64,000 nucleotides of DNA, from positions 930,001 to 994,000 of the forward strand of contig NW_027362960.1 in the NCBI RefSeq assembly GCF_046119375.1. Reading direction: 5' to 3'. The position numbers and the translations under genes are program-made. The notes below the pieces were generated by a model, which was given only the letters and a program-made list of their open reading frames with translations, was not told the DNA's origin and made no database searches. The DNA comes from Phyllobates terribilis (taxonomy: Eukaryota). Numbering within the stretch: the first letter of the stretch is position 1; the number at the start of each line of letters is the position of its first letter. Of the stretch, positions 1 to 64,000 are shown piece after piece.

Positions 1-986
1 CACGGTAGACTTGTTTTCAGCCACAAAGCTTCTCTTTGTTCCTCACGGCACGCTGCGGCCACCAGGATGGGGTTCAGCTCACTCCGGGTAGCTCGGATGC
101 ACCAGACAAAACCCCTCCACCAGTGTGTTCCTCTCACTTGCTGTACTAGAACCGCCTCGTGCCCCTACTAAGTCCCGTACGGGTACCGCAATGTCCGCTG
201 AAGGTGGCTTGTAGCCCCCGGACCGCCTAGGTCCCTTATTGGTGACTGGTGTGTAAACGTGGCGTAAGGCTGGGGTCCCTCTGGATAGACGCAGATTAAG
301 GGGATACAGGTGGCGACTCCGCTCCATCCATATTCCCCCTGGGATCCACTTCAGCCTCCGGACTTTTCTGACAGAGACCTGGAGTACAAAGTCAGATAAT
401 CGGGGACCGGTACCCCCTCTTGCGGCAGGAGTCTCTCTGGCGGGGCCAGAATAAGGGTAGCAGGTGGCGACTCTGCTCCGTCCACATCCCCTGAGATCCT
501 TTCGCCTGTGGAGCTCTTCTCCTCTGCTCCCCTCCTAGGCCTTCTGGTGTGGACTAAGACATAGGACACAGCCAGCTGTAACTTAACTCTGCCCCAGCCC
601 CCAATCTCAAGGCCTGAGACCGGGAATCACAGCCTCCTGAGGCAGATGCAGCTTGTACTAACTGTCACCTCCAGGGAACTGCGACAAAAAACCCGGTATT
701 AAAGATGGCATCCATATTTATATGGATGTATTAGTGTAACCGTAAAGTGCTTCCTCCACCCTACTCACTACAAGGTTCCCCCTACTTTTGGTCCCCCCCT
801 TACTCCTCCATTCAGGACTGGGGTAGCACATTGTGCTCTAAACCCCCTTCAGAATGGGAGTGTGTAGTGTTGGATGTGTGGTGGGGCCCTGTGTGGTGCT
901 CCATTCTTACCTCGGAGAGGAGATACCACACCTCGTTCCATGAAGTGCAGTACCCCTGTCGCGACTGAACTCTCAGGGGCGCCACA
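1..986. mobile_element. Solo LTR (Gypsy-type), left end outside window
   Basis: Ends ...ggggcgccaCA followed by TAAC. It matches the complete copy at 36675-38033 (offset 37047), which interrupts a Gypsy RT. Confidence 0.75.
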
Positions 987-1430
987 TAACCACCTTGGAT
1001 TTAACTAAGAAATATTGGCAAATCCCCATGTCACAAGAAGCCAAGGAGAAGACTGCCTTCTCTATGCCCAACGGATGTTTCCAATATGTCCGGATGCTGT
1101 TTTGTCAAAAGGGAGCCCTGGCCACCTTCCAGAGTGCCATGGACTGGATCCTCGCAATCCATAAGAATTACACTGCATCATACTTTATATATTGTAATCT
1201 TCAGCCCAGATTGGAGATGTCACCTGCAAAAGGTCCAGTCGGTGTTTGATCCTCTCAGGAAGGCAGGGTTTTCTATAAATCTGAAAACATTTTGCCATGG
1301 GAAATAAAGAGGCCGAATAACTAGGATATTTAGTAGGTAGAGGCGAGATCAAACCCCAGATCAGTAAAGTAGATGCAATCCAAAACTGGCCAAGACCACT
1401 CTTAAAGAAGCAAGTTAGAGCCTTTCTGAA
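987..1430 (+). pseudogene. Decayed Gypsy reverse transcriptase fragment
   Basis: DLTKKYWQIPMSQEAKEKTAFSMPNGCFQYVRMLF and downstream WPRPLLKKQVRAFL-like segments in broken frames. Confidence 0.8.
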
Positions 1431-2246
1431 AATGAAAATAGCAGACAGCAGTCATGTAATGTGTGGTCTCTAAGTAAAGGTAATGTGACGGGAGCTAGTT
1501 ACACCCATCCGCAGATGTCCAATCTTCTTCTGCCGGCCCCTGACATGGAAAAGCTTTTCTTACACTGGGATATATAAAATATGACTATCGCACTGTGTCT
1601 CCAAGATGGACTAAAACTTTTATTCTTACAAGCAGGTTTTATAGAGAATCACACAGGCTATTTTTAGCACCCATTGTTCTCACCAGATAATACCCACAGT
1701 AGGCTCCCAGACAGCAGTTAGGCAACAACCCATTAATCAGCACATTGTCTGTTTGCCCCTGCTAAGTGAGCACAGGAAGGTGGGGGCCAGGAGTGCTTTG
1801 GTCACATCACAAAATGTCCAACAATATGTGATCCACAATATTCACCCCACTTTGTAACATTATGTCCCATTAGCTGCATAGGTGCTACGACAACCCCCAT
1901 GTGGAAAAATCTTGGAGTACGGGGTTGATCCATCACAGGTAAATTTGCAATAAAAAAGATGGCATCACTTGCTAACTTCTGCGATCAACCAGTGAGGAGT
2001 TATCGCAGAAAATTAGAGATTGAATAAAACCAAGAAGGGCGGAGACCAGCCCACGTGAGGTCATCACAGGGGAGTGTGTGGGCAGCGCCCCCGTCGGCAT
2101 AAAAGATCAGGCCGAATATTGATCTATACTCATGCCGGGTTATACATATTTGTGTAAGCGGGGGTCCTGTTCCATAACGGTTCGTTTGAGTGCTTCCCTC
2201 CAGCTAAACTGAATGGTCTCTGCGATCGGCCTAGTAAGTCCTTCTA

Positions 2247-3454
2247 TTAATCCCTTTTTATTTTGTGTAACTGTATATGCTGTATTAAACATGAACCCTG
2301 GGTGAAACATTTCCCACATTCTGGACATGAATATGACTTTTCTCCAGTGTTAATTCTTTGATGTTTTTGAAGATCTGGTTTCCGGATAAAACATTTCCCA
2401 CATTCTGAACATGAATATGGCTTCTCTCCTGTATGACTTCTGTAATGTTTATGAAGATCTGGTTTCTGGGTAAAACATTTCCCACATTCTGGACATAAAT
2501 ATGGCTTTTCTCCAGTGTGAATTCTTTGATGTTTTTGAAGATCTGGTTTCTGGATAAAACATTTACCACATTCTGGACATAAATATGGCTTTTCTCCAGT
2601 GTGAATTCTTTGATGTCTTTGAAGATCTGGTTTCCGGATAAAACATTTCCCACATTCTGAACATGAATATGGCTTCTCTCCTGTGTGAATTCTTTGATGT
2701 TTATGAAGATCTGATTTCTGGAGAAAACATTTCCCACATTCTGAACATGAATATGGCTTCTCTCCTGTATGACTTCTGTAATGTTTAAGCAAATCTGACT
2801 TATTGCTGAAACATTTCGCACATTCTGAACATGAAAATGGCTTTTCTCCTGTGTGACTTCTTTGATGCATAAGCAATTTAGATTTATGTTCAAAACATTC
2901 CCCACATTCTTGACATAAATATGGCTTTTCTCCAGTGTGAATTCTTTGATGTTTATGAAGATCTGGTTTCTGGATAAAACATTTCCCACATTCTGAACAT
3001 GAATATGGCTTCTCTCCTGTGTGAAATGTTTGATGTTTATGAAGATCTCGTTTCTGGATAAAACATTTCCCACATTCTGAACATGAATATGGCTTCTCTC
3101 CTGTATGACTTCTGTAATGTTTAAGCAAATATGACTTATCGCTGAAACATTTCCCACATTCTGAACATGAAAACGGCTTTTCTCCTGTGTGACTTCTCTG
3201 ATGTGAAAGCAATTTATATTTAGTTTTAAAACATTTCCCACATTCTGAACAGGAAAATGGTTTCTTCCCTGTGGGAATTATTTGATGTTCGACATCCCTT
3301 CTCTGGCTTTCATTTTGCTTAACAGTCTGTGATGAATCCAAGTAGATGACGGATTGAAAAGGCTCAGATGATTGATTTCTGCTCTGAAGGGCTGGAGGTA
3401 TAGCTGGAATAATGGCACGCTTTTCATAGGTATCTGGTTTGACACCACAGTCAT
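2247..3454 (-). CDS. ZNF-A terminal exon, 12 C2H2 fingers (finger 11 lacks its second His)
   Basis: Acceptor ttcttggcag|ATGAC; CxxC-x12-HxxxH repeats every 28 aa; stop TAA at 2249-2247. Confidence 0.95.
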
Positions 3455-6400
3455 CTGCCAAGAATAAATCTGATTTTATTATTTTTTAATATCAATGCCT
3501 TATATTTTATAACATTTCTCTATACATAATTCTATACAAATCAAAGTATAATGAAACTATGACCTAAGACAGTGGTGAGCCACCTGTGCACAAATCCCAT
3601 GGTACTGAACCCCTAACGTACCATCGACGAACATAATACATATACGCAGAAACTTTTGAGGCAATAAAGGGAGGATTAAAAATAAGCTTTATTACATTAC
3701 AATCTAAAGCAACAGAGAAAAATACACGCCATAAAAACAATGAAGATGGGGTATTCCCATCTCTGAGAAACTATACCAATATGTAGTAGGTATAATAAAA
3801 ATAAGATTAGCAAATATCTCCAATTAGAAATGTAGTATAGTTCTTTTGATTCGCTATGTCGCTTACCCCATGTTCAGGGCATTGCAAGTTAGTTGCTAGT
3901 GGTCATAACTATGGATACCTAAGCTACTGCAATGCTCTGCACATGGGATAAGTGACAAAGAATCAGGAGAACTATACCACATTTCTAATTGGAGTCTGAA
4001 TAAACCTCGACCTCACACATCGACAGGTACTCCGAGTGTCATGGGATCACCACGCTGACGTAGCGACCCTCCATCCCCTTACAGCAGAAGGACATGGTGG
4101 CAGAGACCACATTTGTGACTGTGCCGCACACTGGAATGTTATTGTCAGGGGAGTTCCCAATTCGGACCTCGGCCCCCATCAGTCGCTCCAGACCACAGTC
4201 CATCCTGTTAGTTATGGCGATGCTGGATATCTTGTAGCTCTGGCCCAGGTCCAGCTTCCACCAGGGATCCTTCTCCAGGTTGGTGTGGGTGCAGAAGCCA
4301 CTACTGAAGTCGGTGTCTTTGTTCCCATCGATGGCGTTCTTAGCCAATATGCTCCTGGTGGCATACGGATAGTCCGACACCTGGGAGGCCACTCTGGTCC
4401 TTGCTATGTTTGTGGCTACAGGTGCCGGAGCGCATCCCAGAGCCAGAACCACAGATCCCAGTAGAATCAGAGAAGATGGGGGTCGGTACGTCAGCGTGGT
4501 GATCCCAGGACACTCGGAGTACATTTCTAATTGGAGGCATTTTCTATTATTATTATCCAACCTACTATATTTTGGGATAGGATTTTGGAGGTGAGAATAC
4601 CCCTTCAAGGCTGTATGCTTAGGACTTATCCAGGACTCATCCAGATGCCTCATTCCATTGTTTTTTGTGATTACGTTTATCCCTCTTAAATGGCTTTTTG
4701 TATTTTTATGTGTTTTCAACTGCGATCTAATAAATTGTATTTTTAATCTCTATATTGTCTCACATTTCTCTATACACAGTCATGGTTGAAATAGTTGACG
4801 CCCTTAAAATTGTTCCAGAAAATGAAGTATTTCTCCTAGAACATTATTGCAATTACACCTGTTTTGTTATAGACACGTTTATTTCCTTTGTGTGTATTGT
4901 CACTGATCTTTTCTACAGAAATGTTCAATGGAGAATCAAAACTGGACCTTGACCAGATTATTACCTGACCCTACTTCTAAACCCTTTTCTGATCTGCCTA
5001 CATACTTCTTGTTGACCGCAGAATGGTTTGGCTTCTCACTTGACTGTCCTTCCGGGACGTGTACTGCTGCTAGATATTGACCTTGGCTTCTCCAGCTTAG
5101 ATGTTCACCTGCCTGACTTCTGTGTGTGGCCCGGCTCTCTTCTTGACATTCAGCTGTAATCTGGCAACTCACAACTACATTACAATTGGAGACATGGCGC
5201 CTTTCTGCAGCAAATAAAATTCCATTTAACCAATGAAACTTTGCTGCCAAAATGCGTTAATCAAAAAAGGTGCAAAAAAAAGCTTTTTTTGTTATGCATC
5301 AAATCTATCTGCAAGTAAAATGCACGTCAATTACTTGTGTGATCAAACTCATAATATAATGACCACAGGATCTGTGACGTCTCTGTATCTAGTGGTCACT
5401 ACTCACCTGGGTGGTCATATGTAGGAATCTCCTCTTTACACCGCTCATCACCCCTCACATATGTCTCTGTAGTATTAATATGGGTCAGATCTTCACCCTG
5501 AAACAAATATTGTAAAAGTCACAGACAGATGGAGAAGTCCCATCTATGATCAGCTCTAATCCTGCCATCTCCACCGTTCTCATTACACAAGTATAAAACA
5601 TATAATACTGGTGGATAAAACAAGACTGAGCACAAGACCTTCACAGCCATCTACACATCATAGGGGAGATCTCATGACACCTTCTCTCCATCTACCTGAT
5701 GATCCTGAGGAACATTGGGGTCTTCTTGTTTACAGTCCTGTGGAAGAAGAGGACGGGGACATCTCTCTGGTGTTGTCCTCTTACTGGATAGATCTGGAGG
5801 AAACACATACAGGGACTGAATTCATTCTTTACTAGTGTTGAGCCACCCCCGTAGTGTTCGGGTTCGGTTCGGTTCGTCGAACACCGGGATGTTCGAGGAA
5901 CTGTTCGTCGAACTGTTCGTCGAACACCTTAGAACACCGTCGAACACCGTTAAAACCAATGGCAGGCAAACAAAAACACATAGAAACACATAGAAAACAC
6001 CTGCAAAGGTGTCCAAAAGCTGACAAACTGCTCAGAAGACACTCTCTTTAAAAAAGCCGGCCGGCAAATTCAGCAGCGGCATACACCGGTACCCGACAAT
6101 TTAGACAAGAAGGAATAGAGCATCACACATAGATTAGATAGATAGAAACATGTCAGTCACACATATAAGAAGCACGGTGACAGTGTTGGTTACTTCACTT
6201 GTCATTTAGTGTAAAGGATTTATTAAAAAAAATATTAGTGTTTTCATGCACCGTCTCTTTAAAAAAGCCGGCCGGCAATTCAGCATCTGTACCCGACAAT
6301 TTAGAACAGAAAGAATAGAGCTTCACACATAGATTAGATAGATAGAAACATGTCAGTCACATATATAATAAGTACAGTGATAGTGTTGCTTACTGTACTT

Positions 6401-9400
6401 GTCATTTAGTGTAAAGGATTTATTTAAAAAAATAATAGTGTTTTCATGCACTGTCTCTTTAAAAAAGCCGGCCGGCAATTCAGCAGCGGTACCCGACAAT
6501 TTAGAACAGAAAGATAGAGCATCACACATAGATTAGATAGATAGAAACATGTCAGTCACATATATATGAAGTACAGTGATAGTGTTGGTTACTGTACTTG
6601 TCATTTAGTATTAAAATAAAGGATTTATTATTAAAAAAATTGGCGTGGGGTTCCCCTTAATTTTAGGCTCTAGCGGAGGTTAAGCAGACGGCTGGGGCAG
6701 ATGTTTGAAGCCTGGGAAGGGGGTAATACCCACGGAGCTTCCCAGGCTACTAATATCAGCCCCCAGCTGAATACATAGCCTTTACTAGCTATTAAAATGG
6801 GGGACCCCCCAAAAAAAATGACGTGGGGTCCCCCCTAATTTAATAGCTAGCAAAGGCTAGGCAGACAGCTGGGGGCTGATATTAATAGCCCAGGAAGGGA
6901 GCCATGAATATTGGCCCCCTCCCAGGCTAGAAACACCAGCCGTCAGCCGCCCCAGAAATGGCGCATTCATAGGATGCGCCAATTCTGGCACTTAGCCTCG
7001 CTCTTCCACGCTGCCCTGGTGCGGTGGCAGGGGGTAATAGGGTTGGGGTTGATGTCAGCTTATAATGCCAGCTGACATCAAGCCCAGGTTAGTAATGGAG
7101 AGGCGTCTATAAGACACCCCCATTACTAACCCCATAGTCAAAGTTAAAAAAAACACAAACACCCAGAATAAAGTCCTTTAATTGAAATAAAGACACAATC
7201 CTTTATTGTTCTAAATTAAACCATACTTACCATCACGCCCATTCCAGCTGAAGCCAACGATCTCCTGCAATAAAAGAAAAATAATAAAGCAACCTCATCC
7301 TTACCTTTCCATGGTTCCCACGACAGCTTCAGCTCTGCTACATCGAGATGACAGGCTGGACCGCAGCAGAACGCTGCCATCCAGCCTGTCATCCCGCAGA
7401 CACTGAGAAGCGCAGGCTTGCTTGCGCTGCTCAGCGTCTCTCTGTGACGACATCCAGAGGAGCCGAGTTCATGTCCAATGAACTCGGCTCACCTCATGCA
7501 CGTCACTGACAGCGTGGGAAAATTCTCACGCTGAAGCGCTGATTGCAGGAGAATTTTCCCACGCTGTCAGTGACGTGCAGGAGGTGAGCTGAGTTCATTG
7601 GACATGAGCTCACCTCATGCACATCACTGACAGCGTGGGAGAATTCTCCTGCACTCAGCACTTCAGCGTGAGAATTTTCCCACGCTGTCAGTGACGTGCA
7701 TGAGGTGAGCCGAGTTCATTGGACATGACCTCGGCTCATCTGGATGCCGTCACAGCGAGACAGTGAGGAGCGCAAGCATGCCTGCGCTTCTCAGTGTCTG
7801 CGGGATGACAGACTGGATGGCAGCGTTCTGCTGCGGTCCAGCCAGTCATCTCGATGTAGCAGAGCTGAAGCTGTCGTGGGAACCATGGAAAGGTAAGGAT
7901 GAGGTTGGTTTATTATTTTTCTTTTATTGCAGGAGATCGTTGGCTTCAGCTGGAATGGGTGTGATGGTAAGTATGGTTTAATTTAGAACAATAAAGAATT
8001 GTGTCTTTATTTCAATTAAGGGACTTTATTCTGGGTGTTGTGTTTTTTTTAAATACTTTACTAGAAATTCATGGCGGTCATGTCTAATACTGGCGTGACC
8101 CCATGAATTTTGGGCTTGGGGCCAGCTGATAATACCAAGCTGGCCCTAACCCCTTTATTACCCAGTGAGCCACCGCACCAGGGCCCTGGATGAGTTGGGT
8201 ACAGCGCCAGAAGATGGCGCTTCTATGAACGCGCCATTTTCCGGGGTGGCTGCGGACTGCAATTTGCAGCGGGGGTGGCCCAGAAAGCTTGGGCCTCCCT
8301 GCGCTGCAGATTCCAGCCCCCAGCTGCCTAGTTGTACCTGGCTGGACACAAAAATAGGGCGAAGCCCCACGTACTTTTTTTTTAATTATTTCATGAAATT
8401 CATGAAATAATTAAGAAAAAAAGGCCTTCCCTATATTGTTGTGTCCGGCCAGGTACAAATAGGCAGCTGGTGGATGGGGGCAGCCCGTTCCTGCCTGCTG
8501 TACCTGGCTGGACACAAATATAGTGCGAAGCCCCACTTCAATTTTTTTAAATTATTTCAGGAAATTCATGAAATAATTTAAAAAAAATTGACGTGGGGCT
8601 TCGCACTATATTTGTGTCCAGCCAGGTACAGCATGCAGGAACGGGCTGCCCCCAACCACCAGCTGCCTATTTGTACCTGGCCGGACACAACAATATAGGG
8701 AAGCCCTTTTTTTCTTAATTATTTCATGAAATAATTTAAAGAAAATTGACGTGGGGCTTCGCCCTGTTTTTGTGTCCAGCCAGGTACAACTAGGCAGCTG
8801 GGGGCTGGAATCCGCAGTGCAGGGAGGCCCAAGCTTTCTGGGCCACCCCCGCTGCAAATTGCAGTCCGCAGCCACCCCGGAAAATGGCGCGTTCATAGAA
8901 GCGCCATCTTCTGGCGCTGTACCCAACTCATCCAGGGCCCTGATGCGGTGGCTCACTGGGTAATAAAGGGGTTAGGGCCAGCTTGGCATTATCAGCTGGC
9001 CCTAAGCCCGAAATTCATGGGGTCACGCCAATATTAGACATGACCACCATGAATTTCTAGTAAAGTATTTAAAAAAAACACAACACCCAGAAAAAAGTCC
9101 TTTAATTGAAATAAACACACAATTCTTTATTGTTCTAAATTAAACCATACTTACCATCACGCCCATTCCAGCTGAAGCCAACGATCTCCTGAAATAAAAG
9201 AAAAATAATAAAGCAACATCATCCTTACCTTTCCATGGTTCCCATGACAGCTTCAGCTCTGCTACATCGAGATGACAGGCTGGACCGCAGCAGAACGCTG
9301 CCATCCAGTCTGTCATCCCGCAGACACTGAGAAGCGCAGGCTTGCTTGCGCTCCACAGTGTCTCTCTGTGAGGGCATCCAGATGAGCCGAGTTAATGTCC

Positions 9401-12400
9401 AATGAACTCGGCTCACCTCATGCACGTCACTGACAGCGTGGGAAAATTCTCCTGCACTCAGCGCTTCAGCGTGGGAGAATTCTTACACTGAAGCGCTGAG
9501 TGCAGGAGAATTCTTCCACGCTGTCAGTGACGTGCAGGAGGTGAGCTGAGTTCATTGGACATGAGCTCACCTTATGCACGTCACTGACAGCGTGGGAAAA
9601 TTCTCCTGCACTCAGCGCTTCAGCGTGGGAGAATTCTCACGCTGAAGCGCTGAGTGCAGGAGAATTCTCCCACGCTGTCAGTGACGTGCAGGAGGTGAGC
9701 TGAGTTCATTGGACATGAGCTCACCTTATGCACGTCACTGACAGCGTGGGAGAATTCTCCTGCACTCACCGCTTCAGCGTGAGAATTTTCCCACGCTGTC
9801 AGTGACGTGCATGAGGTGAGCCGAGTTCATTGGACATGAACTCGGCTCATCTGGATGTCGTCACAGAGAGACGCTGAGCAGCGCAAGCAAGCCTGCGCTT
9901 CTCAGTGTCTGCGGGATGAGAGGCTGGATGGCAGCGTTCTGCTGCGGTCCAGCCTGTCATCTCGATGTAGCAGAGCTGAAGTTGTCGTGGGAACCATGGA
10001 AAGGTAAGGATGAGGTTGCTTTTTTTTTCTTTTATTGCAGGAGATCGTTGGCTTCAGCTGGAATGGGCGTGACGGTAAGTATGGTTTAATTTAGAACAAT
10101 AAAGGATTGTGTCTTTATTTCAATTAAAGGACTTTATTCTGGGTGTTTGTGTTTTTTTTTACTTTGACTATGGGGTTAGTAATGGGGGTGTCTTATAGAC
10201 GCCTCTCCATTACTAACCTGGGCTTGATGTCAGCTGGCATTATAAGCTGACATCAACCCCAACCCTATTACCCCCTGCCACCGCACCAGGGCAGCGTGGA
10301 AGAGCGAGGCTAAGTGCCAGAATTGGCGCATCCTATGAATGCGCCATTTCTGGGGCGGCTGACGGCTGGTGTTTCTAGCCTGGGAGGGGGCCAATATTCA
10401 TGGCTCCCTTCCTGGGCTATTAATATCAGCCCCCAGCTGTCTGCCTAGCCTTTGCTAGCTATTAAATTAGGTGGGACCCCACGTCATTTTTTTTGGGGGG
10501 TCCCCCATTTTAATAGCTAGTAAAGGCTATGTATTCAGCTGGGGGCTGATATTAGTAGCCTGGGAAGCTCCGTGGGTATTAGGCTGAGTTCACACGATGC
10601 GTATTTCATGCGTTTCCGCGGCGTTTTTGCAGTTGCGTAAACGCCGCGGAAACGCATGAAAAACGCATGGTAGAAGGGAAGCAATGTTCCCCAATGGAAA
10701 TCCGCATGTGCTGTGCCCATGATGCGGATTTTTCCGCAGCGTTAACGCTGCGGTCAAAAATCCGCAGCATGTCAATTAATTTTGCGGAAACGCGGCGATT
10801 TCGCCGCCATTGACTTGCATTAGAACGCGCCAATTCCGCAAGACAGCATTTGTACTTGCGTTATTGGCGCGTTCTAATATGCGGATGGTACCCGGGTGTG
10901 GAGGAGAGGAGAGTCTCATCCACACCCAGGTACCATTAAAAAAGCTGTAAAACAAGAATAAAATAAAAAATAAATGTATTCTTACCATCTGTCGGCCCGC
11001 GCAGCGCTCCCGCTTGGTTCCCGGCACTTGCAGTGAGTTGTAGGACCTGCGGTGACGTCAGAGTCATGTGATGGGTCACGTGACGCTGACGTCGGCAGGT
11101 CTTTCAATTCAAAGTTGCCGGCAGCCGGGAACTTTGTAAAGCAGGACAGCGCGGGCCATCAGAGGTAAGTATATACACTCTCTCGGGTCACACTATATAA
11201 ATCCATGCTGTTTGCATGGATTTATATAGTGTGACCTAGTTGTCAAGCACTTTCCAGGTGATGCTAAAATCGCCTGGAAAGCGCTTGTCAATCTGCATGC
11301 GGAAACGCATGTCAATCTGCATGTGGATCCGCATGTATTCTGCAGGAAAAACGCATGCACAATCTGCATGCGTTTTTTCTGCCAGGGAGATGCAGAAATG
11401 ATGCAGAAATTTTCTGCTTCATTTCTGCATCGTGTGCACATACCCTTACCCCCTTCCCAGGCTTCAAACATCTGCCCCAGCCGTCTGCTTAACCTCCGCT
11501 AGAGCCTAAAATTAAGGGGAACCCCACGCCAATTTTTTTAATAATAAATCCTTTATTTTAATACTAAATGACAAGTACAGTAACCAACACTATCACTGTA
11601 CTTCATATATATGTGACTGACATGTTTCTATCTATCTAATCTATGTGTGATTCTCTATTCTTTCTATTCTAAATTGTCGGGTACCGCTGCTGAATTGCCG
11701 GCCGGCTTTTTTAAAGAGACGGTGCATGAAAACACTATTATTTTTTTTGATAAATCCTTTACGCTAAATGACAAGTACAGTAAGCAGCACTTTCACTGTA
11801 CTTCGTATATATGTGGCTGACATGTTTATATCTATCTAATCTATGTGTGAAGCTCTATTCTTTCGGTTCTAAATTGCCGGGTACAGGTGTATGCCGCTGC
11901 TGAATTGCCGGCTTTTCATGTTTCACTGTTGGCACTGTTCCCATCGATTTGGGCAATCACTGTAATGCCACAACCACCATGGCTGTGGCATTACAGTGAG
12001 TGGCAGACAATCCCTGCATGATTGGTGCTCTAAATAGCGCCAGACATGCAGGACGCGCTTTTGGTGCACGAACAGTTATCGAACATAACCTCGAACAGCC
12101 GAATTTTTTGCAAATCGTTCGGGTTCGTCGAACAACTGGAACACCGCCCAAAACAGCTCGAATTTGAGATTGGCGAACAGTTCTAGTCGAACACCGCTCA
12201 TCTCTATTCTTTACATACAGATAATTATAGGCCGTGTGTAATTAGTCCTATTACCTGGTGATGTGAGGGACTGGGGAACCTCCATCATGAAGTCCTTGTA
12301 CAGATCTTTGTGTTCTTCTAAATATTCCCACTCCTCCATGGAGAAATAGACAGCGACATCCTGACATCTTATAGGAACCTGACACATACAATGATACCGT

Positions 12401-12833
12401 CATCCCCCAGATCCCTTCATAGCATTACTGTATAATGTCCCAGCAGTGTCACCTCTCCAGTCAGCAGCTCAATCATCTTGTAGGTGAGTTCTAGGATCTT
12501 CTGGTCTTTGATGTCCTCATGTATCAGGGGGTGAGGTGGAGGCCCCGTGATTGGGCTCAGGGGTCTTCCCCATCCCTCAGACACAGGGTTCTGACACCGC
12601 TCACTAGAGGTCTTCTTCACTACTATGTAATCCTGGTTATGGAGAGACACATTAATAAATCTCCCTCCAGACATTTCCAGAGTCCTCACCTCTCCAGTTC
12701 TGTCCATCTGTTATTCCCATAGATAAGAATGATGTAATGTGACGTCATCAGAATCTCTCACCTCTCCAGTAAGCCGGAAGAGGATCTCTAGGGTGAGGTG
12801 GAATATCCTCTCCGCCATCTTGTCTCTGTCCAT
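2247..12833 (-). CDS. ZNF-A: KRAB-like C2H2 zinc-finger protein (XlCOF/XlCGF-like), 6 coding exons, 590 aa, 12 fingers
   Basis: Minus-strand exons 12833-12762, 12632-12453, 12378-12255, 5793-5696, 5497-5407, 3454-2247. All introns are GT-AG with matching phases; the total is 1773 nt with no internal stop. Contains a KRAB-A-like box [14 protein letters not shown] and TGEKPY linkers. Confidence 0.9.
3747..4605. mobile_element. Palindromic MITE (T2/Kolobok-like ends), host of the fucolectin insert
   Basis: Ends ggggtattcc ... gaatacccct; 3750-3835 is the reverse complement of 4521-4605. Confidence 0.5.
3995..4520 (-). pseudogene. F-type lectin (fucolectin) pseudogene insert, collapsed form
   Basis: Signal peptide joined to an F-type lectin domain with the H-x26-R-x-D-x4-R motif. 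The start codon is deleted and a TGA follows VIP. Flanked by ACATTTCTAATTGGAG at 3979-3994 and 4521-4536. Confidence 0.88.
4777..4901 (+). mobile_element. Tc1 terminal-repeat remnant
   Basis: cagtcatgg...aaattgttccagaaaatgaagtatttctc resembles amphibian Tc1 TIRs as I recall them; no partner end was found. Confidence 0.5.
5407..5793 (-). CDS. ZNF-A exons 4 (5793-5696) and 5 (5497-5407)
   Basis: [33 protein letters not shown] and [30 protein letters not shown], with canonical splice sites. Confidence 0.88.
6044..6640. repeat. About 200-211-bp tandem repeat x3 (two inverted copies at 11540-11914)
   Basis: ctctttaaaaaagccggccggc starts at 6044, 6255 and 6455. Confidence 0.85.
6052..11914. repeat. 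Giant nested inverted repeat, axis about 8564
   Basis: The left arm is the reverse complement of the right arm. Mirror ORF pairs 8165-8410/8606-8956 and 8158-8370/8751-8963 have outer coordinates summing to 17121. Confidence 0.92.
10582..11445. mobile_element. PIF/Harbinger-type MITE nested in the right palindrome arm
   Basis: TTA TSD (10579-10581, 11446-11448); imperfect TIR GGCTGAGTTCACACGATGC / GCATCGTGTGCACATACCC; absent at the mirror position (about 6725) in the left arm. Confidence 0.88.
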
Positions 12834-12902
12834 ATCAACCTTTGACAGGAAACTTCTCTTATATAGAAGATCTTCACTGAGAGGATCCGATATTGTAGAG
12901 AC
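12255..12902 (-). CDS. ZNF-A exons 1-3 (N-terminal region and KRAB-A-like exon)
   Basis: [24 protein letters not shown] / [13 protein letters not shown]...ELLTGE / [41 protein letters not shown]. Confidence 0.88.
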
Positions 12903-13984
12903 CTGAATGAGAAGAAGATGAGAAGATGTAACGTCATCAATAATTCTATGTAATAATACAATCACTGATTCCGGTATAAAGCAGTAATCTGTGGATCTGA
13001 TCCTGGATGATGCCGGAAGAAGAAGTGGATTTTTATGGCGGCCGTTAATGAGCTTCGCTTTGAGGACTGGAGGAGGTTTGGCCTGAACGCTGCACTCGTG
13101 GTGTGAACACGGACATAGTAGATTATTTAGGGATATTTTCTTGTCCTGCCCTAAACTTGCTTATTCAAATGAATAGGTCCACGAAAAAGAACAGCCTGTC
13201 CACGGATGATAGCTGTGTGTTAAAGAGTTTATCCAGGACTATATTATTTTTATAACTATGGGCAGAAGAAGTAAAAGGCAGATAGTTCCTAACTGCCTGC
13301 CTGCCCTGCCTCAATGTCTGCGGGAACAGAGCGGTCACGGACTGCTCCTGCCAGTGACTCTGCGGTTTCTAATGAGTCACGTAGACGGAGCAGCGGCTTC
13401 TCTTTGGCTCTGCTTTCTTGATGGGACGTGACTGACGACATCACACTGATTGTCAGCTGCCTCCCTGCTGCCTCCCTGCGAGCAGCCAGCGGTCAATCAG
13501 AGGGATGATTTATTTCACCATGCAAAAAAAACAGACACAAAATAGACGCATAGTGTGAATAACGGCAAATTCTGAGAGACAATAATGGGGAATCTCCACA
13601 TACCTCCACCTGCAGACAGGGCCGCCATCAGGGCATCACTGCCCTTACTGCTGTTTGGGGCCCCGTGAGCAGCAGTACAGAGAGGGGCCGGGTCTAGTCA
13701 GGGCCCCCCTCTTGTGCGTCTGCTCACGGCGCTCCATGCACGGCACTCCATGCTGCAATAAAGTGCCGAGCACTGGGGCGCACACCGCCTTAGATGGCGC
13801 ACATATTGGCACCGAGTTCCTTACTGAAGCTGCGCCGCTGCAGCAGCTCCTTCATACTTCAGGAGTCAGGAGCACCCGGTGGCGGCGTGCACCTCCTCAT
13901 CGCAACAGGAGCGCCAGGATGCTGCAGGGATCGTATGTGGGGTAAGTATGACAATTTAATTTTTTTTAAAAAAATTAAATGGAG

Positions 13985-15220
13985 TGGGGGGAGGATGAGC
14001 TGCACATGATGGGGAATTGGGAGTGGAGGGAGGATGAGCTGCACATGGTGGGGAATTTGGAGTGGGAGGAGGATGAGCTGCACATGGGGAATTGACAGTG
14101 GGGGAGGATGAGCTGCACATGGGAATTAGCAGTTGGGGGAGGATGAGCTGCACATCATGGGGAATTTGGAGTGGGAGGAGGATGAACTGCACATGGGGAA
14201 TTGGCAGTGGGGAAGGATGAGCTGCACATGGGGAATTAGCAGTGGGGGAGGATGAGCTGCACGTGATGGGAAATTGGGAGGGGGGAGAGGATGAGCTGCA
14301 CATGATGTGGAATTTGGAGTGGGAGGAGGATGAGCTGCACATGGGGAATTGGCAGTGGGGGAGGATGAGCTGCACATCGGGAATTATCAGTGGGGGATGA
14401 TGAGCTGCACGTGATGGGGAATTGGGAGTGGGGAGAGGATGAGCTGCACATGATGTGGAATTTGGAGTGGGAGGAGGATGAGCTGCACATGGGGAATTGG
14501 CAGTGGGGGAGGATGAGCTGCACATGGGGAATTATCAGTGGGGAGAGGATGAGCTGCACGTGATGGGGAATTGGGAGTGGGGAGAGGATGAGCTGCACAT
14601 GATGGGGAATTTGGAGTGGGAGGAGGATGAGCTGCATATGGGGAATTGGCAGTGGGGGAGGATGAGCTGCACATGGGGAATTAGCTGCACATGGGGAATT
14701 GGCAGTGGGGGAGGATGAGCTGCACATGGGGAATTATCAGTGGGGGAGGATGAGCTGCACATGGGGAGTTGGCAGTGGGGGAGGATTAGCTGCACATGGG
14801 GAATTAGCAGTGGGGGGAGGATGAGCTGCACGTGATGGGGAATTGGCAGTGGGGGAGGATGAGCTGCACGTGATGGGGAATTGCCAGTGGGGGGTGGATG
14901 AGCTGCACATAATGATGAGTTGGGAGTGGGGGGAATGTTGGGTGTGGTGAGGAGGATGAACTGCACATGGGGAATTGGCAGTGGGGGGAGGATGAGCTGC
15001 ACGTGATGGGGAATTGGCAGTGGGGGAGGATGAGCTGCACGTGATGGGGAATTGCCAGTGGGGGGTGGATGAGCTGCACATAATGATGAGTTGGAAGTGG
15101 GGGGAATGTTGGGAGTGGTGAGGAGAATGAACTGCACATGGGGAATTGGCAGTGGGGGGTGTGAGCTGCACATGGGGAATTGGGAGTGGAGGGGTGAGCT
15201 GCACATGGAGGATTGAGAGT
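13985..15220. repeat. G-rich minisatellite, 35-38-bp units
   Basis: gggggaggatgagctgcacat(gat)ggggaattggcagt repeated; strong G/C strand skew. Confidence 0.92.
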
Positions 15221-15832
15221 GGGGGGAGGATGAGCGCATGGTGGATTGGGAGTGGTGGGTGGGAAGAGCGAACGGTGAATTAGGGGTGGGGAGAGCAAAT
15301 GGTGGATTGAAAAGTGGGAGTGGGGAAAGCACATGATGAATTGGGAGTGGGGTGGGGAAAGCAAATGGTGAATGGGGGATGAGGGAGAGTAAATGATGAA
15401 TAGAGGGTGGGGGTGGGGAGAGCAGGAAATAATGAATTGGGGCAGAGGGTCATGTAAATATAATGAATCGGGGGAGCAGGAGGTACAGAGTGGGGGGCAT
15501 TGCGGATGCAGGAGTGTGACTGGTAATAAATTCTGGGAAAGAGTACAGGCTCTAATTAATTTACATATTTATTAGGTGGGGAAAGTGGCTATTTACAGTT
15601 ATTTGGGGCGCAGGGATGGATTACAATTATATTTGGAATGGTGGGTTGCATAATGACTAATTATATATTAATGGTGGGTGCACATCTGTATTCAGCTGTG
15701 TAATGTAGAAGTTGGGGAATATGCTCTACATAACTGTGTTATTTTATTCAAAGACAAGTCCTGGCTGGAAGAAGTGATGGTGGTCTGTGCTGGATGAAGG
15801 AGAAAAGTGAAGATGAAGGACTTCAACTAGAG

Positions 15833-16330
15833 ACGTCACTGGTGAGTCAGTGTATTACATGTACAATGACACTATATACTATGTACAGGGCTCCTGTGTA
15901 TAATGTCACTGGTGATCACTGTATTACCTGTACACTGACACTATATACAGAGCTCCAGTGTATAATGTCACTGATGATCACTATATTACCTGTACACTTA
16001 CATTATACACTGTATACCATGTACAGAGCTCCGGTGTATAATGGCACTTATGGTAATATTAGTATTATGGTTTTTTATTAATGATCAGTATTGTAATAAG
16101 GTGACAATGTGGTGGTAACATGTGGTCTGGTCATGGTGTGGCATTTTTTGTCCCTTCTGTGTGGTATTATTCGGTCACTATGTGGTGGTAATATGTGGTC
16201 TGTCATGGTGCAGCGGTATTCCTTGTATGTGGTATTATTCGGTCACTATGTGGTGGTAATATGTGGTCCGGTCATGGTGTGGTGGTATTTGATCCTTGCA
16301 TGTGGTATTATTGGTCATTTTAAAAAATGT
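15833..16330. repeat. 62-bp tandem repeat followed by a GT-rich tandem repeat of about 63 bp
   Basis: gtgtataatgtcact at 15896 and 15958; gtggtggtaatatgtggtc units at 16110-16300. Confidence 0.75.
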
Positions 16331-16505
16331 GTATGACACATTCCCTTAAAGAAAAATAAATAAAAATATACCTAAAAAGAGTATTGGGTACTTTAAGAAA
16401 ATTTTAATAGGTTAGAATAGAGTAGGGCCCGGCCAGAAGAGTCTACCTTATCGTGGTGGTGGTTTTAAAAATCTTTTGGCCAAAACAAAAGCTGCTGGCT
16501 ATGTA

Positions 16506-18033
16506 CAGTGGGGAAAAAAGACTATTTAGTCAGCCACCAATTGTGCAAGTTCTCCCACTTAAAAATATGAGAGAGGCCTGTAATTCACATCACAGTTAGA
16601 TCTCAACTATGAGAGACAAATTGAGAAAACAAATCCTAAAAATCACATTCTCTGATTTGGAAAGAATTTTTTTTTTCAAATTTTGGTGGAAAATAAGTAT
16701 TCGGTCAATTACAAACAAGCAAGATTTCTGTCTCTCACAGACCTGTAACTTCTTCTTTAAGAGGCTCCTCTGTCCTCCACTCATTACCTGTAGTACTGGC
16801 ACCTGTTTGAACTTGTTATCAGTATAAAAGACACCAGTCCGCAACCTCAAACAGTCACACTCCAAACTCCACTATGGTGAAGATCAAAGCAGCTTGGTGT
16901 AAAGAAATCAACTGTGGGAGCAATAATTAGAAAATGGAAGACATACAAGAACCACTGATAATCTCCCACGATCTGGGGCTCCACACAAGATCTCACCTCG
17001 TGGGATCAAAATGATCTCAAGAACGGTGAGCAAAAATCCCAGAACCACACAGGGGGAGGCCTAGTGAATAACCTGCAGAGAGCTACGACCAACGTTACAC
17101 AGGCTGCCATCAGTAACACACTACGCCGCCAGGAACTCAGATCCTGCAGTGTCAGACGGTTCCCCCTGCTTAAGTCGTTACATGTTCTGGCCCGTCTGAA
17201 GTTTGCTAGAGAGCATTTGGAAGATCCAGAAGAGTATTGGGAGAATGTCATATGGTCAGATGAAACCAAAGTTGAACTGTTTGGTTAGAAACACAACTCG
17301 TCGTGCTTGGAGGAGAAAGAATGCTGAGTTGCATCCAAAGAACACCATACCTACTGTGAAGCATGGGGGTGGCAACATCATGCTTTGGGGCTGTTTCTCT
17401 GCCAAGGGACCAGGACGACTGAGCAGTGTACATGAAAGAATGGATGGGGCCATGTATCGTGAGATTTTGAGTGCAAACCTCCTTCCATCAGCAAGGGCAA
17501 TGAAGATGAAACGTGGCTGGGTCTTTCAGCATGACAATGATCCCACCGCCAGGGCAACAAAGGAGTGGCTTCGTAAGAAGAATTTCAAGGTCCTGGAGTG
17601 GCCTAGCCAGTCTCCAGATCTAAACCCTGTAGAAAACCTTTGGAGGGAGTTGAGAGTCCGTGTTGCCCAGCGACAGACCCCAAAACATCATTGCTCTAGA
17701 GGAGATCTGCATGGAGGAATGGCCCAACATACCAGCAACAGTGTGTGCCAACCTTGTCAAGACTTACAGAAAACGTTTCACCTCTGTCATTGCCAACAAA
17801 GGATAAATAAAGTATTGAGATGAACTTTTGTAATTGACCAAATACTTATTTTCCACCAAAATTTGCAAAAAAATTTCTTTACAAATCAGACAATGTGATT
17901 TTCAGGATTTGTTTTCTCATTTTGTCTCTCATAGTCGAGGTCGACCTATGATGTCAATTACAGGTCGACCTCATCTTTGTAAGTGGGAGAACTTGCACAA
18001 TTGGTGGCTGACTAAATACTTTTTCCCCCACGT
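16506..18033 (+). mobile_element. Tc1 transposon, defective transposase
   Basis: TA flanks; TIR cagtggggaaaaaag..tatttagtcagccaccaattgtgcaagttctcccactt; WSDETK, FQHDND and [11 protein letters not shown] (DD34E-type) split by a stop and a frameshift. Confidence 0.93.
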
Positions 18034-18329
18034 TATGTGATCTGGTGATCACTGGGAACTGTTAATGTGTGACTGTTGAGGACGGGGTGCAGAAGTGGAG
18101 TTTTTCCAAGAGTAGGCGGTGGGACTGTAGAAGGTTCGAGGGATGGAGGTGGAGCCTGGGCAGAGTCTCAAGGGAGCCTGAAAATTTTGACAGTATGGGG
18201 CCCCGAAATTCCTGGTGGCAGCCCTGACTGCAGAGCCGCCACCACATACCTCCACCTGCAGAGCCGCCACCACATACCTCCACCTGCAGAGCCGCCTCCA
18301 CATACCTTCACCTGCAGAGCCGCCACCAC

Positions 18330-18500
18330 ATATATAGCTGTTCTGTGCGCACAGGAGCTGTGATGAGGTCACAGGAGGGGAGGAGTCAGGGGTCACATGA
18401 TCAGGGGCCTCAGTGGATGCAGGACTCTGCTGTGCTGGTTGTCATGGTGCTGGATGAGCTGAAGTTTATGTGTGGGGTCAGGAGGGGTTTACAGTGTGGA
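18330..18500 (-). promoter_or_regulatory. Putative ZNF-A promoter block
   Basis: Same block upstream of all three paralogs (about 18345, 29006, 48712); contains a TCATGTGAC E-box. Function is inferred. Confidence 0.5.
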
Positions 18501-18955
18501 TGTAGCAGAGCCGCGTGTACGAGGTGTACGGAGCGGAGCCCTGTGTGTAAGAGGCGTACGGAGCGGAGCCGCACGTGTACGAGGCGTACGGAGCGGAGCC
18601 GCGCGTGTACGAGGCGTGCGGAGCCGCGTGTGTACGAGGCGTGCGGAGCCGAGCCGCGCGTGTACGAGGCGTACGGAGCCGAGCCGCGCGTGTACGAGGC
18701 GTACGGAGCCGAGCCGCGCGTGTACGAGGCGTACGGAGCCGAGCCGCGCGTGTACGAGGCGTACGGAGCCGAGCCGCGCGTGTACGAGGCGTACGGAGCC
18801 GAGCCGCGCGTGTACGAGGCGTACGGAGCGGATCTGCGCGTGTACGAGGCGGACGGAGCGGAGTCGCGCGTGTACGAGGCGGACGGAGCGGAGTCGCGCG
18901 TGTACGAGGCGGACGGAGCGGAGCCGCGCGTGTTAGAGGCAGACGGAGCGGAGCT
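18500..18955. repeat. 30-bp CpG-rich VNTR, about 15 units
   Basis: gtgtacgaggcgtacggagccgagccgcgc with exact period 30. Confidence 0.95.
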
Positions 18956-19094
18956 AAGTTACGTCGCTTCCTTCTTTCTTTCAATTGGAAACAGAGAGAT
19001 TTTCTTTGAGGTGCTCAAAGAAAGAAAGAGAGCCTCCTCCACTTAATTATATTATTTACTTTACTGGCTTTTATGGTGAGCTGGTTTTACACCA

Positions 19095-19945
19095 GGAGAG
19101 CCTCCTCCATTATATCTAAGGTACACTAAGAGAGCCTCCTCCATTTTATCTGAGGTACACAGGGAGCGCCTACTCCATTTTATCTGAGGTACACCTGGAG
19201 AGCCTCCTCCATTTTACCTGAGGTACACCGGGAGGGCCTCCTCCATTTTACCTGAGGTACACCTGGAGAGCCTCCTCCATTTTACCTGAGGTACACCGGG
19301 AGAGCCTCTTCCATTTTACCTGAGGTACACCGGGAGAGCCTCTTCCATTTTACCTGAGGTACGCCGGGAGAGCCTCTTCCATTTTACCTGAGGTACGCCG
19401 GGAGAGCCTCTTCCATTTTACCTGAGGTACGCCGGGAGAGCCTCTTCCATTTTACCTGAGGTACGCCGGGAGAGCCTTCTCCATTTTACCTGAGGTACGC
19501 CTGGAGAGCCTCCTCCATTTTACCTGAGGTACGCCTGGAAAGCCTCCGACATTTTACCTGAGGTACGCCTGGAGAGCCTCCGACATTTTACCTGAAGTAC
19601 GCCTGGAGAGCCTCCGACATTTTACCTGAGGTACGCCTGGAGAGCCTCCGACATTTTACCTGAGGTACGCCTGGAGAGCCTCCGACATTTTACCTGAGGT
19701 ACGCCTGGAGAGCCTCCGACATTTTACCTGAGGTACGCCTGGAGAGCCTCCGACATTTTACCTGAGGTACGCCGGGAGAGCCTCTTCCATTTTACCTGAG
19801 GTACACCGGGAGAGCCTCTTCCATTTTACCTGAGGTACACCTGGAGAGCCTTCTCCATTTTACCTGAGGTACACCGGGAGAGCCTCCTCCATTTTACCTG
19901 AGGTACGCCTGGAGAGCCTCCTCCATTTTACCTGAGGTACACTGA
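19095..19945. repeat. 34-bp minisatellite, about 25 units
   Basis: gagagcctcttccattttacctgaggtacgccgg; tgaggtac at 19321 and 19355. Confidence 0.95.
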
Positions 19946-20913
19946 AATAGAGCACATCTTCCATTGTACCCGATGAAAACCGAGCATCCTCCATTTTATC
20001 TCAGGTAGGCTTTGTAAAAGCTCACAGGTTTTTCAATGTAGGGCCTCATTCAGACGTCAGTGATTTTTCTCATACTTAACAATCCAGTCTTATTTTCCTC
20101 AGTGTTTTGGATCAGATTTTCATCAGCGTTTGGTTTTTCAGAGTTGTCATAACGGTAAAAGGTGAACTTTGACACATCATGGGCCTCTTTGGCGCCATTA
20201 TTTGAATGCCCCTCTTATAAAGCTGTCTGACTGTTATATGTGTCTACATGTGGTTATATCCTTAAGAAGTGTCAACTTCGAAAGGTGTCGATAATAAAAC
20301 GACAATTAATACAGTTCTGTGTATCCTGATCCTTTCATCAATCTACCAGCAGCGTGGACCATCCATGTGTTTCCTCCATCTACTTTGGTTTGGTCTGACA
20401 ACCTGTGGATCTGCAGCAGCTGATTACCTACGTCTTGATAACTGTTTTGTGAACACAGCCATACCAGGTTAGCAGAACCCTGTTAAAAATATTTTATTTC
20501 ATACCGGATAAGTCCCTATCGCACTTTCGCTCCTGAGCTCTTGTACAACTTTTAAACATCAGTGATTTTCTCATATTCCCCAATGTGACGACACAGCATT
20601 TGTTCTTGATTAAGCCAGACGTGCTTCTTTGGTGGGTCAAGAAACATAGGCCATTGTTATATGAGCCTTAACGTTGACTCTTGAGTTGACGTTTGTTTCA
20701 GCATATTGTCTTGCTATCCGTGGATGACAGGAACGCAGGTCATTGAACAATTGATTTTTGCTAATATGTTGCTACCATTGTATCAGTCCAGGCAACTTGT
20801 TTACTTGCTAGCAGGGAAGGACAAACTATGCAGTTTGATTAAATACTCAAACAATGAGAGTTGACCACATCTCACCTTCCCCCGGACCTGTGGATGATGG
20901 CCTGAAGAATAGT

Positions 20914-21716
20914 TGTGACCTATTGAAGGGGGGGGGGGAATCTGCCTCTGTTCCCCAGACAGAGAATCTACAGGACGCCAGCTTAAGGGACCACAGTCCT
21001 AGCTGGAAGAATTCAGATCTGCTCAATTGACCATCACCTAACCCTCAAAAACGTTTTGAAGAATCCAGGTTGGGACAATCAGGTCACAGCCTTACCAAAA
21101 CCAGGTCAGATCACCAAAGGCAGCATTTGTGTGCAATGTTGATGCTACACAGCCACTCACATATCTGACAATTCACGGAGGCGGTGTTTTGCACCTGTGC
21201 GGCCCCCGCCTTTATCATGGGGTCTGCCGCGTCCGGCTTGTGCTTTGGTGATCTGACCTGGTGTTGGTAAGGCTGTTTTTTTCTTTTTCTGTGATTTTTT
21301 TTGACAATCAGGTCACCTGGCCACATACCTCACTGCACTCGGTTAGCTTCCTAAACTTGCCACTACCTCCTCTCTGTGGGTGCCCGCCAAAAGCTGGGTG
21401 CTACTGGTTGGGGTAGTAGGCATTGGATGCCCTGAAGTCACAGCTGCTCTAATTCCGGCGCGCCAGCGGAAGGGTGAGACTCTGTCTTTTGCACCATCTT
21501 GTGTATTTGCTGGGACTGTCCTATTTATTATTGTCTGTTTGGTGGTTCAATAAAGTATTGCCACACTGTTTTACCCTCACCCTATGCTGTTTCAGTAATA
21601 TTATGCCCATGGGGAAGGAGTGTGGGAATTCAATGGGATGAGTCCTGGCCGATGCGGTCTATCTAAAGACAGCGGGGCTGTGAACGAGACCACCCACAGA
21701 CCCTCGTGTCTTCACA
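20914..21716. mobile_element. Possible solo LTR with an internal inverted repeat
   Basis: TG...CA bounds and AATAAA near 21549; no TSD found. Confidence 0.3.
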
Positions 21717-21972
21717 CTCCCCCCCCCCCCCCAAAAAAAAAGAAGATTTGGCCCAGGACTTTCCCAGTGATTGACAAGTTCCTCCCATAGCGTGAGACTT
21801 GGAGCAGTGTTGAGACAAAGATCTAACTATTGTGCCAGAGTCACTGGTATGGTATATGAAGGGAGGTATGTGTCACACTGGTTGCTAGCCTATGTGAACT
21901 AGAACCAATAAACTTTCTGCCAGCATTTTATATGCTGGGGGTTAACTCTTAAAAAGCGTGGTTTTATCGGAA

Positions 21973-24812
21973 TGACAGAGATGGGAGGGATGTCATTCCC
22001 CATACCTCCACCTCAGGGTGTGGCTGAACAATGTTTAAATGTTCAGTCCTGGTTTTTTTTCTCTGTTGTGAGTTTGGAGTGGCAAAGACTCCAGACTGGA
22101 AGACCACAGCTCAGAGAGGAGCTGAATGCTGGGACTACAACCTGTGTGGCTAATCCCACACTGCTATGGACTGTGCTTTCGTTTATCTTTTGTTTTGTTG
22201 TTTTGCCAGTAAGGCTGTGTTTAGTTTTGCTGGAGCTGCGGAGATTTATGGCACTAAATAAAGGCTGCAGAGAAAACACGGTTCCTGAGTCTACTTCCGG
22301 AAGCGACCAAGTGAGGCGTCTTATCTTACCACAGCTGGTGGAGAATGCGGGCAAGATTCCAGGAACACGTGTACCTGCTACAGAGACCGGTGGATTTCTT
22401 GGGTGAAGGCTGCCAGCCAGCAGGAGACGTCCGGCACCATGGAAGAGCTAATTAAGCACCTGGTGCAGAGCCAGCAGACCATGCAGTAGCAGCAGTTGCA
22501 GAGCATGCAGCAGAGAATGCAACAGCAGCACCGTGAGCAGCTACAGCAGCAACAAGAGACCACTAAGCTGCTGATACAACAAGTTTAGCTCCAGAAACAG
22601 CAGCAACAGGATCAGCATCACCAATAACAGCAGATCGAGTTACTTTTAGAGGCGATCCGTGGCAAGGCGACGGCTTCCGTCAAGTCCAAGTGATGATGCA
22701 TACATCAGGAAGACGGTAAGGAAAGCGTTACAGAAGATGACCCCGGGGCATGATATTGAGATGTTCCTGACTGTTTTTGAGAGGGTAGCGGAACGGGAGA
22801 AATTGCCGCTGGAGCAGTGGGTGGAGGTTCTGGCTCCATATTTGACTGGGGACCCGCAGAAGGCTTATTACAATTTGACATTACAGGACGCAAAGGAATA
22901 TGCCAAATTAAAAACCAAAATATTGGCACGCTCAGGAGTGACTATGTCTGTCAGAGCACAAAGGGTCCACCACTGGGCGTATGCTGGCGACAGACCTCCA
23001 CGCTCACAAATGTTTGACTTGTTACATCTTGTCCAGAAATGGCTGCAGCCAGAGTCTTCCTCTCCTGCCCAGATGGTTGAGCGTGTGGTAATGGACAGGT
23101 TCATCCATTCCCTACCCAGGCCGGTGCAGACCTGGGTTGCCCAGGGCGACCGTCGGAATGCAGACGACCTCATAGGTCTGGTAGAGAGATTCCAAGTGGT
23201 TGAAAAATCCCTGGGGATACCCGAGATAGCCAGCTCCCCTTACTGGAGTGCCCAAAAGGGAGTGGGTTCACCACGGAAGGGGTTAAGAGCCACAACTGGG
23301 GGCATTCCACTTCCACTGAAGGGGCTGCAAGGTCTGTTGTGAAGGATGTGACCTGTTGGCGATGTCGCAATCCGGGACACGTAGCCACCCAGTGTCATAC
23401 GTCTGCTGAGCCAATGGACTGCAGTCTAGGGAGACGATGTTCATACTATGCTTACCCAGCCTGCAGTGTGGACTGTCAACCCGGCGAGGGGCCGCAGGTG
23501 TGTGCCGTGTCCGTTAAAGGAGTGATGAACCTAGTGACCTCGATCAGTGCCACCCTTCCCCACCAGCTGATCCCCGCCAGATCTTTGGGCATCCGCTCCA
23601 TACATGGGGATGCCAAGAACTACCCAGTGGCCAGAGTGACAGTCGAAACAGACTGTGGCGCCCAATCCCACGAGGTCGGGTTGGTCAAGGACCTGATACA
23701 TTCCGTCATATTGGGGCACGATTTTCCCTTGTTCTGGGATTTGTGGGGGAAGGGATCCAGACTCCATCACGGAGACAAAAGCCAGGACCCTAGAAATACC
23801 TCGGTCGACATTGGAAGTGGATCGGTTTCCACTGTGTGTCCTTGTCGGTGAGGACGAGACTGTGGCTGAGGAGGCCGACCTCCCTGAGTTAGAGGTGCCC
23901 GGAGAGAACTTTGGGGCAGCTCAAGTTCGGGACTTGACCTTGAAAGGGGCGTGGGACAATGTTACGGTTTGTAATGGTGTTGCTCAAGAGTCGGGGGCGG
24001 TACCCACACTTTGCAATTCAGGGGGTACCAGGTAACCAAACAAAGGTGAAGAGGTAGTGGAACAGCTGTTAGTTCCTGGGCCATACCGTCGGAGGGTATT
24101 AGATATGGCCCACTCACATATTCTAGGGGGGGGGGACACCTAGGGGTTGAAAAAACTCAGGAGCGAATAGTGAGGAGGTTTTATTGGCCAGGATGCTACC
24201 GGGAGATCTTAAACTATTGTAGGTCCTGCCCCACCTGCCAGATAACCGAGTCCACCTCCCAAGTCCGTAGTCCCTTAGTTCCACTACCTGTGATAGAAGT
24301 TCTCTTTGAGAAGATTGCCATGTACCTCGTGGGTCCCTTAATTAAATCGGCCCAGGGCCATCAATACATCTTGGTCGTCATGGACTATGCGACCCGGTAC
24401 CCCGAAGGGGTACCCTTAAGGAACTTAGCTCGGGAACTTGTCAACATCTTTGCTAGGACCGGCCTGCTGAAGGAAATCCTGACGGACCAAGGAACCCCAT
24501 TCATGAGCAAGGTGATGAAGGAGCTGTGCAAAGTGCTTTAGATTACTCAGCTGCGAACCTGCGTTTGCCATCTGCAAACTGATGGCCTGGTGGAGCGCTT
24601 CAATAAGACCCTGAAAGCGATGCTCAAAAAGGTCATTGAGAAGGATGGTTGAGACTGGGACTACTTGCTTCCGTTTCTACTTTTCTCCGTCAGAGAAGTT
24701 CCCCAAGCCTTCACTGGCTTCTCTCCATTCGAGCTTCTATATGGCCGGCATCCAAGGGGTCTCCTAGACATCTCCAAGGAAACCTGGGAGGCCGAGATCA
24801 CGCCCCACCGGA
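21973..24812 (+). mobile_element. Gmr1-like Gypsy retrotransposon (decayed): LTR, PBS, SCAN-like gag, zinc knuckle, protease, integrase; 3' truncated
   Basis: MFDLLHLVQKWLQPE...VVMDRFIHSLP (SCAN-like); CWRCRNPGHVATQC; FYWPG and ILTDQGTPFMS. Integrase directly follows protease. Confidence 0.88.
22336..22353 (+). promoter_or_regulatory. Primer-binding site complementary to the tRNA-Ala 3' end
   Basis: TGGTGGAGAATGCGGGCA, 2 nt after an LTR end (...accaCA). It is the reverse complement of the vertebrate tRNA-Ala(AGC) 3' end as I recall it. Confidence 0.75.
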
Positions 24813-24834
24813 GATAACATCTGCGTGACAGCAT

Positions 24835-24942
24835 GGAAAATCAGGGATGTTCGTGGGCAGAGCCGATTTTTTTGGCGCGAACAAGTTGGAACCCCGAATA
24901 CGAACCCGAATTTCACATGCCGAACAAATTGGCTCAAGACTA
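24835..24942. mobile_element. Isolated hAT terminus remnant
   Basis: CGAAC-rich subterminal segment ending GCTCAAGACTA (reverse complement TAGTCTTGAGC, compare TAGTGTTGAGC). Confidence 0.5.
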
Positions 24943-25149
24943 ACCATGACCTTGTCCTTCTTTTTTTCCTGCAGTAGACAAGTCTGCTTTTTTGCGCTCA
25001 AGTCCTAAGAATGACTGAACCCTCTGTGGTTCCAGTTTTGATTTTTATAGGTTTAGCAGTCATCCCAGCCTGGTCAGAATGGTTCTGATTGTTATCAGTT
25101 GACAACTGCAGTGCTCTATTGACCTGCCTACCACTAGAATATCGTCCAA

Positions 25150-28055
25150 GTAGAGGATTTATTAGGGTATTCTGCTACCGGAGATGCACTGCGACTTCTA
25201 TATAATTTTTGTAAATACCCTCAGAGCCATAGATAGGCCAAAGGGTAGCGCTCTGTACTAGAAGTGCCCGACTTGTTCGTTTATATACAAGGCCACCCTC
25301 AAGAATTTCTGTTCTTCCATATAGATTGGGATGTGTTCATAGGCATCCTTCACATCTAGCAATCTCATATAAAACACTCTGGAAATAGCATTTTATGGTC
25401 TCCATTTTGAAGGGCCAGTAGACTAGAAATTTGTTCACCCCTTTCTTTCAAGTTCACTATGGTCCTGAAGGTGCCATCTGTTTTTTTTTTATTAGGAATA
25501 GGGGGAATAGAATCCCTTCCCCTGCTCCTGCACTGGCACCTCTGGGAAATTCTCTTATCTCCTGCCTAGTCCAGTATATCATCTAGTACCCGTCCAAAGA
25601 GAAATTCTCCTTCGCATGGAATTGGGCATAGCTTGACCTTGGACTGAACATCTCCCGGCCAGCTCTTGAGCCATAGTGCTCTAAGTGCAGCTTTTTATAG
25701 GTTTGCCGATCTGTTTGCAAACATCACTGAGTCTGTCGAGGCGTTTGCGAGGAAAGTAGCTGCTCCTTGAATTATATCCTTAGGGACGTTGTTCTTAATC
25801 TTATCCTCTAACTGCTGTAACCAAATCATCATGGATCTGGCCATGCAGGTTGCCCAAACTGCTGGTTTTATTGCCCCTTCTGAAGACTTCCATATCTGCT
25901 TCAGATACACATCCACTTTTTTATCAAGAGGATCTTCAAAGGGCAGGGTAGATCTTTTGGTTGACTTGGCCACCGCCATATCTATTTTAGGGGTTTTGTC
26001 CCACATGGCTGCTTCTTCCTCATCAAACAGACACCTCCTTTTGGATGACGACGGCAGTGGATCCTTTTTCTCAGGCTTCCTTCATTCCCTATTAATGAGC
26101 ATTTAAATTCTTTCACTAACCGGAAATATGCAATTTTTCTTTTATACCAAACCCCCGAAACATAATGTCCTGGACTGTTCTTGGGGTTTTAGTATCTGAC
26201 ATGCCCATAGTAGTTCTTTACCAACTTATCTGTGTCTTCTGTAGGAAAACACGGCCTCCCCCCTGTATCACTATCAGAGGATGAGGAAGAAGAGGAGTCC
26301 GATTCGTCTCTATCCTCAGATATTACAGACTCTTCTGAATCAGCGGCCTGCTGTTTGGGTCTTTTCTCCCTTTTACCACTTTCCTGCTGAATCAGTGAAT
26401 TAATGGAGTCTGTAACTTCTATCCTAATTATGGATTTTAAATCCATGGCAAAGTTGGGGGTTTCTTCAGAGGTGGTCTTCAGAATACAAGAATCTCTTCA
26501 TATATGTGCTGGGTAAGTTATCGCCGCACATTCTTTATCTTTTAGCTTGGCGCTACACCTCTTAGGCCCCTCCTAGCAAAGAACACAGAGAGAAAAGGAC
26601 CTATTCAACATGATGAACATATACGAAGATCACTCACCACTCTGCCGTTCAGTCTAGGGTACCGGAGATGGAGGCTGGATCAGTTCACATGACCGTTCTC
26701 CCCTGGACGTGGTCGACTCACAAACTGCCTTGTTCTTCTGGTTAATCTGTCACTTGTACAGCTGTCACTGCTGCGTCTCTGACGATAACGCAGCTGCCGT
26801 GGTGGCTGTGGCTGCTGCTACGCCTCCAGCATATCCATGGCATCAAGAGGAAATCTAGCGTAGTATAGTTACCCATCATATGAAGGTGACCTTGTCGCGG
26901 TTGATGGGCACACATAAATTGGCCAAATTATGCGCAAAGAACCTTCATTTTTCAAAGTGACATTAGTCTAGATACTATATTTCCTATATATTCATGTATC
27001 GAGTGCCGAAGTTTTCTGCTATTTAGATTATGTTTTTCTTCAGAGCACCCGAATAGACCAGTGAGCGACCCCTTTCTTTTCTATTAATCAATTTTGGGAT
27101 CCCGCTCCTGGAGCATTGCAGCAGGTACGTGTTCACACTATTAGAAGTTTGATAGCCTTTTTTCTGACCATGTGTCCCTCCCATTCAGTCACAGGTGGTT
27201 TTAACTAGCTCTACCAGCCCATACATTGTAGGTTAAAAGCCCAGCAGAGACATATTGTCCATGCAGGCTTGCAGCCCAAGTGTGGCATATCCAGTGGTAG
27301 CGTAGTATAGTTACCCATCATACGAAGGTGACCTTGTCACGGTTGATGGGCACACATAAATTGGCCAAATTATGCGCAAAGAACCTTCATTTTTCAAAGT
27401 GACATTAGTCTAGATACTGTATTTCTTATATATTCATGTATGGAGTGCCGAAGTTTTCTGCTATCAAGAGGAAAGCTGCCGGCCTCCACCATCTGGTGGT
27501 CAACCGTCCACTATATACCGGAGGGACGCCACAGCTCCAGCGTCTGCTGCCGACCTCCCCCCAGAAATCTCGCATTATTTCCGGGTCAGACTTTTCCTTC
27601 CAGCGAGCGGTGTGAAGGGAGCATACCGGCGAGCCCTGTTCATAAACAGCCCCTGCATTTTACTGCCGCATTGCTTTCTGGCACACTTCCTCAGCAGGGC
27701 GCGCTAGATATCCCACTAGTGCGCCTCGCGCTTGCGCAGATCTTGGTTGCCATAACTCCAGCGCACTCAACACGGGGTACGCCAACCACGTTCAACAAAG
27801 TGGTCATGCAACTGCACACCCCAACGTCCTGGCCAGCGGTAGTGTCTCCAGATCTGTCAGCATCCCAGATGCTTGCAGACACCAACCAGACTTGGGTAAG
27901 TTCAATTGTACCGTTACTTTACTCTCTAGGTTCCTTCAAGGACCGGAAACCATATTGATGAAAAGGAGAGGTACCACCCTTTTGTTCAGTAGGTTTCCTG
28001 TCCTTGATTAGTGGATACCCTCTCTCTCAGGTGGTGCTGTCATGGGAGAAGGGGA
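25150..28055 (-). mobile_element. Decayed DIRS-like retrotransposon (gag and RT fragments)
   Basis: WDKTPKIDMAVAKSTKRSTLPFEDPLDKKVD (LAP2alpha-like gag of vertebrate DIRS); RT motifs FKMETIK and DVKDAYEHIPI at 25320-25470; homology to the ZNF intron stops at about 28055. Confidence 0.72.
26854..27463. mobile_element. Unclassified 610-bp insertion with 166-bp terminal direct repeats
   Basis: Repeats at 26856-27021 and 27298-27463; flanking duplication (A)TCAAGAGGAAA at 26842-26853 and 27463-27474. Confidence 0.75.
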
Positions 28056-28134
28056 AAAACAAGACTGACCACAAGACCATCACAGCCGTCTACACATCAT
28101 AGGGGAGATCTCATGACACCTTCTCTCCATCTAC

Positions 28135-28909
28135 CTGATGATCCTGAGGAACATTGGGGTCTTCTTGTTTACGGTCCTGTGGAAGAAGAGGACGGGGACA
28201 TCTCTCTGGTGTTGTCCTCTTACTGGATAGATCTGGAGGAAACACATACAGGGACTGAATTCATTCTTTACATACAGATAATTATAGGCCGTGTGGTTTT
28301 AGCCCTGTCTATTACCTGGTGATGTGAGGGGCTGGGGAACCTCCATCATGATGTCCTTGTACAGATCTTTGTGTCCTTCTAAATACTCCCACTCCTCCAT
28401 GGAGAAATAGACAGCGACATCCTGACATCTTATAGGAACCTGACACATACAATGATACCGTCATCCCCCCGATCCCTCCATAGCGTTACTGTATAATGTC
28501 CCAGCATTCCCAGCAGTGTCACCTCTCCAGTCAGCAGCTCAATCATCTTGTAGGTGAGTTCTAGGATCTTCTGGTCATTGATGTCCTCATGTATCAGGGG
28601 GTGAGGTGGAGGCCCCGTGATTGGGCTCAGGGGTCTTTCCCATCCCTCAGACACAGGGTCCTCACAGCGCTCTCTAGAGGTCTTCTTCACTACTGTGTAA
28701 TCCTGGTTATGGAGAGACACATTAATAAATCTCACTACAGACATTTCCAGAGTCCTCACCTCTCCAGTTCTATCCATCTGTTATTCCCATAGATAAGAAT
28801 GATGTAATGTGACGCCATCAGAATCTCTCACCTCTCCAGTAAGCTGGAAGAGGATCTCTAGGGTGAGGTGGAATATCCTCTCCGCCATCTTCTTCTTCTC
28901 CTTCTCCAT
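28135..28909 (-). pseudogene. ZNF-C: 5' half of a ZNF paralog (exons 1-4, 160 open codons), no finger exon of its own
   Basis: Exons 28909-28832, 28702-28523, 28439-28316, 28232-28135, all open with intact splice sites; truncated by the DIRS element in intron 4. Confidence 0.82.
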
Positions 28910-28984
28910 CCACTAAGGTGTAAGGTAAATTTTCTAGAAGATGGAAGATAATGATGAGAACGACTGAATCTACAGGATCCTAAA

Positions 28985-29160
28985 TGGAAGGAAGATGGCT
29001 GCTCTGTGCGCACAGGAGCTGTGATGAGGTCACAGGAGGGGAGGAGTCAGGGGTCACATGATCAGGGGCCTCAGTGGATGCAGGACTCTGCTGTGCTGGT
29101 TGTCATGGTGCTGGATGAGCTGAAGTTTATGTGTGGGGTCAGGAGGGGTTTACAGTGTGG
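28985..29160 (-). promoter_or_regulatory. Putative ZNF-C promoter block
   Basis: Same conserved block; adjacent AAGATGGC (YY1-type core) and the TCATGTGAC E-box. Confidence 0.5.
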
Positions 29161-30695
29161 ATGTAGCAGAGCCGCGTGTGTACGAGGTGTACGGAGCAGA
29201 GCCGCGTGTGTACGAGGTGTAGGGAGCAGAGCCGTGTGTGTACGAGGTGTACGGAGCGGAGCCGAGTGTGTACGAGGTGTACGGAGCAGAGCCGTGTGTG
29301 TACGAGGTGTACGGAGCGGAGCCGCGTGTGTACGAGGTGTACGGAGCGGAGCCGCGTGTGTACGAGGTGTACGGAGCAGAGCCGTGTGTGTACGAGGTGT
29401 ACGGAGCGGAACCGCACGTGTACGAGGTGTACGGAGCAGAGCCGCGTGTGTACGAGGTGTACGGAGCAGAGCCGGGTGTGTACGAGGTGTACGGAGCAGA
29501 GCCGCGTGTGTACGAGGTGTACGGAGCAGAGCTGTGTGTGTACGAGGTGTACGGAGCAGAGCCGCGTGTGTACGAGGTGTACGGAGCGGAGCCGTGTGTG
29601 TACGAGGTGTACGGAGCAGAGCCGCGTGTGTACGAGGTGTACGGAGCAGAGCCGCGTGTGTACGAGGTGTACGGAGCAGAGCCGCGTGTGTACGAGGCGT
29701 ACGGAGCAGAGCCGCGTGTGTACGAGGCGTACGGAGCTGAGCCGCGTGTGTACGAGGCGTACGGAGCGGAGCCGCGTGTGTACGAGGCGTACGGAGCGGA
29801 GCCGCGCGTGTACGAGGCGTACGGAGCAAAGCCGCATGTGTGCGAGGCGTACGGTGCGGAGCCGCTTGTGTGCGAGGCGTACGGTGCGGAGCCGCTTGTG
29901 TGCGAGGCGTACGGAGCGGAGCCGCTTGTGTACGAGGTGTACGGAGCGGAACCGCACGTGTACGAGGTGTACGGAGCAGAGCCGCGTGTGTACGAGGTGT
30001 ACGGAGCGGAGCCGCGTGTGTACGAGGCGTACGGAGCGGGGCCACGTGTGTACGAGGCGTACGGAGCAGAGCCGCGTGTGTGAGGCGTACGGAGCGGAGC
30101 CGCGCGTGTACGAGGCGTACGGAGCGGGGCCACGTGTGTACGAGGCGTACGGAGCAGAGCCGCGTGTGTACGAGGCGTACGGAGCAAAGCCGCGTGTGTA
30201 CGAGGCGTACGGAGCGGAGCCGCGTGTGTGCGAGGCGTACGGAGCGGAGCCGCGTGTGTGCGAGGCGTACAGAGCGGAGCCGCGTGTGTGCGAGGCGTAC
30301 AGAGCGGAGCCGCGTGTGTGCGAGGCGTACAGAGCGGAGCCGCGTGTGTGCGAGGCGTACAGAGCGGAGCCGCGTGTGTGCGAGGCGTACAGAGCAGAGC
30401 CGCGTGTGCACGAGGTGTACGCAGCGGGGCCACGTGTGTACGAGGCGTACGGAGCAGAGCTGCGTGTGTACGAGGCGTACGGAGCAGAGCTGCGTGTGTA
30501 CGAGGCGTACGAAGCGGAGCCGCGTGTGTGCGAGATGTTCGGAGCGGAGCCGCGTGTGTACGAGGTGTACGGAGCGGAGCCGCGTGTGTACGAGGTGTGC
30601 GGAGCGGAGCCGCGTGTGTGCGAGGTGTACGGAGCGGAGCCGCGTGTGTACGAGGTGTACGGAGCGGGGCCACGTGTGTACGAGGTGTACGGAGA
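29160..30695. repeat. 30-bp VNTR, about 51 units
   Basis: gtgtacgaggtgtacggagcagagccgcgt and variants, arranged in homogenised blocks. Confidence 0.95.
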
Positions 30696-30949
30696 GGAGT
30701 ATCCCTATTTATCTATCTGCACCCTCTGAATAGAGCGAGTTCTGCGTCACTAAGATGAATGATGATGGGAGTGTATGTGCATGAAGGAAGCTGTCAGTTT
30801 CTATGCACCTTCACTTACTTCACTATGGCTGTATACATGTTTGTATGTATTTCAGCCATTAACTCCTTGTTCGGTCTAAGATGATGTAAGGTGGCTTTCG
30901 GACACACAGTTGATGGGAGGTATATATCACAGAGGTGGTTGTCCTAGAC

Positions 30950-32515
30950 CAGGGGTCTCAAACTCAGCTGGGCATATGGGCCGCACATGGAAAAACATTT
31001 AATTTGGGGGGCCGCATTATTTGCATGACAAAGTGACATTTTTAGTGATACCATTTTATTTTCTATACACCTTTTGAACTGGTCCTCATCTTGCAGACAT
31101 GGTCTCCCCTCCAGGTCCCCCATATTGCAGACATGGTCTCCCCTCCAGGTCCGCCATATTGCAGACATGGTCTCCCCTCCAGGTCCCCCATATAGCAGAC
31201 ATGGTCCCCCATCCAGGTCCCCCATGCAGCAGACATGGTCTCCCATCCAGGTCCTCCATATTGCCGACATGGTCCCCCATATTGCCGACATGGTCCCCCA
31301 TATTGCAGACGTGGCCTTCATATTGCAGACATGGTCCCCCATCCAGGTCCCCCATCCAGCAGACATGGTCTCCCATCCAGGTCCTCCATATTGCAGACAT
31401 GGTCCCCCATATTGCCGACATGGTCCCCCATCCAGGTCCCCCATATTGCAGACATGGCCTTCATATTGCAGACATGGTCCCCATATTGCAGACATGGTCC
31501 CCCATCCAGGTCCCCCATATCGCAGACATGGCCTTCATATTGCAGACATGGTCCCCCATCCAGGTCCCCCCATATTGCAGACATGGTCCCCCATCCAGGT
31601 CCCCCATATTGCAGACATGGTCCCCCATATTACAGACATGGTCCCCCATCCTGGTCCTTATGTTGCAGACATGTCCCCCATCCAGGTCCCCATGTTGCAG
31701 ACATGTCCCCCATCCAGGTGTCCCCCCCATACTGCGCACATGGCCGCCCCCCCCCATACTGCGCACAGGGTCCCCGTCCCCCCATATTGCACTCAGGGTC
31801 CCCATCCCCCCATACTGCACTCAGGGTCCCCGCCCCCCCCATACAGCGCTCAGGGTCCCAGCCCACCCCATACAGCGCTCAGGATCCTCGTCCCCCCCCA
31901 TACTGCGCTCAGGGTCCCCGTCCCCCGCCATACAGCGCTCATGGTCCCCGTCCCCCCATACTGCACTCAGGGTCCCCCCCCATACTGCGCTCATGGTCCC
32001 CGTCCCCCTATACTGCGCTCAGGGTCCCCGTCCCCCCATACTGCACACGGTGCCCCCCTCCCTATACTGAGCACAGGTCCCCTGTGCTGTATTTGACATG
32101 ACAGAGAAAAAAAAATATATATATTCTCACCTGTCCTCCGTTCCCTCGGCGTCCTTTCTGCACCTGTGGCCCGCAGGCACAGACCCCGTAACGATCGCGG
32201 CTTTCTCCAGCAGCCGCCAATATCAGCGCTGTAGTGCAGTGTATTGCCGCGCAGAGACCGGCTCTCTGCACAGCAATACCAGTGCCAGCCACCGACCTAT
32301 CAGAGGCCAGCAGCTGACATCTGTACATGGCAGTGACGTCACACGTCGCCGCGCTGGGACGCAGAGGTCAGCTGCTGGCCTCTGATAGGCCGGTGGCTGG
32401 CACTGATATTGCTGTGCAGATAGACGGTCTCTGCACGGCAATACACTGCAATACAGCGCTGATATCGGCGGCTGCTGGAGAGAGCCGCGATCATTACGGG
32501 GTCTATGTGCCGCAT
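30950..32515. mobile_element. Charlie/Buster-type hAT MITE, right half truncated; internal minisatellite of about 34 bp and a central hairpin
   Basis: Starts CAGGGGTCTCAAAC after TCCTAGAC (nnnTAnnn target). gcagacatggtcccccat repeats at 31090-32080. Inverted arms 32177-32325 / 32362-32512. Confidence 0.72.
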
Positions 32516-35149
32516 CGGTTTATGAAGAACCAATAACCCAGCAAGGACATATAAATGGAAACGGTTCCCGTGTTACCTCACCACGCACCCAAGTGAGTAG
32601 CATTCCCACAATGGGTGTTAGAAATACGGGCAGAGTTCCCAGGGAACACGTGTGACTGCTACAGAGGTACTGCATGCCCTGGACGAAGGCAGCCATAAGC
32701 CAGCAAATAACATCAGATAGCATGGAGAACCTAGTGAAACACCTGGTACAAGCCCAGCTGTAGCAGCAGAACCGACAACAGCTGGCGCAACAGGAGCCAA
32801 ATAAGCTGCTTATGCGACAGAGGTTCGTGGCATGGCGGTAGATTCGACTCCAAGGTCAGCTGATGATGTCTCCATCCAGAAGGCAGTAAGGAGAGCCCTG
32901 CAGAAAATGACCAAGGGTGACGACACAGAGGCCATTTTTGAAAGATTCGACGAGAGGGAGAAACTCTCACCAGGGCAATGTGCTGATGCCATACTTAACG
33001 GGGGAGCTCCAGAAGGCCTACTCTGACTTAGCCTTAAAAGATGCGCTTAGGAGTGACAATGACTGTCAGGGTACAACGTGTCCACCGCTTGGCATATCAC
33101 TGTGACAAACCCCCTCCCTACCAAATGTTTGATTTGCTGAACCACGTTCAAAAATGGTTGCAGGCAAAGACCTCTACCCCTGTGCAGATGGTAGAGCGAG
33201 TGGTAATGTACCGGTTTCTGCACTCCTTTCCGAGGCCAATACAGACTTGGGTTGCCCAGGGGGATCCCCGGAATACGGATGACCTGGTCAGTCTGTTCGA
33301 AAGATATCACGGGGTCGATAGTTCCTTGGGGACACCCAAAAAGGGGTGGGTCGTCCAAGATCAAAAGGCTCAGGGGAGGTTATACCAAAGGTTCCAGCTG
33401 TCAACATATGATGGAAATATCACGGCCCAGGCCATATAGCACCGCATTGTCCCCTGACTTCCGAGCAGATGGACTGTAGCCTGGGTTGCCACTGTTCATA
33501 CTATGTGTATCCAGTTTGCAGTGCGATCTTTCCATGCAATAAGGGGCCACAAGCTTGTCCCGTAATGGGGAATGGTCAGCAAGTGACTGGACTGCTAGTC
33601 TTAGAAAGTTTGTTGACCCTAGTGAGGGCCACATTTCCTCTCCAGCTGATCCCTGGAAAGAAGGTTGACGTCAATTGCTTTCACGAGGATGCTAAAGGCT
33701 ATCCAGTGGCCAGAGTGGACATTGGAATGGGCCAAGGTACTGAGTCCCACGAGATTGGCGTGGTCTAGGACTTACTGCACCCCATTATTATAGGCCAGGA
33801 CTTTTGTTTGTTTTGGGACTTTTGGAGGAGGGCGACAGTGCTCGATTAAGAGACGGGTCACCCCTAAAGAACTGTTACCACACTCAGAGTCTGACGGGTT
33901 TCCCTTCTGTGTCCTTGTGGGGGATGACAAGGTAGTGTCCCTTGGGGCCAACATACCTGATGTAGGGGTGACCGGTGAAAATGTTAGGTCCGCCCGTGAT
34001 AGGGAGCTAATGCTAAAGGAGACATTACATAATGTAACTGTCTTAAACAGTATAGCGCAAGAGCCAGGGGCTGACACCAGGTTTCCCTATTTTATGTTGA
34101 GTGGGGAGTTATTGTACAGCGTTATTACGGTCAGAGAGGAAATAGTGGAGCAATTGTTGGTACCCTGACCATGTAGATGAAGGATGATGGACATGGTCCA
34201 TTTACATGTCTTGACCATTTGGATGTGGATAAAAGTGGATAAGTGGTTGTGCGGAGGTTCTATTGGCCTGGATATCACCAGGAAATCTTAAAGTATTGCA
34301 GGTCCTGTCCCACCTGCCAGATAATCGCCCCTCCTCTCACTTTCGACGTCCCCTCGTACCATTACCCATCATAGAAGTGCCGTTTGAACGAATTGCCATG
34401 GACTGGGTCCATCACCTGGTTAAATCTGCTTGTGGGCATCAATACATATTGTTCATCCTTGACTATGCTACGTGGTGCCCTGAAGCAGTTCCACTGAGAA
34501 ACTCCTCTGTGGTAAGTAAAGCACACGAGTTGGTACACATTTTTTCCTGGACCGGATTAACGGGGGAGATACTTACCGACCAAGGAAAAGCCTTTATGAG
34601 TAAGGTGATGAGGGAACTGTGTAAGGCCCTACAAATTACACAACTGAAGACATCCATGTACCATCCCAGATGGATGGCCTTGTGGAAAGGTTAAATAAAA
34701 CATTGAAGAGTATGCTTAAGTAGGTCATATAGAAGGACGGTCAAGACTGGGACTGTCTCCTCCCGTATCTGTTGTTTTCTATCCGGGAGGTTCCACAAGC
34801 CTCAACCGGATTCTCTCCATTTGAACTTCTATATGGTCGACATGCAATGGGTCTCCTTGATATAGCGAAGGATTCCTGGGAAGCCGAGGTTACGCCCCAA
34901 TCGGAGCATCATTGAGGATGTCACTAAAATGTAGGAGTTGATTGCGAAGGTGATGCCCGTCATAAAAGGACATTTCCTCCAGGCACAAGGGGCTCAATCT
35001 AGGGTCTACAACTGGTCAGCCAGGGTGAGGCAGTTCAGCCCCGGGGACAGAGTCCTTGTACTAATTCCCACAGTGGAGAGTTTTTGGCCAAATGGTAAGA
35101 CCCCTATGAGGTGGTAGAGAAGCTTGGTGAAGGGAACTACAAAGTCCAT

Positions 35150-36192
35150 CACAGATCTACCTCTCTGTACTCAATATCAACTCCTTACTAACCAGAATAC
35201 CACAATGTCTGTCTGCTATTTCATCTTTCTTCTCTGCTAGATTCCTAAAACTTAATATGGATAAAACCAAATTCATCATATTTCCACCATCTCACTCAAC
35301 CCCTCTCCTGACCTATCTATCAAAGTCAATGGCCACCCACTCTCCCCACTCTCCCCAGTCTCGCTGCCTCTGGGTAGCACTTGACTCTAATCTCTCCTTC
35401 AAACCTCATATCCAAGGCCTTTCCACTTCATGCCGACTCCAATTCAAAAATATTTCCCGGATCCGCACATTCCTCAACCATGAATCTGCAAAAACACTAG
35501 TGCGTGCCTTCATCATCTCTCTCCTCGACTACTGCAACCTCCTGCTCTGTGGTCTCTCTTCTAACACTCTCGCACCCCTGCAATCTATCCTAAACCCTGC
35601 TGCCCAACTAATGCACCTGTCCCCCCGCTATTCTCCTGTCTCTTCCCGCTGCCAATCCCTGCACTGGCTCCCCATTGCCCAGAGACTCAAGTTCAAGACC
35701 CTAACCTTGGCATACAAAACCATCCATAGCCTGTCTCCTCTATATATCTATGATCTAGTCTCCCGGTACCTACTTGCATGCAACCTTCGATCCTCACAGG
35801 ACCACCTTCTCTACTCTGCTCCTTTCTCCTCTTCCCACAATTGCATACAAGATTTCTCCCATGCATCCCCCCTACTCTGGAACTCTCTACTCCAACACGA
35901 CAGACTCGCGCCTACCGTGGAAACCTTCAAAAGGAACCTGAAGACCGACCTCTTCCGACAAGCCTACAACCTGCAGTAACCATCACTGCATGACCAGCTG
36001 TACCCTCACCTACGGTATCCTCACCCCCCCTTCTACACTGTGAGCCCTCACGGGCAGTGTCCTCTCGCCTCCTGTGCCAGTCGGTGACTTGTTTTTGTTT
36101 AAACTATTGTGCTTGTTTTCTGCTATGTATACCCCTTTTTCACATGTAAAGCGCCATGGAATTAATGGCGCTATATTAATTAATAATAATAA
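35150..36192 (+). mobile_element. 5'-truncated L2-clade LINE
   Basis: LDSNLSFKPHI...LKNISRIR-like...LLDYCNLLLCGL...LHWLPI (L2/CR1 ORF2 C-terminus) and a 3' (TAA)n tail. Confidence 0.85.
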
Positions 36193-36674
36193 CCAAGAAG
36201 ACTAAAACTGTACAAAGTGTACATATGTGGCAAGATAGGGAGCCAGTTGAAGCTCCGTGTTTTCTGGACAAGCCTGAAGCAGATGTTGAAAGAGTCATAA
36301 TAGCAAAGATGCCGTTGAAAGCTCAAAAATAGCAGTGTGGGAGTTGTTGCAGCAGAACAGGGACCTGTTCTTAGATTTGCTATTTTGTACAAAGGTCATA
36401 GAACGTGAGGTTCTGATTTAATCCCATGTGCGGGTGAACTTGAAGCCCTATCTAATTCCTGAGGCCTGGCGAGAGCTATTCTCCAAGGAATCTCTGAGTA
36501 TTTGAGGAATCAGAGAGGGTGGTGTAGCCCTATTGTCCTGGTTCCAAAACCTGATGGCGAATGGAGGTTCTGTAACGATTATAGGAAGCTGAATGAAGTC
36601 CAAGTTCAACGCATATCAGATGCCGTGTGTCGATGACCTGATCGCGAGACGTGGGCTGGCAAAGTATATAACTT

Positions 36675-38033
36675 TGTGACCCACTACTACTCAGGTAGCG
36701 TTAGCCCTCCCTGGGAAAGGTGTACTCGGACTGCGGGCCGGTGGTAGAGGGGGATGCAGTGGTGGCCTTGGCTCAGTCCGTGGCCAGGGCGCACACATTA
36801 AAAATATGGGGTAGTGGATGAGTGGTTATTTGTCGGCTACGCCACCTGTGGTTTCTGCTGAGGACCACCAGCGCTGCGCCAGTCCTCTGAGGCCGGTGTT
36901 CTAGCAGCTTGGGATGGAATAGCTCCCCGCAGGTGGAGCCAGGCCTCAGGGCAGAGTAGAAGAAGTGCAGTGCAGAGGAATGGTGGGTGCGGTGCCGCGC
37001 AGAAATGAGAGAGAAGAGGCGGTGTATGAAGTCATCCAGGTTTTACTCACGGTAGACTTGTTTTCAGCCACAAAGCTTCTCTTTGTTCCTCACGGCGCGC
37101 TGCGGCCACCAGGATGGGGTTCAGCTCACTCCGGGTAGCTCGGGTGCACCAGACAAAACCCCTCCACCAGTGTGTTCCTCTCACTTGCTGTACTAGAACC
37201 GCCTCGTGCCCCTACTAAGTCCCGTACGGGTACCGCAATGTCCGCTGAAGGTGGCTTGTAGCCCCCGGACCGCCTAGGTCCCTTATTGGTGACTGGGGTG
37301 TAAACGTAGCATAAGGCTGGGGTCCCTCTGGATAGACGCAGATTAAGGGGATACAGGTGGCGACTCCGCTCCATCCATATTCCCCCTGGGATCCACTTCA
37401 GCCTTCGGACTTTTCTGACAGAGACTTGGAGTACAAAGTCAGATAATCGGGGACCGGTACCCCCTCTTGCGGCAGAAGTCTCTCTGGCGGGGCCAGAATA
37501 AGGGTAGCAGGTGGCAACTCTGCTCCGTCCACATCCCCTGAGATCCTTTCGCCTGTGGAGCTCTTCTCCTCTGCTCCCCTCCTAGGCCTTCTGGTGTGGA
37601 CTAAGACATAGGACACAGCCAGCTGTAACTCAACTCTGCCCAAGCCCCCAATCTCAAGGCCTGAGACCGGGAATCACAGCCTCCTGAGGCAGCTGCAGCT
37701 TGTACTAACTGTCACCTCCAGGGAACTGCGACAAAAGACCCGGTATTAAAGATGGCATCCATATTTATATGGATGTATTAGTATAACCGTAAAGTGCTTC
37801 ATCCACCCTACTCACTACAAGGTTCCCCCTACTTTTGGTCCCGCCCTTACTCCTCCATTCAGGACTGGGGTACCACATTGTGCTCTAAACCCCCTTCAGA
37901 ATGGGAGTGTGTAGTGTTGGATGTGTGGTGGGGCCCTGTGTGGTGCTCCATCCTTACCTCGGAGAGGAGATACCACACCTCGTTCCATGAAGTGCAGTAC
38001 CTCTGTGGCGACTGAACTCTCAGGGGCGCCACA
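36675..38033. mobile_element. Solo LTR inserted in the Gypsy RT
   Basis: TG...CA bounds; TAAC at 36669-36672 (followed by 2 extra T) and 38034-38037; excision rejoins the RT KYITTLDLTK motif. Confidence 0.8.
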
Positions 38034-39292
38034 TAACCACCTTGGATTTAACTAAGAAATATTGGCAAATCCCTATGTCACAAGAAGCCAAGGAGAAGAC
38101 TGCCTTCTCTATGCCCAACGGATGTTTCCAATATGTCCGGATGCTGTTTTGTCTGCAGGGAGCCCTGGCCACCTTCCAGAGTGCCATGGGCTGGATCCTC
38201 GCAATCCGTAAGAATTACACTGCATCATACTTTATATATCGTAATCTTCAGCCCAGATTGGAGATGTCACCTGCAAAAGGTCCGGTCGGTGTTTGATCCT
38301 CTCAGGAAGGCAGGGTTTTCTATAAATCTGAAAACATTTTGCCATGGGAAATAAAGAGGCCAAATAACTAGGATATGTAGTAGGTAGAGGCGAGATCAAA
38401 CCCCAGATCAGTAAAGTAGATGCAATCCAAAACTGGCCAAGACCACACTTAAAGAAGCAAGTTAGAGCCTTTCTGAAAATGAAAATAACAGACAGCAGTC
38501 ATGTAATGTGTGGTCTCTAAGTAAAGGTAGTGTGACGGGAGCTAGTTACCCCATCCGCAGATGTCCAATCTTCTTCTGCCGGCCCCTGACATGGAAAGGC
38601 TTTTCTTACACTGGGATATATAAAATATGACTATCGCAGTGTGTCTCCAAGATGGACTAAAACTTTTATTCTTACAAGCAGGTTTTATAGAGAATCACAC
38701 AGGCTATTTTTATCACCCATTGTTCTCACCAGATAATACCCACAGTAGGCTCCCAGACAGCAGTTAGGCAACAACCCATTAATCAGCACATTGTCTGTTT
38801 GCCCCTGCTAAGTGAGCACAGGAAGGTGGGGGCCAGGAGTGCTTTGGTCACATCACAAAATGTCCAACAATATGTGATCCACAATATTCGCCCCACTTTG
38901 TAACATTATGTCCCATTAGCTGCATAGGCGCTACGACAACCCCCATGTGGCAAAATCTTGGAGTACGGGGTTGATCCATCACAGGTAAATTTGCAATAAA
39001 AAAGATGGCATCACTTGCTAACTTCTGCGATCAACCAGTGAGGAGTTATCGCAGAAAATTAGAGATTGAATAAAACCAAGAAGGGTGGAGACCAGCCCAC
39101 GTGAGGTCATCACAAGGGAGTGTGTGGGCAGCGCCCCCGTCGGCATAAAAGATCAGGCCGAATATTGATCTATACTCATGCTGGGTTATACATATTTGTG
39201 TAAGCGGGGGTCCTGTTCCATAACGGTTCGTTTGAGTGCTTCCCTCCAGCTAAACTGAATCGTCTCTGCGATCGGTCTAGTAAGTCCTTCTA

Positions 39293-42200
39293 TTAATCCC
39301 TTTTTATTTTGTGTAACTGTATATGCTGTATTAAACATGAACCCTGGGTGAAACATTTCCTACATTCTGAACATGAATATGGCTTCTCTCCTGTATGACT
39401 TCTGTAATGTTTAAGCAAATCTGACTTATTGCTGAAACATTTCACACATTCTGAACATGAAAATGGCTTTTCTCCTGTCTGACTTTTTTGATGCATAAGC
39501 AATTTAGATTTATGTTCAAAACATTTCCCACATTCTTGACATGAATATGGCTTTTCTCCAGTGTGAATTCTTTGATGTTTATGAAGATCTGGTTTCTGGA
39601 TAAAACATTTCCCACATTCTGAACATGAATATGGCTTCTCTCCTATGTGAAATTGTTGATGTTTATGAAGATCTCGTTTCTGGATAAAACATTTCCCACA
39701 TTCTGAACATGAATATGGCTTCTCTCCTGTATGACTTCTGTAATGTTTAAGCAAATATGACTTATCGCTGAAACATTTCCCACATTCTGAACATGAAAAC
39801 GGCTTTTCTCCTGTGTGACTTCTCTGATGTGTAAGCAATTTATATTTAGTTTTAAAACATTTCTCACATTCTGAACAGGAAAATGGTTTCTTTTCTGTGG
39901 GAATTATTTGATGTTCGACATCCCTTCTCTGGCTTTCATTTTGCTTAACAGTCTGTGATGAATCCAAGTAGATGACGGATTGAAAAGGCTCAGATGATTG
40001 ATTTCTGCTCTGAAGGGCTGGAGGTATAGCTGGAATAATGGCACGCTTTTCATAGGTATCTGGTTTGACACCACAGTCATCTGCCAAGAATAAATCTGAT
40101 TTTATTATTTTTTAATATCAATGCCTTATATTTTATAACATTTCTCTATACATAATTCTTTACAAATCAAAGTATAATGAAACTATGACCTATGACAGTG
40201 GTGAGCCACCTGTTCACAAATCCCATGGTACTCAACCCCTAATATACAATCGACAAACATAATACATACAGGCAGAAACGTTTGAGACAATAAAGGGAGG
40301 ATTAAAAATAAGGTTTATTACATTACAATCTACAGATAAAAATACACGCCAAAACATGTAAGATGGGGTATTCCCATCTCCGAGAAACTATCCCAATATG
40401 TAGTAGGTGTAATAAAAATAAGATTAGCAAATATCTCCAATTAGAAATGTATAGTTCTTCTGATTCGCTATGTTGCTTACCCCATGTTCAGGGCATTGCA
40501 AGTTAGTTGCTAGTGGTCATAACTATGGATACCTAAGCTACTGCAATGCTCTGCACATGGGGTAAGTGACAAAGAATCAGGAGAACTATACCACATTTCT
40601 AATTGGAGTCTGAATAAACGTCGACCTCATACATCGACAGGTACTCCGAGTGTCATGGGATCACCACGCTGACGTCCTTCTGCTGTAAGGGGATGGAGGG
40701 TCGCTACAAGGTGGCAGAGACCACATTCGTGACTGTGCCGCACACTGGAATGTTATTGTCGGGGGAGTTCCCGATTCGGACCTCGGCCCCCATCAGTCGC
40801 TCCAGACCACAGTCAATCCTGTTGGTTATGGCGACGCTGGATATCTTGTAGCTCTGGCCCAGGTCCAGCTTCCACCAGGGATCCTTCTCCAGGTTGGTGT
40901 GGGTGCAGAAGTCACTATTGAAGTCGGTGTCTTTGTTCCCATCGATGGCATTCTTAGCCAATATCCTCCTGGTGGCATACGGATAGTCCGACACCTGGGA
41001 GGCCACTCTGGTCCTTGCTATATTTGTGGCTCCAGGTGCAGGAGCACATCCCAGAGCCAGAACCACAGATCCCAGTAGAATCAGAGAAGATACAAGATTC
41101 ATCCTGCAGGAGATGTAAGTGAAGGTCCTGTGTAATCTCCACATCTGATAAATGCTGGTTCCCTGGTAACCAGTGACTATTCCCTGCAGTCTGTACTCAC
41201 AGGAGCTGCTCCTGCACAATCTGGATGAATCTTGTATCTTCTCTGATTCTACTGGGATCTGTGGTTCTGGCTCTGGGATTTGCTCCTGCACCTGCAGCCA
41301 CAAACATAGCAAGGACCAGAGTGGCCTCCCAGGTGTCGGACTATCCGTATGCCACCAGGAGCATATTGGCTAAGAATGCCATCGATGAGAACAAAGACAC
41401 CGACTTCAATAGTGACTTGTGCACCCACACCAACCTGGAGACTGATGGGGGCCGAGGTCCGAATTCGGAACTTCCCCGACAATAACAATCCGGTGTGCGG
41501 AACAGTCACGAATGTTATCTCTGCCACCTTGTGCTTCTGCTGTAAGGGGATGGGGGTCGGTACGTCAGCGTGGTGATCCCAGGACACTCGGAGTACATTT
41601 CTAATTGGAGGTATTTTCTATTATTATTATCACACCTACTATATTTTGGGATAGGATTTTGGAGATGGGAATACCCCTTCAAGGCTGTATGCTTAGGACT
41701 TATCCAGGACTCATTCAGATGCCTCATTCCATTGTTTTTTGTGATTACATTTATCCCTCTTAAATGGCTTTTTGTATTTTTATGTGTTTTCAACTCCGAT
41801 CTAATAAATTGTATTTTTAATCTCTATATTGTCTCACATTTCTCTATACACAGTCATGGTTGAAATAGTTGACGCCCTTAAAATTGTTCCAGAAAATGAA
41901 GTATTTCTCCTAGAACATTATTGCAATTACACCTGTTTTGTTATAGACACGTTTATTTCCTTTGTGTGTATTGTCACTGATCTTTTCTAGTGAAATGTTC
42001 AATGGAGAATCAAAACTGGACCTTGACCAGATTATTACCTGACCCTACTTCTAAACCCTTTTCTGATCTGCCTACATACTTCTTGGTGACCGCAGAATGG
42101 TTTGGCTTCTCACTTGACTGCCCTTCCGGGACGTGTACTGCTGCTAGATATTGACCTTGGCTTCTCCAGCTTAGAGTCCACCTGCCTGACTTCTGTGTGT

Positions 42201-43513
42201 GGCCCGGCTCTCTTCTTGACATTCAGCTGTAATCTGGCAACTCACAACTACATTACAATTGGAGACATGGCGCCTTTCTGCAGCAAATAAAATCCCATTT
42301 AACCAATGCAACTTTGCTACCAAAACGCGTTAATCAAAAAAGGTGTAAAAAAGAAAAGCTTTTTTTGTTATGCATCAAATCTATCTGCAAGTAAAATGCA
42401 CGTCAATTACTTGTGTGATCAAACTCATAATATAATGACCACAGGATCTGTGACTTCTCTGCATTTAGTGGTCATTACTCACCTGGGTGGTCATATGTAG
42501 GAGTCTCCTCTTTACACCGCTCATCACCCCTTCCCATATGTCTCTGTAGTATTAATATGGGTCAGATCTTCACCCTGAAACAAATATTGTAAAAGTCACA
42601 GACAGATGGAGAAGTCCCATCTATGATCAGCTCTAATCCTGCCATCTCCACCATTCTACACAAGTAGAAAACATATAATACTGGTGGATAAAACAAGACT
42701 GAACACAAGACTTTCACAGCCGTCTACACATCATAGGGGAGATCTCATGACACCTTCTCTCCATCTACCTGATGATCCTGAGGAACATTGGGATCTTCTT
42801 GTTTACAGTCCTGTGGAAGAAGAGGACGGGGACATCTCTCTGGTGTTGTCCTCTTACTGGATAGATCTGGAGGAAACACATACAGGGACTGAATTCATTC
42901 TTTACATACAGATAATTATAGGCCGTGTGAATTCAGTCCTGTCTATTACCTGGTGATGTGAGGGGCTGGGGAACCTCCATCATGATGTCCTTGTACAGAT
43001 CTTTGTGTCCTTCTAAATACTCCCACTCCTCCATGGAGAAATAGACAGCGACATCCTGACACCTTAGAGGAACCTGACACATACAATGATACCGTCATCC
43101 CCCAGATCCCTTCATAGCGTTACTGTATAATGTCCCAGCAGTGTCACCTCTCCAGTCAGCAGCTCAATCATCTTGTAGGCGAGTTCTAGGATCTTTTGGT
43201 CATTGATGTCCTCATGTATTAGGGGGTGAGACGGAGGCCTTGTGATTGGGCTCAGGGGTGTCACCCATCCCTCAGACACAGGGTTCTGACAGCGCTCACT
43301 AGAGGTCTTCTTCACTACTATGTAATCCTGGTTATGGAGAGACACATTAATAAATCTCACTACAGACATTTCCAGAGTCCTCACCTCTCCAGTTCTGTCC
43401 ATCTGTTTTTCCCATAGATAAGAATGATGTAATGTGACGTCATCAGAATCTCTCACCTCTCCAGTAAGCCGGAAGAGGATCTCTAGGGTGAGGTGGAATA
43501 TCCTCTCCGCCAT
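39293..43513 (-). pseudogene. ZNF-B: paralog with 7 fingers and a +1 frameshift in exon 5
   Basis: Exons 43513-43457, 43327-43148, 43073-42950, 42866-42769, 42574-42483 (92 nt vs 91 in ZNF-A) and 40080-39293. The frame reads TAT GGG AAG GGG TGA, predicting a 169-aa finger-less product. Confidence 0.82.
40609..41594. pseudogene. Head-to-head inverted pair of fucolectin pseudogene copies
   Basis: Minus copy ATG at 41102 and plus copy ATG at 41225, with a 122-bp spacer; 16-bp flanking duplication at 40593-40608 and 41595-41610. Confidence 0.9.
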
Positions 43514-44311
43514 CTTGTCTCGCTCCCTATCAACCTTTGACAGGAAACTTCTCTTATATAGAAGATCTTCACTGAGAGGATCCGATATTGTAGAGACCTG
43601 AATGAGAAGAAGATGAGAAGATGTAACGTCACCAATAATTCTATGTAATAATACAATCACTGATTCCGGTATAAAGCAGTAATCTGTGGATCTGATCCTG
43701 GATGATGCCGGAAGAAGAAGTGGATTTTTATGGCGGCCATTAATGAGCTTCGCTTTGAGGACCGGAGGAGGTTTGGCCTGAACGCTGCACTCGTGGTGTG
43801 AACACGGACATAGTAGATTATTTAGGGATATTTTCTTGTCCTGCCCTAAACTTGCTTATTCAAGTGAATAGGTCCACGAAAAAGAACAGCCTGTCCACGG
43901 ATGATATCTGTGTGTTAAAGAGTTTATCCAGGACTATATTATTTTTATAACTATGGGCAGAAGAAGTAAAAGGCAGATAGTTCCTAACTGCCTGCCTGCC
44001 CTGCCTCAATGTCTGCGGGAACAGAGCGGTGACGGACTGCTCCTGCCAGTGACTCTGCGGCTTCTAATGAGTCACGTAGACGGAGCAGCGGCTTCTCTTT
44101 GGCTCTGCTTTCTTGATGGGACGTGACTGACGACATCACACTGATTGTCAGCTGCCTCCCTGCTGCCTTCCTGCCAGCAGCCAGCGGTCAATCAGAGGGA
44201 TGATTTATTTCACCATGCAAAAAAAACAGACACAAAATAGACGCATAGTGTGAATAATGGCAAATTCTGAGAGACAATAATGGGGAATCTCCACATACCT
44301 CCACCTGCAGA

Positions 44312-47300
44312 CAGGGCCGCCATCAGGGCATCACTGCCCTTACTGCTGTTTGGGGCCCCGTGAGCAGCAGTACAGAGAGGGGCCGGGTCTAGTCAGGGCC
44401 CCTCTCTTGTGCGTATGCTCACGGCGCTCCATGCACGGCACTCCATGCTGTAATAAAGTGCCGAGCACTGGGGCGCACACCGCCTTAGACGGCGCACATA
44501 TTGGCACCGAGTTCCTTACTGAAGCTGCGCCGCTGCAGCAGCTCCTTCATACTTCAGGAGTCAGGAGGACCCGTGGCGGCGTGCATCTCCTCGTCGCAAC
44601 AGGAGCGCCAGGATGCTGCAGGGATCGTATGTGGGGTAAGTATGACAATTTTATTTTTTAAAAAAAAATTAAATGGAGTGGGGGGAGGATGAGCTGCACA
44701 TGATGGGGAATTGGGAGTGGAGGGAGGATGAGCTGCACATGGTGGGGAATTTGGAGTGGGAGGAGGATGAGCTGCACATGGGGAATTGACAGTGGGGGAG
44801 GATGAACTGCACATGGGGAATTAGCAGTGGGGGAGGATGAGCTGCACATCATGGGGAATTTGGAGTGGGAGGAGGATGAACTGCACATGGGGAATTAGCA
44901 GTGGGGGAGGATGAGCTGCACATGGGGAATTAGCAGTGGGGGGAGGATGAGCTGCACGTGATGGGGAATTGGGAGGGGGGAGAGGATGAGCTGCACATGA
45001 TGTGGAATTTGGAGTGGGAGGAGGATGAGCTGCACATGGGGAATTGGCAGTGGGGGAGGATGAGCTGCACATGTGGAATTATCAGTGGGGGAGGATGAGC
45101 TGCACGTGATGGGGAATTGGGAGTGGGGAGAGGATGAGCTGCACATGATGGGGAATTTGGAGTGGGGGAGGATGAGCTGCACATGGGGAATTAGCAGTGG
45201 GGGAGGATGAGCTGCACATGGGGAATTGGCAGTGGGGGAGGATGAGCTGCACATGGGGAATTATCAGTGGGGGAGGATGAGCTGCACATGGGGAATTGGC
45301 AGTGGGGGAGGATGAGCTGCACATGGGGAATTAGCAGTGTGGGTAGGATGAGCTGCACGTGATGGGGAATTGGCAGTAGGGGAGGATGAGCTGCACGTGA
45401 TGGGGAATTGCCAGTGGGGGGTGGATGAGCTGCACATAATGATGAGTTGGAAGTGGGGGGAATGTTGGGAGTGGTGAGGAGAATGAACTGCACATGGGGA
45501 ATTGGCAGTGGGGGGGGGGTGAGCTGCACATGGGGAATTGGGAGTGGAGGGGTGAGCTGCACATGGAGGATTGAGAGTGGGGGGAGGATGAGCGCATGGT
45601 GGATTGGGAGTGGTGGGTGGGAAGAGCGAACGGTGAATTAGGGGTGGGGAGAGCAAATGGTGGATTGAAAAATGGGAGTGGGGAAAGCACATGATGAATT
45701 GGGAGTGGGGTGGGGAAAGCAAATGGTGAATGGGGGATGAGGGAGAGTAAATGATGAATAGAGGGTGGGGGTGGGGAGAGCAGGAAATAATGAATTGGGG
45801 CAGAGGGTGCATGTAAATATAATGAATTGGGGAGCAGGAGGTACAGAGTGGGGGGCGTTGCGGATGCAGGAGTGTGACTGGTAATAAATTCTGGGAAAGA
45901 GTACAGGCTCTAATTAATTTACATATTTATTAGGTGGGGAAAGTGGCTATTTACAGTTATTTGGGGCGCAGGGATGGATTACAATTATGTTTGGAATGGT
46001 GGGTTGCATAATGACTAATTATATATTAATGGTGGGTGCACGTCTGTATTCAGCTGTGTAATGTAGAAGTTGGGGAATATGCTCTACATAACTGTGTTAT
46101 TTTATTCAAAGACAAGTCCTGGCTGGAAGAAGTGATGGTGATCTGTGCTGGATGAAGGAGAAAAGTGAAGATGAAGGACTTCAACTAGAGACGTCACTGG
46201 TGAGTCAGTGTATTACATGTACAATGACACTATATACTATGTACAGGGCTCTTGTGTATAATGTCACTGGTGATCCTTGTATTACCTGTAAACTGACACT
46301 ATATACAGAGCTCCTGTGTATAATGTCACTGGTGATCACTGTATTACCTGTACACTGACACTATATACAGAGCTCCAGTGTATAATGTCACTGATGATCA
46401 CTATATTACCTGTATACTTACATTATACACTGTATACCATGTACAGAGCTCCGGTGTATAATGGCACTTATGGTAATATTAGTATTATGTTTTTTTTATT
46501 AATGATCAGTATTGTAGTATTCGGTGACAATGTGGTGGTAATATGTGGTCTGGTCATGGTGTGGCATTTTTTGTCCCTTCTGTGTGGTATTATTCGGTCA
46601 CTATGTGGTGGTAATATGTGGTCTGGTCATGGTGCAGTGGTATTCCTTGTATGTGGTATTATTCGGTTACTATGTGGTGGTAATATGTGGTCCGGTCATG
46701 GTGTGGTGGTATTTGATCCTTGTATGTGGTATTATTGGTCATTTTAAAAAATGTGTATGACACATTCCCTTAAAGAAAAATAAATAAAAATATACCTAAA
46801 AAGAGTATTGGGTACTTTAAGAAATTTTAATAGGTTAGAATAGAGTAGGGCTCGGCCAGAAGAGTCTACCTTATCGTGGTGGTGGTTTTAAAAATCTTTT
46901 AGCCAAAACAAAAGCTGCTGGCTATGTACAGTGGGGAAAAAAGACTATTTAGTCAGCCACCAATTGTGCAAGTTCTTCCACTTAAAAATATGAGAGAGGC
47001 CTGTAATTCACATCACAGTTAGATCTCAACTATGAGAGACAAATTGAGAAAACAAATCCTAAAAATCACATTCTCTGATTTGGAAAGAATTTTTTTTTCA
47101 AATTTTGGTAGAAAATAAGTATTTGGTCAATTACAAACAAGCAAGATTTCTGTCTCTCACAGACCTGTAACTTCTTCTTTAAGAGGCTCCTCTGTTCTCC
47201 ACTCATTATCTGTAGTACTGGCACCTGTTTGAACTTGTTATCAGTATAAAAGACACCAGTCCGCAACCTCAAACAGTCACACTCCAAACTCCACTATGGT

Positions 47301-48648
47301 GAAGACCAAAGCAGCTTGGTGTAAAGAAATCAACTGTGGGAGCAATAATTAGAAAATGGAAGACATACAAGAACCACTGATAATCTCCCACGATCTGGGG
47401 CTCCACACAAGATCTCACCTCGTGGGATCAAAATGATCTCAAGAACGGTGAGCAAAAATCCCAGAACCACACAGGGGGAGGCCTAGTGAATAACCTGCAG
47501 AGAGCTACGACCAACATTACACAGGCTACCATCAGTAACACACTACGCCGCCAGGAACTCAGATCCTGCAGTGCCAGACGGTTCCCCCTGCTTAAGTCGT
47601 TATATGTTCTGGCCCGTCTGAAGTTTGCTAGAGAGCATTTGGATGATCCAGAAGAGTATTGGGAGAATGTTATATGGTCAGATGAAACCAAAGTTGAACT
47701 GTTTGGTTAGAAACACAACTCGTCGTGCTTGGAGGAGAAAGAATGCTGAGTTGCATCCAAAGAACACCATACCTACTGTGAAGCATGGGGGTAGCAACAT
47801 CATGCTTTGGGGCTGTTTCTCTGCCAAGGGACCAGGACGACTGAGCCGTGTACATGAAAGAATGGATGGGGCCATGTATCGTGAGATTTTGAGTGCAAAC
47901 CTCCTTCCATCAGCAAGGGCAATGAAGATGAAACGTGGCTGGGTCTTTCAGCATGACAATGATCCCACCGCCAGGGCAACAAAGGAGTGGCTTCGTAAGA
48001 AGAATTTCAAGGTCCTGGAGTGGCCTAGCCAGTCTCCAGATCTAAACCCTGTAGAAAACCTTTGGAGGGAGTTGAGAGTCCGTGTTGCCCAGCGACAGAC
48101 CCCAAAATATCACTGCTCTAGAGGAGATCTGCATGGAGGAATGGCCCAACATACCAGCAACAGTGTGTGCCAACCTTGTCAAGACTTACAGAAAACGTTT
48201 CACCTCTGTCATTGCCAACAAAGGATAAATAACAAAGTATTGAGATGAACTTTTGTAATTGACCAAATACTTATTTTCCACCAAAATTTGCAAAAAAATT
48301 TCTTTACAAATCAGACAATGTGACTTTCAGGATTTGTTTTCTCATTTTGTCTCTCATAGTCGAGGTCGACCTATGATGTCAATTACAGGTCGACCTCATC
48401 TTTGTAAGTGGGAGAACTTGCACAATTGGTGGCTGACTAAATACTTTTTCCCCCACGTTATGTGATCTGGTGATCACTGGGAACTGTTGTGAGATTGTTG
48501 AGGACGGGGTGTAGAAGTGGAGTTTTTCCAAGAGTAGGCGGTGGGACTGTAGAAGGTTCGAGGGATGGAGGTGGAGCCTGGGCAGAGTCTCAAGGGGGCC
48601 TGAAAATTTTGACAGTATGGGGCCCCAAAATTCCTGGTGGCAGCCCTG
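44312..48648. mobile_element. Duplicate of the composite hAT-like element
   Basis: Same TIRs and flanks as 13617-18226; the G-rich minisatellite (44678-45570) is shorter. Confidence 0.75.
46929..48458 (+). mobile_element. Tc1 transposon, duplicate, defective
   Basis: Same TIRs and the same stop/frameshift as 16506-18033. Confidence 0.93.
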
Positions 48649-48699
48649 ACTGCAGAGCTGCCACCACATACCTCCAACTGCAGAGCCGCCACCACATAT

Positions 48700-48865
48700 A
48701 TAGCTGCTCTGTGCGCATAGGAGCTGTGATGAGGTCACAGGAGGGGAGGAGTCAGGGGTCACATGATCAGGGGCCTCAGTGGATGCAGGACTCTGCTGTG
48801 CTGGTTGTCATGGTGCTGGATGAGCTGAAGTTTATGTGTGGGGTCAGGAGGGGTTTACAGTGTGG
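48700..48865 (-). promoter_or_regulatory. Putative ZNF-B promoter block
   Basis: Duplicate of 18330-18500. Confidence 0.5.
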
Positions 48866-49650
48866 ATGTAGCAGAGCCGCGTGTGTACGAGGCGTACGGA
48901 GCAGAGCCGCGCGTGTACGAGGCGTACGGAGCGCAGCCGCGCATGTACGAGGCGTGCGGAGCGCAGCCGCGCGGGTACGAGGTGTACGGAGCCGAGCCGC
49001 GCGTGTACGAGGCGTACGGAGCGGAGCCGCGCGTGTACGAGGCGTACGGAGTCGAGCCGCGCATGTACGAGGCGTACGGAGTCGAGCTGCGCGTGTACGA
49101 GGCGTACGGAGCCAAGCCGCGCGTGTACGAGGCGAACGGAGCCGAGCCGCGCGTGTACGAGGCGTACGGAGCGGAGCCGCGCGTGTATGAGGTGTACGGA
49201 GCCGAGCGTGTACGAGGCGTACGGAGCCGAGCCGCGCGTGTACGAGGCGTACGGAGCCGAGCCGCGCGTGTACGAGGCGTACGAAGCCGAGTCGCGCGTG
49301 TACGAGGCGTACGGAGCCGAGCCGCGCGTGTATGAGGCGTACGGAGCCGAGCCGCACGTGTAGCCGCGCGTGTACGAGGTGTACGGAGCAGAGCCGCGTG
49401 TGTACGAGGCGTGCGGAGCCGCGCGTGTACGAGGTGTGCGGAGCCGCGCGTGTACAAGGCGTGCGGAGTCGCGCGTTTACGAGGAATACGGAGCGGAGCC
49501 GCGTGTGTACGAGGCGTATGGAGCGAAGCCGCGCGTGTACGAGGCGGACGGAGCGGAGCCGCGCGTGTACGAGGCGGACGGAGCGGAGCCGCGCGTGTAC
49601 GAGGCGGACGGAGCGGAGTCGCGCGTGTACTAGGCGTACGGAGCGGAGCC
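48866..49650. repeat. 30-bp CpG-rich VNTR, about 26 units
   Basis: Same unit as 18500-18955, with more variants. Confidence 0.95.
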
Positions 49651-49792
49651 AAGTTACGTCGCCTCCTTCTTTCTTTCAATTGGAAACAGAGAGATTTTAT
49701 TTGAGGTGCTCAAAGAAGGAAAGAGAGCCTCCTACACTTAATTATATTATTTACTTTACTGGCTTTTATGGTGAGCTGGTTTTACATCAGTA

Positions 49793-50670
49793 GAGAGCCT
49801 CCATTATATCTAAGGTACACTAAGAGAGCCTCCTCCATTTTATCTGAGGTACACCGGGAGAGCCTCCTCCATTTTATCTGAGGTACACCGGGAGAGCCTC
49901 CTCCATTTTATCTGAGGTACACCGGGAGAGCCTCCTCCATTTTACCTGAGGTACACCGGGAGAGCCTCTTCCATTTTACCTGAGGTACATCTGGAGAGCC
50001 TCCTCCATTTTACCTGAGGTACGCCTGGAGAGCCTCCTCCATTTTACCTGAGGTACATCGGGAGAGTCTCCTCCATTTTACCTGAGGTACACCGGGAGAG
50101 CCTCCTCCATTTTACCTGAGGTACACCTGGAGAGCCTCCTCCATTTTACTTGAGGTACACCGGGAGAGCCTCCTCCATTTTACCTGAGGTACACCGGGAG
50201 AGCCTCCTCCATTTTACCTGAGGTACACCGGGAGAGCCTCCTCCATTTTACCTGAGGTACACCTGGAGGGCCTCCTCCATTTTACCTGAGGTACACCGGG
50301 AGAGCCTCCTCCATTTTACCTGAGGTACACCGGGAGAGCCTCCTCCATTTTACCTGAGGTACATCGGGAGAGCCTCCTCCATTTTACCTGAGGTACACCG
50401 GGAGAGCCTCCTCCATTTTACCTGAGGTACACCTGGAGGGCCTCCTCCATTTTACCTGAGGTACACCGGGAGAGCCTCCTCCATTTTACCTGAGGTACAC
50501 CGGGAGAGCCTCTTCCATTTTACCTGAGGTACACCGGGAGAGCCTCCTCCATTTTACCTGAGGTACATCGGGAGAGCCTCTTCCATTTTACCTGAGGTAC
50601 ACCGGGAGAGCCTCCTCCATTTTACCTGAGGTACACCGGGAGAGCCTCCTCCATTTTATCTGAGGTACAC
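49793..50670. repeat. 34-bp minisatellite, about 26 units
   Basis: gagagcctcctccattttacctgaggtacaccgg. Confidence 0.95.
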
Positions 50671-52649
50671 TGAAATAGAGCACATCTTCCATTGTACCCG
50701 ATGAAAACCGAGCATCCTCCATTTTATCTCAGGTAGGCTTTGTAAAAGCTCACAGGTTTTTCAGTGTAGGGCCTCATTCAGACGTCAGTGATTTTTCTCA
50801 TACTTAACAATCCAGTCTTATTTTCCTCAGTGTTTTGGATCAGATTTTCATCAGCTTTTGGTTTTTCAGAGTTGTCATAACGGTAAAAGGTGAACTTTGA
50901 CACATCATGGGCCTCTTTGGCGCCATTATTTGAATGCCCCTCTTATAAAGCTGTCTGACTGTTATATGTGTCTACATGTGGTTATATCCTTAAGAAGTGT
51001 CAACTTCGAAAGGTGTCGATAATAAAACGGCAATTAATACAGTTCTGTGTATCCTGATCCTTTCATCAATCTACCAGCAGCGTGGACCATCCATGTTTTT
51101 CCTCCATCTACTTTGGTTTGGTCTGACAACCTGTGGATCTGCAGCAGCTGATTACCCACGTCTTGATAACTGTTTTGTGAATACAGCCATACCAGGTTAG
51201 CATAACCCTGTTAAAAATATTTTATTTCATACCGGATAAGTCCCTATCGCACTTTCGCTCCTGAGCTCTTGTACAACTTTTAAACATCAGTGATTTTCTC
51301 ATATTCCCCAATGTGACAACACAGCATTTGTTCTTCATTAGGCCGGACATGTTTGTTCAGTGGGTCAAGAAACATAGGCCACTGTTATATGAGCCTTAAC
51401 GTTGACTCTTGAGTTGACGTTTGTTTCAGCATATTGTCTTGCTATCCTTGGATGACAGGAACGCAGGTCATTGAACAATTGATTTTTGCTAATATGTTGC
51501 TACCATTGTATCAGTCCAGGCAACTTGTTTACTTGCAAGCAGGGAAGGACAAACTATGCAGATTGATTAAATACTCAAACAATGAGAGTTGACCACATCT
51601 CACCTTCCCCCGGACCTGTGGATGATGGCCTGAAGGATAGTTGTGACCTATTGAAGGGGGGGGGGGACTGCTTCTGTTCCCCAGACAGAGACTCTACAGG
51701 ATGCCAGCTTAAGGGACCACAGCCCTAGCTGGAAGAATTCAGATCTGCTCAATTAACCATCACCTAACCCTCAAAAACGTTTTGAAGAATCCAGGTTGGG
51801 ACAATCAGGTCACAGCCTTACCAACACCAGGTCAGATCACCAAAGGCTGCATTTGTGTGCAATGTTGATGCTACACAGCCACTCACATATTTGACAATTC
51901 ATGGAGGCGTTGTTTTGCACCTGTGCGGCCCCCGCCTTTATCATGGAGTCTGCCGCGACCGTCTTGTGCTTTGGTGATCTGACCTGGTGTTGGTAAGGCT
52001 GTTTTTTTCTTTTTCTGTGATGTTTTTTTTGACAATCTGGTCACCTGGCCACATACCTCACTGCACTCGGTTAGCTTCCTAAACTTGCCGCTACGTCCTC
52101 TCTGTGGGTGCCCGGCAAAAGCTGGGTGCTACTGGTTGGGTTAGTAGTAGTGTTGAGCCACCCCCGTAGTGTTCGAGTTCGGTTCGGTTCGTCGAACACC
52201 CGTGTGTTCGCCGAACTGTTCGTCGAACTGTTCGTCGAACAACTTCGAACACCGTTAAAACCAATGGCAGGAAACAAAAACACATAGAAATACATAGAAA
52301 ACACCTTCAAAGGTGTCCAAAAGCTGACAAACTGCTCAGAAGACACAACTAACACATGGAAAAGTGACAAGTACATATAGTCATGCGAAAAGAAAAGAGG
52401 TGGAGGAGTAAAAGGAGGGGGAGACACAGATATAGGCATGTCATGCCCTTCTAAAATCCAAAAAGTGAGAAGCCGACACGTTCAGTCCGCTCCTGCCCGT
52501 GCCACCTCCGCGTCGCCGGGTTTGTGCCAGAGCCGCGGTGAACCCTGACGGCCAGCCCCCCTCTCCCAATACTGGTGCCTGTCCGCTGGTGGGTCGAGCG
52601 AGCCCCCCTGTGGTGGAGGCAGCTCTAAGCTTTTTAATTTAAATTGTCT

Positions 52650-52917
52650 CTCTAATTTGAATGAATACACTTTAAATCCATTTACAAGGATCTATTGGAG
52701 GGCAAGTCTCATGCCAGCAGCCGCGTAATTCCAGCTCCAGTAGCGTCCACTAAAGCTGCTGCAGTTAAAAAGCTTTTATAAGGATCGAGCTCGGCTGTCC
52801 ACCGCAAGGCATCCTACTGCCAGTCCCAGCCCCTATGCCTTGGGGTGCCTCCTGATGCTCTTCACTGAGTATCCCGTGGTCCCAAAGCATTTCCTTTGAA
52901 AAAATTAAGTGTCCAAA
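52650..52917 (+). pseudogene. Degenerate 18S rRNA fragment
   Basis: ttggagggcaagtct..tgccagcagccgcg-taattccagctcca...gctgcagttaaaaagct...tttgaaaaaatta matches the conserved 18S core, with many substitutions and indels. Confidence 0.88.
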
Positions 52918-53029
52918 CTACAGGTGGTGTAGCTTGCTTAACAGCCGGGATAATCCGCTGACTAGCAGACACTGCTACTAGGCACAAAGTATTTCCTGGG
53001 CTAGATGCAGTTAAAAATTTGTAATTAGA

Positions 53030-54856
53030 TACTCTCGTTGGATGCTGAGAAAGCATTCCATAGAGTCTCCTGGCACGCCATATATGATTCTCTTAAAAAG
53101 CTTGGGGTAGGGGTCTAGGGGACCCTTTTATAGCCAAAATCACGGCCCTGTATCGCAATACGTCACCTAGGCTGAAGATAAATGGAACTGTAGCACCCTG
53201 AGGGCTCGGTTGCTACAGAGGTATTGCACCTCACCCAGAGGTGTGATATCTCACTCTCAGGTAAGGATGTAGTGTGGATCAGGACCCGACACCTGCATGC
53301 ATTACACCACATTGCCGTGGGGCAGGGCGACCAATATGCCCCTGAGATGGGCACGACAGTCCCTGTCCCTGGCTGGAGTGGGGGGAGGGAACACTGAGGA
53401 AGGGGAACCCTGTAGTGCAGGAGCAGGGAGGAAGCAGTTCCTGGGTGCATTGAGAAGGGAGTATAAAAGGTGGGCACCATCTTAGTTCAGTGCAGAGAAG
53501 TCTGAGCAGAAGTGGCAGGGAGCAGGGGCTCTGCATGAGCTCTGCTCCGGAGGCGGGCCTTGTAACAGAGGCCCAGGCCTGGAAGAGGGAGAAGGAAGGA
53601 AGAGGAGCGGAGAAGGCTCCAGGAACGAGGAACGAAGGGATCCCAGGGGTGCGGACGGGCGAGTCGCCACCGCACGCCCGAATCCACCTGCGTGGAAGGG
53701 TCAGGCCAAAGGGGGAGACCGGTCCCCGAAACTAGTGGAGGCAGGAAACGACCCTCAGCTAGAAACAGGAGGCTGTGACATTTTATGTGGCGCAGCCCCT
53801 CGCTACACCCGCTAGGAAGGCACCACATAGGGTCAGGGAAACTGGCGCCAAGTTTACCAAGAGGAGGCCCGAGGCAGCCGGACAGAAGGGTTGGTAAGAA
53901 AGGCCAGACAAAGGACACACAAAGGGGGTCCTGTGAAGTGCTCCAAAGTTATCTGGGAGTTGTCTGAGCCCCTCACCTGGTGAGCACAGTACGACGTGGG
54001 CAGCCGTTACCTGCAGACGTGGTCTGGATAATAAGAACTGTGAGTAAAGGCCCTGGACTGAATCACTGACTCCGTGTCGTTACTGCTGCTGCCCTGCACC
54101 ATCACCCCCATCCTCCGCATACACTGCCCTGAGGCTATACTCCTCCCGTGGGGAGTTATGCTACGCTCTGCTGCACCCACAACACCAGCCTCAGCGGTCT
54201 GCCCTGGAGCGGCGGTTCATTCTGACCGCAATCCACGGGTGGCGTAGTCGGACATTTAAACATCAAAACCACATAAATAGTTCCGCCACTGGTTTGACCG
54301 CCCTGAGCCACGGAACCGGGTCGCCGCCACGGAGACTACAACCACCAGCATCCACCAAAAAGGGTCCGGCTCCGGGTGTCCCAAGGCCCAGGGGGCGCGT
54401 CAGAACATTTTCATCACCTTTCACAATCACCAATGGGACAAGGCAGGGATGTTCTCTGTCCCCTCTCTTATACATCCTAGTGACGGAGCACCTGCTCTCA
54501 TCAATTCGCCATAACCCCAATATTAGGTGGATTGAGGTGGGAGGCACCGAGTACAAGTGCTCTCTATTTGCTGATGATGTCCTAGTATATATCACTCAAT
54601 CACATATATCCATCCATGCTGTTATGGCTGAAATAGATCACTTTGTTACATGGTCAAATTTTAAAATCAATGCAGCGAAGTCTGAGGCCCTCGATGTCTC
54701 CCTTCCCAAATCCATATAGGATTCCATCCAGTCCAACTTTCCCTTTGCCTGGCCCTCACAGGGTATCAAATACTTAGGAATTCCTATTCATAGAGACCTC
54801 TCCCATCTATGTTATCTTAATTTTGGGCCCTTTATTGAACAACTCCATACAGACCA
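53030..54856 (+). mobile_element. L1/Tx1-type reverse transcriptase fragment split by a solo LTR
   Basis: SLDAEKAF before the LTR; GTRQGCSLSPLLY and SLFADDVLVY after it. Confidence 0.85.
53189..54402. mobile_element. Solo LTR, 1214 bp
   Basis: TG...CA bounds; 4-bp TSD GAAC (53185-53188, 54403-54406); the terminus resembles the reverse complement of the 38033 LTR end. Confidence 0.87.
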
Positions 54857-56410
54857 CGGTTGGCAAGTTAGAACTGTAAGATTCACTACGTGAACCACTG
54901 GTGTTTTGTGGAAAAGCACATGTACACTGTGTTCCAAATTATTATGCAAAAAGTGTTTAGGAGTGATAAGGGAAGAATTTGTTTGTTTGTCAGTTAAACT
55001 CATTGATGGTGATGTGTGTCAGGGCTCTTTATATCACTGTAAGCAATTGCAGACACCTGTGCTAATTAGTTTGGCAGGTGTGTCCAATGAAAGGCAAGAC
55101 TACTTAAGAAGGCTGTCTCACATTATTAAGCAGCCTACATTTTCTGCCAAAATGGGAAAGAAAAAGGATGTGTCGGCTGCTGAGAAGCAACAAATTGTGG
55201 AGTGTTTAGGTCAAGGCATGACTACAATCAACATTGTGCGATGATCAGGATGAAGTGTCTTGGCAATCAAGAAGTATGTAGCTGATTCACAGTACACACG
55301 TGTGCGTGCTGATAAGGGCAAATTGAGGACTCTTTCCTACAGGCAATTACGTCAGGTTGAAACAGCAGCGGCAAAAAAGCCTTGTCATAGCAGCAGACAA
55401 GTTTTTGAAGCTGCTGGTGCCTCCAACGTCCCCCGAACAACAAGATGCAGGGTCCTTCAGAGGTTTGCAGCTGTGCATACTCCGACCTTCTCTATCCACT
55501 TCACACAAGCAGAAACGGCTCCAGTGGGCCAAACATTACATGAAGACTGATTTCAAAACTGTTTTGTTCACGGATGAGTGCCGTGCAGCGCTCGATGGTC
55601 CAGATGGATGGAGTGGAGGATGGCTGGTTGATGGACACCCCACGCAAACACGGCTACAGCGCCAACAAGGAGGAGGTGGAGTAATGTTTTGGGCTGGAAT
55701 CATGGGGAGAGAGATTGTCGGCCCCTTTAGGATCCCTGAAGGCGCTAAAGATGAACTCCATAATGTATGTGGATTTTCTCAAACAGCACTTCCTGCCATG
55801 GTTCAAGAAGAAGAACCGTGTATTTCACAGCAAGATCATTTTTTTGCATGATAATGCACCATCTCATGCTGCACATAAAACATCTGCATCTCTGGCTGAT
55901 ATGGGCATAAAAGGGGACAAACTTATGGTGTGACCCCCATGCTCCCCTGACCTCTACCCCATTCAGAACCTTTGGAGCATCATTAAAAGGAGTGTCTATG
56001 ATGGCGGGAGGCAGTTCACATCTAAGCAACAGCTCTGGGAGGGTATTCTGTCCTCATGCAAAACAATTGAAGCAGAAACCATCCAAAACCTGACAAATTC
56101 AATGGACGAGAGAGTTCAGAAGCTCCTTTCGAACAAGGGGTCCTATGTGAAAATGTAACATCACCTAGAATAAAGTTTTGAGTTGAAAACTGTTTGATTT
56201 CAGTTTCTAACAACCTGCTAATGCTTATAATTTCAAAAATGACCATTTTTTTGGTCTTTATTAAAATGAAAAGGTTGATCGAAAAGTTTGGGGGATCTAA
56301 GAGTGTGGCAACCCAGTAGTCATGATTACTTCGAATTCTGACAATATGAGGGTCATGCTGCAGGTAGTGCAGCAAGAAGGCACTTATGTGTCTTGCGCAT
56401 CTCGGAGCCC
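54857..56410 (-). pseudogene. Relic second hAT transposase (pieces 54857-54924 and 56284-56410) split by a Tc1
   Basis: The pieces match 57180-57250 and 57340-57460 of the intact ORF (HYLQHDPHIVRIRSNHDYWVATLLDP). Confidence 0.75.
54925..56280 (+). mobile_element. Tc1 element of a second family, 3' truncated and frameshifted
   Basis: TA followed by cactgtgttccaaattattatgcaaa; VLFTDEC, FLHDNAPSH and PDLYPIQNLWSIIKR. Confidence 0.85.
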
Positions 56411-56726
56411 CAAAATTATTTTCCGGGCTAGATGCAGCTAAAAATTATTATTAATTTTAAATCTGGTGAAGCTTTAGTATAGATGGCCTAATAGGATCAG
56501 TGCTACACACTGCTACAAAGCCCAAATTATTTTCCAGTCAAGATACAGATAAACATGATTAGTAATTTTAAATCTGGTGGAGCTTATTATAGATGGCCTA
56601 ATAGAATCAGTGCTGCACACTGCTACAAAGCCCAAATTATTTTCCAGCCAAGATACAGATAAACATGATTAGTAATTTGAAAGCTTAAAACGGTTGGTAG
56701 GGTGATTTTAACCAATCATCAAGCTT

Positions 56727-59700
56727 TTACTCTCCCCAGGATGACACAGGGGTAGAAAAGTCATTTCGGATCCATGATTTGTTCATCTTTATGAACGTGA
56801 GTCTGTCTACATTATCAGTGGAGAGCCGCGTGCGCTTATCTGTCAGCACACCACCAGCAGCGCTGAACACACGTTCAGACAGAACGCTGGCTGCGGAGCA
56901 TGACAAGATCTCCAAGGCGTAAGTGGCTAGCTCCGGCCATTTATCCAGATTGGAAGCCCAAAAAGAGCAAGGGTCCAGTGACACAGTCATGGCTTCAATG
57001 TTTACTTGGAGATACTCCTGTACCATCGTCTCTAGGCGTTGACTATGTGTCAGACTTCTTGTCTCCTGTGGCCTTGCAAAGGATGGGCTAAAAAAGTGGT
57101 GAAATGATTCCGCAAAATTGATGTTACCAGCAGATACTGTGGTTCTGTTACGGTTTGAGTGCTGAACACTTGACGGTCCCACGGTTGGCAAGTTGGAACT
57201 GTGAGATTCACTACGTGCACCACTGGTATTTTGTGGAAAAGCACATGTAAGATTCTGCAGCAGTCTCTGCTGATACTCCTGCATGCGTGCATCCCTTTCT
57301 ATGGCAGGAATAATTTCTGCAAATTTACTTTTGTACCGGGGATCTAACAGTGTGGCAACCCAGTAGTCAGGATTATTTCTAATTCTCACAATTCGAGGGT
57401 CATGTTGCAGGTAGTGCAGCAAGAAGGCACTCATGTGTGTTGCGCATCCAGGAGCACCAAGTCCCTGTTGTGTTGGTGGCGAGGTAACAATCATGCTTCC
57501 TTCCTCTGTCCTCTCCCCCCAACCTCGCACAACAGAAATGTGATCAAGGTCTCCCTCATCTGATGAGTCTTCCATCAGTTCGTCCTCCACTTCTTCCTGG
57601 GCTCCTGCACCTTCCTCACTAGTTTGGCTGCTACCATGCGCCCTGGTAAAACCATCTCCCCCACCCTCACATGCCTGCCGCCTTGGTGCTGCCGACCGTC
57701 TGGACCTTGCAGATGTTAGCCCTTCCGCATACAACTCCTCCTCCTCTACTTCCTCCACCTCCTCTTGTGCCACCACCTGACTCCGAATTCTGTTTAACAT
57801 GTGCTCCAGCATGTAAATCACCGGAATAGTCATGCTGATAATGGCATCGTCAGCACTAAACATCTTCGTCGCCATTTCAAAACTGTGCAGAAGGGTGCAT
57901 AGGTCCCTGATCTGAGACCACTCCTCCAGCGTGATTTGCCCCACCTCTGGATCTCGTTGGCCCAGGCTATACGTCAGAACGTATTGCACCAGGGCTTGTC
58001 GGTGCTGCCACAGTCGCTGCAACATGTGCAGAGTTGAATTCCACCGGGTAGGCACATCGCATTTTAGCCGGTGAAGTGGCAGGCCCAACGACTTCTGTAG
58101 AGATGTAAGTCGCTGAGCTGCGGGATGCGAACGGCGGAAGTGAGCACACAGCGACCGTGCCCTCTGCAGAAGGCCATCTAGTCTGGGATAGTGGGCTAAA
58201 AATTGCCGGACAACCAGGTTCAACACGTGAGCCATACAAGGCACGTGTGTGACATTGCCCCGGCGAAGGGCCGCACCCAGGTTTGCAGCATTGTCGCACA
58301 CGGCCTTCCCTGGTTTCAGGTCCAGTGGAGACAACCATTCATGAAATTGGTTCTCCAGAGCTGACCACAACTCCTCAGCTGTGTGACTCACATTTCCCAG
58401 ACATTTCAATGTAAAAACCGCCTGATGACGTTGAGCCCTACTGCCAGCATAGTAAGGAGGTGTGCAGGATCCCTTCTGCGCAGTTAGAAAGCTTGTGGCA
58501 TGACCAGACAGGCTTTGGGTGTAGGTGGAAGACCGAGAGGAGGTTGAGGAGGCAGAAGCAGTGGAGGAACTTTGACATAAAGAGGATTGACGCACAACTC
58601 GTGGGGACGGCAAGACTTGGACAGCAGCCCCTTGTCCTGCTGTCACCATAGTTACCCAGTGCCCAGTCAGCGACATGTAACGCCCCTGTCCATGCCTACT
58701 CGTCCAAGTGTCTGTGGTGAAATGCACCCTGTCACACACAGAGTTTCTCAAAGAAGAGGTGATGTTGTGTGCGACATGCTGGTGGAGCGCAGGCACACCT
58801 TTCTTTGAGAAGTAGTGCCGACTGGGCATCTGGTACTGGGGCACTGCGACGGACATAAGGTCTCGAAAATCCTCTGTGTCCACCAGGCGGAAGGGCAGCA
58901 TTTCTGTAGCCAAGAGCTTGCAGATGGTGAAATTCAACCTCTTAGCTTTCTCATGGCTAGGAGGAAATGGTCTTTTACTTGTCCACATCTGAGGGACCGA
59001 GGGCTGGCTACTGTGCTTAGACGGGGTTGATAAGGGTGTCCCCGGCAAACTGCCGGTCTGTGAGGAAGATGCAGGCGGACATGTTAGGTTGCCTTGATCC
59101 AAAGGTGGTGCTATCGATGTCGGACAGCGCTCAACACCAGCTGGTGTTACCACCTCCAAAGAAAATGATGACCTGCCAATCACGCTGGCTGTTGCGGGTA
59201 AAGAGGTGGCAGGTCTGCGCCCCAAAACAGGTGTGACTGCTGTCCCCCCAGTCACAGAGGATGAAGAGGCCGCGGATGCACAAGATATGGCAGACGGTGG
59301 TTGGCCCGGCCGGCTAGGCCGCATTGTAGCACACTGAGCTTCCCACTGCAACTTATGCTTCATGTCCATGTGCCGGTTCATGCATGAAGTACTCAAACTA
59401 TGTATTTTTTGGCCTCTACTTAGCTTTTGCTGACAAATGTTACAGATAACACGAGTTGGGTCATCTTTATCGATCTGAAAAAATGCCCAGGCTATGCAAG
59501 GCTTAGCACCCATGCGACCTGAAGAGCCACCACGACTTGTGGTGAGAGGCAGAGTTGTGTTTGAGGATGCAGTTGTTGACGTGCTTCCAGTACTACGTCT
59601 CTGTCCAGGAAGACGCAACCTGACCTCGTCGTCACTAGCATCTTCCTCCACCTCCTCTGCTGACCTCATCTCTTGGCTGACTGTGGGTTGACAGTAAGTG

Positions 59701-60428
59701 GGATCTCCAACCTCATCATCATCACCCTGTGCGTTATCACACCCGTCGTCCTCAGAACCAACCTGTTCCTGCCCTGACAAAAAACTAAAGTTGTCGCTCC
59801 AATCAGGTATTTGAGTCTTATCATCGTCTTCCTCATTGTCTCCACCAACAGGAGTTACAGTTTGGGAATGAGGGTCTACATTATGGTCAGAACCTTCTGC
59901 GTCTGGTCCTGGATCCGACTCATAAAGATTCTGGGCATCAGTGCAGATCATTTCCTCGTCTGGATTCACAGAAGCGCTGGAGTCGACCTCTGATTCCCAG
60001 GCTATAGTATGAGTAAACAGCTCTGCAGACTCAACCATCTGTTCTACCTCATACTCAGACGGGCAGCTGGAGATTTGGGAGCTGTGAGGAAGCAAGTGCG
60101 ATTGGGGTGACACCTTTGAGGACTGGAGTATTTGTGATGTTGAAGTTGATGTGGAGGAGAGCCCACTTAAAGGAGCACTTGATATCCGTTGAAGCACCTG
60201 CTGTTTTTGTGCCTCATCTGGAATTTGTAGCGATTGGCGTGGCCGTAAGAAAGGGATCTTATCACATTGTCCGCTAAAAGAAGTAGACATTTTAGTTTGG
60301 CTGGAAGATGGTCTTTCTTCTGCAGATGTTACTGTTGCTTTAACACCTACCCCACGGACACAACCTTTTTTCCCCTTCCCAACACGCCTATTCCCCTTTC
60401 CACCAGCAGCAGGCCTTTTTCCACTCAT
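56727..60428 (-). CDS. hAT transposase, ZBED-like, 1233 aa, uninterrupted
   Basis: BED finger (WAFF...CNIC...HMDMKH); FTTDTW, VCDNAAN, CMAH, TRWNST, SERVFS (DDE plus CxxH); C-terminal dimerisation motif RTRLSTDNVDRLTFIKMN. Confidence 0.95.
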   Translation of the reverse strand: MSGKRPAAGGKGNRRVGKGKKGCVRGVGVKATVTSAEERPSSSQTKMSTSFSGQCDKIPFLRPRQSLQIPDEAQKQQVLQRISSAPLSGLSSTSTSTSQILQSSKVSPQSHLLPHSSQISSCPSEYEVEQMVESAELFTHTIAWESEVDSSASVNPDEEMICTDAQNLYESDPGPDAEGSDHNVDPHSQTVTPVGGDNEEDDDKTQIPDWSDNFSFLSGQEQVGSEDDGCDNAQGDDDEVGDPTYCQPTVSQEMRSAEEVEEDASDDEVRLRLPGQRRSTGSTSTTASSNTTLPLTTSRGGSSGRMGAKPCIAWAFFQIDKDDPTRVICNICQQKLSRGQKIHSLSTSCMNRHMDMKHKLQWEAQCATMRPSRPGQPPSAISCASAASSSSVTGGTAVTPVLGRRPATSLPATASVIGRSSFSLEVVTPAGVERCPTSIAPPLDQGNLTCPPASSSQTGSLPGTPLSTPSKHSSQPSVPQMWTSKRPFPPSHEKAKRLNFTICKLLATEMLPFRLVDTEDFRDLMSVAVPQYQMPSRHYFSKKGVPALHQHVAHNITSSLRNSVCDRVHFTTDTWTSRHGQGRYMSLTGHWVTMVTAGQGAAVQVLPSPRVVRQSSLCQSSSTASASSTSSRSSTYTQSLSGHATSFLTAQKGSCTPPYYAGSRAQRHQAVFTLKCLGNVSHTAEELWSALENQFHEWLSPLDLKPGKAVCDNAANLGAALRRGNVTHVPCMAHVLNLVVRQFLAHYPRLDGLLQRARSLCAHFRRSHPAAQRLTSLQKSLGLPLHRLKCDVPTRWNSTLHMLQRLWQHRQALVQYVLTYSLGQRDPEVGQITLEEWSQIRDLCTLLHSFEMATKMFSADDAIISMTIPVIYMLEHMLNRIRSQVVAQEEVEEVEEEELYAEGLTSARSRRSAAPRRQACEGGGDGFTRAHGSSQTSEEGAGAQEEVEDELMEDSSDEGDLDHISVVRGWGERTEEGSMIVTSPPTQQGLGAPGCATHMSAFLLHYLQHDPRIVRIRNNPDYWVATLLDPRYKSKFAEIIPAIERDARMQEYQQRLLQNLTCAFPQNTSGARSESHSSNLPTVGPSSVQHSNRNRTTVSAGNINFAESFHHFFSPSFARPQETRSLTHSQRLETMVQEYLQVNIEAMTVSLDPCSFWASNLDKWPELATYALEILSCSAASVLSERVFSAAGGVLTDKRTRLSTDNVDRLTFIKMNKSWIRNDFSTPVSSWGE

Positions 60429-60539
60429 TTTGGTGGTTAACTAATTCACAACTCTGGAGTTGTTTGCACAAAAAAACAATGGATGGGAACCGAGCAGAGC
60501 TGAGTGGCCAAACTGTGGTATTAGGCCAAAACTATTGGC

Positions 60540-62149
60540 TGGGTTAGATGCAGAAAAAAATTATATTCAATTTGCAACCTGATGGAGGTCAGTATAGATG
60601 GACTAATAGAGAAAGTCCCACACACTGCTAGAAGGCCAAATATTTTTTCAGAGCTAGATGCAGATAAAAATTATTTTTAATTTGCAACCTGATGGAGGTC
60701 AGTATAGATGGACTAATAGAGAAAGTCCCACACACTGCTAGAAGGCCAAATATTTTTTCAGAGCTAGATGCAGATAAAAATTATTTTTAATTTGCAACCT
60801 GATGGAGGTCAGTATAGATGGACTAATAGAGAAAGTCCCACACACTGCTAGAAGGCCAAATATTTTTTCAGAGCTAGATGCAGATAAAAATTATTTTTAA
60901 TTTGCAACCTGATGGAGGTCAGTATATATGGACTAATAGAGAAAGTCCCACACACTGCTAGAAGGCCAAATATTTTTTCAGAGCTAGATGCAGATAAAAA
61001 TTATATTCAATTTGCAACCTGATGGAGGTCAGTATAGATGGACTAATAGAACAAGTCCCACACACAGCTAGAAGCCCAAATATTTTTTCAGAGGTACTGT
61101 AGATGCAGATAAAAATTATTTTTAATTTGCAACCTGATGGAGGTCAGTATAGATGGACTAATAGAGAAAGTCCCACACACTGCTAGAAGGCCAAATATTT
61201 TTTCAGAGCTAGATGCAGATAAAAATTATTTTTAATTTGCAACCTGATGGAGGTCAGTATAGATGGACTAATAGAGAAAGTCCCACACACTGCTAGAAGG
61301 CCAAATATTTTTTCAGAGCTAGATGCAGATAAAAATTATATTCAATTTGCAACCTGATGGAGGTCAGTATAGATGGACTAATAGAACAAGTCCCACACAC
61401 AGCTAGAAGCCCAAATATTTTTTCAGAGGTACTGTAGATGCAGATAAAAATTATCTTTAATTTGCAACCTGATGGAGGTCAGTATAGATGGACTAATAGA
61501 GAAAGTCCCACACACTGCTAGAAGGCCAAATATTTTTTCAGAGCTAGATGCAGATAAAAATTATATTCAATTTGCAACCTGATGGAGGTCAGTATAGATG
61601 GACTAATAGAACAAGTCCCACACACAGCTAGAAGCCCAAATATTTTTTCAGAGGTACTGTAGATGCAGATAAAAATTATTTTTAATTTGCAACCTGATTG
61701 AGGTCAGTATAGATGGACTAATAGAGAAAGTCCCACACACTGCTAGAAGGCCAAATATTTTTTCAGAGCTAGATGCAGAAAAAAATTATATTCAGTTTGC
61801 AACCTGATGGAGGTCAGTATAGATGGACTAATAGAGAAAGTCCCACACACTGCTAGAAGGTCACATATTTTTTCAGAGGTAGATGCAGAAAAAAATATAT
61901 TCAGTTTGCAACCTGATGGAGGTCTGTATAGATGGATTAATAGAACAAGTCCCACACACAGCTAGAAGCCCAATATTTTTTCAGAGGTAGATGCAGAAAA
62001 AAATATATTCAGTTTGCAACCTGATGGAGGTCAGTATAGATGGACTAATACAACAAGTCCCACACACAGCTAGAAGCCCAATATTTTTTCAGAGGTAGAT
62101 GCAGAAAAAAATATATTCAGTTTGCAACCTGATGGAGGTCTGTATAGAT
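60540..62149. repeat. 110/117-bp tandem array, about 14 units, upstream of the transposase
   Basis: gactaataga at 60601 and 60711; variant units carry an extra gtactgt; related units lie at 56420-56690 and 52960-53025. Confidence 0.93.
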
Positions 62150-62352
62150 CAGGGGTGTCCAAACTTTTTTCTAAGAGTGCCAAATTTGATGAAGTGAACA
62201 TGTGCGAGGGCCGATCATTTTGCTTGACATTCTTTGGACCATTAAAATGAATGCAAATAAACTTTTTTTGCAAAGTTTATTGAAAACGGCATACTTTTTA
62301 TTTTGTGACTTGGATGACAAATCTAAACAGGTGTTTAATCAATCTGCCTTAA

Positions 62353-62757
62353 AGGGGTTAACCCAGACATACCCCCATTCTCACCCAGGAAGCCCCTCCC
62401 CGACTTGAGCATCGAAGCAGTTTATGCTCCAATGTCCTACTTTTGCCCTGCACTAAATTGCGCAGAGGAAAGGCATTTTCTGGAGTTCTAGTGACATACC
62501 CGGCTCTCCACGGGGCTGGCAGAAAGCCCAGTGACGTCACCGGCACTGATGGGCGGGCTTTATCACCAGTAAACCAGCTAGAGCAGCGCTAAAGCCTGCA
62601 CATTAGAGCCGGTGAAGCCTCCTACCGGCAGTGTGTCATTGTAAATAGCACAGGGCAAGGGAGCACATCGGAGCATGAGATGCTTTGATGCCCATGGCAG
62701 GGGGGCTGCCTGGGTGAAAAAGGGGGTATGTCTGGGTTCTGAACTTGGACAACCCCT
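62353..62757. mobile_element. T2/Kolobok-type MITE
   Basis: TTAA flanks (62349-62352, 62758-62761); AGGGG...CCCCT ends; subterminal inverted repeat ccagacataccccc / gggggtatgtctgg. Confidence 0.8.
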
Positions 62758-62979
62758 TTAATATAATAAAAACAGGAAACTGAGATATCTCAGGAACATT
62801 TTAAAGTACATTACACAAAGTAATGTAAGGTTGTCTGTCAACTTATAAGTTCAAAAAATGTGAACAGGAACATAACAGCAAGTATACATGTGTTCAAATA
62901 TATAACTGTCTATCCAACTGACATTAATTGAGATTTTACAACATATTAATCTCAATTAAAAAAAAGAAACTAGCCTGCA

Positions 62980-64000
62980 CTAATGTGAAGGGTGAAACTG
63001 GGATCTGGACTGCAGCACATAGACTAGGTCTGGTTCAATGGCCGTGGTTTTGATGCGCAAAATGTCACGCAGGTGAGAGTCACTTAGTCTTGTCCTCACG
63101 CGGTTCTTGTTAAAGTTCATAACAGAGAATGTCTTCTCACACAAATATGTTGAGCCAAACAAGCTCAGGGTTTTCTTAGCCAATGTTCGAATCTCTTGAA
63201 ACCGGCTCTTATCCAGTTGGCGGTAAAAGTTAACAAGAGAGAGCTGTTGATGACGACTGCGTAACTCGCTGTCACAATGTAGCTCAATGAGCTCGAGCTG
63301 CAACTGATCAGGAGCATTGTCGGGGTCAACAGAGAATGGAGAGGAGAAAATGCTGATCTCCTTTTCAATAGCTGCAAAATCTTGAAAGCGCCGTTGAAAC
63401 TCCCCAGCCAGAGATGTGATGTCTGCTGCATACCTGCTTATTTGCGCATGGATATCATCCTGTGGAAAACTGTTAATTATTTCCTGTAGCGCTGAAAAAT
63501 GGATGGTATTGGGCGGTGTTTGTGACAACTGCCTTAGGAAAAGTTGCAGCTTTGTTCCAAAGGCTTTGAGGTGTGAATAAAGTTGGTTCACCGCTGCATC
63601 TTTGCCCTGAAGATTCATGTTCAGTACATTCAGATGCTTTGTTAGGTCGACTAGAAACCCCAAATCAGCCAGCCAAATTGGATCAGATAGTTCTCGCATC
63701 GTTTGTCCCTTTGTTTCCAAGAATTCTCCTATTTCCTTTCTGAGAGAGTAGAAACGTTGCAGTGCAGACCCCCGACTGAGCCATCTTACATCGTTATGAT
63801 ATGAAACATCTTCATATTCAGCCTGGATATCCAGTAGAAACTGTTTAAACTGGCGGTGGCACAGGGCTTTAGAGCGGAAAAAATTAATGGTCTTTAGTAC
63901 CGGTTTCATAACATGATCATATTGGAGATGTTTAGCACAGAGAACTTGTTGATGAATGATGCAATGAAGTTTAATAGCTTTGCCTCCTTCTTCGCTCACC
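62980..64000 (-). CDS. Charlie/Buster (GTF2IRD2-like) transposase, C-terminal 339 codons; start lies outside the window
   Basis: HCIIHQQVLC, VRWLSRG, FGSTYLCEKTFS; no stop in the visible part. Confidence 0.9.
   Translation of the reverse strand, partial: VSEEGGKAIKLHCIIHQQVLCAKHLQYDHVMKPVLKTINFFRSKALCHRQFKQFLLDIQAEYEDVSYHNDVRWLSRGSALQRFYSLRKEIGEFLETKGQTMRELSDPIWLADLGFLVDLTKHLNVLNMNLQGKDAAVNQLYSHLKAFGTKLQLFLRQLSQTPPNTIHFSALQEIINSFPQDDIHAQISRYAADITSLAGEFQRRFQDFAAIEKEISIFSSPFSVDPDNAPDQLQLELIELHCDSELRSRHQQLSLVNFYRQLDKSRFQEIRTLAKKTLSLFGSTYLCEKTFSVMNFNKNRVRTRLSDSHLRDILRIKTTAIEPDLVYVLQSRSQFHPSH

Follow-up and report, generated by a model that had tools for sequence, protein, structure and literature searches.

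How does a vertebrate genome come to carry a mobile element whose interior is one long, layered palindrome? Long near-spacer-free palindromes are normally unstable, and mobile hairpin elements are normally short. The 64-kb window analysed here, a stretch of the Phyllobates terribilis genome (NW_027362960.1, positions 930,001–994,000; all coordinates below refer to the window), contains such an element as a single insertion of 6,374 bp at 5833–12206. It most likely belongs to a high-copy, non-coding family of non-autonomous hATs, with a compound-palindrome cargo that was built by inverted duplication and whose distal arms were subsequently homogenised.

The limits of the element, its hAT ends and a candidate source of transposase can be placed as follows:

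5825–5832, unstranded: left target-site duplication ttctttac, 8 bp (direct sequence reading and flank overlap)
12207–12214, unstranded: right target-site duplication ttctttac, 8 bp (direct sequence reading)
42898–42905, unstranded: empty paralogous site 1, one ttctttac, without footprint
28264–28271, unstranded: empty paralogous site 2, one ttctttac, without footprint
5833–6042, plus strand: left hAT terminus, 11-bp terminal inverted repeat (TIR; 5833–5843) followed by subterminal CGAACA/TGTTCG repeats
11936–12206, plus strand: right hAT terminus, six CGAACA copies and the TIR at 12196–12206
52148–60428, minus strand: candidate autonomous partner with the same left terminus and a 1233-aa open reading frame (56727–60428, minus)

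The 8-bp duplications on the two sides match perfectly, and both fit nTnnnnAn, the hAT consensus. Both empty sites lie in the same window and are identical to the flanks of the element, the left and right flank matches sharing exactly 8 bp of overlap at each. The TIRs are imperfect (9/11 positions matching, 5833–5843 vs 12196–12206) and fall within the ~10–25 bp usual for hATs; an 11-bp TIR is weak evidence alone, and the element boundaries were set by the empty sites. The left 210 bp hold seven copies of CGAACA/TGTTCG and the right 294 bp six, compared with none in the 5.9-kb interior, and the entire window has only three CGAACA clusters; these motifs presumably are transposase-binding sites. 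Beyond the 11-bp TIR and the short motifs, the two ends (210 bp and ~270 bp) are dissimilar. The left end (210 bp) is 90.5% identical to 52148–52346, the end of the transposase-bearing hAT, including 28 identical terminal bases, and family contigs part from the element exactly at 6042, where they run into autonomous-type sequence. Whereas hAT transposases combine a BED finger, an RNase-H-like core and a C-terminal dimerisation domain, the partner's open reading frame gave matches to zf-BED (4e-10) and Dimer_Tnp_hAT (4e-13); the partner's far end lies beyond the window, and end sharing with the element is seen for the left end only. The preliminary description held that the structure had moved as a whole, and this is supported: an 8-bp duplication, two clean empty sites, subterminal repeats found at the ends alone and a left end in common with a hAT-transposase element all speak for mobilisation of the entire 6.4 kb as a single non-autonomous hAT. 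Transposase provided in trans by elements like that at 52148 would have cut and pasted all 6.4 kb. The four open reading frames of at least 80 aa in the element (longest, 116 aa) had no Pfam match, and the cargo did not match the transposase element at 52148. Judged by its sequence, the element is non-coding and devoid of a transposase of its own, with only its two short ends being hAT sequence and its cargo unrelated to the transposase element.

The gross inverted symmetry would also be expected from two hAT elements lying head to head or nested ('double Ds'), or from a genuine Foldback transposon (Mutator or P superfamily), and outer-arm subrepeats of 200 bp are likewise found in the inverted repeats of Foldback, Galileo and Tetris (PMC4079207, PMC3573991). 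However, hAT subterminal motifs are missing from the 5.9-kb interior, the palindrome leaves the terminal 210 bp and ~270 bp free, these end regions do not mirror each other, the target duplication measures 8 bp and the matching transposase is that of a hAT, all of which renders either arrangement highly improbable.

What, then, lies between the ends? The 5.9-kb interior (6043–11935) is built as a compound palindrome, X-A-[B|B']-C|C'-[B|B']-A'-X', with 200-bp tandem units at its flanks:

6043–6609, plus strand: left outer arm, ~2.8 tandem units of ~200 bp (Tandem Repeats Finder, self-matches)
6521–7144, plus strand: segments X and A, the distal near-identical tract, mirrored by 10161–10581 plus 11449–11651
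7144–8052, unstranded: P1, a B|B' palindrome of 909 bp, axis 7598, TTAA at both borders
7460–7740, unstranded: left array of 31-bp hairpins plus two hairpins of 81 bp, with a 121-bp period
8053–9068, unstranded: central palindrome C|C', three hairpin units of ~167 bp, global axis 8564
9069–10159, unstranded: P2, the second B|B' copy, central hairpins of 114, 114 and 81 bp
10160–10581, minus strand: A', mirror of A (6724–7143), 1 mismatch in 420 bp
10582–11445, plus strand: PIF/Harbinger-like MITE, 864 bp, right arm only (direct sequence reading)
11446–11935, minus strand: mirror of X (11446–11562), two 200-bp tandem units and the outermost ~30 bp

The preliminary description had read a four-level nested symmetry into this region, and every level was found in place, with none in shuffled sequence. 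At the first level, the arms proposed around ~8564 are borne out by mirror matches of 95.1–97.4% (6724–7687 vs 9621–10581, 97.4%; 6287–6726 vs 11446–11886, 96.6%; 7670–9451 self-complementary, 95.1%) and by a 29-bp hairpin (8550–8578, axis 8564) at the local centre; this axis hairpin does occur three times (8384–8412, 8550–8578 and 8717–8736). At the second, each arm holds its own palindrome, 7144–8052 around axis 7598 and 9071–9451 vs 9781–10159 around axis ~9615, both at 94.8%. The third level, described as two hairpins on the left and three on the right, emerges from a 22-nt stem motif whose 10 matches (chance expectation zero) form exactly five hairpins, at 7498–7578 and 7619–7699 in the left arm and at 9422–9535, 9576–9689 and 9730–9810 in the right. 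The fourth comprises 31-bp hairpins, perfect at 7460–7490 and 9818–9848 and with one mismatch at 7707–7737 and 9384–9414. Even the older, decayed symmetry suspected between 6730–7130 and 8060–8400 is real: ~6820–7143 and 8053–8400 align at ~70–75% identity with a score of 202 (shuffles 16 ± 7), the stretch 8053–8400 of C|C' being a decayed inverted copy of A. Folded as single-stranded DNA, P1 reaches −547 kcal/mol (shuffles −122 ± 5.6), and the whole element pairs 90% of its bases, mostly across the global axis.

The two arms are similar without being identical. P2 exceeds P1 by ~187 bp, and the 200-bp units number ~2.8 on the left vs 2 on the right; in the left outer arm, Tandem Repeats Finder reports a period of 200, 2.6 copies and 92% matches, and direct self-matches fall at offsets of 211 and 411. 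While 213 nt of the right outer arm are 100% complementary to 6514–6726, its outermost ~30 bp have no partner within the present copy. A loose contig end before 6067 matches the mirror of 11906–11935, which indicates that other copies carry this partner. A further difference is the Harbinger-like MITE, which sits within the near-identical arm tract of the right arm, with imperfect inverted repeats of ~19 bp and a TTA target duplication (10579–10581 and 11446–11448) that agrees with the 3-bp TWA of PIF/Harbinger MITEs. The mirror position in the left arm is uninterrupted, the two inverted matches overlapping there by 3 bp.

Palindromes are a known class of assembly artefact, arising from fold-back chimeric reads or collapsed arms. 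The preliminary description had argued that the arm-specific insertion and the arm mismatches speak against such an origin, and both hold: the arms differ by 4% centrally, by indels, in unit number and by the 864-bp MITE with its own target duplication. Moreover, the structure is enclosed by two different hAT ends and by 8-bp duplications without a mismatch, the empty sites agree, and of the 31-mers sampled from the element a fraction of 0.88–0.92 is present in runs of two independent sequencing studies. An artefact is hence barely conceivable. The element is high-copy in both studies, with ~120,000 contigs per run mapping on it, as is every one of its modules, and the MITE is high-copy in its own right; these copy data come from Logan contigs (k = 31), which cannot span a palindrome, and cover 6,000 nt that stop short of the right junction.

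In which order did the layers form? Among the four B half-arms, all five informative sites and one indel support the grouping (B1,B2')(B1',B2), with no informative sites for the other two groupings. Consequently, the 0.9-kb B|B' palindrome predates the inverted duplication of the whole unit. The preliminary description had envisaged recursive growth by repeated fold-back. These site patterns bear out, in outline, inverted duplication of the large levels, but the recursion is overstated as a design: several axes and levels are the automatic outcome of tandem duplication of units that were already palindromic (periods of 121/154 bp, 167 bp and 200 bp).

Alternatively, the nesting could be the product of transposition, independent hairpin-type MITEs having jumped one into the next and the 0.9-kb B|B' having landed as a palindromic element at a TTAA in the middle of an older one. 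TTAA flanks P1 at both borders, arm identity falls abruptly from 95% within P1 to ~70–75% exactly at these borders, one genuine nested insertion exists in the form of the Harbinger-like MITE, and every module is high-copy. Level 2 could indeed be a palindromic element inserted at TTAA. Yet TTAA is itself palindromic and thus expected at mirrored positions, and the older palindrome and P share axis 7598, which an insertion would hit by chance only. As P is mirrored in both arms with the site patterns of a whole-unit inverted duplication, transposition could account for level 2 at most, and we deem it an unlikely source of the nesting.

Compared to its immediate surroundings, the interior of the element is of mixed age. 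In the distal arm tract, a single mismatch was found in 624 aligned bp (0.16%), as opposed to 37/834 differing sites (4.4%) in the inner arms near the centre (Fisher p = 1.4e-8), a contrast that persists at non-CpG sites. The duplicon flanks around the element diverge by 2.2–2.4%. Since the inner arms exceed this value, the inner palindrome is older than the segmental duplication of the zinc-finger cluster, and that duplication in turn preceded insertion of the element.

The mosaic of arm divergence points to one of two things: sequence passed between the arms at a later time, or mutation runs faster towards the centre. For the latter, with hypermutation or error-prone repair acting there instead of conversion of the distal tract, it can be argued that mismatches cluster in the centre-proximal 0.8 kb and the hairpin arrays, and that private changes number 8 in either centre-proximal B copy vs 1 and 4 in the distal ones. 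However, at 6900/10405 both arms share a state that is in the minority among family contigs (a single site, with contigs mapping to both arms). Besides, the outlier relative to the local clock is the distal tract, its 0.16% lying far below the duplicon value of 2.3%, whereas the 4.4% of the inner arms is only moderately above it. We therefore regard centre hypermutation as a possible but clearly less probable explanation. As to the earlier proposal that symmetry is kept by arm-to-arm conversion, the mosaic divergence and the one mirrored minority variant suggest conversion of the distal tract; they fall short of proof.

Inverted duplication with subsequent homogenisation can be laid out as a series of steps. 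Small palindromic units of 26 to 167 bp would arise (step 1), and slippage would expand them into short tandem arrays (step 2), which are palindromic because the repeated unit itself is. An older palindrome, A-B|B'-A*, would then form, with its inner 0.9 kb better preserved than the outer part (step 3), and a single inverted duplication of the whole unit would yield the 5-kb palindrome (step 4). Thereafter, ~0.6–0.9 kb of the distal arms would be homogenised between arms (step 5), and a Harbinger-type MITE would enter the right arm and unit numbers shift (step 6); arm against arm, these now stand at 3 vs 2 tandem units and 2 vs 3 hairpins. The relative order of the older palindrome, the whole-unit inverted duplication and the MITE insertion (steps 3, 4 and 6) is evident from the data. 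As for the molecular mechanism of fold-back and conversion, we infer that self-templated ('snap-back') or inter-arm repair synthesis, acting at double-strand breaks or excision gaps, most likely produced both the inverted duplications and the homogenised tract. This would correspond, in palindromic form, to the gap filling and template switching known for non-autonomous transposons: Non-autonomous hAT elements, frog included, are reshaped in this manner (PMC8277862), and aberrant hAT transposition produces inverted duplications (bioRxiv 10.1101/2020.01.07.897926). A bolder proposal, which we consider doubtful, is that the family acts as a self-renewing palindrome generator, wherein broken or excised copies snap back and prime repair on their own arm. 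If true, arms would be rewritten in tracts and gain further fold-back layers, which would explain how high-copy, multi-kilobase, near-spacer-free palindromes escape deletion from a vertebrate genome, persisting and deepening there. None of this implies a host function for the element.

A search confined to full-text papers returned no description of such a family, but parallels exist to several known systems. Like other non-autonomous hATs—maize Ds, or frog hAT-N and 'Pack-TIR' elements (PMC8277862)—the element has short imperfect TIRs, subterminal clusters and an 8-bp duplication, presumably needs transposase in trans, and contains an interior that is unrelated to the autonomous element and probably owes its acquisition or present shape to gap filling or template switching. 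Unlike in those, this interior is neither a deletion derivative nor a captured gene fragment but a very large, high-copy, 5-kb near-spacer-free compound palindrome. With Foldback elements (Drosophila FB, Galileo, Tetris; PMC3573991, PMC4079207), it shares a mostly inverted-repeat, non-coding make-up, outer-arm tandem subrepeats (~200 bp here, ~220 bp in Tetris TIR-220), a very variable arm structure and evidence of sequence exchange. Foldback families, however, are members of the Mutator or P superfamilies whose long inverted repeats form the very ends, whereas here the palindrome is internal cargo between unlike hAT ends and further palindromes are nested in its arms. Products of alternative Ac/Ds transposition (bioRxiv 10.1101/2020.01.07.897926) exemplify a hAT-dependent route to inverted duplications with possible double-stranded RNA, yet those are locus-bound composites of transposon and flanking DNA, while the present element is compact, has intact ends and would go on transposing. 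Hairpin MITEs are likewise non-coding, high-copy, mobilised in trans and hairpin-forming, but usually measure less than ~800 bp and form a single hairpin, compared to 6.4 kb and hairpins at about five scales. Long genomic palindromes, such as palindromic AT-rich repeats and the amplicon palindromes of sex chromosomes, where conversion between arms keeps them similar, resemble the element in their tract-wise arm similarity and AT-rich central hairpin; they are single-locus and usually contain spacers, whereas the present family is dispersed and mobile.

As a natural test case, the element could show how long palindromes are tolerated and remodelled in a vertebrate. Compound palindromes of 5 kb that are dispersed and high-copy would offer many natural replicates for measuring how often centres are deleted, how sequence passes from arm to arm and how well cruciform-prone DNA is tolerated. 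The present copy is useful in that it is datable against a segmental duplication with two empty sites, displays a sharp mosaic of ages in its arms, and bears an arm-specific MITE that marks the order of events.

The insertion occupies an intron of ~80 nt in a C2H2 zinc-finger gene. Transcription through it might generate double-stranded RNA and small RNAs by which the family or other targets would be silenced, given the intronic position in a transcribed-type gene, the pairing of 90% of bases in the single-strand fold, and the siRNA silencing set off by hAT inverted duplications in maize (bioRxiv 10.1101/2020.01.07.897926). A role as hairpin-RNA locus is nonetheless quite unlikely: searching the element against Rfam gave sub-threshold hairpin look-alikes only, and the transposase gene could not be among its targets, as the cargo bears no resemblance to the transposase element at 52148. 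With a putative 3' splice site ~32–39 nt downstream of the element, the ~80-fold enlargement of the intron raises the question of how this zinc-finger gene copy is spliced.

How far does the symmetry of this 6,374-bp insertion (window 5833-12206) extend? An inverted-repeat search and a BLAST self-comparison of the region found 6043-11935, the cargo between the element's two ends, to be symmetric almost throughout. Its modules, in which letters denote arms and primed letters their mirror images, are as follows.

Modules of the palindromic cargo (window coordinates)
6043-6609: tandem units of 200 bp, about 2.8 copies
6610-7143: X and A
7144-8052: P1, the left copy of the sub-palindrome B|B'
8053-9068: C|C', three hairpin units of about 167 bp, axis at 8564
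9069-10159: P2, the right copy of B|B'
10160-10581: A'
10582-11445: 864-bp insertion
11446-11935: X' and two 200-bp units

In the outer arms, the same searches pair 6287-6726 with 11446-11886 at 96.6% identity, including 213 nt at 100%, and 6724-7687 with 9621-10581 at 97.4%. The central 7670-9451 is self-complementary at 95.1%, and the two sub-palindromes reach 94.8% each, on the left over 7144-8052 (axis 7598) and on the right where 9071-9451 pairs with 9781-10159. With arm identities of 94.8-97.4%, the multi-level symmetry reported in the preliminary description is borne out. Ten matches to a 22-nt stem motif, none being expected by chance, make up the five hairpins that it had counted, two on the left and three on the right; its 31-bp hairpins and its axis hairpin, present three times, are likewise as described, and the older, decayed symmetry (about 6820-7143 against 8053-8400) was recovered with an alignment score of 202, compared with 16 ± 7 for shuffled sequence. 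The observation is thereby confirmed, and its interpretation is largely supported. Folded as single-stranded DNA, the whole element reaches -3369 kcal/mol with 90% of its bases paired, mostly over the global axis, and the 909-bp sub-palindrome -547 kcal/mol versus -122 in shuffles. An assembly artefact as the source of the structure was rejected. Self-comparison of the 64 kb revealed no further copies of the cargo modules in the window outside the element.

Part of this nesting has a simple origin. Tandem Repeats Finder returned periods of 200, 121 and 154 bp in the cargo, and a self-palindromic unit in a tandem array automatically forms a larger, multi-axis palindrome; the three axis hairpins and the difference between two and three hairpins are thus products of slippage and not of a separate fold-back event each, as is part of the apparent recursion. 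The left 81-bp hairpins would be complementary 33-bp deletion derivatives of the right 114-bp hairpin, within which an 18-bp direct repeat makes deletion by slippage a fitting route.

What kind of element carries this cargo? An 8-bp duplication, ttctttac, flanks it on both sides, its termini form an imperfect 11-bp inverted repeat, and copies of the hexamer CGAACA/TGTTCG number seven in the left 210 bp, six in the right 294 bp and none in the 5.9-kb interior. The sole other CGAACA cluster within the 64 kb lies at 52148, where a transposase-bearing hAT, the candidate partner, starts, and the left 210 bp align with 52148-52346 at 90.5% identity, the element's only match elsewhere in the window. 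The interior holds no ORF longer than 116 aa, and none of the element's four ORFs has a Pfam match. Given its termini, hexamer clusters, 8-bp duplication and non-coding interior, and a left end in common with a transposase element, the insertion is, as judged from sequence, a non-autonomous hAT, which upholds the original assignment. A head-to-head double hAT was ruled out by the lack of internal hAT motifs; an RNA gene was likewise dismissed, the Rfam matches being sub-threshold hits to unrelated microRNA-precursor models, generic hairpins of which none attained the gathering score.

The candidate partner carries a 1233-aa ORF (56727-60428, minus strand) with a BED finger and a hAT dimerisation domain, whose nearest neighbours in feature space are ZBED/Ac-type proteins of chordates. 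Only the partner's left end is seen to be common with the element. The far end is absent from the window: up to 64000 there is neither a second CGAACA cluster nor a flank match, so it either lies further out or has been lost. The position 60428 marks the start of the ORF and not the partner's end; 60545-62149 is filled by a 110-bp tandem array. The protein is long for a hAT transposase, its BED finger spans residues 313-359, and the 8 bp gttagtag directly precede the partner's start.

Among known kinds, the element functions as a passenger of the Ds type. With Foldback, Galileo and Tetris elements it shares a composition of mostly inverted repeat, subrepeats of about 200 bp and very plastic arms (PMC3573991, PMC4079207). 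However, its arms end 210 and about 270 bp before the termini and its two ends are unlike each other, so that it fails the defining Foldback feature, and a true Foldback element was ruled out on the shortfall of the arms. Compared with MITEs, it is far too large. Full-text literature searches recovered no account of amphibian hAT elements with nested palindromes.

The surrounding locus records how the element arrived. There are three paralogous copies, or duplicons, of a zinc-finger gene segment, 94-98% identical (2833-15000, 39459-45596 and 28053-28891), of which only the first contains the element. At the other two, the matches to the left and right flanks have exactly 8 bp in common (42898-42905 and 28264-28271), and both empty sites run continuously through a single ttctttac, free of any footprint. 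Consequently, all 6,374 bp came in together, later than the segmental duplication; movement as a unit had been proposed from the duplication and one empty paralogous site, and now stands on two. Two minus-strand exons, one with its end near 12255 and an open one beginning near 5793, precede a C2H2 finger exon at 2247-3461 (the exons being read separately). The element seems to lie within an intron of a C2H2 zinc-finger gene (window 5794-12254, minus strand), with the putative 3' splice site about 32-39 nt downstream; between the putative splice sites, this intron would measure about 79 nt without the element and about 6.46 kb with it. The locus also includes an ORF for an F5/8 type C (fucolectin-like) galactose-binding domain (4039-4719, minus strand), of which inverted partial copies occur in the third duplicon (41236-41441 and 41435-41596). 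A strongly G-skewed minisatellite (GC skew 0.45-0.6), matching itself at many offsets about 37 bp apart, lies in both duplicons at 13980-15300 and 44670-45650.

In which order did the palindrome form? With the four B half-arms (B1, B1', B2 and B2') aligned in one orientation, all five informative sites and one indel support the grouping (B1,B2')(B1',B2), and the two alternative groupings receive none. Such a pattern would follow from B|B' arising first, with a later inverted duplication of the entire unit; as read from these site patterns, the inverted duplication of the whole unit followed formation of the sub-palindrome. Of the recursive fold-back growth that had been suggested, this step holds, and slippage of palindromic units takes the place of part of the remainder. 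Divergence between the arms is uneven along their length.

Divergence between left-arm segments and their mirror images
6521-7144 (distal tract): 1 mismatch in 624 aligned bp
7145-7459: 6 mismatches in 315 aligned bp
7727-8560 (inner arms): 37 mismatches in 834 aligned bp

The distal tract and the inner arms differ sharply (1/624 vs 37/834; Fisher's test, p=1.4e-8), and CpG decay was ruled out as the cause, since non-CpG divergence gives the same contrast. The inner arms differ by 4.4%, the duplicon flanks by 2.2-2.4% (substitutions between the first and third copies), which makes the inner arms older than the segmental duplication and the insertion younger; the element was therefore already an imperfect palindrome when it transposed. 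At 6900 and at its mirror position 10405, both arms carry a state that is in the minority among family contigs, and the inner-region changes at 7763, 8634 and 8818 are each limited to one arm when these contigs are set against the arm alignment. This suggests that the distal tract was made alike later by arm-to-arm transfer, the mirrored-variant signature amounting to one site. Faster mutation near the palindrome centre is a live alternative that also fits the arm mosaic, but the mirrored minority state, a signature of transfer at that one site, argues against it. The arm-to-arm conversion that had been postulated is accordingly favoured by mosaic and mirrored variant, yet short of proof.

Arm-to-arm transfer would also set the age of the 864-bp insertion in the right arm (10582-11445). 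It is bounded by TTA on both sides, has imperfect inverted ends of about 19 bp and interrupts one arm, the left being continuous at the mirror position (two inverted matches overlap by 3 bp); these features fit a PIF/Harbinger-type MITE, whose family is high-copy in its own right among Logan contigs. Although situated in the near-identical tract, it was not transferred to the opposite arm or removed, and so most likely inserted after homogenisation. At least 14 sites in this MITE copy depart from the state found in most contigs of its family. CpG observed/expected ratios are 1.13 for the MITE, 1.06-1.22 for the hAT ends and 0.36-0.75 for the palindromic cargo.

Together, the analysis establishes cut-and-paste insertion of the whole unit, its hAT-type ends and an inverted duplication later than the sub-palindrome; local equalisation of the arms probably came afterwards, and the MITE insertion most likely last. 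The inverted duplications and the equalised tract may have come from repair synthesis, wherein a broken or excised strand was templated by its own complementary arm. Such self-templated repair would be the palindromic form both of gap filling and template switching, documented in non-autonomous hAT elements, a frog included (PMC8277862), and of aberrant transposition, shown to make inverted duplications in Ac/Ds (bioRxiv 10.1101/2020.01.07.897926).

How widespread is the family? In eight runs of one organism (two studies), 0.88-0.92 of the sampled words were present, compared with 0.23-0.34 in other organisms; neither the hairpin stem nor the left terminus had an exact-pattern match in metagenome contigs. 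Logan contigs were compared over 6,000 letters (5790-11789, the right junction lying outside); being built from 31-mers, they cannot span the palindrome or its inverted repeats and are no substitute for long reads. About 120,000 contigs per run fell on these letters and covered every bin, so all modules are high-copy. By their loose ends, many copies run from 6042 into the sequence following 52346 of the partner, and before 6067 many have the mirror image of 11906-11935 (27/30 bases), meaning that in other copies the palindrome extends further out on the left. From two other organisms came contigs that match parts of the cargo over 140-360 bp, at 0-4 differences; either these organisms are very close relatives or the family is shared across species. 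In contigs of both, the left end additionally occurs at another insertion site. Finally, single contigs join near-mirror positions (e.g. 7166 to 10098 and 8062 to 9089), which hints, though weakly given that each side of the joint is under 30 letters, at members with near-symmetric deletions of the centre.

What the first reader, a model, noticed from the sequence alone, without database searches (positions are those of the whole stretch)
40593..41610. Inverted-repeat fucolectin cassette in a ZNF intron: candidate hairpin-RNA locus against an immune lectin
Seen: two intronless F-type lectin copies head to head, bounded by one 16-bp TSD, so they entered as one event. About 216 bp from the ATG pair with roughly 6 mismatches, then a bulge of about 89 nt, then about 80 bp more, with a 122-nt loop. 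Neither arm is functional: the minus arm has a TGA and a micro-inversion, and the plus arm deletes the KDPWW-to-RxD segment at a CTGGAG microhomology. Both B arms share AATAGTGAC where A has AGTAGTGGC, compatible with arm-to-arm conversion. The two 5' flanks differ (an acceptor-like ctcctgcag|G ATG versus another leader). Established: inverted pseudogene pairs can yield endo-siRNAs, and twin priming gives inversions but not full inverted duplications. Inference: ZNF-B transcription would produce long dsRNA matching fucolectin mRNAs, which could be why a frameshifted gene stays transcribed.
Basis: partly seen in the sequence, partly recalled or inferred. Interest (0 to 1): 0.7.

Follow-up and report, generated by a model that had tools for sequence, protein, structure and literature searches.

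The report
Decaying head-to-head fucolectin pseudogene hairpin
Two broken, head-to-head copies of a poison-frog fucose-binding lectin message sit in a zinc-finger gene intron and would fold into a long RNA hairpin, but they look like a decaying pseudogene and nothing found here shows that they silence lectin genes.

Summary
Window 40593-41610 is an inverted pair of fucolectin coding copies between two exact 16-bp direct repeats. All the listed lesions are present: TGA, 30-bp micro-inversion, 89-nt deletion at CTGGAG.

New here:
- The cassette lies in one arm of a very abundant palindromic MITE, whose other arm and genome-wide copies show the uninterrupted site. The 16-mer is therefore a true target-site duplication.
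- The MITE lies in the last intron (40081-42482) of a minus-strand KRAB-like zinc-finger gene. That gene's upstream exon is frameshifted in this copy.
- A second copy at 3979-4536, in a paralogous duplicon, has lost the palindrome centre.
- At least seven cassette-derived proteins are annotated as lectins in Phyllobates terribilis.

The arms differ by 4.5%, no less than the two duplicons differ, and every polarisable site argues against arm-to-arm conversion.

RNA contigs cover the arms only at or below the depth of the neighbouring intron. They show no RNA-only A-to-G changes. No small-RNA data exist.

Best reading: a neutral, decaying palindromic, probably RNA-derived, pseudogene spread by gene-cluster duplication. 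The hairpin-siRNA idea is untested and unsupported.

The scan had already met this cassette family on five other pieces of this genome.

The parts
40593..40608 (.). Left copy of the 16-bp target-site duplication
   Evidence: Exact direct repeat with 41595-41610. It occurs once, uninterrupted, in the opposite MITE arm (40435-40450) and in the MITE family consensus from DNA loose ends.
40609..41102 (-). Minus arm: fucolectin coding copy from the ATG (41102) to the end of the lectin domain. It lacks the last ~9 codons of real fucolectins.
   Evidence: Pfam F5_F8_type_C_2 at 1e-17. 95% identical to P0001 and 85% to P0002. Real genes continue ...YSDSVTNRNKVCS.
40674..40703 (-). 30-bp micro-inversion inside the minus arm. 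It creates a TAG at codon 133.
   Evidence: Direct repeat D4 with 41531-41556. Alignment with copy A. The inverted piece carries minus-arm diagnostic bases, so it inverted in place.
40653..40655 (-). TGA at codon 150 of the minus arm. It is shared with copy A and absent from the plus arm.
   Evidence: The annotated 149-aa proteins end at the same codon.
41103..41224 (.). Spacer (hairpin loop) between the two ATGs. On the minus strand it has a donor-like GTGAGT (41200-41195) and an acceptor-like CCTGCAG just before the ATG.
   Evidence: Reading it as retained 5'-leader intron sequence is inference.
41225..41594 (+). Plus arm: second fucolectin copy. It carries an 89-nt deletion at CTGGAG (41435-41440) and a 1-nt deletion near 41549, and ends 34 nt earlier than the minus arm.
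41595..41610 (.). Right copy of the 16-bp target-site duplication
40365..40592 (.). High-copy palindromic MITE: left arm, central small hairpin and the start of the right arm up to the insertion point
   Evidence: Inverted repeats I3, I5, I6, I9-I11. DNA-run depth is about 1000 times that of the unique flanks, and family termini show as loose ends at 40365.
41611..41683 (.). Rest of the MITE right arm beyond the cassette
   Evidence: Pairs with 40362-40451. Loose end at 41683.
39293..40080 (-). Terminal C2H2 zinc-finger exon of ZNF copy B
   Evidence: Pfam zf-C2H2 at 5e-35 with 7 stretches. Acceptor TTCTTGGCAG lies before 40080.
42483..42574 (-). Last exon before the cassette-bearing intron. 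In copy B it carries one extra base and has stops in all three frames.
   Evidence: RNA joints 42573/42768 with CT..AC ends, absent from the DNA run. Comparison with copy A.
3979..4536 (-). Paralogous cassette 'A': same duplication, same MITE, complete minus arm. Only the last 43 nt of the plus arm remain. The centre is deleted at a GAT microhomology.

Best explanation
This is a dead, palindromic pseudogene of a dendrobatid fucolectin, from the subfamily of the annotated 'fucolectin-6-like' proteins of Phyllobates terribilis.

Origin. A head-to-head double copy of the coding region was inserted once, with a 16-bp target-site duplication, into the right arm of a high-copy palindromic MITE. The copy runs from the signal peptide to the end of the lectin domain and has no poly(A). 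The MITE lies in the last intron of a KRAB-like C2H2 zinc-finger gene. The copy was most probably made from RNA. A reverse transcriptase either folded back on its own product or primed on two messages from the two ends of a staggered break, with 2-4 nt microhomologies at both junctions.

Spread and decay. The cassette multiplied only because the zinc-finger gene cluster was duplicated. Each copy now decays in ways typical of palindromes: centre deletion in copy A; and microhomology deletion, micro-inversion, stop codons and a frameshift in copy B.

RNA. Because it lies in an intron, zinc-finger pre-mRNA carries it as a long hairpin. Its most likely fate is removal with the intron, perhaps after adenosine editing, without effect on lectin genes.

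Shown: structure, target-site duplication, empty site, intron setting, paralogous copy, divergence pattern, low-level RNA contigs. Inferred: RNA origin, fold-back or dual priming, fate of the hairpin.
For: True insertion:
- Exact 16-mer at both ends.
- The site is uninterrupted in the opposite MITE arm.
- The site is uninterrupted in the MITE family consensus read from DNA loose ends at 40571 and 41594.

One event, later duplicated:
- Copy A (3979-4536) has the same duplication and the same flanks, inside a duplicon 95-97% identical by BLAST.
- Derived states shared by both minus arms against the plus arm (Ile at codon 118, TGA at codon 150) give the tree ((Bminus, Aminus), Bplus).

No homogenisation: Bminus-Bplus differ by 4.5%, Bminus-Aminus by 3.7%, and the A/B flanks by 1.9-4.6%.

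Pseudogene status:
- The cassette is truncated before the C-terminal ...VTNRNKVCS of real genes.
- The conserved Cys-Cys-Pro has become Cys-Gly-Leu, and stops and frameshifts are present.
- In copy A the ATG and TAG come from the duplication itself.

Family: seven distinct cassette-derived proteins are annotated on at least five scaffolds.

RNA origin (indirect only):
- Both arms run uninterrupted across codon 24/25. Two Ranitomeya gene models splice foreign first exons on at that point.
- A 91%-alike DNA contig loses likeness at 41031, the same point.
- The fish F-type lectin gene has introns flanking and splitting each domain (PMC12221842).

Expression:
- RNA contigs on the arms have depth 2-10, against 15-39 on the unique intron 42036-42398 in the same runs.
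- The centre and plus arm are seen essentially in one run only.
- An 878-nt RNA contig of the A type runs on into the MITE and intron, as pre-mRNA would.
Against: - No poly(A) and no L1-type endonuclease motif at the target, so this is not a classical processed pseudogene.
- An acceptor-like CCTGCAG before the minus-arm ATG and a donor-like GTGAGT in the spacer could equally be genomic DNA.
- dN/dS among the arms is 0.28-0.61 on about 25 changes. That is lower than expected for pure neutrality, though underpowered.
- All RNA evidence comes from contigs, without strand or level. Small RNAs were not examined.
Confidence: 0.72

Rival explanations
1. Functional hairpin-RNA locus. Zinc-finger pre-mRNA delivers a long double-stranded RNA that Dicer cuts into siRNAs, which silence fucolectin messages in trans.
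For: - The fold is a near-perfect hairpin of -760.7 kcal/mol, with perfect runs of up to 57 bp.
- It lies in a spliced, expressed gene family.
- A 151-nt RNA contig spans the minus-arm ATG and the loop.
- Inverted-repeat pseudogenes and intronic inverted repeats do yield endo-siRNAs in mouse (Tam 2008 and Watanabe 2008 as cited in PMC11239679).
- Frog embryos make small RNAs from intronic transposon remnants (PMC3875865).
Against: - The arms diverge as fast as neutral flanks and show no conversion.
- Sister copy A deleted the hairpin centre. Copy B lost 89 nt of one arm and inverted 30 bp of the other.
- RNA contig depth on the hairpin-specific part is at or below intron background, and in one of three runs only.
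- No RNA-only A>G or T>C change is listed on the arms.
- No abundant message at least 85% alike was laid on the arms.
- In mouse, natural endo-siRNAs from such repeats are negligible outside oocytes (PMC11239679).
Confidence: 0.07
2. DNA-level capture. A genomic fragment of a fucolectin locus was pasted into a staggered break, with no RNA step. The fragment was either already head to head, or was made palindromic by fold-back priming at a broken end.
For: - No poly(A) and no endonuclease motif.
- Microhomology at both junctions.
- Splice-site-like sequences in the spacer that could be genomic.
- Real fucolectin genes are clustered on one chromosome: accessions two apart on the 817-Mb record.
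- Fold-back inverted duplications at break ends are documented (bioRxiv 10.1101/2024.12.14.628481).
Against: - Both arms are colinear with the coding sequence across the signal-peptide/domain boundary, where indirect evidence places a parental intron.
- A 16-bp duplication suits a staggered nick pair better than a random break.
Confidence: 0.15
3. Young protein-coding gene. The minus arm, especially the centre-deleted A type with its 179-codon frame, encodes a secreted lectin, as the public annotation says.
For: - Four 179-aa and three 149-aa proteins are annotated.
- The fucose-binding His and Arg-x-Asp-x4-Arg motif is kept.
- dN/dS is below 1.
- A-type RNA contigs occur in all three RNA runs.
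Against: - In this window both minus arms carry TGA at codon 150.
- Start and stop of the A frame come from the target duplication.
- The C-terminal Cys segment and one Cys of the Cys-Cys pair are missing.
- The RNA contig continues into the intron, as pre-mRNA would.
Confidence: 0.04
4. Mobile element that carries lectin arms as long terminal inverted repeats (a fold-back or Pack-type transposon).
For: Long inverted arms, flanking direct repeats, and many copies in the genome.
Against: - The outer ends are unequal: the minus arm runs 34 nt further.
- Both copies in the window share the same 16-mer and the same MITE and intron flanks.
- 16 bp fits no known cut-and-paste superfamily (own knowledge).
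Confidence: 0.02

Closest known systems
Inverted-repeat pseudogene sources of endo-siRNAs in mouse oocytes, and intronic or 3'-end inverted repeats such as Anks3 and Optn (Tam 2008, Watanabe 2008, as cited in PMC11239679)
   Same: An inverted duplicate of a coding sequence that folds into a stem of several hundred base pairs within a transcribed gene.
   Different: No small RNAs are shown here. The arms are decaying and a sister copy has lost the hairpin. Even the mouse examples give only trace siRNAs outside oocytes.
Processed pseudogene made by LINE target-primed reverse transcription, including 5' inversion by twin priming
   Same: A coding sequence apparently without introns, a 16-bp target-site duplication, a single insertion event, and no promoter of its own.
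   Different: No poly(A) tail and no TT/AAAA-type target. Both arms cover the same part of the message, so this is a full inverted duplication and not the non-overlapping pieces that twin priming gives.
Fold-back junctions and inverted duplications at LINE-1-induced break ends, some holding cDNA of cellular genes (bioRxiv 10.1101/2024.12.14.628481)
   Same: Self-annealing of a 3' end at 2-bp microhomology gives an inverted duplication next to a reverse-transcribed insert. Whole mRNA copies were seen in such junctions.
   Different: Those are experimental or cancer rearrangements, often of flanking genomic DNA. Here the duplicated material is the insert itself, fixed in a germ line and then amplified with its host gene.
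siteRNAs of Xenopus tropicalis embryos (PMC3875865)
   Same: A frog, an intron of a protein-coding gene, and a transposon remnant there as possible small-RNA source.
   Different: siteRNAs are 23-29 nt, mostly antisense to transposon remnants, and linked to repression of the host gene in cis. They do not silence a lectin in trans. None has been looked for in this species.

Membership tests
Hairpin-RNA / endo-siRNA locus | Long inverted repeat able to form double-stranded RNA | tested here: met
   -760.7 kcal/mol hairpin. Perfect runs of up to 57 bp.
Hairpin-RNA / endo-siRNA locus | Both arms transcribed on one RNA | tested here: inconclusive
   Low-depth RNA contigs only. One 151-nt contig covers the ATG plus loop. 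No contig spans both arms. Contigs give no strand or level.
Hairpin-RNA / endo-siRNA locus | 21-23-nt Dicer-type small RNAs from the stem | not testable with these tools
   No small-RNA run was offered for this organism.
Hairpin-RNA / endo-siRNA locus | Pairing maintained by selection or by conversion between arms | tested here: not met
   The arms differ by 4.5%, at least as much as the paralogous copies. Polarised sites show no conversion. Copy A lost the centre.
Hairpin-RNA / endo-siRNA locus | Stretches identical to an expressed target message | not tested
   No nucleotide sequence of the real fucolectin genes could be fetched. No abundant contig at least 85% alike lay on the arms in three RNA runs.
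LINE-made processed pseudogene | Target-site duplication of 7-20 bp | tested here: met
   16 bp, exact, with the empty site shown.
LINE-made processed pseudogene | Lacks introns that the parent gene has | tested here: inconclusive
   The arms are colinear with the coding sequence. A parental intron at codon 24/25 is supported only indirectly. The parent locus was not readable.
LINE-made processed pseudogene | 3' poly(A) tail next to the duplication | tested here: not met
   Both outer ends stop inside the coding sequence.
LINE-made processed pseudogene | A/T-rich endonuclease target at the nick | tested here: not met
   The duplication starts ACAT on one strand and CTCC on the other.
Twin-priming inversion | Inverted 5' piece and direct 3' piece that do not overlap | tested here: not met
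   Both arms start at the same ATG and cover the same roughly 460 nt.
Functional F-type lectin | Open frame with signal peptide, whole lectin domain and its cysteines | tested here: not met
   TAG and TGA in the minus arm, frameshifts in the plus arm, Cys-Cys changed to Cys-Gly, C-terminal segment absent.
Functional F-type lectin | Fucose-binding His and Arg-x-Asp-x4-Arg motif | tested here: met
   THTN ... NRIDCGLER is kept in the minus arm. The plus arm has deleted it.
Cut-and-paste DNA transposon with captured gene fragment | Matching termini and independent insertion sites | tested here: not met
   Unequal ends. Both window copies share one site.

The most novel reading that the evidence does not exclude
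The hairpin-bearing copies of this amplified cassette family, carried in zinc-finger pre-mRNAs, feed double-stranded RNA into a germ-line or embryonic small-RNA pathway of the frog. They would thereby damp fucolectin genes or the host zinc-finger cluster. This would be a vertebrate counterpart of the fly hairpin-RNA genes, born from a fold-back retrocopy.
Probability: 0.06. Interest if true: 0.65.

Novelty: new member of a known kind. Interest (0 to 1): 0.3.

Why it matters
As it stands, the value is mostly practical and mechanistic.
- At least seven 'fucolectin-like' gene models in the public annotation of the golden poison frog come from this dead cassette. They should not be counted as immune lectins.
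- The locus is a clean natural record of an unusual insertion: a full inverted duplication of a message, with a target-site duplication but no poly(A).
- It also records how a vertebrate genome erodes a roughly 1-kb palindrome. Paralogous copies each caught a different lesion: centre deletion, microhomology deletion, in-place micro-inversion.

Only if small RNAs were found would it bear on vertebrate RNA interference.

Tried and rejected
No other tool here holds frog genomes.
2. Small RNAs. No small-RNA or raw-read run was offered, and all runs were contigs.
3. A-to-I editing. The counts of A>G and T>C changes in the three RNA runs equal those in the DNA run, and every listed change on the arms is also in DNA. 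This test is weak, because contigs drop rare variants.
4. Arm-to-arm conversion. Rejected by outgroup polarisation.
5. Micro-inversion as a copy from the other arm. Rejected, because the inverted piece carries minus-arm bases.
6. Classical L1 retrocopy and twin priming. Rejected on poly(A), target motif and overlap of the arms.
7. Transposon with lectin arms. Rejected on unequal ends and the shared site.
8. Copy number from contig depth. Not attempted, because the tool warns against it.
9. Selection test. dN/dS is 0.28-0.61, on too few changes to decide.
10. A joined spliced model of the zinc-finger gene was not built or searched. Exons were only translated one by one, by reference.

Full report
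**Observation**

The repeat finder gives three collinear inverted-repeat blocks:
- 40881-41104 with 41223-41446: 224 nt, 96% complementary.
- 40706-40798 with 41440-41532: 93 nt, 91%.
- 40636-40675 with 41562-41601: 40 nt, 93%.

118 nt lie between the inner ends. Trimmed by five bases, the first block has 6 mismatches in 219 nt, and its perfect runs reach 57 bp.

An exact 16-mer lies at 40593-40608 and 41595-41610. The pattern has six matches in the window against 0.09 expected, all within the two paralogous cassettes and their MITE arms.

The minus arm read from its ATG (41102) is 132 codons open. It hits the F5/8-type-C fold families at 1e-17. Its best relatives are proteins annotated as fucolectins in dendrobatid frogs: 95% to P0001 and 85% to P0002, both from Phyllobates terribilis. 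The window therefore comes from that species or a very close relative.

A three-way alignment and a codon table confirm each lesion:
- TGA at codon 150 of the minus arm.
- A 30-bp micro-inversion at 40674-40703 that also creates a TAG.
- An 89-nt deletion in the plus arm between two CTGGAG copies.
- A 1-nt deletion further on in the plus arm.

**Surroundings**

The cassette is not in plain intron DNA. Sequence 40274-40466 pairs with 40574-40608 plus 41611-41845, so the cassette interrupts the right arm of an older palindrome.

The left arm holds the reverse complement of the 16-mer once, uninterrupted, at 40435-40450. DNA contigs of the same species give loose ends at 40571 and 41594 whose consensus is the uninterrupted repeat. 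The 16-mer is thus a genuine target-site duplication.

The core of that palindrome (40365-40608 plus 41611-41683) is a MITE-like repeat. Its summed depth is about a thousand times that of the unique flanks.

Three of the laid runs behave as RNA. They show joints with CT..AC ends (GT..AG on the minus strand) at 42573/42768, 42866/42950, 43071/43146 and 43326/43456. These are absent or nearly absent from the DNA run.

These exons encode frog zinc-finger N-terminal modules, including a KRAB-A-like box. The next exon (42483-42574) ends at a GTGAGT donor. The C2H2 exon (39293-40080; Pfam 5e-35) begins behind TTCTTGGCAG.

The cassette therefore lies in the last intron, 40081-42482, of a minus-strand zinc-finger gene. 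In this copy the exon 42483-42574 carries one extra base compared with the paralogous copy, and it has stops in all frames.

**A second copy and a family**

Searching the window with the frog proteins found a second cassette at 3979-4536. It lies in a duplicon 95-97% identical to 38000-44500 by BLAST. Direct alignment of the flanks gives 1.9-4.6% differences.

The second copy has the same 16-mer at both ends and the same MITE. Its minus arm is complete and lacks the micro-inversion. Only the last 43 nt of its plus arm remain. The centre, equivalent to about 41092-41548, is missing at a GAT microhomology.

Its 179-codon frame takes its ATG from one duplication copy and its TAG from the other. 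In this window it is also cut by the same TGA.

Protein P0001 and six other distinct sequences belong to this family. They are 179 aa (centre-deleted type) or 149 aa (ending at the TGA). They are annotated as fucolectin-like, fucolectin-1-like or pentraxin fusion protein-like, on at least five scaffolds.

The real genes, P0002 and P0059, lie two accession numbers apart on the 817-Mb chromosome record. They continue past the cassette's end with ...VTNRNKVCS or similar. Every cassette copy therefore lacks the C-terminal segment.

**History read from the arms**

Over 326 shared columns the differences are:

| Comparison | Differences |
|---|---|
| B minus vs B plus | 4.6% (4.45% over all 337 columns shared by the pair) |
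| B minus vs A minus | 3.7% |
| B plus vs A minus | 6.1% |
| A vs B flanks | 1.9-4.6% |

Both minus arms share derived states against the plus arm and against the real genes: Ile for Asn at codon 118, and TGA for Gly at codon 150. The inverted pair therefore existed before the duplicons split.

Both B arms agree against A at three sites that can be polarised (codons 62, 64, 132). At all three the real fucolectins carry the B state. A is therefore derived, and no conversion between arms is needed.

The micro-inverted piece carries minus-arm diagnostic bases, so it turned round in place.

In short, the arms have drifted apart at about the neutral pace. Each copy has collected its own palindrome-type damage.

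dN/dS among the arms is 0.28-0.61 on about 25 changes. This is suggestive but not decisive.

**Origin**

No poly(A) and no A/T-rich nick site are present. The two outer ends differ by 34 nt.

Both junctions allow short microhomology. At the right junction this is TAC or AC. At the left it is up to four bases, if the parent reads Ser-Asp-Ser with the same codons.

Evidence that the parent has an intron which the cassette lacks is indirect but convergent:
- Two Ranitomeya gene models attach foreign first exons exactly before (A)TNLAR, at codon 24/25.
- A 91%-alike DNA contig loses likeness at 41031, the same point.
- In the striped-bass F-type lectin gene each domain is split by, and flanked by, introns (PMC12221842).

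I therefore favour an RNA template. The copy would have been made either by a reverse transcriptase that snapped back on its product, or by priming from both ends of the staggered break on two messages. The second option would also explain the two different 5' leaders and the unequal 3' ends.

Fold-back junctions that hold reverse-transcribed inserts are documented for LINE-1 (bioRxiv 10.1101/2024.12.14.628481).

A DNA-level capture therefore keeps about 15%.

**The hairpin-RNA idea**

Any transcript through the intron would fold. The minimum free energy is -760.7 kcal/mol for the 1018 nt. The precedent is real: inverted-repeat pseudogenes and intronic inverted repeats give endo-siRNAs in mouse, though in trace amounts outside oocytes (PMC11239679). 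Frog embryos make 23-29-nt RNAs from intronic transposon remnants (PMC3875865).

The data here do not go further.
- Contig depth in the three RNA runs is 1.8-9.6 on the minus arm.
- On the centre and plus arm it is 0-9.5, essentially in one run only.
- On the unique intron 42036-42398 it is 15-39 in runs X9 and X10, and 4-9 in X12.
- The longest RNA contig on the arms (878 nt) is of the centre-deleted type and runs on into the MITE and intron, as pre-mRNA would.
- One 151-nt contig (41068-41209) shows that a hairpin-type copy is present in RNA.
- Every base change listed on the arms is also in the DNA run.
- The A>G and T>C tallies of the RNA runs match those of the DNA run.
- No abundant contig at 85% likeness or more lies on the arms, so no close, highly expressed target message was seen in these samples.

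All runs are contigs, so strand, ends and level cannot be judged. Small RNAs were not available.

Together with the lack of any sign that pairing is maintained, and the loss of the hairpin in the sister copy, I put a working hairpin-RNA function at about 6-7%.

**Comparison and verdict**

This is an inverted-repeat pseudogene, a known kind of object, with an unusual birth: a full inverted duplication, a target-site duplication and no poly(A). It fails the defining tests of a classical LINE retrocopy (poly(A), nick motif), of twin priming (non-overlapping pieces), of a transposon (equal ends, independent sites) and of a functional lectin (open frame).

For the hairpin-RNA class it meets only the structural test.

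The scan had already met the same cassette family on five other pieces of this genome. Those notes read it as a fold-back retro-pseudogene spread by zinc-finger gene duplication. My own tests agree on structure, the single event, duplication and decay. I could not test the claims about the parent's introns directly.

Interest is modest.

Noticed in passing
window 3979-4536: The centre-deleted cassette copy has a 179-codon frame whose ATG and TAG both come from the two copies of the target-site duplication. In this window it carries TGA at the position where four annotated 179-aa proteins have Gly. The retained 43-nt plus-arm remnant has the Gly codon, so conversion from the remnant in other copies is conceivable.
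   Followed up: partly
window 42483-42574: The exon of zinc-finger copy B has one extra base compared with copy A (about 5409-5500), which puts stops in all three frames. Copy A reads through to the GTGAGT donor.
   Followed up: yes
window 40365-40608 + 41611-41683, and 41794-42035: Two very high-copy repeats. The first is a palindromic MITE with termini GGGGTATTCCC.../...GGGAATACCCC. Both are also very deep in the RNA-like runs. The weaker pairing of 40274-40346 with 41773-41845 suggests that the MITE sits inside a still older palindrome.
   Followed up: partly
window 42950-43071 (minus strand): Spliced exon encoding a KRAB-A-like box ([26 protein letters not shown]). Neighbouring exons carry the frog-type LTLEI..LLTGE modules. 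No Pfam hit at 0.01 for the 43115-43660 frame.
   Followed up: partly
window 5833-12206: Colinearity between the two duplicons is broken here in copy A: 41549-42905 matches 4475-5832, and 42897-44500 matches 12206-13805. This fits the 6.4-kb hAT insertion noted earlier by the scan.
   Followed up: partly
window 40609-41102, 41225-41594, 3995-4477: dN/dS among the three arms is 0.28-0.61 on about 25 point changes. This is lower than expected for a long-dead pseudogene but statistically weak (binomial p 0.03-0.13).
   Followed up: partly
proteins P0005, P0011, P0046 (Ranitomeya imitator): Public gene models of real fucolectins carry unrelated N-terminal exons or skip a 20-residue block. This points to annotation problems in this lectin family across dendrobatid genomes.
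   Followed up: no
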